Origin: a virus | Length of the DNA: 64,000 bases | Direction: 5' to 3' (one strand) | Virus record (IMG/VR): IMGVR_UViG_3300021471_000006 | Coordinates: 1 to 64,000 of that record | Shown: positions 1 through 64,000 of the stretch, one piece after another | How positions within the stretch are numbered: the first letter of the stretch is position 1 | How the letters are laid out: the number at the start of each line of letters is the position of its first letter | Program-made: the position numbers and the translations under genes | The notes under the pieces: model-generated | The model's input: the letters and a program-made list of their open reading frames with translations, nothing else | Told to the model about the DNA's origin: nothing | The model's database searches: none

Positions 1-3000
1 TAACATTGTAATAGTATGGAATGGTACTCCGGTTTTATTATCTTGACCAAATGGTTCTAAATTCTTTGAATTAACAGTTGTTGGAAAAATCCAAAAATCG
101 TCAACATTGGGTGGTAAACTAACATTAAATGGATTGTATTCTGCCGTCATATTTCTATAAATAATATTTTGACTTATATTACTTTTAACACTTAAATATA
201 TCGTTCCATTTCCATAATAATCTAAATTGAATCTATTAATGGTAACACTAGTACCACCAGTCCAAGTTACATTCAGTGGTATAGTACATGGGTCTTCAGT
301 ACAATGGTCTGAGAAATTATCATGACTCATGTCCCAATCTATCTCAGTCAATAAAACATCGCTCGAGGCATTAATTGCCGTTATTTCTAAAACACCAGAT
401 TTGTTACTATAAAATCTGATAGGCACATCACAGCCCGTAATATAATCGTTTACTTGACAATTTACATCTCTATAATCAATATATTCACCAGTAAAGTTAT
501 TACTGAAATGTATAATGCCGCTTCCACTAATTTCTCCTGTAATGTTTGCATCTATATCTCCATCATCTCCAATATCGAAACCCACACTTTCTGGATAGTT
601 GCTTGTTAGACCACTAAAATTAATCCAGTTTATATATGGTGTTTCATTAGTATAATCTGAGACATCTAACACAAACATGGCTTTTAAAGTATCTCCCCGG
701 TTTGCTTCACTGAAATTGTGTTGCACTAATTTATCTGTAAAATTAAGTTTTTCATAAGTATTTCCATCATTTGCACTAAGATAAACTCTTATATCATCAT
801 CAGTATTCTGACTAGTATTTACATATACTGTTACATTTGTAAAATTCAGTGCACTTTGAAACAATGTTAAAGTTGTCGTATTCTGTTCATCTCCAACATG
901 TGCCGAGTGCCATACAAGGTCTGTTTGAGTTAAATCATAAAAATAAGCAACTGCAGTAACATCTTCAAAACCGAGTTCTTTGCCATACACTTCAGTTTTA
1001 TATACTATATAGCCCGATGAGTTTCTATATTTAGACATATCTGCTGGATTGACAGTAAATGTTTTTTGTCCAGAATTGCAATTATCTGTTCCAGCGTCAT
1101 AACACTGGCAACTTTGTATTATATCATAATCTCCATCATTCCAATCATATATGAATATTGTTGAATTTGCATAGGAATCTGGGGGCTCGCCTCCAGTATT
1201 TTTAGTACACTCAAGTTTATATGTTGCTACAATAGTATCACTAACATCAACATTTCCCAAACCAAATGTCATTCTTCCTGCACCGGGGTTTAGTGGTGAA
1301 ACATCATCTAGATATAGACGTCCAGAAGTTGATATGTCGTCGTCAATAACTGCCCAGGGATAGTTACTATATCCCCATCTATTGCCTCCAAGTCCCTGTG
1401 AAGTATAAGTGTGTTTTGGCATATCTGGAATTCTAACCAGTCTTTTTGCTGTGGTATTCCAAACAGATTCCGTGTTTTGTGTATCTTTGTAAACTTCATC
1501 TGAAAAGTCTAAAAAAAAGTTTCCGGTGAAAAATGTTCCAGTATATTCAAGCACTAGGTCATAACCAACTTCTGAAGTGATAGGGAATTTTAAGTATCTT
1601 AAAAGTGAGGAGTCGCTCGATGGAAAAGTCAAATTCTCTTCTTTTAAACCATTTGTGAATTCATCTATTCTGTGATATAGACTTCCTAAAACTCCGGGCA
1701 ATCTGAAATCCACAGTTCCATCATTTCCTATATCTATAGATATATTTTCTGGAGTTCCCACTCCAGTAAGCGATATTTTAGCATTCTGAAAAACTGAATA
1801 GTTGCTTTGTTCTATTCCAACCGTGTCTCCAGAGGAACTGATAGTGGGCTGTTCTGATGAATCGTTAAATATATATATTCTAGGCAATACACTCCAATTA
1901 TAGTAAAACGGCGGAATGTCACAGGTTAAGTTTTCATTATTTATCATAAGACACGTATATCCAGAACCTAAAACCTTTATTTCTGCGTTTGTTTCCACTT
2001 CATATTTTCTATTTTCAGATAAATTGTTTAATAAGATTGAGGGCAGATATTTCTCGTCTAATGTATATATTGTATAACTAGTAATTTCAGGACTTATTCC
2101 TCCCGTATCATTAATTCGAATTTTATAATATAAGGGACTTCCACTTAAATTAACTACATTTGTCCCGTCTATAGATAATTTAGTCCATGTAAAAGTGGAA
2201 TTATCATTACTCCAAGCAAAACTAACATTCCCCTTATCTGTAGTTGACACTTCTAAACTTATATTTGTGAATGCTCCTGTTTCCGCTGTCCATCCCTGTA
2301 AGTCTTCATACAGACCACCAGAAAACCGTGGAAACACAAAATCATTGTATTCAGCTTGAAGTGTACAGTCTCCGTCTCCACTAATATAACACTGGTTACC
2401 AAATAAAGAGACACCAAAACTGTTGACTGTATTGGTATTGTCGCAGTCCGAGTGAGAGCCTAAAAGAGCACCATCTTTATAAAAAGAGACGGTATCTGTA
2501 GCCGTATCCCAAGCAATAGTAATGTTATGAACTATACCTTTAAAATCCCATGAATAGGTATCTGAAGACCCTCCTGGACAAAGATATTTAATATAGTTGT
2601 AGTCGTATAACACCATGGCAAGTGGCAGACTGTTATGTGTCGCATCTGGAGAATTAATACGCCACTGGACAGAACTTTCAGTACTTCTGTTATAAAGATT
2701 TTCACCAATTATAACATATCCCATCCATCTGTTGCTCGTTCCCGCCGTTTGCGATATTTTCAGATTTACAAGAGTGATGTTCCCTTTTGAAGTATTTGTA
2801 AAATTACCGACGACAGAGGTTGAGTCAGAGGCAGTGCCTCCGATATCTGGTTTATCAATCCACATCTTATAATTGTCTAAATATACTTTGTCTGAACGTG
2901 TATAGCTATAAGAGTCTACAGGCGGGTCATCTGTCCAAGTGATTAAACTCTCATTGCCAGCGTCAATGTCGTCAAGTTTTGATGAAGCTCTTTGGAAGAG

Positions 3001-3894
3001 GTCAGAGAATGTCCCCATCTTTATAGCGTCGTCAAATAAGATATTGGAGTAAACGGTTCCATTTGTGAAATCATCATTTACGGTCCAAGTTCTACTATTT
3101 GTTATTGTCGGGTCAAGGCAGAAATACAATGTGCTTGTGTTAATGTCCCCAAAACAAACAGTATATTTTACAGGCAGTTCAGTTTTGTTTATATCAATTT
3201 CAAATCTGAATCTATAAGGTTTGTTTGCCTTAAAAGTAACATCCTTAATATAATAAACATGATTTCCATATTTTGTATTGTGTTCTTTATATTTGAATTT
3301 TGAAGTAACATCTGTTTTTTTAATAGAGGCAGAAACAACAGTGTCATTCCAGATAACAGTCGCATTATCAGGATTAATAATAAAATCATAGTCATCGCTT
3401 ATCTGTATCGTTGTATAAATATCTTTATATGAACTTGTTTTATTATCATATGCGGTTATATTACAGTATAATATTTTGTTATCAAAATCGGTCCAGCCAT
3501 AATTATTGCTATCACAAAAATAACTTTTCTCTACCTTTACACCTTCCTCAACATCTTTCCATATCCATGCCTTGCTTTCAGATTTAAGCTTAACGGGACT
3601 TATAATAGCAACATCAGTAGTTCTATCTATATTCTTACTCATTAATTCGTTGCCCTCTAAAATAAATTTGTCCAAATATGGAGAATATCCTGAGATGTCG
3701 AGTTCCCAGTCGATAAGATAGTTGTTGTTTTCTATTCTGATTGCTACACCATTTCGTATTATTGTTTCATTTGTTTCTGCCCCTATAAGAACTGGTTGAA
3801 AAACATTAAATAACCCCACTAAAAATAATACTAAAGTCGCTATTATCGGAAATAATTTATTTATTTTCTTCTTTATCTTGTCTAATATTTTCAT
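1..3894 (-). CDS. Very large (>1298 aa, runs off the window) secreted/surface glycoprotein-like protein at the distal end of the tail module; possible adhesin or receptor-binding protein
   Basis: Absent from the ORF track, consistent with no stop codon inside the window. ATG at 3894 reads MKILDKIKKKINKLFPIIATLVLFLVGLFNVFQPVLIGAETNET..., i.e. a basic N-region, hydrophobic stretch and signal-peptide-like end. Rich in N/S/T/D/Y/C with many N-x-S/T sequons. Confidence 0.75.
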   Translation of the reverse strand, partial: MKILDKIKKKINKLFPIIATLVLFLVGLFNVFQPVLIGAETNETIIRNGVAIRIENNNYLIDWELDISGYSPYLDKFILEGNELMSKNIDRTTDVAIISPVKLKSESKAWIWKDVEEGVKVEKSYFCDSNNYGWTDFDNKILYCNITAYDNKTSSYKDIYTTIQISDDYDFIINPDNATVIWNDTVVSASIKKTDVTSKFKYKEHNTKYGNHVYYIKDVTFKANKPYRFRFEIDINKTELPVKYTVCFGDINTSTLYFCLDPTITNSRTWTVNDDFTNGTVYSNILFDDAIKMGTFSDLFQRASSKLDDIDAGNESLITWTDDPPVDSYSYTRSDKVYLDNYKMWIDKPDIGGTASDSTSVVGNFTNTSKGNITLVNLKISQTAGTSNRWMGYVIIGENLYNRSTESSVQWRINSPDATHNSLPLAMVLYDYNYIKYLCPGGSSDTYSWDFKGIVHNITIAWDTATDTVSFYKDGALLGSHSDCDNTNTVNSFGVSLFGNQCYISGDGDCTLQAEYNDFVFPRFSGGLYEDLQGWTAETGAFTNISLEVSTTDKGNVSFAWSNDNSTFTWTKLSIDGTNVVNLSGSPLYYKIRINDTGGISPEITSYTIYTLDEKYLPSILLNNLSENRKYEVETNAEIKVLGSGYTCLMINNENLTCDIPPFYYNWSVLPRIYIFNDSSEQPTISSSGDTVGIEQSNYSVFQNAKISLTGVGTPENISIDIGNDGTVDFRLPGVLGSLYHRIDEFTNGLKEENLTFPSSDSSLLRYLKFPITSEVGYDLVLEYTGTFFTGNFFLDFSDEVYKDTQNTESVWNTTAKRLVRIPDMPKHTYTSQGLGGNRWGYSNYPWAVIDDDISTSGRLYLDDVSPLNPGAGRMTFGLGNVDVSDTIVATYKLECTKNTGGEPPDSYANSTIFIYDWNDGDYDIIQSCQCYDAGTDNCNSGQKTFTVNPADMSKYRNSSGYIVYKTEVYGKELGFEDVTAVAYFYDLTQTDLVWHSAHVGDEQNTTTLTLFQSALNFTNVTVYVNTSQNTDDDIRVYLSANDGNTYEKLNFTDKLVQHNFSEANRGDTLKAMFVLDVSDYTNETPYINWINFSGLTSNYPESVGFDIGDDGDIDANITGEISGSGIIHFSNNFTGEYIDYRDVNCQVNDYITGCDVPIRFYSNKSGVLEITAINASSDVLLTEIDWDMSHDNFSDHCTEDPCTIPLNVTWTGGTSVTINRFNLDYYGNGTIYLSVKSNISQNIIYRNMTAEYNPFNVSLPPNVDDFWIFPTTVNSKNLEPFGQDNKTGVPFHTITML

Positions 3895-3896
3895 TT

Positions 3897-4274
3897 TTAT
3901 TGATTGTATTGTATTAATGTAAATCTATATCTATAAAGAGATTGAACATCATCTGATGCATCGTCCCACTCAAGTGAATCGGGAACCATAATATAGTCTC
4001 CGGCATGGTCTGAAATGCCTGTAACAAGTGAGTGTGTTTGAACATCGTTTAGAGCCTCTATAGCAGAACGACCAGATTCTAACTCAGACAAACTTGCTCC
4101 GGTTACAACGCCCTCTATTTCAAATTGATAATCTAATGCATCTCTTCCTATTACAGGAATCATTACAAGTACTCTACCTACTTTCTGTTTTAAAGTAGAC
4201 GGCACTTTTCTAACTCTCATATTAACTATTTCTAAGGTTGTTCCGCCAAATGTAATTGTATCATATCCTGCCAT
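3897..4274 (-). CDS. Distal tail/baseplate hub-like protein
   Basis: 125-aa beta-rich protein directly downstream of the tape measure gene; positional inference. Confidence 0.55.
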   Translation of the reverse strand: MAGYDTITFGGTTLEIVNMRVRKVPSTLKQKVGRVLVMIPVIGRDALDYQFEIEGVVTGASLSELESGRSAIEALNDVQTHSLVTGISDHAGDYIMVPDSLEWDDASDDVQSLYRYRFTLIQYNQ

Positions 4275-4275
4275 T

Positions 4276-7239
4276 TTATCTCGCCCTTATAGTTGATAGT
4301 TCTTTCTTTATTACTTGAGCAAATCTTAATTGCAACTCTTCTGTCGTTACATTTGCTCCTCCCTGTATTATTATATTTCCAAAAGTTATATTAGTTCCGG
4401 GAGTAATCCCGCCTTTAAATCCTACAATAGTGTCTTGTGAACTAAAAGACACTGGAGGCTGTCCGGGTCTCATAACAAAATCACTTCGTGGAGGTCGATA
4501 GCCCATTTTTTCAAATACTTCTCCCGCATCCTTAGCTGTTGCCACAGCAGCATAAAGTTTTGTTGTAAATTCTTCTCCATACGCTCCAGATATTCTTTCT
4601 CTTCTTCTTCTATCGACACTAATTCTTGATATCACACTTAAATATTCTTTAGCTTTATTTATTAGTTTATCAAATGCTAGAATACCTGAGTCTGCTAAAT
4701 CTTCAAGTCCATATTCAACTCCAAGTATTGATAATTTTGTCTCGTCAAGGTCATTTCTAGCTTTTTCTAACTTACTAGACCATCTATCATATTCAGATTG
4801 CAATTCGTTCAATCTATCTCTTTGAGAAACGATTGCACTCTTTACGCCTTCTACACTTCCAAAAAGATTTGAATGAGCAACCTGTTGTTCCGTATCCCAA
4901 AGTCTAAGTTCTTCACGCATTGCTCCATAAGTAGTATCAAATTGTAATCTTAAAATATCATATTCTCTCTGCAAGTCTTCTAATCTCTCTTCTTCTGGAG
5001 ATTTTCCTCTTGCAGTAGTTCCTTTCATGAAATTAATTCCTAATAATTTAGTCTGAAATGTCTTAACTATACCAGTTACATCTTTTCCAAGGTCTTTGCC
5101 CTCTTTAAGAGTCGTTCTTATAAATTGTCTAATGGTCTCGACCCATGCCTGATGCTCTTCCTGTGTTTTTTGAAGTTTATTAGTTGTGTCTTCTGATGAT
5201 TCTCCTAGTCTTAAAATAGCGAGTCTTTGTAAATTAATAGCCTGTCTTGCTTGAAATAATCTTCTTTCCATAGCTGTTTGGCCTGCAAAAGGACGTCTTA
5301 ATAAATCAGATATTTCTGCTCTCGTATCTTTTATTCCAGAAGATAATTCGCTTAAGTGGTCTTGGACAATGCCGATTGCTGCATTCATTACTCTGCTATA
5401 TTTACCAAAAGAATCACTCATTTCATCGACTGCTTGTTCAAGCTCCAGGGCGGCAATCGCACTGTCTCTCCAAGTATCTATCATCTCTCTTGTGATAGTA
5501 ATGAGTCTTCCATTTACTTCGAAAGTCTCGCCAACTCTTCTTATATATTCTTCATATTTTTGATTAATATCTCTTAAAGCATTCTGATAATTGGTTAAAT
5601 TAACTGTCTCTAACTCGTTTAACATTCGCTCTATTTCGTTAGTAACTAAACTTAAATCACCAGCTTTTATTTCTGGTTCCCCAACTTTGGGTCCAGCAAC
5701 TTCTGGAACTTCTGTTACCACATCTTTCACATATTTAACTGCTAGTCCCATTTCTACCATTTTATCAAAGAAAGAGCCTACTGCTCCACTAGCAAAATTA
5801 AATATTTTTATTGCCCCTTCAATAACTCCTGCAAATAAATCAGAGAAACCTTTACCAACTTTTTTAAATGTTGACCCAAGAGCTGCCCCCCATTTTTTCC
5901 ATTTTGCACCAGAATCTTCTGCAACATCTGCTGACATTTCTGCTGCTGAAGCCAATTCTTCCATTTCAGAAACAACATCTTCTAATGTATCTCCAGTTTG
6001 TCTGAAAGCTACTATAAGTTGGTTAATTGCTCTTCCACCTCGAGCTCCAAATGCCTCTGTTAAAAATGCCAGTTGTGCTTCTTGATTATATCTTTCTAAA
6101 GAAGTAGACAAGTCAGATATTATCTCCCCCATATCTTTCATTTTATTATTAGAATCAAAAAAGTTTACACCAACTTGATACATTAAATCTTTAACTTCTT
6201 TTGTTGGATTAACCATCTTGTTTAAGGATGACGCCAAAGATGTACCAGCACGACTTCCACTCATTCCAGCATTTGTAAGTAATGCTATTGCTGCCGCAGT
6301 TTGTTCCAGAGATTGTCCTGACAATGCTGCAATTCCACCAGCATAGGATAGTGCTTCTCCAAATGATTCTACCTCTGCTGCACTCATATTAGCACCTCTA
6401 GCTAAAACATTTACCACTCTTTCAACATCGGTAACAGGAATATTAAATTGTTGCATCACTTGTCCAGTCACTCTTGTTGCTGTCTCTAAATCTGTAAATC
6501 CTGCAGTTGCTAAGTCTGCAATAGGCTTTAATGCTTTAAGTGCTGCTTCTCCACTGAATCCAAGTTTTACAAATTCAGTATAAGCTTGAATCATTTCATC
6601 TAAAGTAAAAATAGTGTTCTGTCTTATTGCATCTAGAGATTTTATTACCTCTTCAGATGACTTTCCTGTTAATATTGCCACTCTAGAAATTTGAAAACTG
6701 AACTCTGCTCCAGCTTTAGTAAGTAAAGCGAAAGGTCCTATAATTGCTGCAGCAGCAAATCCAACGTTAACCATAGTCCAACGTAAAGTGTTGAATGCGT
6801 TATTTAGTTTTGCTAAAGTAGGAAATGAAGATGCCCACTGTCCTCCAGATATTTTCTGCCATAAAGAAAGATTTCTTGTTGCCTCAATTTGTTTTATAGT
6901 TGCACTTGTAAGTTGCTTGGAGGCACCAGCCTCTCGCATCATTCCTCCAACTACACTAGCTTGTGTGGCTCTATATTTGTTTACTACTCTATTTAATTCT
7001 CCTTTGGCATTTACTTCTTTTCTTAAAACATTAAGAACTACAGCTGTAGCCTTGCCTTCTTTGTTCTTCTCTATAGTGAGTGTTCTTGTAATATTGGCAC
7101 TCTTTTGAGACTGTTTGTTTTGTGCCTCTATATCTTTTACAAGTTTTTTAATAGTTTCCCTGAGTTTACCAGTTTCTCTATTAGCTTGAGAAGTTTGTGC
7201 CTGAGCTTTAATCTTTATATCTAGTTCTTCGGTTCCCAT
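4276..7239 (-). CDS. Tail tape measure protein (TP901-family core)
   Basis: 987 aa, helical and Ala-rich; motifs FGEALSYAGGIAALSGQSLEQTAAAIALLTNAGMSGSRAGTSL and FFDSNNKMKDMGEII; long coiled coils. Confidence 0.95.
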   Translation of the reverse strand: MGTEELDIKIKAQAQTSQANRETGKLRETIKKLVKDIEAQNKQSQKSANITRTLTIEKNKEGKATAVVLNVLRKEVNAKGELNRVVNKYRATQASVVGGMMREAGASKQLTSATIKQIEATRNLSLWQKISGGQWASSFPTLAKLNNAFNTLRWTMVNVGFAAAAIIGPFALLTKAGAEFSFQISRVAILTGKSSEEVIKSLDAIRQNTIFTLDEMIQAYTEFVKLGFSGEAALKALKPIADLATAGFTDLETATRVTGQVMQQFNIPVTDVERVVNVLARGANMSAAEVESFGEALSYAGGIAALSGQSLEQTAAAIALLTNAGMSGSRAGTSLASSLNKMVNPTKEVKDLMYQVGVNFFDSNNKMKDMGEIISDLSTSLERYNQEAQLAFLTEAFGARGGRAINQLIVAFRQTGDTLEDVVSEMEELASAAEMSADVAEDSGAKWKKWGAALGSTFKKVGKGFSDLFAGVIEGAIKIFNFASGAVGSFFDKMVEMGLAVKYVKDVVTEVPEVAGPKVGEPEIKAGDLSLVTNEIERMLNELETVNLTNYQNALRDINQKYEEYIRRVGETFEVNGRLITITREMIDTWRDSAIAALELEQAVDEMSDSFGKYSRVMNAAIGIVQDHLSELSSGIKDTRAEISDLLRRPFAGQTAMERRLFQARQAINLQRLAILRLGESSEDTTNKLQKTQEEHQAWVETIRQFIRTTLKEGKDLGKDVTGIVKTFQTKLLGINFMKGTTARGKSPEEERLEDLQREYDILRLQFDTTYGAMREELRLWDTEQQVAHSNLFGSVEGVKSAIVSQRDRLNELQSEYDRWSSKLEKARNDLDETKLSILGVEYGLEDLADSGILAFDKLINKAKEYLSVISRISVDRRRRERISGAYGEEFTTKLYAAVATAKDAGEVFEKMGYRPPRSDFVMRPGQPPVSFSSQDTIVGFKGGITPGTNITFGNIIIQGGANVTTEELQLRFAQVIKKELSTIRAR

Positions 7240-7430
7240 TATCTACCCTTTCGTTTGTATTTATCTGCTTCTTTCTTTTTTTGTTTTTGCACTCTATTCC
7301 ATGCATCTATTAGATAATTTATTTCAGAGTATGTTAATCTGTTTATTGTGAAGAAGTTATAGCCACGGTCATGTAGCCACAGAGCTAAATCAGCTTCTCC
7401 ACGTTCTGACCTAGCTCTTCTTAGTTTTTT
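7239..7430 (-). CDS. -1 frameshift extension of the tail assembly chaperone (gpGT-like)
   Basis: Slippery heptamer A AAA AAC (7430-7424) just before the chaperone stop. The -1 frame stays open (KKLRRARSERGEADLALWLHDRGYNFF...KRKGR*) and its TAA overlaps the tape-measure ATG (TAATG). Confidence 0.85.
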   Translation of the reverse strand, partial: KKLRRARSERGEADLALWLHDRGYNFFTINRLTYSEINYLIDAWNRVQKQKKKEADKYKRKGR

Positions 7431-7810
7431 TTAAATTCGTCTTCCTTTGTTTGCATGGCCTTTCTTCTTGGCCGTCCCACGTCCAATCCACTATGAAAGA
7501 GAATAGTATTAACTATAGCTGACGCAACATAACCTTTTAAATATTTTGTCTCTTCAAGAGTAAACGCTGGTTTTTTGCAATTTGACACTATTAGCTCACC
7601 ATCTAAATCTTTGTCAATATCTGCATCCTTTTGTCCCAAATCTGAAAACATTCTTCTTACTTCTCCGCGAAGTAATGGAACAATCCATATTTTTTCTCCT
7701 TTTAACGTTTTCTGGTCTTTATCGTTTTCGTCCACTACTAGTTCTACTTCTTTAGGTATTAACTCCCCTTTCTCATCCCTTTCGAATAGTGCGGCTTTCT
7801 TGTCTAACAT
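7421..7810 (-). CDS. Tail assembly chaperone (gpG-like)
   Basis: Lies between tail tube and tape measure genes; ends EFKKN on a slippery sequence. Confidence 0.85.
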   Translation of the reverse strand: MLDKKAALFERDEKGELIPKEVELVVDENDKDQKTLKGEKIWIVPLLRGEVRRMFSDLGQKDADIDKDLDGELIVSNCKKPAFTLEETKYLKGYVASAIVNTILFHSGLDVGRPRRKAMQTKEDEFKKN

Positions 7811-7859
7811 CTTTTTTCACCTCGCACTGATTTAAAAAAAATAAAAATAAAAAATATTT

Positions 7860-8951
7860 TTAAGACGAATAATCCGCATCGTCGTCAACCACATAAACCT
7901 TGACTTTTTCCATATCCATTCCAATTGACTCTGATACTATATCTTCGGGTCCACCAGGAATATTTATGTCAGCAAACTTCGCATTAACTAGCACAATTCT
8001 AATCCAGTCATCGGTCTCTAACTTTGGAGCTGCTCCAATTGTACCAGACCTAACAAAGTCTAGTGCAACTTGATAGTTAGTTAAAGTCCCTTGAGACTCT
8101 GTAGCTCCTGCGGCTCCAAGAAATCTCTCGTATTGTGTCTTGTCTGCAAAGTCAAGCCCCAAGCTTGATTCATAATCTCTACCTTTTGGAATTATAAATT
8201 TAGCCCCTCTTAGTGTTTGTGTGGCTGCAGTTGTTCCGCTTATATACCACTTAGCTTCACAATTGTTATTTATAGTTAGGTCAAAGCTATTAACTTCTGC
8301 AATAACATCGTTAGATAATGAAGCTGGTGTAGTATACCTGCTTATTGTTCCTGTAGTAGCATAAACTGCTCCTTGATAGAAAACATATGGGTCTTTAGTA
8401 CTTTCTGAAACTGAACTAGCCCCTGCAGTTGAGATTGTAACTCCCTGTGCTAAGAAATCACATGAAACCATAACTGGTTCATCAACTGATGCACTAATAC
8501 TAAGCGAATTAACTCTACTTCCAGTATATAGTCTTTTTAAGTTACTTGAAAGGTCTCCACCCTCATCATCGGCAAACTCAAGTGTAAAACTTGGAAAATC
8601 TTCTGCTAATGGAGAGTTTGCACTTCCCATAATGTGTAAATAACTTGCTCCGGTGTGAATCACCGGTCCAGAGTCTATATCAGATGTAGTAGCTGTATCT
8701 TCGCCCCAAGCCTGTCTCAAGAAATTTGCAGTCTGTAAATAAAAGTCAAAACTGCCCGAAACCTCAAATCTTCCAGGAACAACTTTAGCATAATCTCTAT
8801 TTCCCCCCAAAGTACGCACCTTAATTAAATTGTTCGTCTCTGTTGGATTGACTGATTGAACAAGACCTATAGGCTGGTCTATTGCTGCAGCAGAACCATA
8901 GTTACTTTCGTTCCCAAAATATAAACTTTGCTTATAGCCTACATTCGGCAT
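7860..8951 (-). CDS. Major tail tube protein
   Basis: 363 aa; N-terminal YFGNESNYG, PSFTLE, GSRVNSLSISAS and FDLTINNN motifs typical of tail tube proteins; upstream of the chaperone. Confidence 0.85.
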   Translation of the reverse strand: MPNVGYKQSLYFGNESNYGSAAAIDQPIGLVQSVNPTETNNLIKVRTLGGNRDYAKVVPGRFEVSGSFDFYLQTANFLRQAWGEDTATTSDIDSGPVIHTGASYLHIMGSANSPLAEDFPSFTLEFADDEGGDLSSNLKRLYTGSRVNSLSISASVDEPVMVSCDFLAQGVTISTAGASSVSESTKDPYVFYQGAVYATTGTISRYTTPASLSNDVIAEVNSFDLTINNNCEAKWYISGTTAATQTLRGAKFIIPKGRDYESSLGLDFADKTQYERFLGAAGATESQGTLTNYQVALDFVRSGTIGAAPKLETDDWIRIVLVNAKFADINIPGGPEDIVSESIGMDMEKVKVYVVDDDADYSS

Positions 8952-8953
8952 TT

Positions 8954-9190
8954 TTAATCATCCTCCTCTATTTTATATTTTAATATTTGTTCTTCCTCTT
9001 CTTCTTTAGGCTCCTCTTTTTTCTTTTTACCGCCCACTCTAGAAAATTTTGGAAGTTCAAGTAATTTATCTGCTATCTTATCAGATAATTCTTTTATCTC
9101 ACCACGTTTCCAATGGATATCTCCACCCAAAATTTTAATCTTAATGGGAGACATATCGCCAACATATTTTACTCGTTTCATGTATGTCAC
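8954..9190 (-). CDS. Small virion-associated hypothetical protein
   Basis: 78 aa, coupled to neighbours in the tail operon. Confidence 0.5.
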   Translation of the reverse strand: MTYMKRVKYVGDMSPIKIKILGGDIHWKRGEIKELSDKIADKLLELPKFSRVGGKKKKEEPKEEEEEQILKYKIEEDD

Positions 9191-9585
9191 CTTTTAAAAG
9201 CTTTATCAAATTCTTCTTTAACTATTTCGGGAGCCCTCTCTGCTCCTTCTCTCATTCCAGCTTCCATAAACTTGTATCCTGCGAACCCTTTTCTGGGCTG
9301 GTCTACATATATTGCATGAGGTGCCTTAGGTCCTCCAGCAAAAACAATAGCCACAGCACTTAAGAGTCCGGCTCTATGTGCAGTATAATGAAAGCTACTT
9401 ATAATTCTACTCTGTGAAAGTGGAGGCGTCTTAGTCTTTCTCTTGCTTGCATAATCCTTCTTTGCGGCCTCTTCAGATATTTCTGCAACTCTTTTCACTG
9501 TATTAACTAGAGCATCTCCTATAACCGACTCAAATCCTTTAGTCAGTATTTTTCCAGTATAATTAACATCAACTGATAGTTTCAT
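9187..9585 (-). CDS. Tail completion/neck protein (HK97 gp10-like)
   Basis: APHAIYVD...GFAGYKFMEAG resembles the gp10 motif; position. Confidence 0.6.
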   Translation of the reverse strand: MKLSVDVNYTGKILTKGFESVIGDALVNTVKRVAEISEEAAKKDYASKRKTKTPPLSQSRIISSFHYTAHRAGLLSAVAIVFAGGPKAPHAIYVDQPRKGFAGYKFMEAGMREGAERAPEIVKEEFDKAFKR

Positions 9586-10064
9586 TGTTGAAAAAATCTT
9601 ACTCTAATAGTTACGGCTCCAAAATAAAGTTGGGTTGCTGGGTCGTATTCTATTTTAGTAGTATTAATCGCTTTATAACCTTTAACACCTGCATCAAAAA
9701 GTGTATTGAACTCTCCTTTTAAAGTCGTTTTTATTTGTCCAAGATAATATTCTACTAAACTTTCATTTAAATAATCTGTTCCACTAACGGTAATCTTAAA
9801 ACCGTTTTTAGTATAAAACCAAATATTGACAAAAATTTGCTCTTCTTCCCAGTAATTAGAACCGATAGTCAACACTGTTGTAGGATTGTCTATTTTCTTA
9901 AGTTCTATAATAGGATATTTGGGACTAGAAATTGGTTCATTATAAAATATCCATTGTACTCCAGTTCCTCTTGTTCCACCAGCTGTAGAATATGGGTCTG
10001 TGAGATTTGTGCGGAGATTATCTCTAATAGTTTTAATTGCTGTTACAGTATTAATTTTAACCAC
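9582..10064 (-). CDS. Tail terminator-like protein
   Basis: 160 aa with PKYPIIE motif and beta-rich pattern; position in the head-tail cluster. Confidence 0.55.
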   Translation of the reverse strand: MVKINTVTAIKTIRDNLRTNLTDPYSTAGGTRGTGVQWIFYNEPISSPKYPIIELKKIDNPTTVLTIGSNYWEEEQIFVNIWFYTKNGFKITVSGTDYLNESLVEYYLGQIKTTLKGEFNTLFDAGVKGYKAINTTKIEYDPATQLYFGAVTIRVRFFQQ

Positions 10065-10153
10065 CCAAAATTATTAACCTTTATGTCGCTTTCCTTGAGT
10101 CTCAGAACTATAAAATCGTTTTCCTCTAAATATTTACATGTCACTGTATCCAT
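10043..10153 (-). pseudogene. C-terminal remnant of a Vsr/DUF559-like endonuclease
   Basis: Reads (GRTK)MDTVTCKYLEENDFIVLRLKESDI..., matching the D..r..L...G..VLRxWExxI end of Vsr-like endonucleases; no N-terminal part present. Confidence 0.45.
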
Positions 10154-10227
10154 TTTGGTACGCCCACGGCTATTTTTTACCCCTTCGGAGTAGAAAATAG
10201 ATTATTATATACTAGTATACTAGGACT

Positions 10228-10250
10228 TCTAGTATATAAATGTTTCGCTT
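10228..10250 (-). promoter_or_regulatory. Archaeal BRE/TATA promoter for the tail genes
   Basis: Minus strand reads CGAAACATTTATATAC; near-identical to the element upstream of the portal (26427-26442). Confidence 0.6.
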
Positions 10251-10517
10251 TTTCTACTTCGTAAACTTGGGTTCTCGATTAGTTCGAGTTCTTTTGTTAG
10301 TGTCAATCACATGTCTAACAGCTACTGCTCTTTTCATCTCCTCATTTGAGACACCAAGATTTTTTTGTAATTTAGTTCCTTTTTTTGGTGCGTATCTTGC
10401 CTTAATTGCTCTATTTTTTACTTTCATATGCATAACCTCTTCCTTTCTTTCTATTCTTTAGGATTGTTGTATCATATCTACTTCTAGGACGGCGTCTTTT
10501 CTTTCTCCTACCCATGT

Positions 10518-11420
10518 TTAATCCCATCCATAGCTCCCAATATAGTTGTTTCTAATATGGTCTTGAGTCACCTTTCTTCTGTTAACTCCATATAAACTAT
10601 CATAGTATTTTAAGTCTGAACTAACTTGAAGACCTATTCTATGTGCTAACAGTGTTTCTATTTTATCCAATTTGCTCTTTGCGACTGACAATTCCTTGCT
10701 TGCGGCTCCATCTGCAGTAATATCAACTTGCTCAAGTAATCTAACTATGGTTCTATATAGGCTCAATAAATGATATATTCTCGGTACATAATGTACTTCT
10801 ATATAGTTGTTGTCGGCAAGTGTCGGTCCACCAGAAGCCACAGATAACAATCTAACCATTCCATATCTTAGATTTGTTTTATACCCGTCATCTAAGAAAT
10901 ATTCGTGCATAGTTGTTGTTCCATAAAATACTCTGTCCACTCTATAGATGTTTTCTTCTCCAACATAAAAAGTGTCCTGAAATGTATTATCTATTTTTCC
11001 CTGGACACTCCATGCTGCTTGTATTGGTGTTCCAGATTCAATATAAATCATGTCGTCCACTTCTGTAATCATGTTAAAGATTTCGTCATCTGACCATCTA
11101 CCAGTTGTATTTATTATTTTTTTAACATCATCAACCGTACACAGTCTAATTAATTCCTCAGATGTAACTGGGTCAGAGTCTTCAGACCAAGTAGTACTAC
11201 TGCTATCGTAAAAAGATATTTTATACCAATCAGTTCTTTCCCCATTAACATCTGTATATTCTGTCACCCATATATTTGTAGCATCCTTTGGTTGTCCATC
11301 GCTAGTTGCGGCTATAGTATCTATTGTAGAGTATGTGCCATATAGTGTTGCAGACCTCTTTATTTTTATTTGCGTAACTGTTGTCAGTTCCGGCTCGTTC
11401 CACTCAATGCGTCTAGCCAA
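10518..11420 (-). CDS. Head-tail adaptor/connector protein with an N-terminal Ig/FN3-like domain
   Basis: TTG start after GAGGTGA; LCTVDDVKK motif typical of gp6/gp15-like adaptors; N-terminal beta domain ending WYKISFY. Confidence 0.55.
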   Translation of the reverse strand: MARRIEWNEPELTTVTQIKIKRSATLYGTYSTIDTIAATSDGQPKDATNIWVTEYTDVNGERTDWYKISFYDSSSTTWSEDSDPVTSEELIRLCTVDDVKKIINTTGRWSDDEIFNMITEVDDMIYIESGTPIQAAWSVQGKIDNTFQDTFYVGEENIYRVDRVFYGTTTMHEYFLDDGYKTNLRYGMVRLLSVASGGPTLADNNYIEVHYVPRIYHLLSLYRTIVRLLEQVDITADGAASKELSVAKSKLDKIETLLAHRIGLQVSSDLKYYDSLYGVNRRKVTQDHIRNNYIGSYGWD

Positions 11421-11532
11421 TGTAATCACCTCTTTTAAAGCCTATTTGTCTATCATTTTTAATGTGGCAGTCTCGACAATATGTAATAACATTGTCGACC
11501 TCCCAAAATTTATTATAATTAATTGCCTTCAT
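11413..11532 (-). pseudogene. C-terminal remnant of an HNH endonuclease (39 aa)
   Basis: MKAINYNKFWEVDNVITYCRDCHIK... matches the N-x-x-T-L-C-x-x-C-H half of HNH nucleases; the catalytic His half is missing. Confidence 0.5.
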
Positions 11533-11549
11533 TTTTAATTCCTCTCTGT

Positions 11550-13571
11550 TTATTTTTCGTCGGCATAGTAAACCTTTTTCTTGTAACCCGGTTTTAATAT
11601 TGGCTTAGGCTGTCTTTTGGAGACTTTCTTAAGTTTTGGAGTTACGGTGTCCCCAGCGTTTCTAACTGTAGGTTTATCCAGTTGTTCTTTACTGTCCCTA
11701 AGCTTTGGTTTAGTTATGCCTCCAACTTCTTTAAGTTTTGGTTTGGTAACATAAGCATATTTTACTCCCCTAATTACGGGAATAAATAACTCAGTTACTT
11801 CGCGCCCTTGTAACAAAGCATCAATTGTAAAAGTTTTAGTTAATGGTTTCTTGTAAGTAAGTATTGCATCAACTGTAAAAGATTCTATATTTCTATTGGC
11901 TAAAATAGTGTCTAGTGTGAAAGATTTCTCAAAGATTTCACATATTAAAGAATCCACGTCAAATGTTTTGGTTCCCGCGTTAACTAAGATGGAATCCAGA
12001 GTGACGGCAGTTGACTGTGTTTTTAAAATTAAAGCATCTACACTGAATATTTTACTTGACGAACTTTGAAGTTCTGCATCTATTATAAATGATTTTTCAA
12101 AAGTATCTAACAGAAGAGAGTCCAAATTGAATTCTTTCGTTGGAGACTTTTTAATAAGAGCATCTATGTTAAAAAACTTTTCTTTTCCAGAAGAAATAAT
12201 TACATCGACAGTGAAGCTTTTAGTATGTGGGGCTAATATTAAGCTATCTAAATTAAAGGACTTTAAATTTCTGTCCACTAAAATAGAATCTAGAGTAAAA
12301 TTTTTAGCAAACTTGTCTAATAATAAAGAGGCAATAGAGAACGTCTTGCTAGCTTCAACTGATAATAGGACATCAGCAGTAAAGTCCTTACTGTAAACAT
12401 CTTCAATTAGGGAGTCAATAATGAAAGACTTCTGTGTCTTTTTAATTATCAAAGCGTCTATAGAGAAAGATTTAGTGAATTCTTTAGATAGAAGAGAGTC
12501 TATTGTGAAATCTTTTGAGAATATATCTTGAATTAATGCATCTGTTGTGAATGTTTTAACTATTTCTTCCTCTAATAGAGAATCTACTGTAAATGTCTTG
12601 TCAGTCTCTTTTAAAATCAATGCATCTGTTGTAAATGACTTACTAGCAGTAATTTGTAATGTGCCATCTATAGTAAAATTCTTTGTGAAAGTCTTTTGAA
12701 GTAAGGATTCTAAAGAGAAAGTTTTGGTTGTTTCTTTAAGAATTATAGCATCAACTGTAAAAAATCTCTCTGCTCCAGTAGATAAGATAGCATTAACTGA
12801 GAAGTCTTTAGTAAAACTGTCTTCGACAAGCCCATCAACATCAAAAGTCTTAGTACGTCTATTAACAAGTACGGCATCAACAGAGAAGTTTTTAAGAGAA
12901 GTTTTCTTGAGTAGGCTATCTATTGTAAAAGTATTAAAAAAAGTATCTACTAGTAACGCCCCCATATTAAATGTTTTAGTAGACACATCTAATATTGCTG
13001 CGTCAGCTGTAAAGTTCTTTGATGTCTTCTTTGAAATTAAAGAATCTAAAGTAAATGTTTTAGTGGAAATTTCCTTTAATAATCCATCTGCAGTAAATTC
13101 TTTAGCACGCCTATTAACAAGTATAGAGTCAGTAGTGAATGTTTGGGTCTTTCTATTTATTAATATTGAATCTACTGTAACGGTTTTTGTTCTTCTGTCT
13201 ACTAAGATACTGTCTACTGTAAACGATTTCGTTAATTTATTAACTAATATTGAATCAACGAAAAAACTATTAGTATATGTTTCAAGAAGTAAAGAATCTA
13301 ATGTGAATGTTTTAGTAAATTCGCTAGATATTAAGGCATCGACAGTAAAATTCTTAGTATAAGTATCTGAAAGCAAAGCATCAGCTGTAAGAGTCTTTGA
13401 GTTTACACCAGAAAGTAAAGCATCGATTGTGAAAGTCTTTGTGGTCTCTTTAAGAATAAGTGAGTCTAAAGTAAAACTCTTTGTATAACTATCTCGTAGC
13501 AGTGCATCTATAGAAAACGTTTTAGTGTAACGGACATAAAATAGTCCTGGTGCTGTTCTAGGTGTAGGCAT
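11550..13571 (-). CDS. Repeat protein with ~40 tandem 14-aa units (consensus TKxFTxDxLL); probable fibre/beta-solenoid virion appendage
   Basis: Repeats are directly visible in the translation; basic KPKL-repeat C-terminus. Confidence 0.7.
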   Translation of the reverse strand: MPTPRTAPGLFYVRYTKTFSIDALLRDSYTKSFTLDSLILKETTKTFTIDALLSGVNSKTLTADALLSDTYTKNFTVDALISSEFTKTFTLDSLLLETYTNSFFVDSILVNKLTKSFTVDSILVDRRTKTVTVDSILINRKTQTFTTDSILVNRRAKEFTADGLLKEISTKTFTLDSLISKKTSKNFTADAAILDVSTKTFNMGALLVDTFFNTFTIDSLLKKTSLKNFSVDAVLVNRRTKTFDVDGLVEDSFTKDFSVNAILSTGAERFFTVDAIILKETTKTFSLESLLQKTFTKNFTIDGTLQITASKSFTTDALILKETDKTFTVDSLLEEEIVKTFTTDALIQDIFSKDFTIDSLLSKEFTKSFSIDALIIKKTQKSFIIDSLIEDVYSKDFTADVLLSVEASKTFSIASLLLDKFAKNFTLDSILVDRNLKSFNLDSLILAPHTKSFTVDVIISSGKEKFFNIDALIKKSPTKEFNLDSLLLDTFEKSFIIDAELQSSSSKIFSVDALILKTQSTAVTLDSILVNAGTKTFDVDSLICEIFEKSFTLDTILANRNIESFTVDAILTYKKPLTKTFTIDALLQGREVTELFIPVIRGVKYAYVTKPKLKEVGGITKPKLRDSKEQLDKPTVRNAGDTVTPKLKKVSKRQPKPILKPGYKKKVYYADEK

Positions 13572-13584
13572 CGTATTGTATTAC

Positions 13585-16482
13585 TTATTCTACGGTGACA
13601 TTATAATCTATTTGTTTTCCAACTGGGCTTGCACCGTAATCTGCCCATAAACATATCTCTATATCACTATCTGCCGCAAGACTAGCATGTATGACTTGCG
13701 GAGTTGTACTTAATGTTGTCGCACCTGCAGAAGTATAGTCGTCATCAGCTTTAACTGTTATATCAGTTAAGGTATCATTAATTGAAATTTTAACATCTCC
13801 TGTTGCAGTTCCATTGTTTTGAACTTTAAATAAACAAATACTAGAACCAGCACTTTGGTCTTCTGGTTCATTATTATTAGTATTAGGAGACGCTCTAAAT
13901 GTTATATAATAACTTTGTTTGTAAGTTTCACTAGGTATATAATTGTTCCCGTCATATATAGTCCAATTAGTGTCGGGACCGCCCATTACATTAAAAGTAA
14001 TATAAGGATAAGTTGACTTTTCATTTCCATCGGTATCATTGGCCCATACTCTTGTTAAGTTATAAATGCCTATTTGTGACGTATCTGTAATATTAAATAC
14101 CCATTTATCTGAGCCCGATGAAGTAGAAAGATTCCACCACATTGCTTCTTCCACAACTTCATTAGTGTTTGCTGTGGTTAAAATATCTTCAAAATCAGTA
14201 CCATTATAACAACTCCATGATACCTCAAAAGTTGTTGGAATGTTTGTATAAGACTCTACTCGTAATTGTAAAGGAGTTTCAGACCAACAAGAATTCGGTA
14301 TAGATACATTTGTTTTTCCATTATCATTATCCATAACTTGCCATAAACTAGAATCTGTTGCCGTACTTGGTTTAGTATAGTTTATCCAATAATATGCGAT
14401 ATTTCCATTTGACGCCGCATCATATTCAGTATCTGACCAATCCCCGTTGATTACTTTGTCGCCCCCCAAATTCCAGTTTCCGTTCTGATAATATTTACCT
14501 GTAGATAGACCGCCACATCCAGTTGAAACATTTGCTGTTTCCTGGTAACACGTGGTTGCTTCACCACCACTGCCTTGTAAATTTGTTCCAGTGAAGTTTA
14601 CACGAGTTCCATTTGGATACATAACTTCAAACTTAACTGTATCTATATCATTAGTTGAGTGAGTAACATTTGCGGAACCAGTTACTTGAGTTCCTAGACT
14701 TACAGAAGTCTCATTCCATTGTTCGTCGAAGATGGATGGTAACTCTGGTGAATAGGTTATATTTAAAAAAGGTCTTAATGAAACATCTGTTGTATATTCT
14801 TTTGAATAATAACAATATCCTGCAAGACTTCCAGTTTCAGAATCCAATCTTCCAACAAAACTAACATTTTCTCTGTTTCCATAATCTGTTTTAAGAGCGT
14901 TTGTAACATTCCAAGACCACCAACCAAAAGCATCAACAGTTAAATTATCTTCATGTACCAAATTACAATTAGCAGAATTATCAAAATTTATCCCACACGG
15001 TTGATTGTTATTTGTTATTGTTGTTTCTCCTAATTCATTAGAACCTGTTCCATTTATCCACCCATTATAAACATGATGTATTCGTGTTACTCTTTGACTT
15101 CCTGTATAAGCATAAAGATTAAGACTTGACGCATCAATTTGTTGCCCATCTGGAATTAAAGAAATATTAAATTGAATATAAGAACGATAATCCGAACCAT
15201 AACTATCTAATTGTATACACAACTTTGTCTGTGTACCATAATTATTATTCCCCGTGCCTGGAAAAGTATTTACAACATAAGCATCTTTTAGATTATCAGT
15301 ATCAGCCTCTTGCAAAAATAAAGTATCGCCTTCTCCATCTATACAACACCCATAACTATTAACTTCAATACAATCTCCTGTTTGATTGCTTGTTGGACAT
15401 TTATCAATAGCGTCTATTATTCCATCATTATCTGTATCTGGTTGTGTGTAGGTTATATTTAGATATACTCGATAAGAAACTGTAGCGTGTTCTTTTGAAG
15501 CAAAATAATAAGAATAAGAAGTGCCACTGTCTTCTGTTTGGTCTTTTATCATATAAGTTATGTTGTTAATCAAAACATAAGGAGAAGGAATACTAGAAGT
15601 TACATTAAAAATTGTTGTGCCTCCAACCGCAACATTTGATAATTCTGAGTCGAATAATGTATCATGTGAAGGTTGATTATTCCAAATTATTGACTCTTCA
15701 GTCCACGATGATGAAGCATTATATATATCATATGTTCTTTGTGTTGCTCCGCTTTGACCACAAGTAATTACTAATAGTGCTTCTTTTATCACCATGTCAA
15801 CAGGAATACTTGAAATGTTAAATTTTATAAACGCTCTCTCATTTCTACCTCCTCCAAAATAATATGACCTAATACCCACTAAATCTGAATCGCCAGGGTA
15901 ATTATAAGTTGGATATTGTTCATTAACATAATTGTCATCTAGATTTTCGGTATTTGCATCTTGTAACATAACTGTAGTTGAATTTTCTCCTATGTGTATC
16001 TCATCAGAGAAATTAATGTTTAACTCAACAATATCTAAAGTTTTTTTATCTTTATCTAATTTGATTTTGCTTTTGTTCCCCTCTTCATAAATTTTAATCT
16101 TGTATTTTTTTACTTTGTCTTTAACATCTAATTTAACCCAAGTCAAGTTATAATCCAGACATTCAACATCTGGGTCTGTGGGTTTGTCTTTCTTGACAAT
16201 ACATTTAATAGGACTGTTTTTCAAAGATTTAGCTTTTTCTATTGGCTTACATTTACCATCTGAGTCATTCACCCAGAAAGTTCTTCCAATTATTGTGTTA
16301 TATTTATCTCCAACTTTTCTAACTTGACAATTATCCAGCCATTCAATAGTTTGGGGAACTTCTTTTCCAATAATAACTTTATTAACAATCGAATAAGAAC
16401 CAAATAAAATTAAAATTCCTAGAAATATTTGTAAGAGTATCTTTTTCTTTTCTCTAAAAAATTCTTTAATCGTCTTCAACAT
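13585..16482 (-). CDS. Membrane-anchored/secreted glycoprotein with two DNRLRE (CBM96-like) domains and a TSP3-like Ca-binding motif
   Basis: N-terminal TM helix ILLQIFLGILILFGSYSIV; two repeats of LQxAxTxNLxDxYV...RxxIxFNIS.IP...SKE...R.YLNITY; DTDNDGIIDAIDKCP; many N-x-S/T sequons. Confidence 0.7.
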   Translation of the reverse strand: MLKTIKEFFREKKKILLQIFLGILILFGSYSIVNKVIIGKEVPQTIEWLDNCQVRKVGDKYNTIIGRTFWVNDSDGKCKPIEKAKSLKNSPIKCIVKKDKPTDPDVECLDYNLTWVKLDVKDKVKKYKIKIYEEGNKSKIKLDKDKKTLDIVELNINFSDEIHIGENSTTVMLQDANTENLDDNYVNEQYPTYNYPGDSDLVGIRSYYFGGGRNERAFIKFNISSIPVDMVIKEALLVITCGQSGATQRTYDIYNASSSWTEESIIWNNQPSHDTLFDSELSNVAVGGTTIFNVTSSIPSPYVLINNITYMIKDQTEDSGTSYSYYFASKEHATVSYRVYLNITYTQPDTDNDGIIDAIDKCPTSNQTGDCIEVNSYGCCIDGEGDTLFLQEADTDNLKDAYVVNTFPGTGNNNYGTQTKLCIQLDSYGSDYRSYIQFNISLIPDGQQIDASSLNLYAYTGSQRVTRIHHVYNGWINGTGSNELGETTITNNNQPCGINFDNSANCNLVHEDNLTVDAFGWWSWNVTNALKTDYGNRENVSFVGRLDSETGSLAGYCYYSKEYTTDVSLRPFLNITYSPELPSIFDEQWNETSVSLGTQVTGSANVTHSTNDIDTVKFEVMYPNGTRVNFTGTNLQGSGGEATTCYQETANVSTGCGGLSTGKYYQNGNWNLGGDKVINGDWSDTEYDAASNGNIAYYWINYTKPSTATDSSLWQVMDNDNGKTNVSIPNSCWSETPLQLRVESYTNIPTTFEVSWSCYNGTDFEDILTTANTNEVVEEAMWWNLSTSSGSDKWVFNITDTSQIGIYNLTRVWANDTDGNEKSTYPYITFNVMGGPDTNWTIYDGNNYIPSETYKQSYYITFRASPNTNNNEPEDQSAGSSICLFKVQNNGTATGDVKISINDTLTDITVKADDDYTSAGATTLSTTPQVIHASLAADSDIEICLWADYGASPVGKQIDYNVTVE

Positions 16483-16858
16483 TTAATGTTTCCTCGGGTA
16501 GAAAAATTATTGATTCAAAGGGGTGCTCTTCTTTAAATCTATCTAATACTTCAACTCGTCCATCTTCGAAGAGAAATGATAGACTTTGAACATTTACTCC
16601 ACGTCTTCGTTCTTGCCAGCCTACCAGCCAGACTATTTCTTTTATTTTACTAAACATATTCATAGCTATACGTTTTCTACAAATTAGTTTCTTGTTTTTA
16701 TCTAAATGTATAACTACTTTTGGTTTATCGTCTTGATAAAGAATGAATTTAGAAAGTTCGTCTCGTCTAATATCGAGATATTTGTTTTCTGTGCCATCTT
16801 TGTTAAACTGTGGAAGACTAGTCCCATCAATATAGAAGGCTTTCCAATATGTTCTCAT
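16466..16858 (-). CDS. Hypothetical protein
   Basis: 130-aa ORF with GGTGA SD, overlapping the next gene. Confidence 0.6.
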   Translation of the reverse strand: MRTYWKAFYIDGTSLPQFNKDGTENKYLDIRRDELSKFILYQDDKPKVVIHLDKNKKLICRKRIAMNMFSKIKEIVWLVGWQERRRGVNVQSLSFLFEDGRVEVLDRFKEEHPFESIIFLPEETLNVEDD

Positions 16859-16983
16859 TTTGTCTCACCCGAAAAATATAATATCATTGTATTGAATCTC
16901 TCTCATTGTATTGAAAAAAAATTAAAACCTAACATTATCCCAAACGGGATAATATTAGATACTTAATTCAGTTCTGTTCTAAC

Positions 16984-17577
16984 TCAGATTTCATCATATT
17001 GCCATGTAAGGGTCTCAGCATTTAGTGCACCGGCACTAGCATTGGAACCGACTGACATCTGCAATACAACATAGTTTGTTGTTTCGTTTTCTGCATCTAT
17101 TTGGTTGCTTGCCTCACTAATTGAAACACTTAGTGGCGAACCACTAGTATATCCAAAGATATCTGCTACATTAGATATTCCTGAATGTGCACTTCCACCA
17201 TACCACATCGGGTCTCCGGAAACATTTACAATACCAGTAGCAACTTCATATCCAGCATCTGACCCACTGTTTTTAGTAGGAAACGCTGTTCCAACCCACA
17301 AATCTACATCTGTTCCAAATCCATTAGAACCATCAGAGTATAATTTTACATTATCTATTTTGGTTGTGGGAGCCGTTGAACAAAACAAATATACTTGTTT
17401 CCAATAACTATAAGTAGTTCCCGATGCAGGAACAGGCAATGGATTATTTGTATCTATGTTTATATTGTCGTCTGTTTTAAATCTTAAATTGGGACTATCA
17501 CTGGATGTATCATATGTTGACCCAGGAGAGGTATCTGTACCACCAACATCCCAATAAACTTTCATAGTTGCCGCAAT
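16984..17577 (-). CDS. Virion structural protein (beta-sandwich); probable non-canonical ATT start
   Basis: SYWKQVYL...TKIDNVKLYSDG and ETLTWQYDEI motifs of a viral structural family; GGAGGAG SD lies 6 nt upstream of an in-frame ATT (17577), not the ATG at 17565. Confidence 0.6.
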   Translation of the reverse strand: MAATMKVYWDVGGTDTSPGSTYDTSSDSPNLRFKTDDNINIDTNNPLPVPASGTTYSYWKQVYLFCSTAPTTKIDNVKLYSDGSNGFGTDVDLWVGTAFPTKNSGSDAGYEVATGIVNVSGDPMWYGGSAHSGISNVADIFGYTSGSPLSVSISEASNQIDAENETTNYVVLQMSVGSNASAGALNAETLTWQYDEI

Positions 17578-17744
17578 TTTAATCTCCTCCTTAATTTTTA
17601 ATTTAATTAGTTATTGTATTAACCCTAACTTTGTACTATTCTTTATTTTATATAACAAAATGTTCTCCTATATAAGCTTTTCGTTTTCTAGTAATTTCAT
17701 AATATTTAAATCTTTCGTTTTTGGACACAAAAAAAATAATGGGA

Positions 17745-18119
17745 CTATACATCTGCCCCATAATAATCTACATATCCACTGACTACTATATCTACTCCAG
17801 TTCCTGCCGCACTAGCATATATTCCTCTACTTTCACCAGTAGATGAAATTGCAGAAATTGGATATGGTAGTTCCCAGTGGAAATTATGAGCCGAATTTGC
17901 TGGTAGATTAAATTTTATGTCTTTCTCTTCTCCACCCTGTCCAGATATTCTCATAGTTCTAGCCGTACCACCAACACTAACTTTAAGGTCTGTAATTCTA
18001 ACTCTTTTTCTTAAACTTGCTGCAGCTGTTCCGAATTCTGGAACTATATACTGAGCAGTCGTATCTAGAGCCGATGCATAATGAAATTCTGGAACTTCAT
18101 TTCTTCCTATACTTACCAT
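17745..18119 (-). CDS. Putative virion structural/decoration protein
   Basis: 124 aa, beta-rich, ends DIVVSGY; in the head operon. Confidence 0.45.
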   Translation of the reverse strand: MVSIGRNEVPEFHYASALDTTAQYIVPEFGTAAASLRKRVRITDLKVSVGGTARTMRISGQGGEEKDIKFNLPANSAHNFHWELPYPISAISSTGESRGIYASAAGTGVDIVVSGYVDYYGADV

Positions 18120-18136
18120 TTTTCTACTCCTCCGTA

Positions 18137-18334
18137 TTAAGCGTGACCTACATTAGTAGCTCCAACATTTCCAGCACCGGCTTTACCTTTTTTTAAGTTC
18201 TTTCTTACTGAATATGGTTCGCCTGTCTGACCTTCAATGTTAGAGTCTATAACTTTTCCCTCGAATGGAGAATCAACTTTCGTTTCCTTTACTTTCTCCC
18301 ATGTATCTTGAATGTTCTTTTTATTTTTTGCCAT
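18137..18334 (-). CDS. Small hypothetical protein
   Basis: 65-aa ORF in the head operon. Confidence 0.5.
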   Translation of the reverse strand: MAKNKKNIQDTWEKVKETKVDSPFEGKVIDSNIEGQTGEPYSVRKNLKKGKAGAGNVGATNVGHA

Positions 18335-18342
18335 TTTAACCC

Positions 18343-18546
18343 CTATTTCTTTTTTTTCAAGCTCGGATATTTCCTATATACTGCTGCCCTCACTCTTCTT
18401 TTTTCACTTGGTGTTCCAAATGCAGCTACCCTGGCTAATGCATTTCTGGCATGAGCTATATCGTGTATAGGATATTTTCTCTTCTCTGGAATGGCAAAAG
18501 ACCTTTTTCTAAGTCTTTTTCTTTTTTTATATGTAAGTTTTGCCAT
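18343..18546 (-). CDS. Small highly basic viral protein (FAIPEKRKYPIHDxxHARNALAR family)
   Basis: Motif recurrent in phage head regions; very K/R rich. Confidence 0.6.
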   Translation of the reverse strand: MAKLTYKKRKRLRKRSFAIPEKRKYPIHDIAHARNALARVAAFGTPSEKRRVRAAVYRKYPSLKKKK

Positions 18547-18633
18547 TTTTATTTACCTCTGAATTTGTCTTTTATTTTTAGCCATATATATCCCAATGAT
18601 AACTTAACTACTTTTATTTCACTAGGTATTTTT

Positions 18634-19824
18634 TCACTTGAACTTTGGTTTTTCATTTTTCACTCGTGTTTTTTCATTCGCTAACTCTTTTAAAACATCA
18701 TCGCCTCTACCAGATTCCAAAGACTTTCTTCGAATCGGTTCGTTATTAAATTTATCTCCCTTAAGTGCTTCTTTGAGAGACAGTAGGAAGCGTTCCTTTG
18801 AGTTAGTATGATTATAAAACTCACTATTCTTTTTTGCAGTAGTAACCACTTTACTATAAAACTCTTTATCATTTAATAATTTTCTTATTAACTTTCTTGC
18901 AGTATGAACATCATACGGGTCTACCAATGTATATGGATAACATACTTGCATGCTTTGTGTTCTATTTGAACCAACAACCGCCACGCCCATAGCTGCCGTA
19001 TCAACAGTTGCTCTACTATAACTGTGAAATGTAAATGGGTCAACTACTATCTTACTTTCTCTCAATTGGTCACAAAAGTCGAAAAAGTTAGTTCCCGAAA
19101 ATACGTAATCATATAGTGTTGTAGTTAAATGTGTTTTTGGGTCTATCTTTTGGTCATAACCAATTAATTGTGTAGTCAAACCGTGGTTTCTAACCATTAA
19201 ACTTGGTATATAAACATGATTATCATATCTTCTCCAAATCACGCTAATAACATTTTTCTTTGGTATTGGCATTAAAGACTTGAGTCTTCTAATATCTGCT
19301 GGATGTGGTATAATAAATACTTTTCTCCCAGCCAATTCCGCAACTGCAGTCGTTTGAAAATATTCTGTTCCAAATAACATATCTGGATATTGTAATTCTC
19401 TACCAATAGTGGTTGGATAGAGAAAACTTCTACCCCACATTTCTGTAGTGTAGTCGTTATTCATTATAAGTTTTGTCTTTGAATTGTCTCCTATAAGTTT
19501 TCTAATATCTCCAGCAAGATGAACATCTTGTGCGGACATATTTATATGTACTATATCATAATAGTTATAGTCTTCTACATCTCTAGGTAATTTGACATCT
19601 CCTTTAAAGACATTAAGCCATTGATATAGGCCAGTTCTAGTGACCTCTTCTTCTAATAATTGCTTATGAATGTAGTTTGTAACTAAAAGATATTTAATCT
19701 CTTTACTGGGTTTTCCAAAAAGTTCCTGACTTAAATCCTCTATTCTTTCTTTTTGTTCTTTAGTACTATTACTTGGCTCAACAAGCTCTACTCTACTGTC
19801 TCTTGGTTCTTTTTCTTTTTCCAT
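18634..19824 (-). CDS. GT-B fold glycosyltransferase inside the head gene cluster
   Basis: C-terminal SYSRATVDTAAMGVAVVGSN resembles the GT4 E-A-x-A-x-G-x-P-V motif; IIPHP motif. Confidence 0.65.
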   Translation of the reverse strand: MEKEKEPRDSRVELVEPSNSTKEQKERIEDLSQELFGKPSKEIKYLLVTNYIHKQLLEEEVTRTGLYQWLNVFKGDVKLPRDVEDYNYYDIVHINMSAQDVHLAGDIRKLIGDNSKTKLIMNNDYTTEMWGRSFLYPTTIGRELQYPDMLFGTEYFQTTAVAELAGRKVFIIPHPADIRRLKSLMPIPKKNVISVIWRRYDNHVYIPSLMVRNHGLTTQLIGYDQKIDPKTHLTTTLYDYVFSGTNFFDFCDQLRESKIVVDPFTFHSYSRATVDTAAMGVAVVGSNRTQSMQVCYPYTLVDPYDVHTARKLIRKLLNDKEFYSKVVTTAKKNSEFYNHTNSKERFLLSLKEALKGDKFNNEPIRRKSLESGRGDDVLKELANEKTRVKNEKPKFK

Positions 19825-20235
19825 TCAATCTCACCTGCCTTATCTTTTAAAGCCATTTTTTCTTCTTTTTTTTAGTTCGTTTTTTCTTTCTCTTTGGCTT
19901 TGGTTCTTCATATGCCGTCTCTACAACCGCCTCTGGCTCGGGTTCTGGTTCCGGCTCAGGTTCTGGTTCTGTTTTAGCGAAGTAACCCACATGATTTATT
20001 TTTTGGTCGAAACTCATTTTACACCTCTTAAAAAAATAAAAATAGGTACAAATGTACCTATATATTTAAACAAACGGTTCCTTTCCTTTCTCGCCCTTTT
20101 TGTTTGGTCTAATGGTTTCTGAAGGCTCTTGTCGTCCCTCTAGACCACTATCAACAACAGGACCCGAAAGTCCCGGATTTCCTTTTTGTTCTGCCAGTTT
20201 CTTTGTCGGATAATCAGCCATTCTAATCACCCCAC

Positions 20236-20781
20236 CTACTGTACTCTAGATAGCCATACAATATTGAATGTACTACCTTCAGACAGTCCCGATAGACTGA
20301 CCGAATCGTATGTTTTATCGACAGTCAACGCTGTTGTTGCATAATTTAAACCAACTTGTGCAGTCAATATATCTGAAGCTGCATCAATTTGATACGGCAA
20401 TCCAACTACATCTCTCCAACCAATATTGACATCGGTTGATTTATGTAGTGCATCATCCGGAACTATGCTGTATATTTTCGCAAATGAGTTATTTGTATAA
20501 CTATAAGCGTCTGCTGATGTACCATTAGTAGATGAAACATAAACAGTCTCTTGTATCCAATTTCCCTTTGCGTCCCAGCCTTTGAATATCAGTCCATCTC
20601 CAGCTGCACCATCAGCTGTACCAGCTGCAACTGCATGAACACTAAGTTCTACAGCATAAGGTGGCTGAACTGAAAAAGCCGTATTATACTTTACAGCTGT
20701 ACCTGCACTAACATCCCACGCTTCCAGTATTGCAGTGGATGAAACTCCACGAAAATATGGAATTGTGTACGAGACCGGCAT
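20236..20781 (-). CDS. Putative capsid decoration/minor head protein
   Basis: Likely start MPVSYTIPY after GAGG; Ala/Gly/Thr-rich beta protein two genes downstream of the MCP. Confidence 0.5.
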   Translation of the reverse strand: MPVSYTIPYFRGVSSTAILEAWDVSAGTAVKYNTAFSVQPPYAVELSVHAVAAGTADGAAGDGLIFKGWDAKGNWIQETVYVSSTNGTSADAYSYTNNSFAKIYSIVPDDALHKSTDVNIGWRDVVGLPYQIDAASDILTAQVGLNYATTALTVDKTYDSVSLSGLSEGSTFNIVWLSRVQ

Positions 20782-20845
20782 TTTGTCCTCGACAGTTAAC
20801 TTTTTTAAAATTAACCTTCCATCTCTGAACCCATATTGTGTAATT

Positions 20846-21619
20846 TTAATCACCTCGTAAAAAGTTCATTATTGACCGTTTATTGTTTTTCAAACTATCC
20901 GGATATATAAACATAAAGTTCTTTCCTAGTTCTAATAATATTCTAGACTTATCAAACTCTCTATCCATATAGTCTTTTTTTATTCGCTTCGAATGGTGAT
21001 TTAACATCCCCAGATATTCGACATAAATGTCTTTTATCTTCCAATCAGCAAGCTTTCTGCCATTATTGTTTAGCTCTGGATGTGGTGGATATGGTACTTC
21101 CTTCTCATGTGGTATGCCCATATCAAAAAAGAAATTATCCAATTCCAATTCTCCTTTGCTATAACATTTATGATTGTCCTTTGCAATATAGCTTTTTTTC
21201 GAATTTCGTCTCTTTTTATACCCGGGTCTTTTCATAATATCCTTGGTAGTTACATTCATTTCCTTTAGAAAACTATTCCAACTTCCAAATTTCTCTTGAT
21301 AAATACGAGGATGTATCACTGAATGTTCTTTCATATTATTATATGTTGGAACATAACCTAGTTTTTCTTCCACTCTTTTAAATTCGTGTATTAAAAACTC
21401 TTTGGTATACTTCTCTTTTCTCTTATATTTATCTGGATATATTAAAGACAGAGCATTATAGACGCTCCCAAAATGCCATTTATAGAAAGATGTTGATTCT
21501 GTATAATCACAACTGTCTATATCTGACCTTGTTGGTTTTCTTCCATTAAGGTTGTCGCAAAGCTTTTTCAAATTTTCCAAAGCTTTGAGCTTTTCTTGCA
21601 TAGTGACTATCTTTGACAT
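20846..21619 (-). CDS. Free-standing homing endonuclease-like protein (helical repeats plus PD-(D/E)XK-like domain) inserted after the MCP
   Basis: Two P-T...FGSW/FGSV homing-endonuclease-associated repeats; SKGELELDNFF...ADWKIKDIYVEYLG; own TATA-like element at ~21620-21632 (possible leaderless start at 21601). Confidence 0.7.
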   Translation of the reverse strand: MSKIVTMQEKLKALENLKKLCDNLNGRKPTRSDIDSCDYTESTSFYKWHFGSVYNALSLIYPDKYKRKEKYTKEFLIHEFKRVEEKLGYVPTYNNMKEHSVIHPRIYQEKFGSWNSFLKEMNVTTKDIMKRPGYKKRRNSKKSYIAKDNHKCYSKGELELDNFFFDMGIPHEKEVPYPPHPELNNNGRKLADWKIKDIYVEYLGMLNHHSKRIKKDYMDREFDKSRILLELGKNFMFIYPDSLKNNKRSIMNFLRGD

Positions 21620-21670
21620 ATTAAATCTTTTTATTCAGTTTTTAATAAACAGTCTATTTAACTCCCTTAT

Positions 21671-21702
21671 TAAAAAAATAAGGGCGGAGCCGTAGCTCCG
21701 TT
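21671..21702 (-). terminator. Hairpin plus U-tract after the major capsid gene
   Basis: Minus strand AACGGAGCTACGGCTCCGCCCTTATTTTTT: CGGAGC/GCTCCG stem followed by a T-run. Confidence 0.6.
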
Positions 21703-21715
21703 AATTTAAGAGTAC

Positions 21716-22756
21716 TTAAGCGTCTGTGAACAGACCTAAGCATATAGCCTTTTCATTAATTCTGGTCATTTTATACCAGGCATCAAGTAAGACTTTATGC
21801 ACTCTCTCATCATCTAATGTCACAACTTTAACTTTAGCTTTCTCTTTCCATACTATACCAGCTGCTGCTGAAGGGTCAATCATGTAAGCAAAGTGTCCTG
21901 CTGCACCCCAGTTACCCCTATTTGGGTAATCTGAATCTGCTGCAACTGTTGCTGCACTTACTAATGTTGATACTTCAATAACACAACCAACATATTCTTC
22001 AATAACACCACGTCTAACGACTGATGGTGAACCAAATTCTGCTGCGTTTGTGAACTGGCTAGATTTTAAGAGTTGCTTAAATTGTGTCGGATGTATAAAC
22101 AAAACTGCTTCTCCAGGCTTTTTTGCAAAATCCATTTCTTGCAGTCTAATTTTCATGTCAACTAACTTGTCAACATCTATGACATCTCCTGCAGCCAATG
22201 AACCTTTACCACTTGCAACAGCAGTATGGTCTGCGACTGTGGAACCGCCATATATTGCGCCTGCAGCCGAACTTCCGACGGTAGCGTTCTCTAGTAAGTT
22301 GTTTGCATCAGTCTCGATTGTGTTCAAATACTGTCTAACCAATTGCTTGTGTGCCATCTCGATTATAGAAACTCTTGTAGCACTTGCAGTTTCAAAAGAA
22401 ATGCTTGCACCACCAAGTTTAACATCGGCTGACGTTAAGCTAACTGTTATGTTATCAGCAGTATCGAATTTTGTCAATACTCTTGCAACACCCTCTGCGC
22501 TACCAGTTCTTCCGCCCATCAGGTTTACATCCCCGATTTTCGGAATGACAATTGTAACATCATTATTTCCCATTAAGTCATTAAACTCTAGGAAATATTT
22601 TGACAGTACTCTATCTGGTTGTGCGTCAAACACGATTCTTTCACTCCAAGTTGACCCCATGATGGAACCAATTCCACCTGTCTGGGAACCCCAACCTGAA
22701 GAACCAATCATGGTAACGCCAGTATCCAATTGTTCTGGTTCTTTTATTCCACTCAT
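21716..22756 (-). CDS. Major capsid protein (HK97 fold)
   Basis: 346 aa downstream of protease and scaffold; VLFIHPTQFKQL, GVIEEYVGCVIEVS and TIVIPK motifs as in N4-gp56/P22-like coat proteins. Confidence 0.9.
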   Translation of the reverse strand: MSGIKEPEQLDTGVTMIGSSGWGSQTGGIGSIMGSTWSERIVFDAQPDRVLSKYFLEFNDLMGNNDVTIVIPKIGDVNLMGGRTGSAEGVARVLTKFDTADNITVSLTSADVKLGGASISFETASATRVSIIEMAHKQLVRQYLNTIETDANNLLENATVGSSAAGAIYGGSTVADHTAVASGKGSLAAGDVIDVDKLVDMKIRLQEMDFAKKPGEAVLFIHPTQFKQLLKSSQFTNAAEFGSPSVVRRGVIEEYVGCVIEVSTLVSAATVAADSDYPNRGNWGAAGHFAYMIDPSAAAGIVWKEKAKVKVVTLDDERVHKVLLDAWYKMTRINEKAICLGLFTDA

Positions 22757-22786
22757 TTTCTTCTAGCCCTCCTAGGGTATTTTTTT

Positions 22787-23707
22787 TTACATATATAGAA
22801 TCTTCTTTTTTGTGTTTCCACTCACTTGTTCTTCACTCATTCGATTCAAGATATTTGTGAAGAAATCATCATTTGATAATTGCTCAGGTTTAGATTTATT
22901 CTCTACTTTTTCTTCCTTACTTGTTTTTTCATCACTTTTTTCTGCTTCTAGAGATTCTGAATCTACAGTCTCTGACGGTGTAGTCACACTGGGCGCTTCT
23001 TTTAATTCTGCCGTCTTGTCTAATGCCGCATCAACTATTTTCTCGAATTCTTCTAAAACAGCATCATCTTTTTTAGACAATTCCTCAACTGATTTTTCTT
23101 GTCCCAGTTGTTTAAATTTAGCAGATAAATTCTCTAATCTTGCCTGACGTTTTTTAGCCTCAATCTCGGCTTCAGCTTTCTCATATCTTTCAAGTTGCTC
23201 TTCTATTTCTGAGTTTTTCTTTCTTAACTCTTCAATCTCTTTAGTTAACTCTTCAATATTTCCCTTTAAGTCCTGATTTCTGGCATAAAGGGCAACAAGC
23301 TCTTCCCTGGCCTCTTTTATGACAGCTAACTCCTCTTTTGTAGCTTCAATATCTTTACCAAGTTCTTCATCTTCGGCTTCTCCCTCTGCCGGTGCTTCCT
23401 CCGATTCTGCTTCGGCAACTTCTTCTGCTTCTGCTTCTGGTTCTGGTTCTTCCTCTTCTGCCTCAGCTTCTGGTTTAGCTTCCGGTTCAACTTGTAATTC
23501 ATCTCCACCTTTTTCTTCTTCTGCCTTCACTTCTTCAACTTTCTCTTCTGCAGGAGCCTCTTCGGCTGGAGCTTCCTCAGCAGGTGCTTCTGCTGCCTCA
23601 GGCTCTTCCTTAGCTTCCTCTTCAGCAGATGGTTCTGCCGGTTTTTCTTCAGAAGCTTCTGGAGCTTCCTCTTGAAGTTCTTCGACTTTCTTCTCTTCTT
23701 CAGCCAT
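22787..23707 (-). CDS. Capsid scaffolding protein
   Basis: Acidic EAPAEE repeats followed by a coiled coil; immediately upstream of the MCP. Confidence 0.75.
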   Translation of the reverse strand: MAEEEKKVEELQEEAPEASEEKPAEPSAEEEAKEEPEAAEAPAEEAPAEEAPAEEKVEEVKAEEEKGGDELQVEPEAKPEAEAEEEEPEPEAEAEEVAEAESEEAPAEGEAEDEELGKDIEATKEELAVIKEAREELVALYARNQDLKGNIEELTKEIEELRKKNSEIEEQLERYEKAEAEIEAKKRQARLENLSAKFKQLGQEKSVEELSKKDDAVLEEFEKIVDAALDKTAELKEAPSVTTPSETVDSESLEAEKSDEKTSKEEKVENKSKPEQLSNDDFFTNILNRMSEEQVSGNTKKKILYM

Positions 23708-23737
23708 TTTTTATCCTCCTGTTTTTTATTTGGGCAC

Positions 23738-23983
23738 TTAGCCCTGTAGATTACCTAAAAAAACATCTATGAGATGTTGTATGTAATCATTATTGTTTTT
23801 ATTCCAATTTTGTTCTTTTCCTCTAAATCTCTTCTTTAGAACCGAATTGGCGGCTCTAAAAGCTCTTACCTCACTATTTGTATTCTTAAAAACTGTGTTG
23901 AACACATGCATAAACTGTCTCTGTACTACCTTACTATATTTTCTTACATATTTAGGCAGTTCTGAAATGTCTTTGTATGGCAT
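23738..23983 (-). CDS. chaB: ChaB-family protein
   Basis: MPYKDISELPKYVR...QRQFMHVFN...SEVRAFRAANSVLKKRF matches the ChaB signature. Confidence 0.8.
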   Translation of the reverse strand: MPYKDISELPKYVRKYSKVVQRQFMHVFNTVFKNTNSEVRAFRAANSVLKKRFRGKEQNWNKNNNDYIQHLIDVFLGNLQG

Positions 23984-24603
23984 TATTTATCAACTTCAAT
24001 GTAATTTGATGGTTCTGCGCCCTCTCTTACAAGAGATAACTCGACAAAAGTTAAATCAAAACCCTCTAAACCATTTTCAGTATAATCTAATCTACCCGAG
24101 TCGACAGTTACACTAACTTCTTTAACTAAACCATCTAATACATTTCTAGCGAAAGTCTCATCATTAATATGTCCCCACCATCTAATACCCGGTTTGTTTC
24201 CATTTAAAGTTTTAATATTTTCATCAAACTCAAGTTTAGTAACTGCTCCAATTATTTCAGAAACTCCCTTTCTTTTATGGTCTAACATTATGGGGAAACG
24301 TTTATTAACCGGATTTCTAACTGCTTTTGCTAGTTCATCGGCTGAATAATATCTTGCTTTTGGTCTGCCTTCAGTTAAAAAAACGCCCTTTACTTTAAGA
24401 GGCAATACCAGTTTTCCAGAGAGTTCCTCTGGAGAAGACATGGACGCCTCAACTGTCTCGCTAGAGTAGTTTTTTATTTTCTTGGAATTATAGTAGTCTT
24501 TAATAATCTCTAATCTACTTAACTGTTCTTGAGTAGTATATTCATATCTCATTAATCTTAAATATGTGTCCAAACTTTTTAATACTCTTTCTGTACTATT
24601 CAT
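23983..24603 (-). CDS. Prohead (capsid maturation) protease
   Basis: PIMLDH, VKEVSV and ELSLVREGAEP motifs; between portal and scaffold. Confidence 0.8.
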   Translation of the reverse strand: MNSTERVLKSLDTYLRLMRYEYTTQEQLSRLEIIKDYYNSKKIKNYSSETVEASMSSPEELSGKLVLPLKVKGVFLTEGRPKARYYSADELAKAVRNPVNKRFPIMLDHKRKGVSEIIGAVTKLEFDENIKTLNGNKPGIRWWGHINDETFARNVLDGLVKEVSVTVDSGRLDYTENGLEGFDLTFVELSLVREGAEPSNYIEVDK

Positions 24604-24917
24604 ATTTCATCAAGTCTATCAAAATTACTGTGATTAATTTTCTCCTTTATTTTATTATGTAGTTTCTCTATAGTTGTTTTAGACAGATTCTTGTTTCCAC
24701 TTGCATAAAACCTATGCAATAAAACATGTACCAGTAATAACTGGTTCTGTGTTAGTTTTTCTATATTTAATGATTCATCGATATAAATATGGTCTGACGA
24801 AGACGAATCTTCGCCAGACATACTCAGTGCAGGTGAGACAGATGGCTTAGAGCCATCCACACCAAGTATCGTATTTAATTTATTGATTAAATTAATGGTT
24901 TTTTCGTCCCCAGTCAT
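24600..24917 (-). CDS. Hypothetical protein
   Basis: 105 aa, overlaps both neighbours (ATGA coupling). Confidence 0.55.
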   Translation of the reverse strand: MTGDEKTINLINKLNTILGVDGSKPSVSPALSMSGEDSSSSDHIYIDESLNIEKLTQNQLLLVHVLLHRFYASGNKNLSKTTIEKLHNKIKEKINHSNFDRLDEI

Positions 24918-26332
24918 TTTTCCAACCTATTAATTTGTGAAAACGGATTTGTTTTTGCCTTTGTCTTTTCTCCAGCCTGTGACCCTGCAGCTTTGCCTGG
25001 GGAAGCAGGGTGCCATGCAGCCATATCAGATTTTTTTAAATCTGCTTCTATTCCCTGAAGTTTCTTTAGTTTGTCTTCAGACAATGTTCTAAGTCCAATC
25101 ATCTCTCTTGCTTCATTGAGAGTAATGATTCCAGAACCAAAAAGTTCTAGTGCTGACCTTGCCATTAGGCTAGCGTCTTCAGCAACATCTCCAAATACTA
25201 ATCTAGGAGCTTCAAAACCCTGTAACTCTCCATATTCTTTAAATATGTTATAAAAAAAGTCTGAAAGACTTTGTTGGTCACTTGCTATAGATGTATAAAA
25301 GTGCCTTGTAAGTACTACTCCTTCTGCCCTGTTTGAATTATCGCTCTCTCCAAGTAAAACTGATTTTGGAACTCCAAAAGTGGCAACCACTGCATCTAAA
25401 AAATATGCTGCATATTCATTGAAATTTTGGTTTCCTGGAGACATGAATTCAATTTTCATATCTTGTGGCACGAATATTTGGTCTCTGCCATTAATTCTGC
25501 CTAAAATGTGTCCCCAAAGTGCAATTTGTGAGGGCGATTTTGTATTACAAATACCAACAATAAGCGGATTAGCTGCTTTTATTGCAGCTTCTGCTGCTGA
25601 ATACTCCATATTCATAAGCCTTACTATTGTAGAGTATCCGGGCTGAATAATACTTAGACCAGTAAACTCATCTCCAAGAGTATTAAACTTCATATGAGCT
25701 ATAAGTTTCTTGTCTACATCCTTCTCTACTTCTTTGCCGTTCTTATCTAAATAGTGTTGAACGTACCCAACAGGCTGTTTGGTTTTTGAATCTATTATTA
25801 TTCTGCCTGTTTTCTCATCTTTCTTAAAAGATAAAGTGAGAGGATGAACATGTTTTAGCCCCAATATTTTATTTCCTTTTAAATTATATACTTTCTCTAA
25901 GAACCCGTCTCCGGCTATATATGAATTTACAGCAACTTGCCAGAACAGATTCTTACCACCACTCTTTTCTATCAATTCTTTACAAGCCTTTACTCCTTTC
26001 TCGTCTTCTCCAACTATTTCATATCCCTTGGAAATAATTGTATCTGCTCTAATATTAATTGCCCTAGCTACAAATTGGTTAGTAAGATACAACGTAAAAA
26101 GTTGCTTGGTTGTTTTTTTAACCTTACTTACGCCTTCACCCGCACCATGTTTAGTCGTAGTGAGTGCAATTGCACTAGGATTTGTGAGTATTTGTTTTAA
26201 TCTTTCTGTTTTTTGTCTCTCCAGAATTTCTTGTGCCGCCAATGCTTGTTCTGTAAGTTCTTCCTCAAGACTTTCCTCTGAGGGTTCGCCCTGCTCTATA
26301 ATTTCATTGAGTTTTGTTAATTCTTTAGCCAT
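24914..26332 (-). CDS. Portal protein
   Basis: 472 aa; FVARAINIRA, GDGFLE, GLSIIQP, FGVPKSVLLG and GIITLNEAREMIGL motifs. Confidence 0.92.
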   Translation of the reverse strand: MAKELTKLNEIIEQGEPSEESLEEELTEQALAAQEILERQKTERLKQILTNPSAIALTTTKHGAGEGVSKVKKTTKQLFTLYLTNQFVARAINIRADTIISKGYEIVGEDEKGVKACKELIEKSGGKNLFWQVAVNSYIAGDGFLEKVYNLKGNKILGLKHVHPLTLSFKKDEKTGRIIIDSKTKQPVGYVQHYLDKNGKEVEKDVDKKLIAHMKFNTLGDEFTGLSIIQPGYSTIVRLMNMEYSAAEAAIKAANPLIVGICNTKSPSQIALWGHILGRINGRDQIFVPQDMKIEFMSPGNQNFNEYAAYFLDAVVATFGVPKSVLLGESDNSNRAEGVVLTRHFYTSIASDQQSLSDFFYNIFKEYGELQGFEAPRLVFGDVAEDASLMARSALELFGSGIITLNEAREMIGLRTLSEDKLKKLQGIEADLKKSDMAAWHPASPGKAAGSQAGEKTKAKTNPFSQINRLEK

Positions 26333-26426
26333 TTTAGATGTCTCACCTGTCTATATAAAATTGATATGGTAATTAATATACCATCCTTAATATACCATTT
26401 AGTATATCTGTATATAAGTTACTTCT

Positions 26427-26512
26427 GATATATAAATGTTTCTATTTTTTTCATAAAAAACGCATTTAGGCATGAGCCTTGGCCTTTAAAAAAACGAAAG
26501 ATTTATATATGG
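26427..26512. promoter_or_regulatory. Divergent archaeal promoters between the virion operon (-) and the packaging/glycan operon (+)
   Basis: Minus strand GAAACATTTATATATC; plus strand CGAAAGATTTATATAT (26496-26511) ~22 nt before ATG 26533. Confidence 0.7.
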
Positions 26513-26532
26513 GAAGTTATCTTATATTATAT

Positions 26533-26910
26533 ATGATTAAAAAAATTGAGGGTTACATATTAACTTATAAACCAAAAGATAATAATGCTAGAGTTCTTTT
26601 TCATCACACATTATTTGGTCGTTTAGTTAGAAAAAATTATAGGGGAAGAAAATATGCTTACTACAACAGAGGAGAATTAGATAATATAAAATTCCAGAGA
26701 TTAGAAAATAATAAGATTTTTATGGTTTGTAATGAAGAGTTTATTGAACATTTAAAAGACCTTCTCCCTATATTTGGTGAGATGTCGTTTGAAAAAAACG
26801 TTATGGAAGTTGAAGAATCAGAATGTTACACTGGAAAAGAGTATTGGACTAATAAGGCAAGAAAAGACAATATCTTATTAAGAGCTTCCAGAAAAAGAGG
26901 TAGAGTTTAA
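26533..26910 (+). CDS. Hypothetical protein (leaderless start)
   Basis: ATG 26533 follows a TATA box; FHHTLFG...KYAYYxRG motif; function unclear. Confidence 0.55.
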   Translation: MIKKIEGYILTYKPKDNNARVLFHHTLFGRLVRKNYRGRKYAYYNRGELDNIKFQRLENNKIFMVCNEEFIEHLKDLLPIFGEMSFEKNVMEVEESECYTGKEYWTNKARKDNILLRASRKRGRV

Positions 26911-26911
26911 A

Positions 26912-27475
26912 ATGGCACAGAAAGGCAATATTTTAAAAGTAATAGAATTAGGAATACAAGATAGGGTTTTTGATGCGATGAAACAGCCTAGATTTTCTGT
27001 AGAGGCACTGACTAGAAAATTAAATTCGGAGGGCATAAGCATAACTGCACAGTCAATTAGAAAATTCATCAAAAAATCAAAGAAAGCACAACAAGAACTC
27101 ATTAAGAGAGATTTAAGAACATCTCACGAGATTCAAAAAATAACGCTTGACTATACTAAAACCATTAAGGCAATCTTAGACGAAGTTAAGGAAGTTAAAG
27201 ACAAAGCTAGAGAAGAGCAAGATATGGCTACATATAATCAGTTGGTTGGCAGACTGTATCAGGGATTGGAACTTATAGCTAAATTAACCGGCGATATAAA
27301 GCCTAGAGGTAGTACAGATATTAAGATAATATATAATGAAATAAACGCAAACATAGAGAAGAATATGAGAGATATAAAGAAGGAAATGTTTGAAGACCGT
27401 GTAATTGATGTAGATTATGAAATAGAGAAAGAAGATACTATAATTGCAAAAAGATTGAGAGAGGCCGACAACTAA
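26912..27475 (+). CDS. terS: Probable terminase small subunit
   Basis: N-terminal HTH-like region, helical hairpin and LELIAKLTGDI motif seen in archaeal-virus TerS; same operon as TerL. Confidence 0.55.
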   Translation: MAQKGNILKVIELGIQDRVFDAMKQPRFSVEALTRKLNSEGISITAQSIRKFIKKSKKAQQELIKRDLRTSHEIQKITLDYTKTIKAILDEVKEVKDKAREEQDMATYNQLVGRLYQGLELIAKLTGDIKPRGSTDIKIIYNEINANIEKNMRDIKKEMFEDRVIDVDYEIEKEDTIIAKRLREADN

Positions 27476-28377
27476 TGAAGAGAGTATTATTTCTTGGATA
27501 TGGAGAAGTTGGTAGTAGCTTATATAAACTTTATACTAACTTTAAATCATCTTATATTTTATATATAAAAGACCTTTATAGACAAAATATAAAGGCCAAC
27601 GAAAAAATAGACATATTAAATGTGTGTATACCGTATAATAACATGTTTATATCTTCTGTAGTAGATAATATACTAGAACATAAACCATATCTAACTATTA
27701 TACATAGTACTATACCATTATATACTACTGAAAAGGTGTATGAGGCTGTTAATACTGTATCAAGAACATTGATGGTTCACTCGCCTATTATGGGCGTACA
27801 TCCACATCTTACAGAAAGCATAAAAACTTTTATAAAAATGGTTGGAGGAATAAACGACATATCTGCAACTACAGCTATGGAACATCTCACAGATATTGGA
27901 ATTACTGTAGTAAAGTTTAATAGTTCTAGAGAAACAGAAATGACAAAATTACTTAGTACCACATATTATGCATGGAATATAGTATTTATGAAAAAAGTGC
28001 ATGAACTGTGCGAGAAACTAGAACTGAATTTTGAGCAAGTATATACTATGTCAAATTTAATATATAACGACGGATATAAGATGATGGAAAAAGAAAATGT
28101 GATAAGACCGGTTCTTAAAAATATGCATAAAGGAATTGGCGGACACTGTCTTGTTGAGAACACGATTATATTAGATGAGAGAAATATGTTACCAGAAATT
28201 ACAAAGATTATATTAAATCAGGGGAAGAACTCAAATCTAAAATATAAAGACAGGGCGTGGCTATATTCAGAATATATTGGAAAAAACAAGAAAATTAAAA
28301 AAATAGGAGAGGAGTGTGGAGTATCTAGTGCAACTATTAGAAAATGGTTAAAAAAACTGTCAATTCCAAAAAAATGA
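27475..28377 (+). CDS. UDP-glucose/GDP-mannose dehydrogenase-family protein with a C-terminal HTH
   Basis: GYGEVG Rossmann motif, IIHST, EMTKLLSTTY, GIGGHCL (catalytic Cys); C-terminal KYKDRAWLYSEY...IGEECGVSSATIRKWL HTH. Confidence 0.8.
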   Translation: MKRVLFLGYGEVGSSLYKLYTNFKSSYILYIKDLYRQNIKANEKIDILNVCIPYNNMFISSVVDNILEHKPYLTIIHSTIPLYTTEKVYEAVNTVSRTLMVHSPIMGVHPHLTESIKTFIKMVGGINDISATTAMEHLTDIGITVVKFNSSRETEMTKLLSTTYYAWNIVFMKKVHELCEKLELNFEQVYTMSNLIYNDGYKMMEKENVIRPVLKNMHKGIGGHCLVENTIILDERNMLPEITKIILNQGKNSNLKYKDRAWLYSEYIGKNKKIKKIGEECGVSSATIRKWLKKLSIPKK

Positions 28378-28552
28378 AAGATAATAAAAAAGTTTTTTAT
28401 GGTAAATACAGGGGAAAAAGAATATACTCTAACAAGTATTGTATGATTGTAACTTTGGGCGGAAGACCAAGATATTTCACTGGAGCAGACAGAGGACAGC
28501 AAGTATTAAAAACTATGAAAGAAATAGACGATTATCTTGCAGGAAAAATAGA

Positions 28553-28930
28553 ATGATTTATAAGTGGGTTAGAGATTTGGTAGAGAAATTCACATTTGTT
28601 ACTAGAACTGAATTGTCTGGTGGAATGATATATATTTATTATAATAAAAATGGTAAAGAAAAGCGGAAGAAAATTCCATTAAGAGCCAACAAAACCAGGT
28701 TATTAAATACTATAGAAAAAATTAAAGAAGACATAAATTACTATGAGAATAGAGCAAAGATACTTAAGAAGGCTTTAAAAAAACAAGACCCTGGAGCCTT
28801 TGCATTCTCTGGTGATTGGAATGGTGAAGAATATGAGCGAAGAAAAAAGAGTGAAAGCAAAATTAGTCCACTTTCAAATAGTGGACGGAAATCAAGACGA
28901 GGTAAGAGCACTGGCAATAGCATTAAATGA
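28553..28930 (+). CDS. Hypothetical protein
   Basis: ATGA-coupled start at 28553 (MIYKWVRD...). Confidence 0.45.
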   Translation: MIYKWVRDLVEKFTFVTRTELSGGMIYIYYNKNGKEKRKKIPLRANKTRLLNTIEKIKEDINYYENRAKILKKALKKQDPGAFAFSGDWNGEEYERRKKSESKISPLSNSGRKSRRGKSTGNSIK

Positions 28931-29102
28931 CCTAAAGAAGAACTTGCCTTTTAATATGGAGTTTCTTGTAACCAACAATAGAATAGAACTGCACGACATA
29001 AGGCACTTAATTGACCAGTTATATGAATTGTATAAGAAGCAAAAAGAGTTAAGAAAAGAGAAAACATTTGGATTCAGAGAGAGAAAAAAGAAGAAAGGGT
29101 GA
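28833..29102 (+). CDS. Hypothetical protein
   Basis: GGTGA SD before MSEEKRVK... Confidence 0.5.
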   Translation: MSEEKRVKAKLVHFQIVDGNQDEVRALAIALNDLKKNLPFNMEFLVTNNRIELHDIRHLIDQLYELYKKQKELRKEKTFGFRERKKKKG

Positions 29103-29106
29103 GATT

Positions 29107-30180
29107 ATGTCTAAAAAACGTATTGGATTTCTGTCATATTTTGGCTTTCCACGAGGACTTGCTTACGGGACATTAATGTATTGCAAAATGCTTCAAGAAG
29201 ATTACGATATTTATATTCTTAAACAAGGATTGAATCCAATCTCAGAAGAATTTAAGTCAGTGAAAGTTAATATTACCGAATATCCAGAATATATAGTAGA
29301 TAAAAAGTTCTTCACTAACTGGATTAAAGAGAATAAACTTGATGCGGTAGTATTTAATGAATATAAACAATGGACTAACGAACCAGATAACTTGGTGCAG
29401 GTAGCAAAATCTTTGGGAGCTAGAACTTATGGTTATCTAGTACTTGAAAAACTTGATAAAAAACAGACAGATGACTACGACAGAATTATAGCTCCCACAG
29501 TTTCTTATATGAGGTCTATGAGATTCAATAAAGTAAGACACTTTACTTATATTCCACATTCCATAGATTTGACGGAGTTTCCAAAAACTATGGAAGTCAA
29601 GCGGTCAGATAAGTTTACTTTCTTTCATCCTGCTGGATATGGAGGCTTTTTAGAAAGAAAGAATACGTCAAATGTTATAAGGGCATTTGAAGCTCTAGAT
29701 ACCACAGACGCAAAACTAATTATTACAACTCAAAAAAAACTGGAACCCGTAAAAGTACCTAATGGCGTTGAACTGATTTCAAGAAATCTATCTAGAAAAG
29801 AATTAATTGAGATTTATTACAAATCAGACGCAGTAGTTCTGCCCAGTAAATGGGAAACAGTTGGATTTCCTATTCTAGAAGCTCTTGCGGCAGGAAAACC
29901 AGTGATTACAACTAATGTGCCTCCTATGAACGAGTTTATAAGAGTTGGTCTAAATGGTTATTTATGTGGAGCAGATTTCGTAACATATCCAGAAATAAAA
30001 ATAAAGGCGGCAGAAGTGGGAATGCATCCCATAAAGGTTAATATGGAGAATATGATGAACAAAGATTTATATCCAATGTTATCAAGAAACTCAAGATATA
30101 TAGCAGAAAAGATATATGATTTAGAGAAAAATAAAAAATATTTCTTGGAGTTTTTAAAGAAGGACTTAAAATGTTACTAG
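29107..30180 (+). CDS. Glycosyltransferase family 4
   Basis: DAVVLPSKWETVGFPILEALAAGKPVITTNVPPMNE. Confidence 0.92.
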   Translation: MSKKRIGFLSYFGFPRGLAYGTLMYCKMLQEDYDIYILKQGLNPISEEFKSVKVNITEYPEYIVDKKFFTNWIKENKLDAVVFNEYKQWTNEPDNLVQVAKSLGARTYGYLVLEKLDKKQTDDYDRIIAPTVSYMRSMRFNKVRHFTYIPHSIDLTEFPKTMEVKRSDKFTFFHPAGYGGFLERKNTSNVIRAFEALDTTDAKLIITTQKKLEPVKVPNGVELISRNLSRKELIEIYYKSDAVVLPSKWETVGFPILEALAAGKPVITTNVPPMNEFIRVGLNGYLCGADFVTYPEIKIKAAEVGMHPIKVNMENMMNKDLYPMLSRNSRYIAEKIYDLEKNKKYFLEFLKKDLKCY

Positions 30181-30374
30181 ATACAAAAACATCATTTCAG
30201 TGCGGAATGACTATAGGTCTAATATTTGGATTTATAGTGGGAGTAATAGTATGTATGCTATTTACTTAACTAAATAAAAATGAATGAAAATTATTGCCCA
30301 GAGTGTGGCTTTCCGGTAATAATAGTGGGCACAGTAGTCGTGTGTGTAAATGAACAATGCAATTTTAATACAAG

Positions 30375-31109
30375 GTGAAAATTATGGTAATGAAAAAAGC
30401 GACATTAGAATTTAATGTCAGCGAATTTGATGGAATGAATTTTATAATTACAAAGCCGGGTGAGATTATGCAATCTTTTTGGATTGGAGGAAAATACTAT
30501 GAACCAGAGATGATAGAGTTTATAAAAGATAATTACAAGGGCGGAATGTTTATAGACGTTGGTTCATGTATCGGAAATCACACTATGGCATTCTCTACTT
30601 TAGCCGATGGCGTCATTTCTTTTGAGCCAATACCGTTTGTCTGCTTTCATCAGGCAGCTAACTTATTTTTAAGTAGAATTAGAAATGTAGTTATTTATAA
30701 TGTCGGATTAAGTAATAAGAATGGAATATTGCGTGCAAATATTATTGGTCCCGAATGGTCTAATCTGGGAGGGGGCACGATACAAAAAAATGGAGAGATA
30801 AAAATTCCAGTTGTCAAGCTTGACAGTTTTAAGTTTAAGAATGTAAAACTTATGAAAATAGATGTAGAGGGGCATGAACTTAATGTTATTAAAGGCGGAA
30901 TGAAAACTATTAAGGAAAGCAAACCAGACTTATTTATAGAATGTAGCACTGAGAAAAGATTCAAAGAAATATACGATTATCTCCAGTCATTAAGAGTAGG
31001 ATATAAATTCTACGATAGAAAAGTATTTAATAATACGCCGACAATGTTATTTACTGTTCGTGACTTTGATAAATATAAATTAAGAGAAAGAGAAGGTGAA
31101 AAAAAGTGA
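30375..31109 (+). CDS. FkbM-family SAM-dependent methyltransferase (probable sugar O-methyltransferase)
   Basis: FIDVGSCIGNHT, VISFEP, KLMKIDVEGHELNVIKG. Confidence 0.9.
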   Translation: MKIMVMKKATLEFNVSEFDGMNFIITKPGEIMQSFWIGGKYYEPEMIEFIKDNYKGGMFIDVGSCIGNHTMAFSTLADGVISFEPIPFVCFHQAANLFLSRIRNVVIYNVGLSNKNGILRANIIGPEWSNLGGGTIQKNGEIKIPVVKLDSFKFKNVKLMKIDVEGHELNVIKGGMKTIKESKPDLFIECSTEKRFKEIYDYLQSLRVGYKFYDRKVFNNTPTMLFTVRDFDKYKLREREGEKK

Positions 31110-32095
31110 AAAATAAAAGAAAGGTTTTGATAACTGGCGCAAATGGTTTTGTGGGCTCTCATTTAATAGAATACATATTAAAAAACCATCCAGATTATAT
31201 AGTCTGTGCAGTTCACAGGTCGCATAGAAGTTCTATGAAGAATGTTGAACATATAAAAAGCGAGAGAGTAAAATGGATAGAGTGTGATTTAACTGACTCG
31301 CATAGTGTTGAACAGTTATTTTTAAAAGACAGATACGAGAGAATTTTTCATCTGGCCGCACAATCATATGTTCCGATGTCATATAAGGCGCCCACACATA
31401 CTTTACAAGTGAACATAATTGGAACTGTAAATCTTTTTGAAGCGGTTAGAAAATATAATAGGCTTGCAATTGTAATGAACTGTTCATCTTCTGAAGTTTA
31501 CGGCCATTCAACAAGAATCCCTACCAGAGAAATAGAGCCTTTTGACCCAATTAGTCCATATGCTTTAAGCAAATGTGGACAAGATTTGGCGGGAAGAACA
31601 TATGCTAAGATGTATAATTTAAAAATAGTTACATCTAGAGCATTTACACACACTGGAGCTAGAAGAGGCGAGGTGTTTTTTGCAAGTTCTTTTGCAAAAC
31701 AAATAGCCGAGATAGAAGCCGGACTTAGAAAACCGATAGTATATGTTGGAAATTTAAAAAGCCAGAGAACTATAATGAATGTAAAAGATTGTGTAAGAGC
31801 TTATTGGATGCTCACTGAGAAAGGGATTCCTGGAGAAGCATATAATATCGGTGGAGAGGAAACTTGGAAAGTTGGAGATGTTTTAAACCATTTGATTAGT
31901 ATTTCCACAGTGAAAGATATAGAGTACAGAATTGATATAAACAGACTAAGACCAAAAGATGTAAATGTACAGAGACCAAGAATAATGAAATTTCAAGAAC
32001 TAACTGGCTGGAAACCAGAAATAAGTGTAGAAGATACGCTCCAAGAGTTATTAGACTATTGGAGAGAGGAAATCAAAAATGATGAAAACAATTAA
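31106..32095 (+). CDS. dmhA: GDP-sugar 4,6-dehydratase, DmhA-like (GDP-manno-heptose dehydratase)
   Basis: ITGANGFVGSH, FHLAAQS, CSSSEVYG, SPYALSK, THTGARRGEVFF..FAKQIA.IEAG and VGNL.S.RT motifs; the latter set resembles DmhA more than canonical Gmd. Confidence 0.75.
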   Translation: MKNKRKVLITGANGFVGSHLIEYILKNHPDYIVCAVHRSHRSSMKNVEHIKSERVKWIECDLTDSHSVEQLFLKDRYERIFHLAAQSYVPMSYKAPTHTLQVNIIGTVNLFEAVRKYNRLAIVMNCSSSEVYGHSTRIPTREIEPFDPISPYALSKCGQDLAGRTYAKMYNLKIVTSRAFTHTGARRGEVFFASSFAKQIAEIEAGLRKPIVYVGNLKSQRTIMNVKDCVRAYWMLTEKGIPGEAYNIGGEETWKVGDVLNHLISISTVKDIEYRIDINRLRPKDVNVQRPRIMKFQELTGWKPEISVEDTLQELLDYWREEIKNDENN

Positions 32096-32333
32096 ACATA
32101 TTGGAGACTTAATAAAATCTCTAGATGAAGAAAAACCTATAGCTATATTACTTATGGATATAGAGATGTATGAAACTGGAGATGGTAAAAAAATTTACTC
32201 ACTTCCTCCGGGACAAATAACAGACATTATAATACATATGTCAAAATTAGTTGATAAAAATATGGTAACTGGATTAATAATAGATAAAAAAGAGTTGAAA
32301 GCATTTTTAAATAGAGGTGAGACAGATGTCTAA
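32082..32333 (+). CDS. Hypothetical protein
   Basis: Coupled ORF in the glycan cluster. Confidence 0.5.
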   Translation: MKTIKHIGDLIKSLDEEKPIAILLMDIEMYETGDGKKIYSLPPGQITDIIIHMSKLVDKNMVTGLIIDKKELKAFLNRGETDV

Positions 32334-34602
32334 ATTTAGAGTTTCTACTGGAAATTGGATATGTACTCCAAAAGAAAGAAAGATAGTTAACGATATTTTA
32401 GATTCCGGCAAAATTTCAGAGGGTCCATATATGAAAAAATTTAGCAAACTGTGGGCAGATTATATTGGAACCCCATATTGTACTACTTTAAATTCTGGAA
32501 CTAGTGCATTGATTGTAGGACTTAGAGCCCTCAATTACAAATTGGGCAGATTTATAAAAGTGTTAACAACGCCGTTTACATATATAGCAACTGTGAACTC
32601 TATTTACCTCACTGGCAATACTCCAGTGTTCTGCGATATAGAAAGAGAAAGACTTGGATTAGACCCACAAGCAGTAGAAAGAAAACTACAAGAAGACCCA
32701 GAAATAGATGCAGTTTTATTAGTGCATATTATGGGAATCCCTTCTAGAGTAGATGAAATCTCAGATATTTGCAGAAAATATGGTGTTCTATTACTTGAAG
32801 ATAATTGTTTAGTTAAGGGCACTAAGATATTTGCTAATAAAACCCTAAAAAATATAGAAGATATGAAAAAAGGAGATTTGGTTTTAACTCATAAGGGAAG
32901 ATGGAAAAAGGTGTTGAGAGTATTTAAAAGAAAGATTAAAGATGACGTTATACATATTAAATTTTACTATAACAGAGAAGGAGTTAAGGCCACTAAAGAA
33001 CATCCATTTTATGTTTTAAGGGACGGAAAAAAGATATGGGCTAGAGCTGATGATTTAAGGCTATCTGATAAAATAATATATGCTAAAGAGAAGTTTGATA
33101 ATATATCTATAAAAAACGAAATTTCGTGGTTAGATGAAAATAACCAAAAAGAAGTAATAGTGCCAAATGAAGACTTTTATAAACTTTGTGGCCTATATAT
33201 AGCAGAAGGGCATACTTCCAAAAACGGAATAGTTTTTTCATTAAATGAAAATGAGAGGGATTTAGTAGATTTTATATTTAAATTTGCAAAGAATATAAAT
33301 AGGAGTGCTTGTGAAATAAATGATAAAAGAAATGGTGGAACTCAAGTAAAAATTCCATGCAGACCATTGGCTAACATATTTAAAAAATTGTTTGGACATG
33401 GTGCTAAGAATAAGAAAATACCAGATGGGTGGGAAAGTTTACCATCTAGGTATTTGTATTCATTATTAGAAGGATATTTACTTGGAGATGGTTACTTAAA
33501 CAAAAAAAGATTACACATAGCTACAGCATCTAAAAAACTTTATTCACAATTAATTAGAATTATGAATAATTTAAATATATTTACACAACTTTATGAAACA
33601 GAAGGAGAAGAAAGTATTATTAGAGGAAAAAAAGTTAAATCTGGCAGAATATATCATATACTATGTCAGGGAAATACTAAAGAAGAGTTATATAAGAACA
33701 TACATCAAGATTCATATAAGACTAGAAAATCTTTTGGAGATTATGATGACGAATATCTCTATATACCAATTAGAAGTCTAGATACCGTTTATTATGAAGG
33801 TTATGTCTATAATATAGAAGTAGAAGATGATAATTCGTATAGTTTACCAATGTGTACAACTCACAATTGTCAGGCTTATGGAACAGAATATAAGGGAAAG
33901 ATGTTAGGAAGTTATGGTCTTTGGAGTGCTTGTAGCTTTTTTATTGCACACACTATTCAAGTGTCTGAAATGGGAACGTTAAATACATATGATAGAACTT
34001 TATTCAGATATTTTGATAAGTTAAAGTCTAATGGAAGAACTGCAGCATTTGACAGAGAATTAGAGAAATATTTTGTAGAAAAAGTAGAAGAAGATAAAAG
34101 GGATTTACATCCTAGATATTATCATGATATGGTTAGTGGAAATTATAGAACTCAGGAGTTCTCTGCTGGAATAGCGTGTGCACAATTCGAGAAAATAGAT
34201 GAAATAATAAAAAAGAGAAACGAGAATGTAAAATATTTATTGGATAATTTAGTACCAAAATATGGGAACATATTACAGTTTCCAATATACGATGAAAAAA
34301 TCGCATATCTTGGATTTCCAATGGTAATAAAGAATCCAACAATTGAAAGAAGATGGATTAGAGAAGAATTTGAAAAAAAAGGCATAGAAACGAGACCTAT
34401 GTATGGTTGTCTGCCTCTTGACATGCCATCGTTTGAACATCTTAGAAACGAATATAAGATGAAACTTCCTGCATCAGAGGATATTGGTAGAAATGCGTGG
34501 TATATTGGGTGCCATCAATATCTAACCAAAAAAGACCTTGACTATATAATAAGTGTGTTTGATGAGGTACTTAAGAAACATGAGAGAGTGGCAAAAAAAT
34601 AG
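32326..34602 (+). CDS. DegT/DnrJ-fold PLP enzyme of the ColD/E1 (C3-dehydratase) type, containing an intein
   Basis: NSGTSAL, TTPFTYIAT, LLEDN|CQAYG; the PLP-lysine position reads SFFIAH (His, as in ColD/E1); ~404 aa after splicing. Confidence 0.8.
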   Translation: MSKFRVSTGNWICTPKERKIVNDILDSGKISEGPYMKKFSKLWADYIGTPYCTTLNSGTSALIVGLRALNYKLGRFIKVLTTPFTYIATVNSIYLTGNTPVFCDIERERLGLDPQAVERKLQEDPEIDAVLLVHIMGIPSRVDEISDICRKYGVLLLEDNCLVKGTKIFANKTLKNIEDMKKGDLVLTHKGRWKKVLRVFKRKIKDDVIHIKFYYNREGVKATKEHPFYVLRDGKKIWARADDLRLSDKIIYAKEKFDNISIKNEISWLDENNQKEVIVPNEDFYKLCGLYIAEGHTSKNGIVFSLNENERDLVDFIFKFAKNINRSACEINDKRNGGTQVKIPCRPLANIFKKLFGHGAKNKKIPDGWESLPSRYLYSLLEGYLLGDGYLNKKRLHIATASKKLYSQLIRIMNNLNIFTQLYETEGEESIIRGKKVKSGRIYHILCQGNTKEELYKNIHQDSYKTRKSFGDYDDEYLYIPIRSLDTVYYEGYVYNIEVEDDNSYSLPMCTTHNCQAYGTEYKGKMLGSYGLWSACSFFIAHTIQVSEMGTLNTYDRTLFRYFDKLKSNGRTAAFDRELEKYFVEKVEEDKRDLHPRYYHDMVSGNYRTQEFSAGIACAQFEKIDEIIKKRNENVKYLLDNLVPKYGNILQFPIYDEKIAYLGFPMVIKNPTIERRWIREEFEKKGIETRPMYGCLPLDMPSFEHLRNEYKMKLPASEDIGRNAWYIGCHQYLTKKDLDYIISVFDEVLKKHERVAKK
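32806..33867 (+). mobile_element. Intein with LAGLIDADG homing endonuclease (354 aa) in the PLP enzyme
   Basis: Starts CLVKGT, block B ATKEHPF, LAGLIDADG motifs GLYIAEG and GYLLGDG, ends VYNIEVEDDNSY...THN followed by Cys. Confidence 0.95.
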
Positions 34603-34692
34603 AAGAAAGAGACTCGAATATGAAGAAAAAGTAAGAGAATTAGAGATGGTAGAGAAAAAAATAGCTATGCTAAAAAAAGAGTTGAACAAAGA

Positions 34693-35775
34693 ATGAGAAT
34701 ACTTTATTTTGGGGGCGAGAGTGCCAATTTTGTTATAGAGACTTGCAATGCTTTATGTAGACAGGGACATAAAGTTACAGCTGTAGTACAGCAACTTGAC
34801 GAATATGATAAAGATAATCCAGTTCTGGAACATGAGAACCTAAGTAGAATAAATGTCGATTATGCAACAATGTTTAATCCAATTAGAATGAAGAATAGAT
34901 TAATAGCGGAATTTGCGAGAAAGAAATTCGATTTAATATTTGGTTCACATGCTCCAATAACTCCGGTATTACATGATTTGGCTAGAACATATGGATTGCC
35001 TTGGGGAGTTATGTTATTAGATATACCAACTCATACAATGAGAACCCAGCGCTGGAGAATGAAACAATGGAATTACTGGTTTCAGTTTTTAAGACAGGCA
35101 GATATAGTGGTTTTTAATAATACTATTGCAAGAGACGAATTTTATGCATATACTAGAAACTGGATTCCGGATGACCATATAATACATTATGGTACTTTTA
35201 GACCAAAAGAATATCGAGAGGCTGGAATAACAATAAGAGGCGATTATGTTCTCTCCATTTGCAGACTACATCCTATTAAGAACTGTAAAGTTATACCAAT
35301 GGCTTTAAATTTGTTAAATAGTGACTTAAAGTATATGGCCGTCGGAAGAGATGCTGGAGAATTAGAATTTATAAAAAACTATTGTAAAAAGAACAATATC
35401 TCTTTTGAATGGAGAGGCATAGTAACAGAGAAAGAAAAATGGGAGTTAATAAAAAACTGCTCAATGTTTATATATCCCCAAGATACAAAATATATTGGAG
35501 GACAGGCATGTTTAGAGGCCATGTGGGCTGGAAAGCCCGTATTGGCTAGTGACTATGGCGTATTAAGAGAATTATATGGAAATGCTGCCTTTTATTTTGA
35601 CCCAAAGAATATTGAAAATTTAGCAGAGAAAATAGCGTTTGTTAAGGCTGCAAAAATAAAAACATTAGAACCATTTCTTAGAGAAGGAGTGGAACAATCA
35701 GAAAAAATAGGAAGTTATGATAAAATGGGAGAACTGCTCTCAAATTTATTCAAAAAATATTTAAAAAAGGAGTGA
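34693..35775 (+). CDS. Glycosyltransferase family 4
   Basis: ICRLHPIKN, LEAMWAGKPVLASD, YGNAAFYFDP. Confidence 0.9.
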   Translation: MRILYFGGESANFVIETCNALCRQGHKVTAVVQQLDEYDKDNPVLEHENLSRINVDYATMFNPIRMKNRLIAEFARKKFDLIFGSHAPITPVLHDLARTYGLPWGVMLLDIPTHTMRTQRWRMKQWNYWFQFLRQADIVVFNNTIARDEFYAYTRNWIPDDHIIHYGTFRPKEYREAGITIRGDYVLSICRLHPIKNCKVIPMALNLLNSDLKYMAVGRDAGELEFIKNYCKKNNISFEWRGIVTEKEKWELIKNCSMFIYPQDTKYIGGQACLEAMWAGKPVLASDYGVLRELYGNAAFYFDPKNIENLAEKIAFVKAAKIKTLEPFLREGVEQSEKIGSYDKMGELLSNLFKKYLKKE

Positions 35776-35780
35776 TAAAG

Positions 35781-36317
35781 ATGAGAAAAATCTTATTGAT
35801 AATAACAATGTTATTGTTATTGGTTTCTACTGTCTCTGCAGGAACATTAAGACTTACCAGAAGTTCTTTAAATGAATGTGAGCGCATGAAAAGAGTTCAA
35901 GAATACTATGGTAGAGATTGTGGAGATTGTTATGAAAGAGAAATACAGAACAATATTGTATATTCTATGATATGTGAAGTAGAAAATTATTGCTGGCACA
36001 GTTGTACTCCGGAAGATAATGGTTGTCAGGGCAGATACTGGAGAGAGTGCAAAAATAAAACGGGACCGACTGGCTGTGTTAACTGGAAGGGATTATCTAA
36101 AGTAGTTGGTAAATGTGGAATAGAATGTAAAGAAGATAGTGATTGCCCTGAAGAATGGCAAATATGCGGATATGTTCAAGGAAAAGCTAATATGTGTAAA
36201 GGAACTCCACCATCACCAACAGACCCAATAGTAGTGCCAGAAAAATATTCCTCTTTTTGGGAGAGATTGTTGGCGTTTATTAGATTTATAATGTCTGGTT
36301 TTAGGAGCTGGGAATGA
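35781..36317 (+). CDS. Secreted Cys-rich protein with a C-terminal amphipathic anchor
   Basis: Signal peptide MRKILLIITMLLLLVSTVSA; 14 Cys; Pro-rich linker; ends SSFWERLLAFIRFIMSGF. Confidence 0.7.
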   Translation: MRKILLIITMLLLLVSTVSAGTLRLTRSSLNECERMKRVQEYYGRDCGDCYEREIQNNIVYSMICEVENYCWHSCTPEDNGCQGRYWRECKNKTGPTGCVNWKGLSKVVGKCGIECKEDSDCPEEWQICGYVQGKANMCKGTPPSPTDPIVVPEKYSSFWERLLAFIRFIMSGFRSWE

Positions 36318-36919
36318 AAGTAGTAATTTTAGCAGGAGGACGAGGTGAGAGGCTTAGGCCCTTAACAGATAGGGTGCCCAAGCCACTTTTAATGGTAGGA
36401 AAAAAGCCTTTCATATTTCATCTAGTTGAAAATTTAAGAAGACGGGGATTTACAGAACAGACCATATTAGCAGGATATTTGGGAGATAAGATTTTTGAGG
36501 CATTTTTATCAGAAAATCCAAATATAAGTTGGGATGTAAAAATTGAATCTCGTCCACTTGGAACTGCTGGTGCACTAAAATTAATAGAAAATGAATTTAA
36601 AGATGAGAGATTTATAGTTATGAATGGAGATACTTGGTTTGATTTTAATCTTTGGAAATTAATAGAGGAGCACAAGAAAAACGAATATTTGATTACAGTC
36701 GCAGAAGTGAACGGTGTTGACAGTGGAGTTGCAGTTATAGAAAGAGAGGCGCTAGAATTAATTAAAGAAGGAGATTCATTAAACAAAGACCTCTATCCAT
36801 TGCTTGAAGAATGGAAAATGTTAAAAAGAGTTGAAGTAGATGGAGAATTCTTCGATATTGGAGATTCTCTAAAAGCATACAAAAAATTCAGAGAGTGGAA
36901 GGATGTTATAATAAAATGA
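36314..36919 (+). CDS. hddC: D-glycero-alpha-D-manno-heptose 1-phosphate guanylyltransferase-like nucleotidyltransferase
   Basis: VILAGGRGERLRPLTDRVPKPL, PLGTAGAL, MNGD, FFDIG; adjacent to hddA/gmhA/gmhB. Confidence 0.8.
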   Translation: MKVVILAGGRGERLRPLTDRVPKPLLMVGKKPFIFHLVENLRRRGFTEQTILAGYLGDKIFEAFLSENPNISWDVKIESRPLGTAGALKLIENEFKDERFIVMNGDTWFDFNLWKLIEEHKKNEYLITVAEVNGVDSGVAVIEREALELIKEGDSLNKDLYPLLEEWKMLKRVEVDGEFFDIGDSLKAYKKFREWKDVIIK

Positions 36920-37926
36920 TAATAAGAGCAAGAGCGCCCGTTAGAATTAGTTTCGCGGGCGGAGGAACAGATGTAAGCCCGTATTGTGAAGAAAAGGGAG
37001 GCTGTGTAGTTAATGCAGCTATTAACAAATATGCTTATGCTACACTTACAACAACTAAAGACAAAGTCATTGTCGAGTCTTCAGATTTCAACCAAACTCA
37101 AGAGTTCAGAAATATAACAGATATTTATTATAACGGACAGCTTGACTTGCTTAAGGCTGTAATAAAACACTATGGAAAAGAGAATATCAAACTTTTTCTC
37201 AGAAGTGATACTCCACCCAGAAGTGGTCTTGGAAGTAGCGCATCTGCGTTTGTTGCGGCTATGGGAGTATTTGAGCATCTTAAAAATGAAAACTCTATGA
37301 CAAACTATGAGATAGCAGAATTAGCCTATAAACTCGAAAGAGAAGAATTAAAAAACTATGGAGGCAGGCAAGACCAGTATGCAGCAGTGTTTGGAGGAAT
37401 AAATTTTATGGAGTTCAAAGGAAATGATTTTGTAAAAATAAGTCCATTAAAATTATCCAAAGATGTATTGCTTGAGCTCGAGAAAAATCTAGTATTAGTA
37501 AACATTGGAGAAAGAAGGGATTCTGGAGACATCTTAATTGACCAGACTGCTAGATATGAAAAAGGCAAAGAGAAAGTTATAAATGCTATGGATAGAAGCA
37601 AGGAACTTGCAATAGAAGTTAAGAAGGCTCTTATTAAAGGAGACTTGAATAGATTTGGAAATTTACTTCACGAAGCATGGGAAGAAAAAAAGAAATACAG
37701 TAAAATGATATCTAATTTGAAAATAGATTATCTATATAAAATTGCTAGAAATGCTGGAGCCATAGGTGGAAAAGTCTCTGGTGCTGGCGGCGGCGGACAT
37801 ATGATATTTTATTGCAAACCAAATACGGAACAACTTGTATCAAAGACATTAGAAGCTGCAGGATGCCGAGTTGTATCATTTAGTTTCGATACGAATGGAT
37901 TACAGTCTTGGGAGATTAGAAAATGA
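36917..37926 (+). CDS. hddA: D-glycero-alpha-D-manno-heptose 7-phosphate kinase (GHMP family)
   Basis: RAPVRISFAGGGTD, PPRSGLGSS, GGRQDQYAA, GGKVSGAGGGG. Confidence 0.93.
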
Positions 37927-38501
37927 ATAATAAAATCAAAAATCTAATTAAAGAGTCTATAAGAGTTAAAAAGATTCTCCTAAAAGAAGAAATTATTTCT
38001 AATATTAAAACTGTTACAGATGTAATTATAGATGCATTAATCAATGGAAGAAAAGTGCTTATTTTTGGTAATGGTGGCTCAGCTGCAGATGCACAACATT
38101 TTGCAGCAGAATTGTCTGGAAAATTTAAAAAAATTAGAAGAGCTCTTCCAGCAATGGCTTTAACAGTTAATCCAAGTGTGGTAACTGCTATAGCTAATGA
38201 TTTTGGATATGAACGAGTATTTGAAAGGCAGATTGAGGCACATGCTAAATCTGGAGATATAGTAATAGGCATATCGACCTCTGGTAATTCAAATAATGTA
38301 AATCTTGCACTACAGAGTGCTAATAATTTAGGATGTTTTACAGTAGGATTGATAGGCAAAGATGGAGGAAAAATGAAAAGTTTTTGTGATTTAGAAATAA
38401 CTGTTCCAACATCTGATACTCCAAGAATACAGGAAGCACATATTTTAATAATACATATAATATGTGAACTAATAGAAAACAAGATGTTTAAAAATGAGTA
38501 A
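37923..38501 (+). CDS. gmhA: Phosphoheptose (sedoheptulose-7-phosphate) isomerase
   Basis: FGNGGSAADAQHFAAEL, TAIANDFGY, ISTSGNS, TPRIQEAH. Confidence 0.97.
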   Translation: MNNKIKNLIKESIRVKKILLKEEIISNIKTVTDVIIDALINGRKVLIFGNGGSAADAQHFAAELSGKFKKIRRALPAMALTVNPSVVTAIANDFGYERVFERQIEAHAKSGDIVIGISTSGNSNNVNLALQSANNLGCFTVGLIGKDGGKMKSFCDLEITVPTSDTPRIQEAHILIIHIICELIENKMFKNE

Positions 38502-38694
38502 TGAACAAATAAAGAAAATCCCTACAACTGTAACATATAAAATAATTAGAAAAGAGAGACTCATTACTCCCCAAAATAATATTCTAGAGGAGAAGGAGCT
38601 AACTATAGAGGCAGAATCTTCAACAAGAGCTGCTGTCCTATATGAAGAGTTTAAAGACGAGGTATTTAAAAAATGCAAGATAAAATCAAAGTAG
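38494..38694 (+). CDS. Hypothetical protein
   Basis: 66-aa coupled ORF between gmhA and gmhB. Confidence 0.45.
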   Translation: MSNEQIKKIPTTVTYKIIRKERLITPQNNILEEKELTIEAESSTRAAVLYEEFKDEVFKKCKIKSK

Positions 38695-39164
38695 TGTTTT
38701 TAGATAGAGATGGAACAATAAATTATGATGACGGATATGTTTATAAAGTTGAAGACCTTAAACTTATGCCATACGTAATAAGAGGTCTACAGTTACTTCA
38801 AGAGAAAGGATACAAACTTGTAATTACTACAAATCAGCCAGGAATAGGCTATGGATATTATACTAAAAAAGAGTTTGAAGAATATATGGACTCGCTTCAA
38901 GAAAAACTATTAAAACATGGAATAAGTTTTTTTGATGTGTTATATTGTCCACATACTAAAGAAGATGAATGTGATTGTAGAAAACCTAAAACGGGAATGG
39001 TAGACAGATTTTTAAAAAACAATAATGTAGACATAAAAAATTCTTGGGTAATAGGAGATAGACTTAGTGACATTGAGTTTGCAAAAAATTTGGGGTGTAA
39101 GAGTGTTCAAATAATAAGTCTACTTACAGCCGCTAATATGATTATACATGGTGAGTTAAGATGA
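38673..39164 (+). CDS. gmhB: D,D-heptose 1,7-bisphosphate phosphatase (HAD)
   Basis: FLDRDGTIN, TNQPGIG, CPH...CDCRKPKTGM, IGDRLSD. Confidence 0.95.
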   Translation: MQDKIKVVFLDRDGTINYDDGYVYKVEDLKLMPYVIRGLQLLQEKGYKLVITTNQPGIGYGYYTKKEFEEYMDSLQEKLLKHGISFFDVLYCPHTKEDECDCRKPKTGMVDRFLKNNNVDIKNSWVIGDRLSDIEFAKNLGCKSVQIISLLTAANMIIHGELR

Positions 39165-40240
39165 AAATACTAATGCTAGGATACTTTGCAGATAACCAAA
39201 CGGGCATATATATAATGAATAATCTGAAAGAATATGCTTCAGATGTCGCTGCAGTAGACATAAGAAGAATAGTTCAAGAAATAGGAAGTGGAGAAAGTCA
39301 AGATATAATACTAGAAGAGATAGACGACCTCAAAATCAATCCAGATATAATTTTAGTTCTTAAAGGTCTTGAACTGGCTCCAGATACAATTGAAAAACTA
39401 AAACAAAAGTTTCCTAAAGCAAAAATTGTTAACTGGATGTTTGATAAGTTTATAGGAGGTATACCAGTATGGGAGAATGAAAAATATAAAGAAGTTATAA
39501 AACTTTATGATATGTTCTTCTGCAGTCTAAAGGGTGTTGCTGATAGACTAAAAAACATTGGATTTGATAATGTATACTGGATGCCCGAGGCAGCAGACGA
39601 GAATTTTCATGGAAGAACATATATGAATCATTATCAAAAACAGAAATATGGAGATGATGTGGCATTTATAGGAACTTTAGGTCTAGTTAAGCTGCATCCA
39701 AATAGATTACCAATACTAAATAAAATAGGAAAAGAGGGTTTTAGACTAAAAATATGGGGCAATGTAATAGGAGAATGGAAGAATATACCAAGAGATGTAA
39801 GAAGATTTCATATGCAAGAGACAGCAATAAATATAGGGCATTCAAAAGTAGTACAGTCTACTTTAATAAATTTATCAATTGACCAAGACCCAGAACTAGA
39901 ACTTGGACAATCTGCTAGATTATATAGAATAATGTGTGCGGGCGGTTTTGTGCTGTCTACTGCCACAAAAGGTCTAGAGAAGATGTTTAAGATAAATGAA
40001 TCCAAAACTGCTCCAATTACCGAAGATTTAGATTTTGTCGTCTTTTATGATTTAGACGACTTAGTAGATAAGTTAGATTATCTACTAGAACAGAATGATT
40101 TAAGAGAGAAAATTGCAGAAAATGGAAGAAAGAAAGTGTTAGAAAAACACACTTTCAAAACACGATGTAAAGAATTATTAGAGGTGATTAAAGGTGAAAC
40201 CAAGGAATACCTTATCCCAGAAAGCGAAAAAAGAACTTGA
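39161..40240 (+). CDS. CgeB-like (Glyco_trans_1_2) glycosyltransferase
   Basis: DVAFIG, RLYRIMCAGGFVLS, IAENGRKKVLEKHTF..R. Confidence 0.85.
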   Translation: MKILMLGYFADNQTGIYIMNNLKEYASDVAAVDIRRIVQEIGSGESQDIILEEIDDLKINPDIILVLKGLELAPDTIEKLKQKFPKAKIVNWMFDKFIGGIPVWENEKYKEVIKLYDMFFCSLKGVADRLKNIGFDNVYWMPEAADENFHGRTYMNHYQKQKYGDDVAFIGTLGLVKLHPNRLPILNKIGKEGFRLKIWGNVIGEWKNIPRDVRRFHMQETAINIGHSKVVQSTLINLSIDQDPELELGQSARLYRIMCAGGFVLSTATKGLEKMFKINESKTAPITEDLDFVVFYDLDDLVDKLDYLLEQNDLREKIAENGRKKVLEKHTFKTRCKELLEVIKGETKEYLIPESEKRT

Positions 40241-40365
40241 CAAGATAAGAGAAAAAAACAAACTTGAATTGGCTAGAGTTATAGAACATCTATATATGGA
40301 AGGTCATAAGTTATCAGATGCCATTAGAATAGCCGAAAGGCGTTTAAAAACAGAGGTGTAGAAAA

Positions 40366-40626
40366 ATGGCTAAAAAGAAAAAAGAACCAAAGGTAAGTTT
40401 TACAAGAGAATATTATAGTAAAAAAGCCGGCGAAGAGCCAGTGCATATTAAAGAGACATTCACTGGAGAAGAAGCTATTAAAGAAATTGAGAACTTAAAT
40501 AAAAAGCTCTCAACATCTACACGAAAACGTCTTACATGCTTTAATCCATTTCTCGAAGAGTGTGAATGTGAAGAGATATGTCCTATGTGTGGAAGAAGAA
40601 AAAGACCATGGAGAATCTGGTGGTAA
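40366..40626 (+). CDS. Hypothetical protein with a C-terminal Cys cluster
   Basis: GAGGTG SD; CECEEICPMCG. Confidence 0.5.
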   Translation: MAKKKKEPKVSFTREYYSKKAGEEPVHIKETFTGEEAIKEIENLNKKLSTSTRKRLTCFNPFLEECECEEICPMCGRRKRPWRIWW

Positions 40627-40628
40627 AA

Positions 40629-40784
40629 ATGCCAAGACCCAGAAAAGGAGAGAAGAAATCAGAGTTTATAAGTAGATGTATTTCAATGGTAATTAAGGAG
40701 TCTGGTACAAAAAGCCAGGCTCATGCCATCGCAAAATGTCATGGAATATGGAAACAACATTTAAAGAAAAAACGTAAGAGGTGA
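40629..40784 (+). CDS. Small conserved phage protein (P.P.KGE....FISRC...A.A.C..W family)
   Basis: MPRPRKGEKKSEFISRCISMVIKE...QAHAIAKCHGIW. Confidence 0.6.
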   Translation: MPRPRKGEKKSEFISRCISMVIKESGTKSQAHAIAKCHGIWKQHLKKKRKR

Positions 40785-40993
40785 AAATTATGCCAAATGT
40801 AATGCCATGCGGCCACAACGATGTGTGGATGTTTAGAGTCAGAGATAGAGGACGTGTATACAGATATTGCTTAAAATGTCTATTTGACAAAACAGGTATG
40901 GAAGATGTATACTCGAAACCAACATCAGTAGAAACTGCAGTAAAGCCTAAAGTAAAAGAAGATAAATTAAAAAAGAAAAAATATAAGAAATGA
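40781..40993 (+). CDS. Small Zn-binding hypothetical protein
   Basis: PCGH...YCLKC. Confidence 0.45.
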   Translation: MKIMPNVMPCGHNDVWMFRVRDRGRVYRYCLKCLFDKTGMEDVYSKPTSVETAVKPKVKEDKLKKKKYKK

Positions 40994-43900
40994 GAACATA
41001 TTCAGATATATACAGAGATTTTTTAAAGTGGATGTACGATAAGACAGAGAATCCAAACTATCTTTGGGAAAATTTCTTTAAAAAATATGGAGAACAAGAA
41101 GGCAAGGCACTTCTCTATAAGTTTATTTTAGAACTTTGCTATGATTCTAAAGATGGAATGTATTATTTTATTAAATTTATAGTAGGAGACCTTATGGACT
41201 TAGGATATCCCAAACCTCTTAGATTCAATGGACTCTTAAGAAAATGGGATAAACTTGTCAAGAAATATAAACATCTTGCCATTTTATCTGCAAGAGGACA
41301 TGGAAAGACTGTTTTCTTTAGTGAGTTATTAAATGTCTATGACATGTTCTTATTTCCTTATAGAAGAGTAATAATAATTTCTGCGTCTCAAGACCAGGCA
41401 ATTCATATTCTTAATGAAATAAAAAATATTATTAAGAATAACGAATGGCTTAGTTCTAAAATATATGGCGGAACTTGGGCAAATGAGAGAATAGAATTCA
41501 ATAAAGGCTATATTATAGCTCGTGGAGTCGGTTCAGAGATTCTTGGTCAGCATGTAGACAGAATAGTAATAGATGATATAATAAGAACTGACATGAAATT
41601 ATCCGACCAAGAGATAGAAGACTATATTGATATGAATTTAGAACCTATGTTATTAGAAAGAAAAGGCCAGATAGTTTTAGTTGGTTGTGTAAATGAAGAT
41701 ACTATGGTATTGACAGAGAACGGATTTGAAAAAATAAAAAATCTAAAGAGAACAGATGAAAAACTGGAACAATATAATAAACCTATCTATGGTATTGACG
41801 GTTTTAATATAGCTACAGAAATCTTCGATAATGGAATAAAGGAAACCAAAAAAATAACGTTCCAATATGGATATGAACTTGAATGCACACCAAACCATCC
41901 ATTGCTAGTCTTAGACAAAGATGGAAGACTAATATGGAAGCGAACTGAAGAACTAACTAAAGAAGACTATATAGCGCTACAATATGGACAAGATGTTTTC
42001 GGACAAGATGATAAACTTCCTAGTATCTCTATAGCAGAATATAGAAAATATAATAAATTAAAAATAAATAAGATAACAGACGAATTAGCATACATATTAG
42101 GTCTTTATCTAGCTGAGGGCTCTTATTATAAGGAAGATTCAATTACTATTACAAATACAGAACTTGGAGAGAAATTATTAAATAATTCCATTGGAATGAA
42201 ATTTATGGACAAGAGAAACGACTCAGCACATTATACTTACCACTCAAGATATTTTGTGAGACTTCTAAAACAACTTGGTTTTAAGTTAGAAAAGTGTAAC
42301 TTAAAAGAGTTTCCAGATTTATGGAAATGGAAAAGAAATTTAATTATTTCATTCTTACGTGGATATGCTGATGGAGACGGATGTGTCACTGGAAATGAGG
42401 TAAAATTCACCAGTACAAGTAAAAAACTTCTTAAACAGATTCAATTAATTCTTTTAAATTTTGGAATAATAAGTTCCCTACATTCATATGATGGAAGGGG
42501 AGTTAAAAGAAATTCTGGTTTTAAAGTAAAACATATAAGATATGATTTAGTAATCTTAAGACCTTTCGTAAGAAAATTTTATGAGACGATTGGATTTGGA
42601 CTTGATAGAAAACAAAGAAAACTCAAGAAAATCTCTAAAGATTCAGATATACTAATTCCAAATATGTATAAGCTTTTGTATAAAGCTCTACAAACTACTA
42701 AGAAAAAAACAAATATAGGCAAGAACAATTACATCTATGGAAATTATAAAAAGAATCCAAAAATTAGTAAAAGACTACTTGCTTTTTTTGTAAATGAGTT
42801 AAAAAGAGAAAAAGCAAATAAATCTTTAATCGAAAAATTAGAATATTATCTGAGCACAAACTATTTCTTTGTGAATCCAGTATCTATAGAAGATGGAAAA
42901 TCAAGAACTATGGATTTTATAATACCTGAGACTCATTCATTTGTAGCCAATGGAGTAATGAGTCATAATACTCCAAAAAGAGCTGGAGATATTTTTAATA
43001 CGATTTTCCAGAGAGTAAAACTAGAACCGAAGACTTCTTGGAAAATAAGAAAGTTCCCTGCAATATTAGACTACGAGAAAAGAATTCTCCAATGTCCAGA
43101 CAGATTTACTTGGGAAGAGTTAATGGCTAAAAGACTTGCCATGACATCTCTTAAATTCGCTAGAGAATATCAGCTTGAATTTTTTTCAAGAGACCTCAGT
43201 CTTTTTCCAGCAGAGATAATTCAGCCAGCTAAAGATAGAGGGGGTGAGAAAGTTTTACTTAGAAAACTAGATAAAAGAACAGGAAATTGGATAATAGTAG
43301 GAGGCATAGATGTGGCAAGGGCCGGAACTGTATCTGGAGATTATACTGTAGTATTTTTAATAGCTTTTAATACAGTAACAAATGTTAAAGAAATCATCTA
43401 TATGTGGAGAGAAAAAGGACTAAAGATTAGTCTACAAGCAGAGAAAATAGCGGAGATAAGTAGAAAATTTAATCATCCATATTTTTTAGTTGAACAAAAC
43501 AATATGGGGCAAGAAATGTTAGAGAGACTGGCAGACATGAATGTAAATGTAGAGGGATTTACTACTGGAGCCAGAGGACAGAAAAAAGATGAACTAATTA
43601 GATTCTTAATAACTGCCTTCGAATATGAGCATATGATAATTCCCAGAGGAGATGAACATAGTCGTTATATGATGGACATACTTGAGGACGAACTTAGTAA
43701 ATTCTGTGTGACAAAAACACCAGCAGGCAATGAGAGATTCGAAGGCGTGGGTGCACACGATGATAGTTTGTGTGAAGGAACTTCTATAATAACCAATAAA
43801 GGTATTAAAAATGTTGAAGATATTAAAGTAGGTGAATACGTTTTGACCCATAAAGGTCGTTTTAAAAAGGTTGAAAAAACGATGTCAAAAACTTGTAATA

Positions 43901-45051
43901 GGACAAAAATTACTATAAAACCTTATGGTAACTTAAAATTTAGTCTTACTGATAATCATAAGTTGTTTGTAATGAAAAAACCTAAAAATAATATTAGAAA
44001 ACGTTTAAAAACAGATATTTATGAAATAGATTCGCAATATATTGATAAAGATAAGCATTTATTAATAAGTCCTATAAATAGAGAAGTTAAAAAAGTTGAT
44101 TTTATTGATATGAAAGATTATTTTTCAACTTCGGATGGTTGGATGTATAATGACGAATATTATTGGAATTATCGTTGGAAAGAAAAACGTTATAAAAGAT
44201 TCATACCAGTAGATAAAGAGTTTGCTTTTTTTATGGGTTGGTATGTTGGAGACGGTAGTATTAATAATTTTGTTTTTCATAAAAAAGATGAAGAATTAAC
44301 TAATAGAATAATTGGGTACGTTGAGAGTTTGGGTGTTAATGTTAGAGAACATTCTTATAATGATAATTATAGAGTTTTTGATTTTTGTTGTATACCGTTC
44401 CAAAACTTTTTAAAAACTCTCGGTAAGAGAGAAAACAAGCATTTACCAGAATTCATGTCTTTTTTAAATTCTGAATTACAAAAAGAAGTTATTAAAGGTT
44501 ATTGGAGCGCCAATGGAAGTGTTGTTAGAGAAAGAATGATTGCTCACACAATTTCAAAATCTTTAGCCTTCCAAATTAGAAACATGTTTTTAAGAAATAA
44601 TATTCCTTGTAATATTAATGAAATAACTAGACACAGATATGATAAACAGAATCTTAATCAGTTTGTTTTAGAAGTTAGCAAGTATTATAAACAAAAGTTT
44701 TATAACGAAAAAATTACAACTCGTGATTTTGGACAATCATTTATTAAAGGAGATTATTTGATTTCGTGCATAAACTGGCACGATTTAGTAATTTCCGATG
44801 AATTATATAATGTGTATGATTTACAGGTTGAAGAAGATAGAAGTTATTGCCCAAATGGCGTAGCTATTAGGAATTGTGTGATGGCCTTAGCACTTGCAAA
44901 CAAGGCGACACAAATAGCTGGAGTACCATTCGCTGTTACTAACTTTGGAGACGATGGAACAAGTGTAAATCATTTATATGAGGGGTTTGGAATAGCGAAA
45001 ACTGGAGAAAGTGACTTGGTCAATCAGATATTGAGTGGTATTATAAAATGA
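40990..45051 (+). CDS. terL: Terminase large subunit with two inteins (~555 aa after splicing)
   Basis: Walker A RGHGKT, Walker B IVIDD, coupling motif VG|TP, FAREY, nuclease GIDVA and HDD|CVMALALA. Confidence 0.96.
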   Translation: MRTYSDIYRDFLKWMYDKTENPNYLWENFFKKYGEQEGKALLYKFILELCYDSKDGMYYFIKFIVGDLMDLGYPKPLRFNGLLRKWDKLVKKYKHLAILSARGHGKTVFFSELLNVYDMFLFPYRRVIIISASQDQAIHILNEIKNIIKNNEWLSSKIYGGTWANERIEFNKGYIIARGVGSEILGQHVDRIVIDDIIRTDMKLSDQEIEDYIDMNLEPMLLERKGQIVLVGCVNEDTMVLTENGFEKIKNLKRTDEKLEQYNKPIYGIDGFNIATEIFDNGIKETKKITFQYGYELECTPNHPLLVLDKDGRLIWKRTEELTKEDYIALQYGQDVFGQDDKLPSISIAEYRKYNKLKINKITDELAYILGLYLAEGSYYKEDSITITNTELGEKLLNNSIGMKFMDKRNDSAHYTYHSRYFVRLLKQLGFKLEKCNLKEFPDLWKWKRNLIISFLRGYADGDGCVTGNEVKFTSTSKKLLKQIQLILLNFGIISSLHSYDGRGVKRNSGFKVKHIRYDLVILRPFVRKFYETIGFGLDRKQRKLKKISKDSDILIPNMYKLLYKALQTTKKKTNIGKNNYIYGNYKKNPKISKRLLAFFVNELKREKANKSLIEKLEYYLSTNYFFVNPVSIEDGKSRTMDFIIPETHSFVANGVMSHNTPKRAGDIFNTIFQRVKLEPKTSWKIRKFPAILDYEKRILQCPDRFTWEELMAKRLAMTSLKFAREYQLEFFSRDLSLFPAEIIQPAKDRGGEKVLLRKLDKRTGNWIIVGGIDVARAGTVSGDYTVVFLIAFNTVTNVKEIIYMWREKGLKISLQAEKIAEISRKFNHPYFLVEQNNMGQEMLERLADMNVNVEGFTTGARGQKKDELIRFLITAFEYEHMIIPRGDEHSRYMMDILEDELSKFCVTKTPAGNERFEGVGAHDDSLCEGTSIITNKGIKNVEDIKVGEYVLTHKGRFKKVEKTMSKTCNRTKITIKPYGNLKFSLTDNHKLFVMKKPKNNIRKRLKTDIYEIDSQYIDKDKHLLISPINREVKKVDFIDMKDYFSTSDGWMYNDEYYWNYRWKEKRYKRFIPVDKEFAFFMGWYVGDGSINNFVFHKKDEELTNRIIGYVESLGVNVREHSYNDNYRVFDFCCIPFQNFLKTLGKRENKHLPEFMSFLNSELQKEVIKGYWSANGSVVRERMIAHTISKSLAFQIRNMFLRNNIPCNINEITRHRYDKQNLNQFVLEVSKYYKQKFYNEKITTRDFGQSFIKGDYLISCINWHDLVISDELYNVYDLQVEEDRSYCPNGVAIRNCVMALALANKATQIAGVPFAVTNFGDDGTSVNHLYEGFGIAKTGESDLVNQILSGIIK
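41686..42969 (+). mobile_element. Intein 1 of TerL (428 aa, LAGLIDADG)
   Basis: Starts CVNEDT, block B CTPNHPL, GLYLAEG and GYADGDG, ends FVANGVMSHN followed by Thr. Confidence 0.95.
43765..44874 (+). mobile_element. Intein 2 of TerL (370 aa; Ser start, Arg-Asn end; possibly degenerate LAGLIDADG)
   Basis: Starts SLCEGT after HDD, block B LTDNHKL, GWYVGDG and GYWSANG, ends VYDLQVEEDRSY..NGVAIRN followed by Cys. Confidence 0.92.
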
Positions 45052-45148
45052 GAGAAATGAAAATTAAAGGAATTATAATTGAAAAAGATAGAATTACTTA
45101 TATTGGAACTTTTAATAAAAAAGAAACAGATACATGAGGTGAGAAAAT

Positions 45149-45346
45149 ATGGATAAGTTAGACTTTGAGAACAAAATATTAGAGTCTCTAAAATCTCTTC
45201 TAGGTTATGACGATAGATTAGTAATTCAAGAGGCTAAGATACATATTGGAACAAATATGCTTCCGGAAATAGAAGTGAAGTCTGTTATTGCTCCACACGG
45301 AGCCAAGTGCAAAGTAGTAGATAACTGGAGAGAAAGAATAGAATGA
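45149..45346 (+). CDS. Small protein ending in the W-tag (VVDNWRERIE)
   Basis: GAGGTGA SD; C-terminus matches the motif of the 55.4-59.3 kb array. Confidence 0.55.
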   Translation: MDKLDFENKILESLKSLLGYDDRLVIQEAKIHIGTNMLPEIEVKSVIAPHGAKCKVVDNWRERIE

Positions 45347-45639
45347 AAAATTACAAAGCAAGTTGCAGAAAATGTGGAGAGAGTGTTGATATGGATAATT
45401 TAAAGAACCACAGATGTAAATTCTGGAAAAGATGGATTTTTTCTCCAGAAGTTACATGGGCTACCGCCTGGTACTTATGGATTCTAGGATGCTTTACAGC
45501 TTTAGCTTATATAGATAATCATTGGACATTCTGGATTTTTTTACTATTAGAGCTTACAGTATTTTTGTTTGACGAGAGTCTAAGAAAATTTTTAGAAGAA
45601 GGTGAGAATTTTGAAGTTAAAGAAAGGCAAAATAATTAA
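45343..45639 (+). CDS. Small membrane protein with an N-terminal Zn finger
   Basis: CRKC...H-C followed by two hydrophobic helices. Confidence 0.55.
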   Translation: MKNYKASCRKCGESVDMDNLKNHRCKFWKRWIFSPEVTWATAWYLWILGCFTALAYIDNHWTFWIFLLLELTVFLFDESLRKFLEEGENFEVKERQNN

Positions 45640-45988
45640 ATACTTGAAGTTTCTTAATAAATATAAAGAGCTAGTAGGTTTTGCTGGATGGAAAGTATTT
45701 TTGTATAACAAAGTTGAGCCTAATGATTCTATAGCTAGAATCTGGGCAGATGCCGCCGAAAAGGAGCTAGAAATCTATCTGTTTGAAAGTTTTCTAGAAC
45801 TGTCTGACGACCAGCAAAAGAATGTCTTGTTTCATGAGTTAGTCCATGCGAGAGTTGCTTATTTTAGAGTATTATCTAACAGGGCAACTGGCTTTCTTGA
45901 AGAAGACTTGGTCAATGATTTGGTTAGAGGATTTGAGAAATTTGGTGATTTTAAATGGCTAAAAACACGAAGGAGCAAGAGTACATAG
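45602..45988 (+). CDS. HExxH metallopeptidase-like protein
   Basis: VLFHELVH followed by EEDLVN. Confidence 0.6.
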   Translation: MRILKLKKGKIIKYLKFLNKYKELVGFAGWKVFLYNKVEPNDSIARIWADAAEKELEIYLFESFLELSDDQQKNVLFHELVHARVAYFRVLSNRATGFLEEDLVNDLVRGFEKFGDFKWLKTRRSKST

Positions 45989-46266
45989 ACGACCTAGAAG
46001 CAAGAGTAGGCAGATTTTATACTGAAACAAAAAGAAATCTAAGATTTAGTGCAAGAGGCGAGTGTGGAGAGATAGACTTCATGGGACGTGCAGCAAACAA
46101 CGGCTGGCATGTTTATGAGATAAAGGCTACAGGCCATTCCAGAGCTTTAAAAAGAGCCAGAAAGCAGCTGGAAAGAGCTAAAAGATGCCTGCCATATCAA
46201 GTCTCGGACTTGTTTATTTATATAGGGAGCTGTCAAGAGCTGATACCATATAGAGGACAAAAATGA
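45955..46266 (+). CDS. PD-(D/E)XK nuclease (YraN/resolvase-like)
   Basis: GEIDF...VYEIK...KQL motif. Confidence 0.7.
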   Translation: MAKNTKEQEYIDDLEARVGRFYTETKRNLRFSARGECGEIDFMGRAANNGWHVYEIKATGHSRALKRARKQLERAKRCLPYQVSDLFIYIGSCQELIPYRGQK

Positions 46267-46600
46267 TTCGTTATTCTAGAGCAGGCATCCCATATGGGCA
46301 GTATGAGAAAGCAGAGAAAAAATATATTGAGAAACCAAATTCGGTGGGCTGGACTAATATTCTTTTAGTTGGGCTCTTAGCTCTTGTAATATTGTTGTAT
46401 CTGTTAACATAGTCAATAAGCTGCAGCTCGTAACACCAAAAAACTGGCTTTTTTCTCCCGAACCCGGGAAACTAGAAGTATCTTCTATTTAGATTAACTT
46501 CTCATAACAAAAATGGTTCTCCAGGAGTACCGAGGACGGCGAAATGGCTAAAACTTCTCTCCAGCTACACACGGCGTACTATTCTTTATACGCCATAAAG

Positions 46601-46757
46601 CAGAATGACGCCACTTCAAGCAAGACTGTTACTACTATGTAGTGGTTGCGGCGGAGTCGCCATTATCTCGACAATTATCTGTAAAATCTCGTGTCGCCAT
46701 TTTATCGACACTCTAAAAACTGTTACTACTAATAAGTAATAAACTACTGTTACTACT
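46601..46757. repeat. Cluster of short direct repeats in a ~500-bp non-coding gap; candidate origin or genome-terminus region
   Basis: ACTGTTACTACT x3 (46625, 46719, 46746); GTCGCCATTnnnTCGACA x2 (46656, 46693); CAGAATGACGCC at 46601. Confidence 0.7.
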
Positions 46758-46892
46758 GCCTAGTGAAACAAGCTTCTCTTTATAAATCTTTTGGTTTTAA
46801 ACGTCTTTTTTTGTCTTTACTTCCTAGTAGTAAAAAGTGCTTTTTCTCGTCTTAAAAAACCGTTTCACTATTAATAAGTAACAACCCAAAAA

Positions 46893-46910
46893 CAAAACAT
46901 TTAAATACTT
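46893..46910 (+). promoter_or_regulatory. BRE/TATA promoter of leaderless gene 46930
   Basis: AAAACATTTAAATAC ~22 nt upstream of the ATG; no SD. Confidence 0.65.
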
Positions 46911-46929
46911 ACTAAAATACTATATACTT

Positions 46930-47511
46930 ATGGCAACAGCGAAAACAAACAAAAGCAAACAAGCCAGAACTAATAAAATAAATGTGGTGTTGTCAAAAAT
47001 GACAAAACAAAATGACTTTAAGAAAGTTGAAACAAAAGACTTAAATTCTGGCAACGTGGCATATTTTGAAAATAGCCATACGCCAGCAATAGAAAATGGT
47101 GCATACGTACACCATAGACCAAGTGAAGCAGTTTGGTTCACTGTGGACGCAATGAAAAAAATACAAGACAAGCTTGGCGTGGACTTTATGACAGTAAGTC
47201 CAATGAGAGCCACAATACAAGCTTTTAGAAAGCTTGGTGTAGAACTAGAAACAGAAGACTTTAATCGTTCTGCAAAAGCTGGATTACCAGCTGTGGCAAG
47301 TGATGACACAATAGAACTTAAAGAACTACAACTAGCAGTACAGAAACTTTATGCGCCAGATGGCAAAAGAAAACCACAAATAAGCAAAGAAGACTTAATA
47401 CAGAAATTTAAAGAGAGTGGCTTAACAGATGAGCAGATAAGAAAAGTAATTCCAAGCTACAAAGAAGTAAGCGTATTAGATAAGCTTACTGAATTAATTA
47501 AAAATATTTAA
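46930..47511 (+). CDS. Hypothetical early protein
   Basis: 193 aa, own promoter and terminator. Confidence 0.7.
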   Translation: MATAKTNKSKQARTNKINVVLSKMTKQNDFKKVETKDLNSGNVAYFENSHTPAIENGAYVHHRPSEAVWFTVDAMKKIQDKLGVDFMTVSPMRATIQAFRKLGVELETEDFNRSAKAGLPAVASDDTIELKELQLAVQKLYAPDGKRKPQISKEDLIQKFKESGLTDEQIRKVIPSYKEVSVLDKLTELIKNI

Positions 47512-47540
47512 GTGGCGAAAAGCCACTTTTTTATTTTTTT
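47510..47540 (+). terminator. Hairpin plus U-tract
   Basis: AAGTGGC-GAAAA-GCCACTT followed by TTTTATTTTTT. Confidence 0.75.
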
Positions 47541-48114
47541 AATGGAGAGTGAAGCAAAAATGACATACACAATACAAGAGAACAAGATAATAAGCGAAAA
47601 GACCATAGAGCAAATCTCTTTAGAAGTTGGCTTAAGCTTAATAAATGGAGTGTGGAAAAAATGATTTTTTTTATTTTTAATTATATTCGGAAACAGCTGA
47701 CTTTTTACAGTTGGCAACACTTTAAGAGCGAAATAAAACAGCGTTTTAGAGAATGGAACTTAACTGATTTAATAGGAGCGTTTATACAATGAAACCACCA
47801 AGACCACCAAGACAGAATATAATAAACGTATGTTATCGTTACTTAGTACTATATTTATACTTAGTGAGTTTTATAATTGGTTACTTGATGGCTCACATCT
47901 ACTACTCAGTTAAGAAACGTCTTAGCTGAGCCCTTTTCTTTTTTACTACTGATAGATAGTGAACCGACGTCTCTCTGGAGCCGAGGGGAGGAGAGCAGTG
48001 GACATTATAGGCAGTCCAAACCTAGGCGACGCCTGTCCTAGATAGAGAGGCAGCACCACTAGAACCTTGTAATATATAGAAATATTTATAAACGCAAATG
48101 TATTAAACAGACAC

Positions 48115-48657
48115 ATGAAACTAATTAATGGCACTTTCAACGATTATAAAGTTCTTGCTAGTTATCACTATTTAGATAGACCATATTATATCACTTCTGT
48201 TTATAGTCTTGTCAAAGATAATATTATAATTGGAGTACTTGTTGCTGGCTTGCCATATCCAAACTGCAGAGCCAGAGATAAGAGAATTAACAAGATGAAC
48301 ATAACTTCTATTAAGAGAATAGTCATACTGCCAAAATATAGACATAATGGCTATGCTACACTTATGTTAAAAGAGTTTCTTAAAGTGGCAAAGACCAAAT
48401 ACGTTGAGATAATAGCAAAAGAACAGTTAGAGCCACTATTTAAGAACGCTGGTTTTAAGACCAAGAGATATATTAACTATAAGAATGAAAAGAAAGTCTA
48501 TGCCATCAGCAGTCGCCAGAATGACGCCTGTTCAAGACAAAACGGTATTTTCCGGGAGGTGTTAAGAGTGTATGATGAAAACGAGCCGGTAGAGTTTGGT
48601 GCTACATACTCAGAGGCATATCCAGATGACTGTGGACTAGACATCTACGGCGATTAA
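48115..48657 (+). CDS. GNAT-fold acetyltransferase-like protein
   Basis: IKRIVILPKYRHNGYA acetyl-CoA motif A, YHYL, FKNAGF; leaderless after GAAATATTTATAAA. Confidence 0.7.
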   Translation: MKLINGTFNDYKVLASYHYLDRPYYITSVYSLVKDNIIIGVLVAGLPYPNCRARDKRINKMNITSIKRIVILPKYRHNGYATLMLKEFLKVAKTKYVEIIAKEQLEPLFKNAGFKTKRYINYKNEKKVYAISSRQNDACSRQNGIFREVLRVYDENEPVEFGATYSEAYPDDCGLDIYGD

Positions 48658-48822
48658 TTTTTTTTCAAATTATGATAGTCGCCTCGGTCCGGCGTCATTC
48701 TAGCCGAGCCGAGGAAAGCTACAAACACATATAGACAGGCAGAAAAGAAAGTTTGGCCGCTCGCGCCTCGGCAAGGTCGGTGCCAGTGCCGAGGCGAGGT
48801 TGGCACTTTTGGACAAAAAAAA

Positions 48823-49110
48823 TTATCGTTTTTTTGGGCGAATTATCCAAATGCCATCAACAGTCGTTGGTGCAGAGCCACTTTTATTTAATCTAACTTC
48901 TGTATATGTTGGATATTGTGCTCTAAAACCAGCCCTTATACATCTTAATCGTTCTTTACTGTCTATTGCGTGTCTTGTAAACTGATGTGGATTAAAGCAG
49001 ATAACGTGATGACTTTCCACATATTGCTTTAGTCTTGTCAGTTTAGCTATTCGTTCATCTAATATATCCAATACAACGGACTTATCTAATGTTCTCATTG
49101 CCATCACCAA
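48823..49110 (-). CDS. Hypothetical protein
   Basis: 95 aa; TATA (AAAAGTTTATAAA) upstream on the minus strand. Confidence 0.5.
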   Translation of the reverse strand: MVMAMRTLDKSVVLDILDERIAKLTRLKQYVESHHVICFNPHQFTRHAIDSKERLRCIRAGFRAQYPTYTEVRLNKSGSAPTTVDGIWIIRPKKR

Positions 49111-49248
49111 TATAATATAATATTTTCCTATTTATAAACTTTTTGTTTTTTTATTTAGGCGATTTCTGGACAGAAAACTTTGTTTGAGTCGGCGTCTTTC
49201 TGGCCTGCCCTGGGAGAGGGACTTTTGGCTAAATAAAAAAAATATGGG

Positions 49249-49419
49249 TCACATATTACAATAGGCGGCTATGATAGCTTCTATCTCTAGAGCCGTATTG
49301 TAATATTTTAGACAGTCTTTATCGCACCAGTGGCGCCCAGAACTATCTGTATAAGGCTCTGTAAGTTCTGTCTTACACCAGCCGCATTTAATTACTTTCT
49401 CAGGCGTTAATAGTTCCAT
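49249..49419 (-). CDS. Zn-finger microprotein (56 aa, CxxC...CxxxC)
   Basis: GGTGA SD; MELLTPEKVIKCGWCKTE...HWCDKDCLKYY; below the ORF-track cutoff. Confidence 0.6.
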   Translation of the reverse strand: MELLTPEKVIKCGWCKTELTEPYTDSSGRHWCDKDCLKYYNTALEIEAIIAAYCNM

Positions 49420-49624
49420 TTTTATCACCAGCTTATATAAATACTTTAAGCTTTATAAATGTTTCGAAAATTTGACGGCTTAAAAGGAATGGAAAATTTT
49501 ATAAATGGTAATTGCTTAATCTCTCTTGTAGTTAAATAAATTAGTTTAACTATGGCGGTGGAAATTTTACCCCCCAAAACACAACAAAGTAATTCTTTCC
49601 ACCGTCTTAAACTCTCATAAACTT

Positions 49625-49915
49625 ATGGAGGTGAGAACAATGGGAGCAGAAATAAAAGAAATACCCTACCAAAGGGGACCGAAAGCTGGACAAATGGCTC
49701 CGCCTAGATTATTTCTTTCTAGAGGAACCAAGACTCCAAGTGATACAGCATTTAGGCTGACACACAAGACAGCTAAATTAGTGTTAGCCAACATAGGCAA
49801 CATAGAGAAATATGTTAGCTTTATGGAGAACCGTGGAACAAAAACAGTTGCGGCAGCTGACAGCAGTAAATCCGATATCGTTAGTGAGATAGTTGACCTA
49901 GTAAAACAACTTTAA
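49625..49915 (+). CDS. Hypothetical protein
   Basis: GGAGGTGA SD suggests a start at 49640 (MGAEIKE...). Confidence 0.6.
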   Translation: MEVRTMGAEIKEIPYQRGPKAGQMAPPRLFLSRGTKTPSDTAFRLTHKTAKLVLANIGNIEKYVSFMENRGTKTVAAADSSKSDIVSEIVDLVKQL

Positions 49916-49916
49916 A

Positions 49917-50171
49917 ATGCCCAATAGAGTATATGTCAGAGACGGCAGATATTTGATTAGACTGTCTGAGGCGACGCCAGAGCAACGCCGGACCTGTGAC
50001 CGGGTCATCTTGGACAATAAATTTGAGGTCATTAAGGTGATACCCGCCAAGAAACTCAGGCTTATTGATGCAAACCTGAGCCTAGTTAATCCGGTAGATA
50101 GAAACAAGTTAACCATCGGAGATGTTACAGGTTTTAATAAGCCAGAAGATAGGCTAATACAACTTATTTAG
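49917..50171 (+). CDS. Hypothetical protein
   Basis: 84 aa, followed by a U-tract. Confidence 0.55.
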   Translation: MPNRVYVRDGRYLIRLSEATPEQRRTCDRVILDNKFEVIKVIPAKKLRLIDANLSLVNPVDRNKLTIGDVTGFNKPEDRLIQLI

Positions 50172-50828
50172 TTTCTTTTTCTTTTTTTTTCAATTTTTTA
50201 GATGGGGCTACTGCCGTCCGGCGTCATTCTGGCCGAGGCAAGGTGAACCCATCCGCCTTACCGGCGGCTATACGCACGCCGTTAGAGAGCCTCAGGCATC
50301 CAGCCTTAGGCGCACAGTGGACGGCTGACGCCGGGCAACTATCTGTAACAGTAAGACATCTATCTAGGGTAGGTGGCTAGGTGGATAGGGACAGTTTTCC
50401 AGCACCATTTAGCCGTACCAGCTGATAGTTATTTCACTACTTTCTAACCGTATCTTATTGTATAGACATACATAGTTGCCCGTGGGCTTCTATCTAGTCG
50501 CACTTACTCACACGCCGATAGGAATTCTTTATACATTTATTATATACTGATAGTTGCCCGAGGAGCGTGTGGAACGCAGGTAAATATGGCAAAAATCGAG
50601 GTTCTCTCCCACCCTAATAAAACTACTTGGGGCATATAAAACGCCAACCTACATATATAGGATTGCGTCAGGTTGAAATAGCTTTGATACCCTAGTTTAA
50701 TATAGTTTTTGATATACTTTAGGCGACTTTTGAATAGAAAAATTTATAAATGGTTTTTCACTATTAGCTACTGTCAGCAAGACAACACCACTAAGTCGGG
50801 CTGAACAAGCTAACGGAGGTCGATATAA

Positions 50829-51590
50829 GTGGCAAAAGAAAAACCAGCACGTAAAATAGAGGTTAAAAGTTCCTCATTGGGAAACTTTATCTACTATGCA
50901 CGTGATACACCTAAAGAAACTACGTTTGGGCACAGTTTCTTTGGAACAATAGACGCAAGAGGACTTAATTTGCTACAAGCAAATAAAGTACCCGTATATA
51001 GTGCGAAAGAGTATTGCGACGCCCTAGCACAAGCACTAACATTGCTTATGCGACAACACAACAAGAACGCACCCGCATTTCCAAGAGAGTTCTTGGGTAG
51101 TAGAGGTCCGTCTTGGAAAACTTCTAGAGAGAGAGAGGGAAACGAAATCTATATAGACGGAGTAAGATTTTACCCTGAAATAAAACAGAGATATGAAGAG
51201 GCAGAGAGATTGAAAGAACTTGCTAAACAGCAAAAAGCAGTAAAAGTAGAAACGCCTAAAGTAGTTGCACAACCACAAACAATAGAGGTAGAGATGCCTC
51301 AGGCAGTACCATCTGCTCCGACACAAGTAGTAACAGCAAAACCACAAGCAGTAAATACACCCGTTACAGCAGTTGCAGATAGCACAAAAGACCCGGATGC
51401 TGAAGCCGTCAGAAAAATTCTAACAGCAAGAGATACAAAGAATTTTACCGACAAGCAGATACAAGAGGCTTTAGTAGCTAAATACGGGAAACAAAGAGGA
51501 GCAGAATTGTGGAACAAGGCAATAGCTTCTCTAACACCGACAACACCAACAGTTCCAGAGATACCCGTGCCACCACAAATTGATTTATAA
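50829..51590 (+). CDS. Hypothetical early protein with a Pro/Ala/Thr-rich linker
   Basis: Promoter AAAATTTATAAATG at ~50739, GGAGGT SD, terminator hairpin at 51591-51620. Confidence 0.7.
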   Translation: MAKEKPARKIEVKSSSLGNFIYYARDTPKETTFGHSFFGTIDARGLNLLQANKVPVYSAKEYCDALAQALTLLMRQHNKNAPAFPREFLGSRGPSWKTSREREGNEIYIDGVRFYPEIKQRYEEAERLKELAKQQKAVKVETPKVVAQPQTIEVEMPQAVPSAPTQVVTAKPQAVNTPVTAVADSTKDPDAEAVRKILTARDTKNFTDKQIQEALVAKYGKQRGAELWNKAIASLTPTTPTVPEIPVPPQIDL

Positions 51591-51633
51591 GAGGGGATTT
51601 TTCCCCTTTTTATTTTTTTAAGAGGTAAACAAA

Positions 51634-51756
51634 ATGAACGAATATGGAATAAGACCCGAGTCTCAGCCCTATGTGTGTTCAAAATGTGGAATAAGTTTTA
51701 ATAGTAGAGGAGAATTATTTGAGCATAAACAATTAATACACAAAAGAGGCGATTAA
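51634..51756 (+). CDS. Classical C2H2 zinc-finger microprotein (40 aa)
   Basis: PYVCSKCGISFNSRGELFEHKQLIH; GAGGT SD. Confidence 0.75.
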   Translation: MNEYGIRPESQPYVCSKCGISFNSRGELFEHKQLIHKRGD

Positions 51757-51757
51757 A

Positions 51758-51853
51758 ATGAACTACTGTATTAAATGCGGAAAAAGAACAAGCACTTATA
51801 GGACTTTTTGTAGTGATAAATGTAGAGGTGAATTTTATGGTAACATTTGCTAA
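51758..51853 (+). CDS. Zn-ribbon microprotein (31 aa)
   Basis: MNYCIKCGKR...FCSDKC. Confidence 0.6.
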   Translation: MNYCIKCGKRTSTYRTFCSDKCRGEFYGNIC

Positions 51854-52107
51854 AAAAGGACATCCTAAGGATTGTGAATGCCGAATATGTGTATGGAATT
51901 TTTCAGATAGACGGAGGTAAGTAAAATGTCTAGAAAGAAAATGAAAACAAGAACAAACCCTAAGAAGGAAAAATATAGGGCACTTAAAACCCCTGATAGT
52001 GAGAAAGGCAGATATAAGCCAAAAGTTCCAGAACTAACACCCGAGCAAAGAAAACAAAAACTCTGGAATGAGAGAAAAATAAATCGGTTCTTTAGAAGAA
52101 GGAGGAG

Positions 52108-52527
52108 ATGAAAATGAAAAGAGTTACGAAAAGTGAACTGATTATCTATGATAGTGGGTGTATTATGGGAGCCGATAATCTTTTTGAGAGAATTAAAAGG
52201 ATTAATATTGATTATTCACAGGAGAACTTTTTAGTCTTTTATATGAACACCAAACACAAGATATTACATACCGAAATATTGTTTAAGGGCGGTTTAAATA
52301 GTAGCATAGTAGATTTAAGGACTTTATTTAGAAACACACTATTGCAAAACGCCCATAAAATTGTTGTTGCTCATAATCACCCGAGTGGAAATTTAACTCC
52401 TAGTGAAGAGGATTTAGATGTTTACAAGAATATGAAGGAAGCAGGTAAGATAATACAAATAGAGGTTCTTGATTTTGTAATTTTTAATAGGACCGAATTT
52501 TTTAGTTGTGGGAGGGAGTATGAATGA
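52108..52527 (+). CDS. radC: RadC-family JAB domain protein
   Basis: QENFLVFYMNTK, GGLNSSIVD, AHNHPSGNLTPSEED, IEVLDFVI. Confidence 0.92.
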   Translation: MKMKRVTKSELIIYDSGCIMGADNLFERIKRINIDYSQENFLVFYMNTKHKILHTEILFKGGLNSSIVDLRTLFRNTLLQNAHKIVVAHNHPSGNLTPSEEDLDVYKNMKEAGKIIQIEVLDFVIFNRTEFFSCGREYE

Positions 52528-52832
52528 AAAACTATGAAATAAAATATTTAGCCCGTTTAAGTGGAACATTAAACGAGGAACAAGTAGCAGAACTAATGTT
52601 AGATATAGGGAACCCTAATGGACTAATTCTCAAAGGCATTAGAAAGATAGGAGTACATAAAAAGTGTTTATCTGTTTGTAAAAACCCCTATTGTTCTAAT
52701 CAAATATCCGAGAATAGAACATTTTGTAAAGTATGCGCATATATAAACAAAATAGGATATCAACGTGGATATATTATTGGAAAGAACGGGTGGAGAAATA
52801 AATATGAGAAAAAGGCTAAAATTAAAATATGA
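52524..52832 (+). CDS. Zn-finger hypothetical protein
   Basis: CKNPYC...FCKVC. Confidence 0.5.
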   Translation: MKNYEIKYLARLSGTLNEEQVAELMLDIGNPNGLILKGIRKIGVHKKCLSVCKNPYCSNQISENRTFCKVCAYINKIGYQRGYIIGKNGWRNKYEKKAKIKI

Positions 52833-53611
52833 CCCACTCATTTCTTTTTTTTGTCCTGTATGTAAGAGCAAGACAAGACAGGCTAGAATAAACAATAAAA
52901 GAGTATGTGTGGGCTGTAATCTTTCTCTAACTCCCAATGAGTGTCTTATTATAGATAGGCGAGACAAGAATAAACATTTTAAACTAGGAACTGATTATAT
53001 TTTACCTTCACATTATAAACTATAAGGAGGCGATAGAAATGCAAATTGGAACATTTAAGGAAGGCAACATTGATTTAGACCCGTGGCAATTATTAAAGTT
53101 AATAGCACTCATTCTTATTCAGGCGGGACTAGTTGGTTTTGTCATATTCTTTACCTTAATGCTTTTGGGCGGCATCATAGGTGCCGTCTGATTTTTTTTT
53201 GTTAGGATTTCTAGGGGCCGAGGCGAGGAGAGGTAGCAGAGTGACGCCGGTTCGTGATAGGCAGAAGGAGGCTTCTGAAAACCTATTAGAAGGCTCGAGT
53301 TTAGTTAGGAGGCTCGAAGGAAATATGGAGGCTCAATGACGGAAGCATACGACCGTACTAGTTCCGTTATCTAGCCTGGCCTGTCCTAGACTGGGCAATG
53401 CTCGCCCACCAAAAGATTTATAAAACTATCTAATTTAATTTTTCGGCTAATTGAGGAATGTTTTCTCCCAAATCGTGCCTGTTTATGCCCACCGATTTCC
53501 GAAATTATAGGACTTTTTATATACACACATCCGTGCGGAAGAACGTGCATCCTGTAGGTTTTCCGAAAATTGATTAAGTAACCGACCATAAAGTCGCCCA
53601 GAAAAAAACCA

Positions 53612-53626
53612 AAAAATTTATAAATG
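53612..53626 (+). promoter_or_regulatory. BRE/TATA promoter driving the long 53.7-60.2 kb small-gene operon
   Basis: AAAAATTTATAAATG; same element at ~49493 and ~50739. Confidence 0.7.
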
Positions 53627-53883
53627 AATTTGATTTATAAGAGAATAACAATATAAATTATTTAAAACTGTAAAGGTGAGGACAGTATGGAAGAGATAGA
53701 AAAAGAAATTTTACAGGACGAACAAATTGAAGAAATGTTAGGATATTTCGAGTTTGATGAAAAAACTAAATCAATACCCGAAGAATTGCCTAAGGAATTC
53801 TATGAGCAACTTGAAGCAGATATAATTAAGGAGCAAACAGGAGAGGCTTATTTTGAAAGAATGAAAGAACTAGGTGAGATGTT

Positions 53884-54291
53884 ATGAGAGTTCTTACTAA
53901 GGTAGGACAAACACCAAGAGAAGCATTAGAGGACGCATATCTTCAAGCATATAAAGAACTCGAAGTTACCGAACTAGATTTCTTATTTGATAATCCTAGA
54001 GAGTGGCATAATGTAAAGCAAATAGTAGGAGATATTATGGGGTGCATAATGTTTGGAAGAACTGTGCCAAAGAGGGCGTCCAGAATGACGCCGGTTCGAG
54101 AGGGAATGAAATTCCTAAGAGACCGACCAATTAGGACTTATCCCCGAAAGATAAAAAATAAAAGGCAGAAGCTAAATTATCTAAAAAATCTATTCCTAAA
54201 TGGTGAAATTGACTTCGGAGTGTTCTGCGATTTAGCAGATATGATAGGAAACAGAACTAAAAAGAAAATATACCTTATGAAGGTGTTGTAA
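53884..54291 (+). CDS. Hypothetical protein (contains a CAGAATGACGCC motif internally)
   Basis: 135-aa ORF with GGTGA SD. Confidence 0.55.
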   Translation: MRVLTKVGQTPREALEDAYLQAYKELEVTELDFLFDNPREWHNVKQIVGDIMGCIMFGRTVPKRASRMTPVREGMKFLRDRPIRTYPRKIKNKRQKLNYLKNLFLNGEIDFGVFCDLADMIGNRTKKKIYLMKVL

Positions 54292-55048
54292 AAATGTCCC
54301 CATATATGAGTTATATATTAACAAACGACCCGACTATGACAGATTTGAGAGAAAAATACTTAGGAGTTCCAGAAACCCAAAAGGAAAAGGAAGCTAGAAT
54401 AATAGCTATGGTTACAGAGAGAGTTACCGAAGAAATAAGAAAGGAGTTAAAAACTGAAAAACTCCTAATGGAGTTGATTTAACGTGAACGAAATCCAACT
54501 AACGGTGCTTGGAGAACTAACTCAAGAGATGAACTTATCTCCTAAAATAGTTGAAACAAGTATGAAACACCTTGAGAATCTAGAGGGACAAAAATGACAA
54601 AAGAAGAGGAATGGGAGAACAGATTTGACCTAACTGTCGGAGACAGAATGTTTTGGTGGGAGTTATGCTCACGAAATTTTTACAAGAGAGAGGTTTAGAA
54701 AAATGAAAGTAGGAGAATGTACTACACAAGAACAAATTGACGAAATTATAAGAATAAGAGCCGAAATATCCAAACTAAAAAGCCGAGTAAAAGAGTTGGA
54801 GGATAAAATTGTCCGACAAAATTATTGTTGAGGGATTACCGTTAGCAGAATTAGAAGAATTGCTTGCCCAAGTGGCAACACTTCAAAAGAAAAAAGAACG
54901 GTTAAATAGTTTAATTAATAAAATACTTGAAATTGCCGACGAGCAAATTCATATAATTCATTATGACAAGACATCAGCAAAAGTAAGAGGCTTAATAAGA
55001 GAATATAGACGAAAGACAATATAAAACATTGTGGAGGGAGAATGAAAA

Positions 55049-55213
55049 ATGAGTATTAAATGTCCGATATGTGGAGAAATTACACCACCCAAACAACCCA
55101 CACACAGAATAACTTATAAAGAGTTCACAAAAGAAGGCTCTAAAATTACAGGCGAGATAACTGTTTGTCAGAACTGTGGCAGTAGGCACAGAAAATTGGT
55201 TGAGGTGATTTAA
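55049..55213 (+). CDS. Zn-ribbon microprotein (54 aa)
   Basis: CPICG...CQNCG; GGAGG SD. Confidence 0.6.
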   Translation: MSIKCPICGEITPPKQPTHRITYKEFTKEGSKITGEITVCQNCGSRHRKLVEVI

Positions 55214-55214
55214 A

Positions 55215-55340
55215 TTGAATAATACCCAAGTATACGAAAGGTGTCCCAAGTGTGGACATTTTGAAATAAAAAACATTCTTTTTAATAACGGTTGTGAAGA
55301 ATGTGGATATACAGGTGGAGAAATTGCTAGAACAGGATAG
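55215..55340 (+). CDS. Zn-ribbon microprotein (41 aa)
   Basis: TTG start after GAGGTGA; CPKCG...CEECG. Confidence 0.6.
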   Translation: MNNTQVYERCPKCGHFEIKNILFNNGCEECGYTGGEIARTG

Positions 55341-55414
55341 AAAATGCTACTTTGATGATATAGAGGTAGATGAAGATACCTATGAACATTATTTAATGGA
55401 GGCTAGACTAGAAA

Positions 55415-55654
55415 ATGGCATATAAATATCCGGAAGGCACAGAAATCCTTTGCATTAAAAATGGAGAGCCTTTTGTAGCAGGAAGAATATATACTGTCTA
55501 TCATAGTGAGAGGTGGAGAGAGGCTCACGGCTATAGGTTTAAAGATGTTGAGTGGGAAGAAGACCCGGGCTGGTCTCAGTCCTTTATTGAAAGTCCCGAC
55601 TATTTTAAGAAAGTAGAGAAAAAGGTAACAAGTTGGAGAAAATTAATAGAATGA
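55415..55654 (+). CDS. Small SH3-like protein with the C-terminal W-tag
   Basis: YPEGTEILC...; ends KKVTSWRKLIE. Confidence 0.65.
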   Translation: MAYKYPEGTEILCIKNGEPFVAGRIYTVYHSERWREAHGYRFKDVEWEEDPGWSQSFIESPDYFKKVEKKVTSWRKLIE

Positions 55655-55723
55655 AATTCAAATTAGGATTTAAAGAGAGAGACCTAGAACTTAATAATAT
55701 AAACTTCTGGAGGCGTCATTTAA

Positions 55724-55951
55724 ATGGGGAGATTTAAAGTGGGAGACAAAATTAGATTTATTGAAAACGGAGACTTTTTACATAATGATTACGGTATTAG
55801 TGAAAGTTGTGCAGGTCATACGGGAACTATTGTTGCGGAATACAGGAACTCTGAATATAGTATCAGATGTTCCTGTGGAATATTATGGTTGGCTTTTGAA
55901 AGACATTTTACGTCCCCGAGAATAGATAATTGGAAAAAGGTAATAGAATGA
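55724..55951 (+). CDS. Small SH3/KOW-like protein with the C-terminal W-tag
   Basis: FKVGDKIR...GHTGTI; ends RIDNWKKVIE. Confidence 0.7.
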   Translation: MGRFKVGDKIRFIENGDFLHNDYGISESCAGHTGTIVAEYRNSEYSIRCSCGILWLAFERHFTSPRIDNWKKVIE

Positions 55952-56235
55952 CAATAGACCCAGAAACGAAAGAAGAACACATTAGTCCCGTTGGATTAGA
56001 ACATCAGGGACCCCAAATTAGTAAAGGAGGCATTTATTATGCTAACATTAAACTTAGGCATTGGATTATCTGTCTTATTCAAGACGCATACCCGGAACTA
56101 AAAGAACGTATGACTAACAACCCAAATGCCATTAACATCCTGTCGGCATTCATAGCTTTAGTTCCACTACAGACTAAGGGGAAACTAACTCCCGAGTTAA
56201 AAAGAAAAATATTAAAAAATTATAAACTAATATAG
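55948..56235 (+). CDS. Hypothetical protein
   Basis: ATGA-coupled start MTIDPETK. Confidence 0.5.
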   Translation: MTIDPETKEEHISPVGLEHQGPQISKGGIYYANIKLRHWIICLIQDAYPELKERMTNNPNAINILSAFIALVPLQTKGKLTPELKRKILKNYKLI

Positions 56236-56243
56236 GTGATAAA

Positions 56244-56513
56244 ATGACAACACTTTACAATAGTAGGTACGACCATTTTAGACGTGGTAGAGTAAGTATA
56301 GAAACTGCAGAAACAGGCAGAAGCAAGTGCCAGAAATGTAATAGAATAATAGGTAAGGGAGAGCCCCGACTTGTTTACGACGGATATAATTATAAATATT
56401 GGTGTAATGCCTGCACTTTAAGAGAGTTAAAAAGGGAATTTGAAAAATTAGAGAAAATCTTGAGTGTTTCTTGGAGAGCCCGAATAGAGGCAGAGCCAGA
56501 GGTGGAAAGATGA
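56244..56513 (+). CDS. PARP-type zinc-finger-like protein with a W-tag
   Basis: ETAETGRSKCQKCNRIIGKGEPRL...WCNAC resembles zf-PARP; SVSWRARIE near the C-terminus. Confidence 0.6.
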   Translation: MTTLYNSRYDHFRRGRVSIETAETGRSKCQKCNRIIGKGEPRLVYDGYNYKYWCNACTLRELKREFEKLEKILSVSWRARIEAEPEVER

Positions 56514-56630
56514 AACTAATCTTTAATATGTATATAAAGAGAGAAGATATGGGAAAAGAAGAGGCTAAGAAACTTGCAATAGAAACCGGTATAGCAATAC
56601 AAGATTTTCAAATGAAATATCCTGTAGAGT

Positions 56631-56975
56631 TTGAAGGTGTTGAATTTGAAGATTGACCTATCTGTTTACAGTTTAGTTTTTCGAGCAAAAGAACTTAACT
56701 CAAAGTTCTCCCTAAAAGAGGGAGACTTAATCGTAGCTAGAAAGGAATGTCATAATGATATGGAAAAGAAAGTTGTAGAGGTAATACAAGTAAATCACCC
56801 AATAGAAAAAAAAGGATATGTAGTTAAAGTTTTAGAGAATATGGACACACGCCTATTACCGAGATTTTCCTCTGGAACAATTTGGAATATGAGGCATATG
56901 AAAAACTCTATACATACGGACTGCGACATATATAGAAAAACTAAAATAAAAAGTTGGAGGGAGAAAATAAGATGA
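56631..56975 (+). CDS. Small SH3-like protein with the C-terminal W-tag
   Basis: LKEGDLIV...; ends KIKSWREKIR. Confidence 0.6.
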   Translation: MKVLNLKIDLSVYSLVFRAKELNSKFSLKEGDLIVARKECHNDMEKKVVEVIQVNHPIEKKGYVVKVLENMDTRLLPRFSSGTIWNMRHMKNSIHTDCDIYRKTKIKSWREKIR

Positions 56976-57595
56976 AAATAACAACCGTGAATGGTAAAGA
57001 AATTAAGAAAGATATGCTTGAGGAACTGTCCCCAAGGATAGAGGATATTAGAAAATGGTTTGAGAAACAAGAGTTTTATAAAACGGATGAATTATGTCCA
57101 GATTATTTTGAACTAATCTATTCTCCGGAATGTATTAAATTAATTAAATCCAGAGTAGACCTTACTATGCTAACAGAAATAAATCCTGAGGCTGTTAATT
57201 GGTATGACTTAATAAGACAAAACGAAAGGGAGGTAGAAGATATGAGTCCGGAAATACTAGAGAAACGATATGAATTTGAAGAAACAGGCATTTGTGAAGA
57301 ACACATATTAGTACCCACAACGCCGTTCAAGACAGCTGCCGGAGAATTTAAAGTAGAGAACTGTGCAATATGTAGACAGGCATGGGTAACAATAGGAGAA
57401 ACAACTTACCAAGACGATTTACTTAAATTACTTAGGTGGATAGCATACATAAGCATTAAACAGGAGCAAAAAGAGAAGAATGTTAAAGACATTATGAACT
57501 TATTGGGGCTCGAAGAAGAAAAGAAACAACAAATAATAGTGGGCGATTTAATGACTACAACAAACCCGTCTAAAGAACTAATGGAGATAATTTAA
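56972..57595 (+). CDS. Hypothetical protein with Cys/His cluster
   Basis: ATGA-coupled start MKITTVNG; CEEH...CAIC. Confidence 0.55.
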   Translation: MKITTVNGKEIKKDMLEELSPRIEDIRKWFEKQEFYKTDELCPDYFELIYSPECIKLIKSRVDLTMLTEINPEAVNWYDLIRQNEREVEDMSPEILEKRYEFEETGICEEHILVPTTPFKTAAGEFKVENCAICRQAWVTIGETTYQDDLLKLLRWIAYISIKQEQKEKNVKDIMNLLGLEEEKKQQIIVGDLMTTTNPSKELMEII

Positions 57596-57820
57596 ATGGA
57601 AAATTTTACCTTTGGTGATATAGAAATAGGAGATAAGTTACTAATGGGAGAACGACAACGCAGAATTAGTTTTCCTGTTGTTGAAATTCATAAAAAATCT
57701 AATAAGGTCTCAATTAGAAAGTTAAGCGGATATATATATAAAGTAAATCCTCTAAAATATTCGGCACTTAGAAAGTCCAAAAAGAAAAAAGTTAAATCTT
57801 GGAAAAGGTTAATAGAATGA
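57596..57820 (+). CDS. Small SH3-like protein with the C-terminal W-tag
   Basis: DIEIGDKLL...; ends KVKSWKRLIE. Confidence 0.65.
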   Translation: MENFTFGDIEIGDKLLMGERQRRISFPVVEIHKKSNKVSIRKLSGYIYKVNPLKYSALRKSKKKKVKSWKRLIE

Positions 57821-58056
57821 AAAGTATTAAAGTCAAAAACTTTATAATAGAAGAAGGAGATATATTAGGAAATAACCATTATTGGTATAAGGTTTTGAAA
57901 CTTTATCTTCCCAAGAAGAAAGGCTGTTTTATAGCACAGCTTGTTCAAATCGAAAATAACAAAGAGAAAGGGCTTCCATTTGATTATGAGGACTTTGATT
58001 GGATTACAAAAATAAAGAAATCTAAAATTAAAAATTGGAGGGAGTACATTGAATAA
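57817..58056 (+). CDS. Small SH3-like protein with the C-terminal W-tag
   Basis: IEEGDIL...; ends KIKNWREYIE. Confidence 0.65.
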   Translation: MKSIKVKNFIIEEGDILGNNHYWYKVLKLYLPKKKGCFIAQLVQIENNKEKGLPFDYEDFDWITKIKKSKIKNWREYIE

Positions 58057-58318
58057 AGAAATTAAAATAGGCGATGAAGCAAGAATAAATCCTGACATTA
58101 CTTGTGAACTATGCGGAGCTAGAGAGGTACTTGTTAAAACTAATTTAGGAACTTGGGTGTCTAATCTAATTTACTATATGGGACAACTTGTTTGTAAGGA
58201 CAGAGCAGATTGTATTAGAGCTCGGGAACTTAATAGCATAGGAGTTTACGGTATTGATAACGGAATTATAGTTGAACAAAATGGAGAAACTATTTTTGAG
58301 GCGTTTAAAGAAAAATGA
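58049..58318 (+). CDS. Zn-binding hypothetical protein
   Basis: CELC...CKDRADC. Confidence 0.5.
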   Translation: MNKEIKIGDEARINPDITCELCGAREVLVKTNLGTWVSNLIYYMGQLVCKDRADCIRARELNSIGVYGIDNGIIVEQNGETIFEAFKEK

Positions 58319-58872
58319 TTAAACTAACGGCAGAACAAATCTATAATTTATTTGTCCACAGAAAGGATGTATTCGCAAGACAATACAAAGGTGGCTTTTA
58401 TATTCCCGTTAGAAGACCCATAACAGTTGCAGATATAGAAAAACATTTAAGAGGAGAGGCAACATATGGACTGTATTGTTTAGATTTAGATAATACAATA
58501 AAGTGGGCTTGTATAGATTTAGACGCAGATATAAAGGGAGAGAATAAGGAAGCAGAGTTACGCCGGATGGAAAAAGACAGCAAAGTTATTTATGAATTAT
58601 TCCACGATTTCCCTAGAATGAGAGAGTTTAGTGGTAGAAAAGGTTATCATATTTGGATATTTTTTAATCCGCCCGTAACAGCAGAATTTGGGAGAACTTT
58701 AGTTCGTGCTAGACTAAATAGCATTCAGGCCCTAAAACACGAGGTATATCCGAAACAAACTGAACTAAATAAAAATCGAAAGTATGGAAATTTAGTTAAA
58801 ATTCCGCAAGCAGTTCATCAGGTTTCAGGAAAACGAAGTAAAATACTTGAAATGTGGGGTATAAGACTATGA
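58315..58872 (+). CDS. Stand-alone archaeo-eukaryotic primase (AEP) catalytic domain, TOTE-primase-like
   Basis: KHLRG..TYGLY, WACIDLD, EFSGRKGYHIWIFF, EVYPKQ...GNLVKIP. Confidence 0.88.
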   Translation: MIKLTAEQIYNLFVHRKDVFARQYKGGFYIPVRRPITVADIEKHLRGEATYGLYCLDLDNTIKWACIDLDADIKGENKEAELRRMEKDSKVIYELFHDFPRMREFSGRKGYHIWIFFNPPVTAEFGRTLVRARLNSIQALKHEVYPKQTELNKNRKYGNLVKIPQAVHQVSGKRSKILEMWGIRL

Positions 58873-59120
58873 GAAAGTTCAAGATAGGAGATAGAGTAAA
58901 ATTAATTAACAAAGATATGGTGTTTTTTAAAGTGGGAGAAACGGGTACTATAAGATGTTTTTACGAGGGTGCTAGACCAGATGTGGGAGTTGAATGGGAT
59001 ACTAAAAGTAATCATAGACACTCTTTACACGGAAACTGCAAAGAAGGATACGGCTATTATGTTTTTGAGGAAGATTTAGAACTAGAAAAGATAAAAAGCT
59101 GGAGGGAACTGTTAAAATGA
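58869..59120 (+). CDS. Small SH3/KOW-like protein with the C-terminal W-tag
   Basis: FKIGDRVK...GETGTI...VGVEWD...GYYV.EEDLEL; ends KIKSWRELLK. Confidence 0.7.
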   Translation: MRKFKIGDRVKLINKDMVFFKVGETGTIRCFYEGARPDVGVEWDTKSNHRHSLHGNCKEGYGYYVFEEDLELEKIKSWRELLK

Positions 59121-59326
59121 AATTTAAGGTTGGAGAGATAGTAAGACAAATAAAAAATCTATCGAAAAGTGAAGACCCGTTATGTGAGATAGTGGAAATA
59201 AGAAAAATCGGAAAAAAAACAGAAATAGTGCATAGGCACTTAAATAAGGATTTTACATCTAGTGCCCTTGAAGACAACTTTGAAAAAGTTGAAATTGATA
59301 ATTGGAGGAAGATTATTGACGTTTGA
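59117..59326 (+). CDS. Small SH3/KOW-like protein with the C-terminal W-tag
   Basis: MKFKVGEIVR...; ends EIDNWRKIIDV. Confidence 0.7.
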   Translation: MKFKVGEIVRQIKNLSKSEDPLCEIVEIRKIGKKTEIVHRHLNKDFTSSALEDNFEKVEIDNWRKIIDV

Positions 59327-60201
59327 AACGATTATTCGGAAAGAGGACTGTTCCCAAGAAAAGCAAAACATTTATAAATAAAACTGATTTACTAGAGAAT
59401 AACAAAAAATTAACTTATGGTAACAGCAAAACGGAGAATAAAATGTTTAAGAAATTTGAATTAGCTAGACAAATGTATAATCAGTATTGGGGCTATCTGA
59501 CACCGTTCCAAAAACGAAACGTTGTACAGGCATTAAATAATAATAAAACTATTATTAAACCAAGAAAAACAGTTTCGTCGGTTAAAAAAACCAAATTAGC
59601 TGATAAATATAAGGCAATAAGAAAGAAAGATTGTCCTAATAAAATTCGTGTAAATAATTTAATTGCAGATTTAATAAAAAAGGACTCACGCTTAAAAAAG
59701 GGAACTGCTCTAATTTTAGACGCAGAAACTACCCTTACTTTAAGAACTCTGTTAGCTATCGGGTATCCCAAGTATTTGATAGATAGTGTCAATTATATTG
59801 AGGACACCTATAAACAAATCAAGGCACATCACCGTCAAACCTATCATATGCTATTAGGCGACTATATAGATATGATAGGTAAGATACCCGAAAATAAACA
59901 TTCAGTTACGGTTGCGTTTCCAGATTATTGTTGTAGTATTAAAGGAAATAAAGATATGAAACCAAGAGAGGACTTAATCAAGTTTTTCACTTATAAGTTA
60001 TTAGCTAAACCTAGTTTATTAGCCATAACTTTCTCTTGGAGAGCAGGGAAGAAAGAGGTGAAAGAAGGGCATTTCGAGTCCCTAACTAAATTAGATAATT
60101 TAATAACTCAAACTGCGAAAGATAACGGCTATCTAGCAGTTATTAAAGACGGACTATCTTATAAAGGTAGTATGTTTTTTAGAATATATAAAATACATTA
60201 G
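59323..60201 (+). CDS. Hypothetical protein, possibly a divergent Rossmann methyltransferase
   Basis: ALILDA...AFPDYC...LLAITFS alternating alpha/beta pattern; no canonical GxGxG. Confidence 0.35.
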   Translation: MKRLFGKRTVPKKSKTFINKTDLLENNKKLTYGNSKTENKMFKKFELARQMYNQYWGYLTPFQKRNVVQALNNNKTIIKPRKTVSSVKKTKLADKYKAIRKKDCPNKIRVNNLIADLIKKDSRLKKGTALILDAETTLTLRTLLAIGYPKYLIDSVNYIEDTYKQIKAHHRQTYHMLLGDYIDMIGKIPENKHSVTVAFPDYCCSIKGNKDMKPREDLIKFFTYKLLAKPSLLAITFSWRAGKKEVKEGHFESLTKLDNLITQTAKDNGYLAVIKDGLSYKGSMFFRIYKIH

Positions 60202-60400
60202 TTATGTTTCTGGCACGAAAAGGTAAGCCCAGTTAGTAGGACGAAGAATAGTATCTCGTGTTTTTAACGAGAGAAGGTAGTAGTCTATTTGATACGTGTT
60301 TGGTACGGATCCGGGGGACATTTTAGTCCCCCTTCATTTTTATTTTCCCTTATCGGGGATTAGGGAAGTTAAAATATGTCCCCACAAAAAAACAGTATTG
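60202..60400 (+). promoter_or_regulatory. Structured intergenic leader of the Ubl operon (terminator hairpin with an alternative pairing partner)
   Basis: GGGGGAC/GTCCCCC hairpin 60313-60332 plus T-run; the same arm is complementary to ATGTCCCC 60376-60383; further stems CTCGT/ACGAG and TTCCCT/AGGGAA. Confidence 0.5.
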
Positions 60401-60414
60401 GAGGTGTCCGCAAA

Positions 60415-60759
60415 ATGGCTACAAAAGGACAATTAGCTAGACAGATGTATGGTAAAGCACTATACGAGTTGTCAGCAGGAGAGAAAGCCGCAGTAACAAG
60501 AGCATTTAACTCACAAGGAGCTTCTAGCTCAAGTGCCACAGTTACAGCTGAAGTGGGAAGAATTGGTGTCAATGGCACCCAAAGATGTATTTTATCCGAG
60601 GGTGAAACAGTTGGCGAGTTAATCGAGCAGTCAGGCTTCAAACTTGACAGCAAGAAAGAAGGAGTTGTTGCTCAATCAACCGGAAAGAGGGTTTTACTTT
60701 CTGAACCTGTTGTACACGGGGAAACCTATGTTATAACACCAGAAATAAAATCAGCTTAA
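60415..60759 (+). CDS. Ubiquitin-like (beta-grasp) protein with an N-terminal helical extension, ending ...PEIKSA
   Basis: GGAGGTG SD; C-terminal ~70 aa VTAEVGRIG..TQRCILSEGETVGELIEQSG...LSEPVVHGETYVITPEIKSA has the ThiS/MoaD/Ubl pattern; first gene of an E2-JAB-E1 operon. Confidence 0.75.
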   Translation: MATKGQLARQMYGKALYELSAGEKAAVTRAFNSQGASSSSATVTAEVGRIGVNGTQRCILSEGETVGELIEQSGFKLDSKKEGVVAQSTGKRVLLSEPVVHGETYVITPEIKSA

Positions 60760-60768
60760 ATAAATTTT

Positions 60769-60790
60769 TTGGGGCATTTGCCCCACTTTT
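60769..60790 (+). terminator. Hairpin between the Ubl and E2-like genes
   Basis: TGGGGC-ATTT-GCCCCA followed by CTTTT. Confidence 0.55.
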
Positions 60791-60822
60791 CATATTCATT
60801 ATACAATAAACGGAGGATTAAA

Positions 60823-62370
60823 ATGATAAAAACATTTGATAAATTTGTATTGGAAAGCTTTATAAGGGAAACTATGAAAGCTTATACTTATAAATGGATA
60901 GACGACAACACCCTAGAATTTTATAAAAAAGACAAGGTTGTTGGAAAATATAAATTAGATAATACACGCATAGAAGCAAAAGGAAAAGTAATAGAGAAAT
61001 TTCTTAAAAACTTAATTAAACAAAAAGAAGAGGCAGATAAGAACAAACTAACAAAACAGAAAGCCGCAAAAAGTGTATTCAAAACAATTTATAACGATTT
61101 GAATAGCTACAACGGACTTGCAGATAATTATATTATGTTTGACCTTATGAATAAACAGTTTAAAAAAATAGGGGTTGAAGAGGTCATAATTAGAAAAACA
61201 ATAAATTCAAATAATCTAGCGCCTAAGAAAATAACTTTAAATATGGACGGAAATCCACAAGAAAGAATAAGCGTTTACAATGATGAAGGATATTATACTA
61301 GATTAAGGGATTTTCTGTTTGCAGAATACGAACACGACGTTAAGGAAAAATCTAGTTTTTATGTTTCTAACAAGCCGAAGTGGCTTTTTCAAGCCGAGAA
61401 CGAGAAAATAAAAGATATTAAACTCCGAAATATGTTAGTTGGAAGATATTATCTGGAAAGAAACTTTATACATTTGTACTTTAATCCGTTTTTAGTTAAA
61501 AAAATTCTTCCATTAGGGTCCGTTATGCCAAAGATATTTATAGAGTTATTTAAGGAGTTACAAAAACTAAATATTAAGGTACGAGATACCTCAAGTTTCT
61601 CTAAAAAAATGTTTGTTGCAACATTTTTAGAAGGTTCCAGAAAAAGACTAAAAAGACTAATTCAGGATAAAAAAGATAATATAAATAGAATAAGTGATAG
61701 AGAAACCCAAATTAGATTAGCCTTAGAAAGGCTTGCAGAGATAGAAGAAGAAACCGCTTTTATTGAAAAGAATATTCGTATGAAAGGAAAAGGAATGCTT
61801 AAGGAACTAGACACAGTTAGAAAGCTAAAATTCATAAAAGATTTAAAAATGGGCACAGATTACATAGAATTAAAATATGTTCCCACAACTTTAACTTTCT
61901 CTGATTTTAAACGTTCAGATAGGGGAAAGGGATATGGGAAGAGAACAATTTATCTAGGAGAGATAACTGCAAGAATAACTCCCGGAAGTTTCACTATTAA
62001 AAACTCAATTAATATAGACAGAGGCGGACACGCACATTCTCACGCAGACGGAAATCCCGGAAGTCCCTGTTTTGGTAGTGGGGGTGGAAGAAATAAAATA
62101 TATGAACTGCTTTCCCAAAACAAGTTTACCGAACTTGCCAAGATACTTTGGTTTTGGATTAAAACCCACAGAAACGAAGGTGCATATGTGAAGATGTGGA
62201 CTATTTATGACTATATGTTGAGCAACGGTTATCCTGTTTGGGACGAAAAGGGCAACAGAATTAAAATTAATGACGCAAAGAGGCTGAAATCCAAAGAGCA
62301 AAGAAAGTTAGATAAGTCCTCAAAATATGCGACTAATATAAAGAAATTCGCCGATTTCAAATTGGTGTAA
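60823..62370 (+). CDS. Coiled-coil protein with a C-terminal prokaryotic E2-like domain
   Basis: GGAGG SD; central coiled coil; YLGEITARI...HAHSHADGNPGSPCFG..IYELL resembles the HPH...CLG active-site region of prokaryotic E2s; operon context. Confidence 0.65.
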   Translation: MIKTFDKFVLESFIRETMKAYTYKWIDDNTLEFYKKDKVVGKYKLDNTRIEAKGKVIEKFLKNLIKQKEEADKNKLTKQKAAKSVFKTIYNDLNSYNGLADNYIMFDLMNKQFKKIGVEEVIIRKTINSNNLAPKKITLNMDGNPQERISVYNDEGYYTRLRDFLFAEYEHDVKEKSSFYVSNKPKWLFQAENEKIKDIKLRNMLVGRYYLERNFIHLYFNPFLVKKILPLGSVMPKIFIELFKELQKLNIKVRDTSSFSKKMFVATFLEGSRKRLKRLIQDKKDNINRISDRETQIRLALERLAEIEEETAFIEKNIRMKGKGMLKELDTVRKLKFIKDLKMGTDYIELKYVPTTLTFSDFKRSDRGKGYGKRTIYLGEITARITPGSFTIKNSINIDRGGHAHSHADGNPGSPCFGSGGGRNKIYELLSQNKFTELAKILWFWIKTHRNEGAYVKMWTIYDYMLSNGYPVWDEKGNRIKINDAKRLKSKEQRKLDKSSKYATNIKKFADFKLV

Positions 62371-62385
62371 ATGGAGGGAATTTAA

Positions 62386-63807
62386 ATGGAATATAAAGCA
62401 AAAGTAGTTTTGTCCTATGATGTATATAGGAGAATAAAGTGGCTAACTCACAATTTCGATAAGGAGATAGCTGCGGTGGGGACCGGAAAAATCCGAAAAA
62501 ATGTCAATGACGAGGAGAAACATTTTTACATAAGTAAATTATATTTTCCAAATCAGAAAGTTACCGGAGCAAGTGTCCACATTACACAAGAAATGTGGGG
62601 AGATATTATCAAGAAAGTTCCTAAAGAAGAGTGGGGAGATATATGCTTCTATTGGCATAAACATCCCGGAAGTGCAAGTCATTCATCCGTAGATGAAGAA
62701 GATACATTTGAAACTTTTATGTCTCCAGAGGCGGGACGTAAGTGGTTTGTTTTCTTGCAAACGGCGGCAAAAGGAGAAGATAGTATGGATATAGAATTAA
62801 GAATAGAATTGAGAGAGCCCATTAGAGCAACTCTTTTAGGTAAATCTGTTACTAAATTAACTTATGAGATAACAAAAGAAGAACTTAAACTTAGGGACAA
62901 GATAGAGAAACTACAGGAGAAAATTGAGGAATTAAGAAACAAACCAAATGAAAGACTAAAGAAGGAGTTGGAAGAAATAATAGAGAATTGTGTAGAGAAG
63001 GACGATTTCTGGAATAAAGATAATTCATATAGAAGAGGCAACTATTATAATTCTTCAAGAGGTCCGCCACCGGAAGACTCCGATATTATAGCATTAAGAT
63101 TACTCTTTGAGAAAGGAGAACAAAATTCAGAGTATATGAACAACGATACTCTTATGGGAGTTCCAACTAGAGATGAAGAAAAGGTTAGTATAGAATTTAA
63201 GAGTGGAGGAGTTTTAATAAAGGCTGGAAAGATGTTTCGTTCAGTTTTACAAAACGCCCTTAAACCGAAAGAAGGTAAATTGGCTAGTGTAGTCAAGAGG
63301 TTTACAATAATAGAGCCAAAAGAAAGTAAAATATTTTACACATACAAACTACAACCAATGAAAAAGGCGTATAAAGTCTTAAAGACAGTAATGAAAAGGC
63401 TATTTATAGCTTATAATGACGCCCTATTAGCTAAATGGGAGAATGAGGGAAGACTGGAGACCCCAAAGAGTGAGCCCCAGAAAATAGAAACGAAAAAGAA
63501 TTTTAAGAAGCCTTTAACTTTAACTCTAAAGAACACACCATTAATAAATGATGTTCTTTCCGAATTAGAAATGGTTGCGGACTTGGATTGGACAAGTAAA
63601 AGATATGCTATCGCATATCAGAGAGGAGAAAAGAAGAATAATAAGTTTGTTCTGGGGTCAGTCTTTAATACCGAACATACTTTGTTAATCTCGGGCGACG
63701 ATATTGTTTCAATTACTAATGCTATAATAGCCGAGCTCTCCGAACAAAAAAATTATTCAGGTGATAAAGTTGAAGAAAAACCAAAAGCAAGAGCAAAAGC
63801 TTCCTGA
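62386..63807 (+). CDS. JAB/MPN+ (JAMM) metallo-isopeptidase with a long C-terminal extension
   Basis: N-terminal EIAAVG, FPNQKVTGASV, WHKHP...HSSVD (HxH-x7-S-x2-D JAMM motif). Confidence 0.85.
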   Translation: MEYKAKVVLSYDVYRRIKWLTHNFDKEIAAVGTGKIRKNVNDEEKHFYISKLYFPNQKVTGASVHITQEMWGDIIKKVPKEEWGDICFYWHKHPGSASHSSVDEEDTFETFMSPEAGRKWFVFLQTAAKGEDSMDIELRIELREPIRATLLGKSVTKLTYEITKEELKLRDKIEKLQEKIEELRNKPNERLKKELEEIIENCVEKDDFWNKDNSYRRGNYYNSSRGPPPEDSDIIALRLLFEKGEQNSEYMNNDTLMGVPTRDEEKVSIEFKSGGVLIKAGKMFRSVLQNALKPKEGKLASVVKRFTIIEPKESKIFYTYKLQPMKKAYKVLKTVMKRLFIAYNDALLAKWENEGRLETPKSEPQKIETKKNFKKPLTLTLKNTPLINDVLSELEMVADLDWTSKRYAIAYQRGEKKNNKFVLGSVFNTEHTLLISGDDIVSITNAIIAELSEQKNYSGDKVEEKPKARAKAS

Positions 63808-64000
63808 AACAAACGAACAAAACGAATTAAATCTCTCAAGGCAAAGTAAACTAATTCCAAAAGATAAAATAACCCAATATACATTAAAAGTATTTGGTGT
63901 AGGAAGTATTGGTAGTCATTTTGTCAAAACGGCTGCAAAGACAGGATTTACTAATATTGAAGTCTTTGATACCGATATTGTGGAAGAAGAAAACATTGCC
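63770..64000 (+). CDS. E1/ThiF-family adenylating enzyme (truncated by the window end)
   Basis: Not in the ORF track. TTG after AGGTGA; reads ...LSRQSKLIP...LKVFGVGSIGSHFVKTAAKTGFTNIEVFDTDIVEEENIA (SRQ, GxGxxG and DxDxVxxxN motifs). Confidence 0.9.
   Translation, partial: MKKNQKQEQKLPETNEQNELNLSRQSKLIPKDKITQYTLKVFGVGSIGSHFVKTAAKTGFTNIEVFDTDIVEEENIA

Follow-up and report, generated by a model that had tools for sequence, protein, structure and literature searches.

A virus-borne gene island with a predicted GDP-heptose route and two candidate deoxygenation enzymes, located beside the terminase genes of a tailed virus

The sugar island and its glycosyltransferases

The sugar island is located at positions 27475–40240 of the window (the 64,000 nucleotides analyzed, positions 1 to 64,000 of IMG/VR record IMGVR_UViG_3300021471_000006). 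The record is that of a tailed virus and is 109 kb in length; the island is flanked by the large terminase gene on one side and by a TerS-like gene on the other. Profile searches and the open reading frame list recover every island gene named in a preliminary description of this DNA at its coordinates, and all features described here are on the + strand. The island is co-directional and translationally coupled. Neighbouring genes overlap by 1–25 bases throughout, which points to an operon. The island enzymes and glycosyltransferases are all without transmembrane segments, and profile searches of the island open reading frames scanned gave no match to flippase, polymerase or oligosaccharyltransferase families.

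Eight related viruses have a sugar island at the equivalent place, with the same framing glycosyltransferases and swapped middles. The position and both frame genes are kept in each relative whose stretch extends there. The first frame gene (positions 29068–30180) encodes GT4a, a GT4 glycosyltransferase (PF00534, E-value = 2.7e-18) found in all eight relatives with 31%–55% identity. The second adjoins the terminase gene (39161–40240) and encodes a CgeB-like glycosyltransferase of the Glyco_trans_1_2 type (PF13524, E-value = 1.3e-20), which shows 33%–52% identity in the relatives. A second GT4 enzyme, GT4b (34693–35775; PF00534 and PF13439), accompanies the His-type PLP gene described below in all six relatives with that gene and is missing from G001, which is without the PLP gene. 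GT4b is therefore the likely transferase of a dideoxy sugar.

An FkbM-family methyltransferase is encoded at positions 30375–31109 (PF05050, E-value = 1.3e-15). Its TIGR01444 score of 80.7 bits is over the cut-off of 37.7, and homologues are found in G003 (46%) and L097 (49%). Two small open reading frames of 163 and 100 aa in overlapping frames (28439–29102) are detected by tblastn in nearly all relatives at 30%–55% identity; the 163 aa sequence has neither a Pfam nor a PHROG match.

The heptose genes

All four genes of the GmhA-HddA-GmhB-HddC set proposed in the preliminary description can be assigned by profile or PDB matches. The HddC-like sugar-1-phosphate nucleotidyl(guanylyl)transferase (36314–36919; PF00483, E-value = 1.4e-23) has Yersinia HddC as its top PDB match (5xhw/6jq8, E-value = 1e-21), followed by mannose-1-phosphate guanylyltransferases, and scores only 71.5 bits on the NCBIfam HddC model, which has a cut-off of 300. 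The HddA-type kinase (36895–37926) matches NF049969 over its full length (E-value = 1.5e-79), and the runner-up family, fucokinase, reaches just 100 bits. GmhA, the sedoheptulose-7-phosphate isomerase (37923–38501), scores 206.9 bits on NF010546 and 203.7 bits on TIGR00441, the latter falling under the cut-off of 209. The GmhB-type HAD-IIIA heptose-1,7-bisphosphate 7-phosphatase (38673–39164; NF006506, 155.6 bits; TIGR00213, 126.7 bits) displays the DxDxT motif as DRDGT and the zinc motif CPH...CxC as CPH...CDC. The nucleotidyltransferase, HddA and GmhB do not reach the curated NCBIfam cut-offs. GDP as the nucleotide, and the anomer of the heptose, are inferred.

The open reading frame at 35772–36317 also lies within the heptose block. 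Its 181 aa product has a hydrophobic segment at residues 1–19 (signal or transmembrane) and a Cys-rich body; it is without relatives in Pfam, NCBIfam, PHROG, PDB and Atlas and is missing from the related viruses searched. It is a signal peptide-bearing, Cys-rich orphan and not an enzyme.

The closest named homologues of the kinase are archaeal (55%–68% identity, labelled heptose-7-P kinase by JGI), the nearest being those of Altiarchaeota, Aenigmatarchaeota and Woesearchaeota. Non-viral metagenome contigs carry the closest HddA homologues (43%–62%), and 11 of 52 HddA-homologue loci of at least 5 kb on metagenome contigs have all four heptose genes together. The four are found together in none of the eight related viruses; HddA and GmhA are missing from five related virus records searched, and HddA also from three more. 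The closest relative, L097, is without GDP-heptose genes and has only an HldA-like PfkB kinase. From this distribution, the four genes appear to have been inserted between GT4b and the last glycosyltransferase in this lineage only, with an archaeal host as their most likely source. An affinity to archaeal viruses, as earlier assumed, is plausible; the archaeal host itself is likely, and is deduced.

The SDR

The SDR gene (31106–32095) encodes a protein that was earlier called DmhA-like, and the comparison with solved enzymes agrees. Among solved enzymes it is closest to 7US5, the GDP-heptose 4,6-dehydratase of Campylobacter jejuni (236.9 bits), ahead of Rmd (2pk3, 171 bits) and Gmd (121 bits), and the motifs CSSSEVYG, SPYxxSK and THxGxRR are common to the SDR and 7US5. 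In the SDR tree, the L097 protein (69% identical) is the partner and archaeal rows come next by path. HddA- or GmhA-like genes lie within 10 kb of cellular SDR homologues (46%–53% identity) at 47 of 80 genome loci. Among these is the archaeal order gmhB-hddC-hddA-gmhA-SDR-second SDR, e.g. Nitrosotalea (L112).

The SDR need not act on heptose. It could work with the PLP enzyme on host GDP-mannose, giving a precursor of a colitose-like 3,6-dideoxy-hexose, with the heptose genes supplying unmodified GDP-heptose to another glycosyltransferase. The equivalent SDR/PLP pair of L097 occurs without GDP-heptose genes, and in G002, G003 and G004 the partner of the His-type enzyme is a true Gmd, again without heptose genes, thus the island pair may act on a hexose. 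The heptose genes, HddA included, are also absent at most IMG/VR loci of the SDR's family, and GDP-mannose is a poorer but accepted substrate of DmhA and WcbK. However, the SDR is far nearer the heptose dehydratase than Gmd (237 versus 121 bits), and on the Gmd model TIGR01472 it reaches only 160 bits, half the score of the true Gmd of related viruses (313–320 bits). Moreover gmhA/hddA directly adjoin its archaeal and bacterial homologues, and L097 keeps a heptose-7-P kinase homologue in the equivalent slot. The two-sugar reading is thus unlikely, and action on GDP-heptose is preferred.

The intein-interrupted PLP enzyme

The open reading frame at 32317–34602 encodes a DegT-family PMP/PLP enzyme interrupted by an intein. 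The N-extein (32317–32805; PF01041 at residues 19–169) ends in ...LLLEDN. It is followed by a 354 aa class-1 LAGLIDADG intein (32806–33867), which matches PF14890, PF14528 and Hint_2, and by the C-extein (33868–34602). The insertion point is two residues past the ED motif that is conserved in DegT-fold enzymes. In the translation the intein blocks are intact, i.e. Cys1, the TKEH block B, the C-terminal HN and the +1 Cys. The spliced enzyme would have a chain length of 407 aa. The homologous enzyme of L097 (63% identical) is without the intein. An 84 aa open reading frame between the SDR and PLP genes (32079–32333) gave no match in Pfam and PHROG searches.

The position of the Schiff-base Lys is occupied by His in the C-extein motif SFFIAH, and the island enzyme is in this respect like the 3-dehydratases ColD (GDP-4-keto-6-deoxymannose 3-dehydratase of the colitose pathway) and E1/RfbH (CDP-6-deoxy-4-hexulose 3-dehydrase). 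In the alignment this residue falls on His220 of E1 (3bcx; 3bb8 is the H220K mutant) and on the initial His of the ColD SHH motif (2gms). The DegT fold and a native Cys directly after the (E/D)N motif are also shared with these enzymes. The similarity is distant, with the C-extein scoring 46–51 bits to ColD and slightly better, 70, to E1. In place of the E1 Cys-rich loop, the alignment shows a Cys-free stretch. The E1 [2Fe-2S] cysteines are thus missing and an E3 reductase partner would be unusable; together with the Lys to His change this points to a ColD-like C3-dehydratase. The presumed substrate is GDP-heptose, unlike the hexoses of ColD and E1/RfbH.

The truncated dehydrogenase and the C4 position

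The protein encoded at 27475–28377 had been described as an NDP-sugar dehydrogenase. This holds only in part, as the sequence is truncated and not pathway-specific: the TIGR03026 match (E-value = 4.8e-15) covers only profile positions 98–302 of 413, and the C-terminal sugar-nucleotide domain is gone. Residues 246–299 match PHROG HNH endonucleases and represent a homing-endonuclease HTH remnant; the L007 homologue is a full HNH fusion. In Foldseek searches the AF2 model (pLDDT 83) is closest to UDP-ManNAc and UDP-Glc dehydrogenases (TMq 0.63–0.68).

Profile searches across the 109 kb of the record detect no C4-reductase or epimerase, which extends the earlier observation on the window. PF01370 is matched once only, with no RmlC-type cupin, GFO family or further adh_short match. 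The pathway as encoded therefore stops at a reactive 4-keto sugar. The truncated dehydrogenase might be considered as the missing C4-ketoreductase. Besides the SDR it is the sole Rossmann-type oxidoreductase recognized in the island, its two-domain fold is similar to that of beta-hydroxyacid dehydrogenases as well, its GxGxxG motif and GGHC cysteine are unchanged across eight viruses, and the G002 homologue directly adjoins the Gmd and PLP genes. Such a role is nevertheless very improbable. G001 has the protein but no PLP enzyme, and the G003 fragment (48% complete) has the PLP enzyme but gave no match to the protein; the domain that binds the sugar nucleotide is missing, and the family is not known to include a ketoreductase.

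Alternatively no reductase would be needed, if the PLP enzyme acts as a C4 transaminase, forming a 4-amino-4,6-dideoxy-heptose, or if the SDR also reduces the 4-keto group. In the related viruses examined, no island with the His-type PLP gene shows a separate reductase, and Rmd, which ranks second among the solved relatives of the SDR, is a reductase. PBCV-1 GMD, which also performs an NADPH-dependent reduction to GDP-D-rhamnose, is a precedent for a self-reducing dehydratase (PMC5408694). This explanation is nonetheless improbable, if less so than the last. The His is the mark of the known dehydratases ColD and E1, whereas sugar aminotransferases keep the Lys, including the second DegT protein of G005, and the SDR shows the dehydratase SSSE motif of 7US5. 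In IMG/VR, 29 of 51 loci that combine the SDR with a His-type PLP gene have an adjacent second SDR, thus the reduction is usually left to an enzyme of its own.

Proposed pathway

Homology and gene linkage suggest that the island is probably a virus-owned nucleotide-sugar and glycosylation module leading to GDP-3,6-dideoxy-4-keto-heptose. GmhA would isomerize sedoheptulose-7-phosphate, the HddA-type kinase would form the alpha-1,7-bisphosphate and GmhB would remove the 7-phosphate. The SDR and DegT enzymes should then strip the C6 and C3 hydroxyls of GDP-heptose. In the second step the spliced DegT enzyme would eliminate the C3 hydroxyl in the manner of ColD, with PMP regenerated from an amino acid, to give GDP-3,6-dideoxy-4-keto-heptose. 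C4 reduction, with or without C5 epimerization, would have to be supplied by the host, by the SDR in an additional role or by a gene in the ~23% of the genome that was not recovered. O-methylation of the sugar or glycan is probably the task of the FkbM enzyme. The three soluble glycosyltransferases would assemble the glycan in the cytoplasm, with GT4b likely transferring the dideoxy sugar. Location of the island in the packaging/late block, from the TerS-like gene to TerL, and the lineage-conserved frame glycosyltransferases favour a virus-encoded acceptor, e.g. a virion protein, which is proposed with low confidence.

Comparison with known systems

C. jejuni HS:5/HS:11 forms GDP-3,6-dideoxy-heptoses by a 4,6-dehydratase, a PLP/L-Glu C3-dehydratase, a C5-epimerase and a C4-reductase (PMC10440746, PMC10680097). 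The island has a predicted 4,6-dehydratase, which belongs to the SDR subfamily of the C. jejuni enzyme, and a DegT-family C3-dehydratase candidate that likewise has the Lys to His change and no iron-sulfur cluster. Unlike C. jejuni, it lacks the cupin C5-epimerase and the C4-reductase, its PLP enzyme has an intein, and it is found in a virus packaging module rather than a bacterial capsule locus.

A full heptose route in an archaeal virus had been termed unusual, a view that the following cases of viral heptose genes weaken. Two cultured phages, Synechococcus phage SynMITS9220M01 (MT408532) and Caulobacter phage Cr30 (KF301602), have an HddA-type kinase and GmhA next to genes for glycosyltransferases and epimerases/dehydratases. 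The former further encodes a DmhA-like SDR with 44% identity, together with a matching nucleotidyltransferase. HddA-like kinases are present in at least 93 IMG/VR stretches, and the 51 IMG/VR DegT genes that were detected beside a DmhA-like SDR are all of the His type. Unlike the virus described here, both phages are bacterial myoviruses, and the His-type PLP enzyme is absent from the stretches of them examined. Their genes are 29%–44% identical to those of the island, which argues for independent acquisition. Chloroviruses and giant viruses (PBCV-1 GMD/GMER; PMC5408694) also encode nucleotide-sugar enzymes and soluble glycosyltransferases; these are giant viruses of eukaryotic hosts, with hexose sugars and glycosyltransferase sets unrelated to those of the island.

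Novelty is limited, since C. jejuni makes GDP-3,6-dideoxy-heptoses in this way, and heptose genes or the dehydratase/3-dehydratase pair also occur in cultured phages and on many IMG/VR contigs. The island of this probably archaeal tailed virus is a good new example of a virus-borne four-enzyme GDP-heptose route accompanied by deoxygenation enzymes.

The sugar island and its genomic setting

The virus record is 109,485 bp long, is classed as linear and is about 77% complete; the window is its first 64 kb. Genes for the major head protein (21716–22756), the portal (24914–26332) and other late proteins are on the minus strand. From position 26479 onward the window is coded exclusively on the plus strand, where a gene for a TerS-like HTH protein (26912–27475) comes first, followed by the sugar island (27475–40240). 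The large terminase (TerL) gene, which contains two inteins, is located 3′ of the island (40990–45051, plus strand). GC content is uniform (30–36%) and the heptose genes are not distinct in base composition.

LAGLIDADG inteins are unusually numerous in this genome, i.e. two in TerL, one in the PLP enzyme of the island and one in RNR. The two in TerL are at about residues 243–660 and 941–1294 and have LAGLIDADG domains. They are absent from all relatives examined, as the TerL of these viruses aligns contiguously over both sites.

The island encodes the complete set of genes named in the preliminary description: gmhA, hddA, gmhB, an hddC-like gene, an SDR, a PLP enzyme, an FkbM methyltransferase (30375–31109) and glycosyltransferases, the latter being GT4a (29068–30180), GT4b (34693–35775) and a CgeB-like protein at the end of the island (39161–40240). 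These genes confirm the observation; the interpretation given to it is supported in part.

GDP-heptose supply genes

GmhA (37923–38501) is a SIS-domain sedoheptulose-7-phosphate isomerase that scores 206.9 bits with NF010546 and 203.7 bits with TIGR00441 (cut-off 209.45), which is at or slightly below the curated equivalog cut-offs. HddA (36895–37926) is a heptose-7-phosphate 1-kinase of the GHMP family and not of the PfkB HldA type. It matches NF049969 over positions 1–338 of 338 (E-value = 1.5e-79), below the curated cut-off of 600, and the runner-up kinase family reaches only 100 bits. GmhB (38673–39164), a HAD-IIIA 7-phosphatase, scores 155.6 bits with NF006506 (cut-off 178) and displays the catalytic DxDxT and the zinc Cys/His motifs.

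The fourth gene encodes a 201 aa nucleotidyltransferase (36314–36919). Its top PDB match is Yersinia HddC, followed by mannose-1-phosphate guanylyltransferases; with NCBIfam, the MurU and archaeal GlmU-type models score above the HddC model (71.5 bits of 300). The protein is provisionally assigned as an HddC-like heptose-1-phosphate guanylyltransferase, and this assignment is based partly on operon position. Overlaps of stop and start codons join GT4b, a 181 aa open reading frame (35772–36317), the nucleotidyltransferase, HddA and GmhA, and separately GmhB and the last glycosyltransferase. An open frame of about 58 codons (38497–38672) separates GmhA from GmhB and fills the sole sizeable gap of the heptose block.

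The nearest homologues of HddA (43%–62%) are found on non-viral metagenome contigs. Among 52 metagenome loci of at least 5 kb with HddA homologues, 11 have all four heptose genes together, which shows that the tblastn test is able to detect GmhB.

The DmhA-like SDR

The protein encoded at 31106–32095 is an extended SDR that displays GxxGxxG, YxxxK and a Ser/Glu dehydratase motif. It was placed by ranked PDB scores, by scores with the NCBIfam Gmd model using the Gmd proteins of related viruses as controls, and by a FastTree tree of 164 SDR-family members labelled by gene neighbourhood. Among solved structures, it scores 236.9 bits with 7US5 (GDP-heptose 4,6-dehydratase of Campylobacter jejuni), 171 with Rmd (2pk3, GDP-6-deoxy-lyxo-4-hexulose reductase) and about 121 or less with GDP-mannose 4,6-dehydratases. 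The motifs CSSSEVYG, SPYxxSK and THxGxRR are common to the SDR and 7US5. The Gmd model gives 160 bits for the window SDR; the internal controls, true Gmd proteins from two related viruses, reach 313 and 320. In the tree, where support is solely SH-like and one of the three outgroup rows is on a very long branch, the window SDR is sister (support 100) to the 69%-identical SDR of L097, a contig from a related virus. By path, it is followed by rows from Methanosarcinales, Aenigmatarchaeota, Woesearchaeota and Promethearchaeota. As far as sequence shows, the SDR groups with neither Gmd nor Rmd, which would have counted against the preliminary description, and is nearer the heptose dehydratase 7US5.

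The SDR family is large, with bacterial, archaeal and viral members of about 50% identity. Of the 80 best genome loci with SDR homologues, 47 have an HddA- or GmhA-like gene within 10 kb, and several archaeal loci are contiguous operons. The order in a Nitrosotalea MAG is gmhB, hddC, hddA, gmhA, the SDR homologue and a second SDR, and in a Nitrosopumilaceae MAG it is hddA-gmhA-SDR-gmhB. The L097 contig has its 69%-identical SDR without GDP-heptose genes. The window SDR is predicted to be a GDP-heptose 4,6-dehydratase of the DmhA/WcbK type.

The PLP enzyme and its intein

The PLP enzyme open reading frame (32317–34602) encodes a 761-residue DegT-family protein that contains a 354-residue intein at residues 164–517 (nt 32806–33867). 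Read in translation, the intein is of class 1, with Cys1, a TKEH block B, two LAGLIDADG motifs, a terminal His-Asn and a +1 Cys, and it displays the Pfam domains PF14890, PF14528 and Hint_2. The insertion point is two residues past the conserved ED motif. The predicted spliced enzyme has 407 residues, and its N- and C-exteins were analysed separately.

The best match of the C-extein is E1 (70 bits). Its cofactor loop, SFFIAHTIQ, has His instead of the PLP-binding Lys of DegT aminotransferases, and HMMER aligns this residue with E1 His220 (3bcx; deposited H220K mutant 3bb8) and, in ColD, with the first of the two His of SHH. The His is also found in the DegT enzymes of the related viruses; a control aminotransferase in one of them (G005) has Lys. 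The E1-type [2Fe-2S] cysteines are absent, as the stretch of the PLP enzyme aligned to the E1 loop, DCYCAPGCDNTC, contains no Cys. Because the Cys-rich loop that holds the cluster in E1 corresponds to a Cys-free stretch here, the E3-dependent mechanism of E1 is excluded and a ColD-like mechanism is suggested. It is a reasonable inference that the PLP enzyme is a ColD-like C3-dehydratase. The chemistry would be the same as that of the C3-dehydratase of Campylobacter jejuni HS:5/HS:11, which requires PLP and L-glutamate and converts GDP-6-deoxy-4-keto-heptose to GDP-3,6-dideoxy-4-keto-heptose (PMC10440746; PMC10680097).

Related viruses and the swapping of island genes

The head protein is 65%–84% identical in seven IMG/VR contigs and one 65-kb MAG contig, L097 (CAYVYZ010000002.1, 65,191 bp). 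Compared with the window, L097 displays 77% identity in the head protein, 61% in the portal and about 60% in TerL, and the island order is the same. Binned in an ‘uncultured Planctomycetia’ MAG, L097 is a virus of this lineage and its binning is very probably an error; HddA has no match in the 1.7-Mb MAG.

A sugar island is at the same location in all eight relatives. Wherever the stretch of a relative extends to its borders, GT4a flanks it on one side and the CgeB-like glycosyltransferase, adjacent to TerL, on the other. In the centre of the island, G002 has a true Gmd and a His-type DegT enzyme. The same pair is found in G004, where the Gmd bears an intein, and in G003, together with FkbM and an HldC-like gene (rfaE domain II) in the slot between GT4b and the last glycosyltransferase (L011:322–747, a stretch of G003). 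G005 has two DegT genes, one of the His type and one of the Lys type, and a radical-SAM-like gene, with no SDR match, and G001 has unrelated sugar genes, with neither a PLP enzyme nor GT4b. L097 follows the window order, i.e. FkbM, the DmhA-like SDR (69%), an intein-free PLP enzyme (63%) and GT4b. The His-type PLP enzyme of L097 carries an N-terminal fusion to a class I SAM methyltransferase (L097:10948–12825). GT4b is present in the six relatives that have the His-type enzyme and missing from G001, which has none; owing to this co-occurrence, GT4b is the leading candidate for transfer of the deoxygenated sugar.

The slot between GT4b and the last glycosyltransferase contains in L097 a single PfkB kinase, with 329 bits to the HldE heptose-7-phosphate kinase domain (domain I; L097:13898–14881). 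The window has in this slot the 181 aa orphan open reading frame together with HddC, HddA, GmhA and GmhB. Searches of the eight related records gave no HddA and searches of five gave no GmhA, thus the four-gene GDP-heptose set appears specific to this virus. It appears to have been inserted into a slot that repeatedly carries heptose-related cargo.

The true Gmd of G004 (L005:1629–3692 of a stretch of G004, minus strand) is 687 aa long and intein-interrupted. Inteins are thus in different sugar genes of related viruses, here the G004 Gmd and the window PLP gene, which indicates that separate sugar genes were invaded within the lineage. In G002, an insert of about 1.2 kb (about 5220–6450 of its stretch L003) interrupts the portal gene; this insert matches the window PLP intein (25% over 290 residues) and is probably an intein.

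The final steps and candidate reductases

In C. jejuni, the GDP-3,6-dideoxy-heptose pathway is completed by a cupin C5-epimerase and an SDR C4-reductase (PMC10440746; PMC10680097). Unlike that pathway, neither is found in this record (about 77% complete). For a cupin C5 (or C3/C5) epimerase there is no PF00908 match in the 109-kb record, and the control genomes are positive. For an SDR C4-reductase the single PF01370 match in the record is the dehydratase itself, with no further adh_short and no GFO-family match. The lack of a clear C4-reductase or epimerase, which had been remarked on for the window, therefore extends to the whole record by PF01370, adh_short, RmlC-type cupin and GFO searches, with positive control genomes. 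Here again, no separate reductase is seen in any island of the lineage members examined.

Two proteins of the island were considered for these steps. The 181 aa open reading frame (35772–36317) is not the cupin epimerase sought here, as it starts with a signal or TM segment, is rich in Cys (about 20) in its body and has no relative in Pfam, PDB or Atlas. It is a secreted or membrane protein, is translationally coupled to GT4b and HddC, and has no counterpart in the related viruses.

The second is the protein encoded at 27475–28377, which had been described as an NDP-sugar dehydrogenase. A gene of that family is indeed present, but it is truncated and is without the C-terminal sugar-nucleotide-binding domain. 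It matches the UDP-glucose/GDP-mannose dehydrogenase family at profile positions 98–302 of 413 only, short of the three domains that define the family. An AF2 model (pLDDT 83) likewise matches only the N-terminal and central domains of UDP-sugar dehydrogenases. The protein retains a Rossmann motif, the central domain and the catalytic cysteine of GGHC, all of which are invariant in eight viruses. Homologues in the relatives stop about 20 residues past the GGHC cysteine. The last 55 or so residues of the window protein (28210–28377) are an HTH typical of homing endonucleases, and in the relative L007 the gene is fused in frame with a complete HNH endonuclease (L007:3803–5167, minus strand). The window copy looks like a decayed endonuclease fusion. 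G001, in which a PLP enzyme is absent, carries the gene, and the G003 fragment (48% complete) encodes a PLP enzyme but gave no match to the gene; given this mismatch there is no comparative support for the dehydrogenase-like protein as the missing reductase.

C4-reduction might be carried out by a host reductase, as the archaeal cellular operons have a second SDR. It might also be a second activity of the window SDR, for which the GMD of PBCV-1 is a precedent (PMC5408694), or the gene may be located in the unrecovered part of the genome.

Occurrence in other viruses

A full heptose route in an archaeal virus had been considered unusual, but it appears less so, as heptose genes are carried by the phages SynMITS9220M01 and Cr30 and by IMG/VR stretches. 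The cultured phage SynMITS9220M01 of Synechococcus encodes GmhA, an HddA-like kinase (34%), a DmhA-like SDR (44%) and a matching nucleotidyltransferase; it also has annotated phosphatases, another heptose kinase and an epimerase for ADP-heptose. In Caulobacter phage Cr30 the HddA-type kinase and the GmhA isomerase are present. Single-protein scans of IMG/VR with HddA and the SDR gave no close relatives, however alignment-based scans did: HddA-like kinases are encoded on at least 93 stretches and the SDR family on at least 317. None of the 80 best HddA loci from those 93 or more stretches has all four supply genes together by the tblastn test. A neighbouring DegT gene is found in 51 of the 80 best viral SDR loci, and it is of the His type in all 51, mostly with the sequence FSFYFGHHITT; a second SDR is adjacent at 29 of the 51. 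The pair of SDR and 3-dehydratase is common in uncultured viruses, where it is usually annotated as Gmd plus an aminotransferase. The literature gave nothing specific on phage-encoded phosphoheptose isomerase or on GDP-heptose in archaeal viruses.

Host

The sole GenBank virus with a detectable match to the head protein is an Altiarchaeum virus (24% identity, E-value = 5e-6). The family B polymerase is nearest to that of Halorubrum tailed virus 27 and less close to those of T4-like cyanophages. Named HddA homologues at 55%–68% identity are all archaeal (Altiarchaeota, Aenigmatarchaeota, Woesearchaeota and ‘archaeon’). These matches, together with the richness in inteins, make an archaeal host likely, perhaps one of the Altiarchaeota or DPANN. 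None of the 116 portal homologues, the window's own included, has a taxon or an informative name.

Possible function and significance

The biosynthetic core, from sedoheptulose-7-phosphate to a 3,6-dideoxy-4-keto sugar, is predicted with moderate confidence. No match to flippase, polymerase or oligosaccharyltransferase families was found among the island open reading frames scanned. As none of these was matched and all the island enzymes are soluble, assembly of the glycan would be cytoplasmic and would take place either on proteins themselves or on a lipid carrier of the host. Conservation of the frame glycosyltransferases is similar to that of the portal (31%–55% versus 43%–62% identity). 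This conservation and the position of the island between the TerS-like gene and TerL favour a virus-encoded acceptor, which seems somewhat more likely than the host surface.

A more extended proposal is that viruses of this lineage place rare 3,6-dideoxy sugars on their own virions; in the present virus the sugar would be a methylated 3,6-dideoxy-heptose derived entirely from a central metabolite. There would be a conserved glycosyltransferase frame with swappable sugar cassettes, and C4-reduction would be by a bifunctional dehydratase/reductase or by the truncated dehydrogenase-like protein, with no classical partner reductase. Taken as a whole this is improbable. If it is true, the locus would be a virion antigenic-variation island, analogous to bacterial O-antigen loci.

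The chemistry and its occurrence in phages are already known, thus the finding adds detail and leaves existing understanding unchanged. Particular to this case are the presence of all four supply genes together, not seen in the 80 best IMG/VR HddA loci, the archaeal-type virus, the cassette-swapping island within the packaging block and the absence of a reductase from the lineage islands examined. The most useful new point is the comparative picture, in which the glycosyltransferases are fixed, the middles alternate between Gmd and DmhA-like dehydratases and helper genes for heptose are repeatedly found in a single slot. Should the predictions be correct, a virus whose uncultured host is probably archaeal can make an activated rare deoxy-heptose from sedoheptulose-7-phosphate without a host sugar pathway, and would do so within a cassette-swapping glycan island among its packaging genes. 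This would provide a compact enzyme set for GDP-heptose chemistry and would add archaeal-type tailed viruses to the chloroviruses, giant viruses and certain phages in which virus-owned glycosylation is known.

What the first reader, a model, noticed from the sequence alone, without database searches (positions are those of the whole stretch)
55415..59326. Array of divergent small proteins sharing a C-terminal W-tag, next to the Ubl operon: possible modular adaptor system
Seen in sequence: at least eight small ORFs end in nearly the same motif: VTSWRKLIE (55654), IDNWKKVIE (55951), SVSWRARIE (56244 ORF), IKSWREKIR (56975), VKSWKRLIE (57820), IKNWREYIE (58056), IKSWRELLK (59120), IDNWRKIID (59326). 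An outlier at 45346 ends VDNWRERIE. Their bodies are otherwise dissimilar: mostly SH3/KOW-like 'FKVGD' barrels, and one PARP-type Zn finger. Inference: a variable binding domain plus a constant amphipathic docking helix is the logic of F-box/SOCS-box substrate receptors, so these could recruit diverse host targets to one shared partner, such as the E2/JAB machinery encoded 1-4 kb downstream.
Basis: partly seen in the sequence, partly recalled or inferred. Interest (0 to 1): 0.85.

Follow-up and report, generated by a model that had tools for sequence, protein, structure and literature searches.

The report
Shared tryptophan tail on viral proteins
In a newly seen group of archaeal tailed viruses, a quarter of the small early proteins end in the same nine-residue tryptophan-containing tail, which selection keeps at the protein level and which looks like a common docking peptide whose partner is still unknown.

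Summary
The motif [KR]-[IV]-x-[SN]-W-[KR]-x-x-[IL] ends 9 ORFs in the window and 16 in the 109-kb virus. It also ends about 17 ORFs on a second viral contig and about 9 on a third.

Selection acts on the protein. Synonymous codons at conserved positions match background usage, and Ser uses both codon families. Ortholog trios with about 35% identical bodies keep the tail. There is also an RNA-level overlay: the Arg codon after W is AGG (TGGAGG, a Shine-Dalgarno core) only when the next gene starts within 20 nt.

"Dissimilar bodies" is overstated. About three quarters of the proteins are divergent members of one SH3-like family. At least six unrelated bodies (Zn ribbon, PARP-like Zn fingers, a membrane protein and others) carry the tail as well. 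In the Zn-ribbon protein the tail is a conserved island in a low-confidence, variable C-terminal region.

My best reading is a short basic amphipathic docking motif on a fast-turning-over family of small early proteins.

The only link to the Ubl operon is synteny, conserved in three related viruses. It is untested, and the complex prediction gave no answer.

Other readers of this scan noted the same tail on overlapping windows of this same genome, not on other DNA.

The parts
45152..45346 (+). W-tail gene, 64 aa, non-SH3 body, ends VDNWRERIE; W codon at 45326-45328
   Evidence: no match to the SH3 profile; no Pfam family
55415..55654 (+). W-tail gene, 79 aa, SH3-like, ends VTSWRKLIE; W codon at 55634-55636. 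Orthologues in the two other viruses keep the tail.
55651..55737 (+). Decayed 28-aa remnant of an SH3 W-tail gene (starts MKFKLG, degenerate FWRRHL near its end)
   Evidence: sequence reading
55724..55951 (+). W-tail gene, 75 aa, SH3-like (GRFKVGD), ends IDNWKKVIE; W codon at 55931-55933
56244..56513 (+). W-tail gene, 89 aa, PARP-type Zn-finger-like body. The tail SVSWRARIE is followed by 7 more residues; W codon at 56472-56474.
   Evidence: zf-PARP 21 bits, below cut-off
56631..56975 (+). W-tail gene, about 114 aa, ends IKSWREKIR; W codon at 56955-56957. The orthologue L004:2050-2415 keeps the tail.
   Evidence: E 3e-16
57596..57820 (+). W-tail gene, 74 aa, SH3-like, ends VKSWKRLIE; W codon at 57800-57802
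57817..58056 (+). W-tail gene, 79 aa, SH3-like, ends IKNWREYIE; W codon at 58036-58038. TGGAGG lies 7 nt upstream of the next gene's TTG start.
58049..58318 (+). Untagged 89-aa Cys-rich protein just upstream of the primase. Conserved in all three viruses; listed as a candidate partner only.
58315..58872 (+). AEP primase (TOTE type) embedded in the W-tail array in all three viruses
58869..59120 (+). W-tail gene, 83 aa, SH3-like (RKFKIGD), ends IKSWRELLK; W codon at 59100-59102. This is the modelled member.
59117..59326 (+). W-tail gene, 69 aa, SH3-like (MKFKVGE), ends IDNWRKIIDV; W codon at 59303-59305
60376..64000 (+). Context: Ubl, E2-like, JAB and E1 operon (the E1 gene runs past the window end). 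W-tail genes flank it on both sides in all three viruses.

Best explanation
The W-tail is a short linear motif selected at the protein level. It is about nine residues long, K-[IV]-x-[NS]-W-[KR]-x-x-[IL], basic, and amphipathic if helical. It ends a rapidly diversifying family of small early proteins in a lineage of tailed viruses whose recombinase and replication genes are archaeal (nearest cellular RadA: Thermoplasmatota).

Most carriers are SH3-like beta-barrels. The same tail has also been joined to Zn-ribbon, PARP-like Zn-finger, membrane and other bodies.

The most likely mechanism is inferred, not shown: the tail docks these varied heads onto one common partner, so the family acts as a set of interchangeable adaptors or effectors. 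The partner is unknown. Candidates are a conserved viral protein in the same block (Ubl, E2-like, JAB, E1, the AEP primase, the 89-aa Cys-rich protein), the SH3-like barrel itself, or a host factor.

A second function is overlaid on the same DNA and is shown. When the next gene starts 13-20 nt after the W codon, W-R is written TGG-AGG and supplies that gene's Shine-Dalgarno core. The residues after the tail (IE-stop, IC, IGG) are set by the downstream start region.
For: Non-random and strictly C-terminal:
- 13 of 14 strict motifs lie within 8 residues of a stop, against 0.33 in shuffles.

Protein-level selection:
- At the conserved positions, codons for I, K, N, S and V follow background usage. 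Ser uses TCN (5) and AGY (5).
- Mean nucleotide identity of the 27-nt tail is only 59%. The longest shared word is 18 nt and lies at the stop/start junction, not in the tail core.
- Tails 25-67 nt from any downstream start are equally conserved.

Conservation across lineages:
- L004/L005 carries about 17 tails. The 65-kb contig G002:C2 carries about 9.
- Thirteen or more further metagenomic SH3+tail proteins turned up.
- The Zn-ribbon orthologues (33-40% identical) keep N-W-K-x-x-I-x-G invariant inside a linker of variable length.

Modularity:
- Six or more carriers do not match the SH3 profile.
- In the Zn-ribbon model the last 21 residues, tail included, have pLDDT below 50. This is typical of a linear motif in a flexible tail.

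Fast turnover of the heads beside conserved neighbours.

Physical character of the tail: net charge +2.5 and hydrophobic moment 0.45, against 0.31 for background 9-mers.

Dual coding:
- AGG makes up 11 of 18 Arg codons at +1, against 12% in the background.
- AGG occurs in 11 of 22 tails with a start within 20 nt, against 0 of 18 otherwise (Fisher p 3e-4).
Against: No partner has been identified, and no experiment or model shows binding.

About 75% of carriers belong to one paralogous SH3-like family, so descent alone explains most copies. In the SH3 model the tail is a short helix with fairly high confidence (block pLDDT 85 and 71). It may therefore pack on its own barrel as a structural cap rather than be free for docking.

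The Zn-ribbon model rests on three sequences only.

All three genomes with known context are syntenic relatives, so the co-occurrences are not independent.
Confidence: 0.5

Rival explanations
1. Family heirloom. The tail is just the conserved C-terminal capping helix of one SH3-like paralogue family and has no common partner. The few non-SH3 carriers are chimeras, made when recombination replaced a gene body but kept the 3' end together with the next gene's start region.
For: Nine of 16 carriers in this genome match one SH3 profile, and most carriers in the two relatives look the same. In the SH3 model the tail is confidently placed next to the last strand. The tail plus the following MKFKVGD start is the most conserved part of the tandem unit. 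Two of the non-SH3 carriers sit directly upstream of an SH3 gene.
Against: The Zn-ribbon carrier keeps the tail in four lineages at 33-40% body identity, inside a variable linker. No long nucleotide identity marks recent recombination. Four non-SH3 carriers are not followed by an SH3 gene. A membrane protein and helical proteins cannot use the tail as a barrel cap.
Confidence: 0.22
2. One reading: the tail recruits the variable heads to the virus's own Ubl, E2-like, JAB and E1 machinery, as substrate receptors or as preferred substrates.
For: In all three viruses with known context the Ubl operon lies inside the W-tail array, with tails on both sides. The tail has a nearly fixed Lys at position -4 (22 of 29), which could serve as an acceptor.
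Against: The three viruses are syntenic relatives, which amounts to one evolutionary observation. The AEP primase, a nuclease and a phosphatase are equally syntenic. The closest E1 relatives in cultured phages (FpV4, crAss-like) sit in regions without any W-tail, although I could confirm only the E1 there. The tail does not fit Ubl-binding motifs: LIR needs W-x-x-[LIV] with acidic flanks.
Confidence: 0.12
3. The tail binds something other than a protein. It could be a basic, Trp-containing arm for DNA or RNA, or an in-plane membrane anchor like the MinD/FtsA C-terminal helices.
For: Net charge is +2.5 over nine residues, with an I/W/I hydrophobic stripe. The bodies are folds often used to bind nucleic acids (SH3/KOW-like, Zn ribbons, PARP-like fingers). 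One carrier is a membrane protein.
Against: Some carriers are strongly acidic overall (body net charge down to -22). Only three hydrophobic residues is weak for a membrane anchor. Strict conservation of N/S at -1 and of the spacing suggests a specific pocket.
Confidence: 0.1
4. Purely a nucleotide element: a conserved gene junction (Shine-Dalgarno plus overlapping stop/start, or a recombination linker) that merely translates into a similar peptide.
For: The tail usually overlaps the next gene's start. TGGAGG is enriched when that start is near. A real example of this effect exists: in Citrobacter phage CVT22 two neighbouring SH3-like genes end in LENE because both junctions read TGGAGAATGAAT.
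Against: Synonymous sites are free, and Ser switches codon family. T before GGAG is invariant in the tails, whereas other ribosome sites in this genome mostly have A there. Tails far from any start are just as conserved, especially in G002:C2. Relatives known only as proteins keep the peptide.
Confidence: 0.04

Closest known systems
Poxvirus ankyrin/PRANC (F-box-like) and cellular F-box / SOCS-box substrate receptors
   Same: A viral multigene family with variable binding heads and a constant C-terminal element. In those systems the element docks the heads onto one shared machine.
   Different: Those modules are helical domains of about 40-50 residues with a known partner (Skp1 or Elongin BC). 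The W-tail is 9 residues, shows no sequence similarity to them, and has no known partner. Pfam found no F-box or PRANC.
PIP-box clients of the PCNA sliding clamp (archaeal consensus Q-x-x-[LIM]-x-x-[FW]-[FW], PMC6009593)
   Same: [quoted passage not shown] The virus encodes its own PCNA, RFC and PolB.
   Different: The tail has no Gln. Position 8 is always Lys or Arg rather than aromatic, and an Ile/Leu at +4 is required. The virus's own PolB and an ABC ATPase end in ordinary PIP-like motifs (QNTLNKWGM, KTIEEWF), which differ from the W-tail.
Phage T4 capsid-targeting sequence and encapsulin cargo-loading peptides
   Same: Unrelated small proteins share a peptide of about 10 residues that delivers them to one destination.
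   Different: The T4 signal is N-terminal and is cleaved off. Encapsulin peptides have a different consensus. Nothing here links the tail to the capsid, and the genes lie in the replication/early block.
Small SH3-like phage proteins of unknown function (PHROG 22041 / 7871, DUF4314-like, B. subtilis YorP)
   Same: The body of most carriers. One carrier matches phrog_22041 at E 1.9e-10. Structural neighbours are generic SH3-like barrels.
   Different: The PHROG match ends before the tail (profile columns 1-69 of 77). The cultured-phage example checked (CVT22) lacks the W-tail.

Membership tests
F-box / SOCS-box / PRANC substrate-receptor modules | Helical module of about 40-50 residues recognisable by profile | tested here: not met
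   Pfam scans of 16 carriers found none. The conserved element is only about 9 residues.
F-box / SOCS-box / PRANC substrate-receptor modules | Binds a defined adaptor of a ubiquitin ligase (Skp1, Elongin BC) | not testable with these tools
   No partner is known. The one complex prediction gave no verdict.
PIP-box (PCNA-interacting peptide) | Q-x-x-[LIM]-x-x-[FWY]-[FWY] (PMC6009593) | tested here: not met
   In 29 tails there is no Gln at the corresponding position, and position 8 is always K or R. Only the I-x-x-W spacing matches.
LIR/AIM (Atg8-family Ubl-interacting motif) | [WFY]-x-x-[LIV] core with acidic flanks (from established knowledge) | tested here: not met
   The conserved hydrophobic residue is at +4. 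Position +3 is R or K in 17 of the 29 tails tabulated, and the flanks are basic.
SH3-like small phage protein family (body only) | Five-stranded SH3-like barrel; profile similarity | tested here: met
   Met for nine carriers in this genome (E 1e-14 to 1e-25). AF2 model has pLDDT 79 with five strands. phrog_22041 E 1.9e-10. Not met for six carriers.
PARP-type zinc finger (body of two carriers) | Pfam zf-PARP at the gathering score | tested here: inconclusive
   21.1 and 26.0 bits against a cut-off of 39.3. Only the N-terminal half of the profile matches.
Junction-encoded C-terminus (RBS/start overlap artefact) | Conservation at nucleotide level only, with synonymous sites constrained | tested here: not met
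   Synonymous usage equals background except for Arg+1. Both Ser codon families are used. Tails far from a start are still conserved.

The most novel reading that the evidence does not exclude
The W-tail is the docking code of a virus-owned protein-tagging system. A diversifying set of SH3/Zn-finger heads would bind host (for example defence) proteins, and the tail would hand them to the neighbouring Ubl, E2-like, JAB and E1 machine. That would be a prokaryotic-virus counterpart of F-box/SOCS substrate receptors.
Probability: 0.1. Interest if true: 0.92.

Novelty: new variant of a known kind. Interest (0 to 1): 0.6.

Why it matters
Short docking motifs shared across a viral multigene family are well known in eukaryotic viruses. 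I found no description of one for viruses of archaea or bacteria in four literature searches.

If the tail is a docking peptide, one pull-down with it should reveal a central hub that this virus group exploits. It would also assign a working logic to a quarter of its otherwise blank early genes.

The data also give a clean example of dual coding: one hexamer, TGGAGG, is shaped both by a peptide motif and by the next gene's ribosome-binding site.

The link to the virus-encoded ubiquitin-like system would be important if real, but is currently only synteny.

Tried and rejected
Complex prediction:
- E2-like + E1 (residues 1-250) + Ubl (14-127) against the SH3 W-tail protein gave no answer (median 0.28, mark 0.32). 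This counts neither for nor against binding. It used the single job, so tail against PCNA, AEP or the SH3 barrel could not be tried.

Searches for more relatives that found nothing useful:
- Single-protein word search.
- IMG/VR scans with the JAB protein, three W-tail proteins and an E2-like alignment.
- Two family alignments were too divergent for pattern scans.
- A DNA pattern for N/S-W-K/R-x-x-I-E-stop in IMG/VR gave 17 single chance-level hits and no arrays.
- One W-tail protein against GTDB genomes found nothing.
- The SH3+tail profile was not found in the 401 Thermoplasmatota genomes searched, apart from two weak tail-less hits.
- tblastn of the E2-like protein against cultured phages found nothing.

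Host mimicry:
- The tail-plus-stop pattern in four Thermoplasmatota genomes gave one hit, at control level.

Ideas considered and set aside:
- The PIP-box idea was set aside on sequence grounds.
- Literature searches found no prior description.


Full report
**What the window is.** The window is the first 64 kb of a 109,485-bp IMG/VR virus record, 77% complete by CheckV. It is a tailed virus:
- a large terminase interrupted by inteins, a portal and a capsid protein;
- a replication set of archaeal type, with RadA (Rad51 family, 239 bits), an RFC-like clamp loader, family-B polymerase, a B12-type ribonucleotide reductase, a divergent PCNA and a TOTE-type AEP primase.

The nearest cellular RadA sequences are from Thermoplasmatota, at about 50% identity.

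**Observation.**
- Across the whole genome there are 16 carriers, all on the + strand between 45 and 75 kb, plus a decayed 28-aa remnant at 55651-55737.
- The consensus is [KR]-[IV]-x-[SN]-W-[KR]-x-x-[IL].
- The strict motif occurs 14 times in six-frame ORFs, and 13 of these lie within 8 residues of a stop. Codon-shuffled genomes give 1.2 and 0.33.

**Protein or nucleotide?** The tail usually overlaps the next gene's start (ATGA), so a junction artefact had to be excluded. I found a real example of that artefact elsewhere: two neighbouring SH3-like genes of Citrobacter phage CVT22 both end in LENE because both junctions read TGGAGAATGAAT. The W-tail behaves differently:
- At the conserved positions the synonymous codons of Ile, Lys, Asn, Ser and Val follow genome usage. 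Ser at -1 is written with TCN five times and AGY five times.
- The 27-nt tail is only 59% identical between copies. The longest shared word (18 nt) is the stop/start junction, not the tail core.
- T before GGAG is invariant in the tails, whereas ordinary ribosome sites in this genome mostly have A there.

There is nevertheless an RNA-level overlay:
- Arg at +1 is AGG in 11 of 18 cases, against 12% in the background.
- AGG occurs in 11 of 22 tails whose downstream start lies 13-20 nt after the W codon, and in 0 of 18 tails that are farther from a start (p 3e-4).

So TGG-AGG doubles as a Shine-Dalgarno core. The residues after the tail (IE-stop, IC, IGG) are dictated by the downstream start region. 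It holds, but only as a secondary layer.

**Relatives.**
- An exhaustive profile search found 13 or more further small proteins in metagenomes with the same build, KFKVGD ... LEL-x-K-I-x-N-W-K-x-x-I.
- Two metagenome contigs (L004, L005) carry about 17 carriers in 12 kb.
- A 65-kb contig binned in a 'Planctomycetia' MAG (G002:C2) is a closer relative, with RadA 72% and terminase about 60% identical. It carries about 9 carriers.
- In all three viruses the arrays flank the same conserved block: an 89-aa Cys-rich protein, the AEP primase, an MT-like protein, Ubl, E2-like, JAB and E1.
- The carriers themselves show little one-to-one orthology, while these neighbours are 40-58% identical.
- Where orthologues exist the tail is kept. 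One trio is G55415 / L004:11221 / C2:26058. Another is G56631 / L004:2050. The clearest case is the acidic Zn-ribbon protein in four lineages, where N-W-K-x-x-I-x-G is invariant inside a linker of variable length.

**Bodies.**
- Nine carriers in this genome match one SH3-like profile.
- The AF2 model of the 58869-59120 protein is a five-stranded barrel whose last strand is followed by a short helix formed by the tail (pLDDT 79).
- Structural neighbours are generic SH3-like domains and uncharacterised small phage proteins.
- The PHROG match stops before the tail.
- Six carriers do not match the profile: two PARP-like Zn fingers (sub-threshold), the acidic Zn ribbon, a membrane protein and two others.
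- In the Zn-ribbon model the last 21 residues, tail included, have pLDDT below 50. That model rests on three sequences only.

'Otherwise dissimilar bodies' is therefore overstated, but the tail is not confined to one fold.

**Mechanism.** The tail carries a net charge of +2.5 and has an I/W/I stripe that would form one face of a short helix. I read four things together as the signature of a short linear docking motif on a diversifying set of small early proteins:
- protein-level selection;
- retention in a variable, low-confidence tail;
- presence on unrelated bodies;
- fast turnover of the heads.

The partner is unknown. The closest E1 relatives in cultured phages (FpV4, crAss-like) lie in regions without any W-tail. 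The complex prediction gave no answer and is not evidence either way.

PCNA binding is unlikely. The tail lacks the Gln and the second aromatic residue of the archaeal PIP consensus (PMC6009593), and the virus's own PolB and an ABC ATPase end in ordinary PIP-like motifs.

One alternative that I could not test is that the SH3-like barrel is itself the receptor of the tail. The tail is placed with fairly high confidence in the SH3 model but not in the Zn-ribbon model. The two models differ greatly in alignment depth (32 against 3 sequences), so this contrast is only a hint.

**Verdict.** I found no published description in four literature searches.

Noticed in passing
L103-L106 (G002:C2, CAYVYZ010000002.1, 65,191 bp): A contig binned in a 'Planctomycetia' MAG is in fact a close relative of this archaeal-type virus. 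RadA is 72% and the terminase about 60% identical, and it has the same Ubl/AEP block and W-tail genes. It is probably mis-binned.
   Followed up: partly
L006:815-1135 (Citrobacter phage CVT22, KP774835.2): Two adjacent SH3-like small genes end in SLENE and NLENE because both junctions carry the identical TGGAGAATGAAT (SD plus overlapping stop/start). This is a clear case of a C-terminal 'motif' created by the junction alone.
   Followed up: partly
window 40990-45051; G000 81938-84946 (L001:17938 onward): The large terminase is interrupted by intein/Hint and LAGLIDADG domains, apparently two insertions. The class II ribonucleotide reductase also carries a LAGLIDADG insertion.
   Followed up: no
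G000 87892-90264 and 85008-86501 (L002): PolB ends in QNTLNKWGM and an ABC-type ATPase ends in KTIEEWF. Both are PIP-box-like C-termini that fit the virus-encoded PCNA at 80087-80794.
   Followed up: no
L004:9244-9964: Three consecutive carriers end in RIGGSQ, RIGGLQ and RIGGSNGI. The I-G-G codons (ATAGGTGG) look like the GGTG-type ribosome site of the next gene, so the Gly-Gly is probably junction-encoded rather than a ubiquitin-like tail.
   Followed up: partly
L025:761-1693 (E1, G000 63761-64693): The E1 carries a highly acidic C-terminal tail of about 60 residues. The tail is shorter in the L004 orthologue. It could attract basic peptides such as the W-tail, but this was not tested.
   Followed up: no
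window 58049-58318: An untagged 89-aa Cys-rich protein directly upstream of the AEP primase is conserved in all three viruses. It may be the primase's zinc-binding partner.
   Followed up: no
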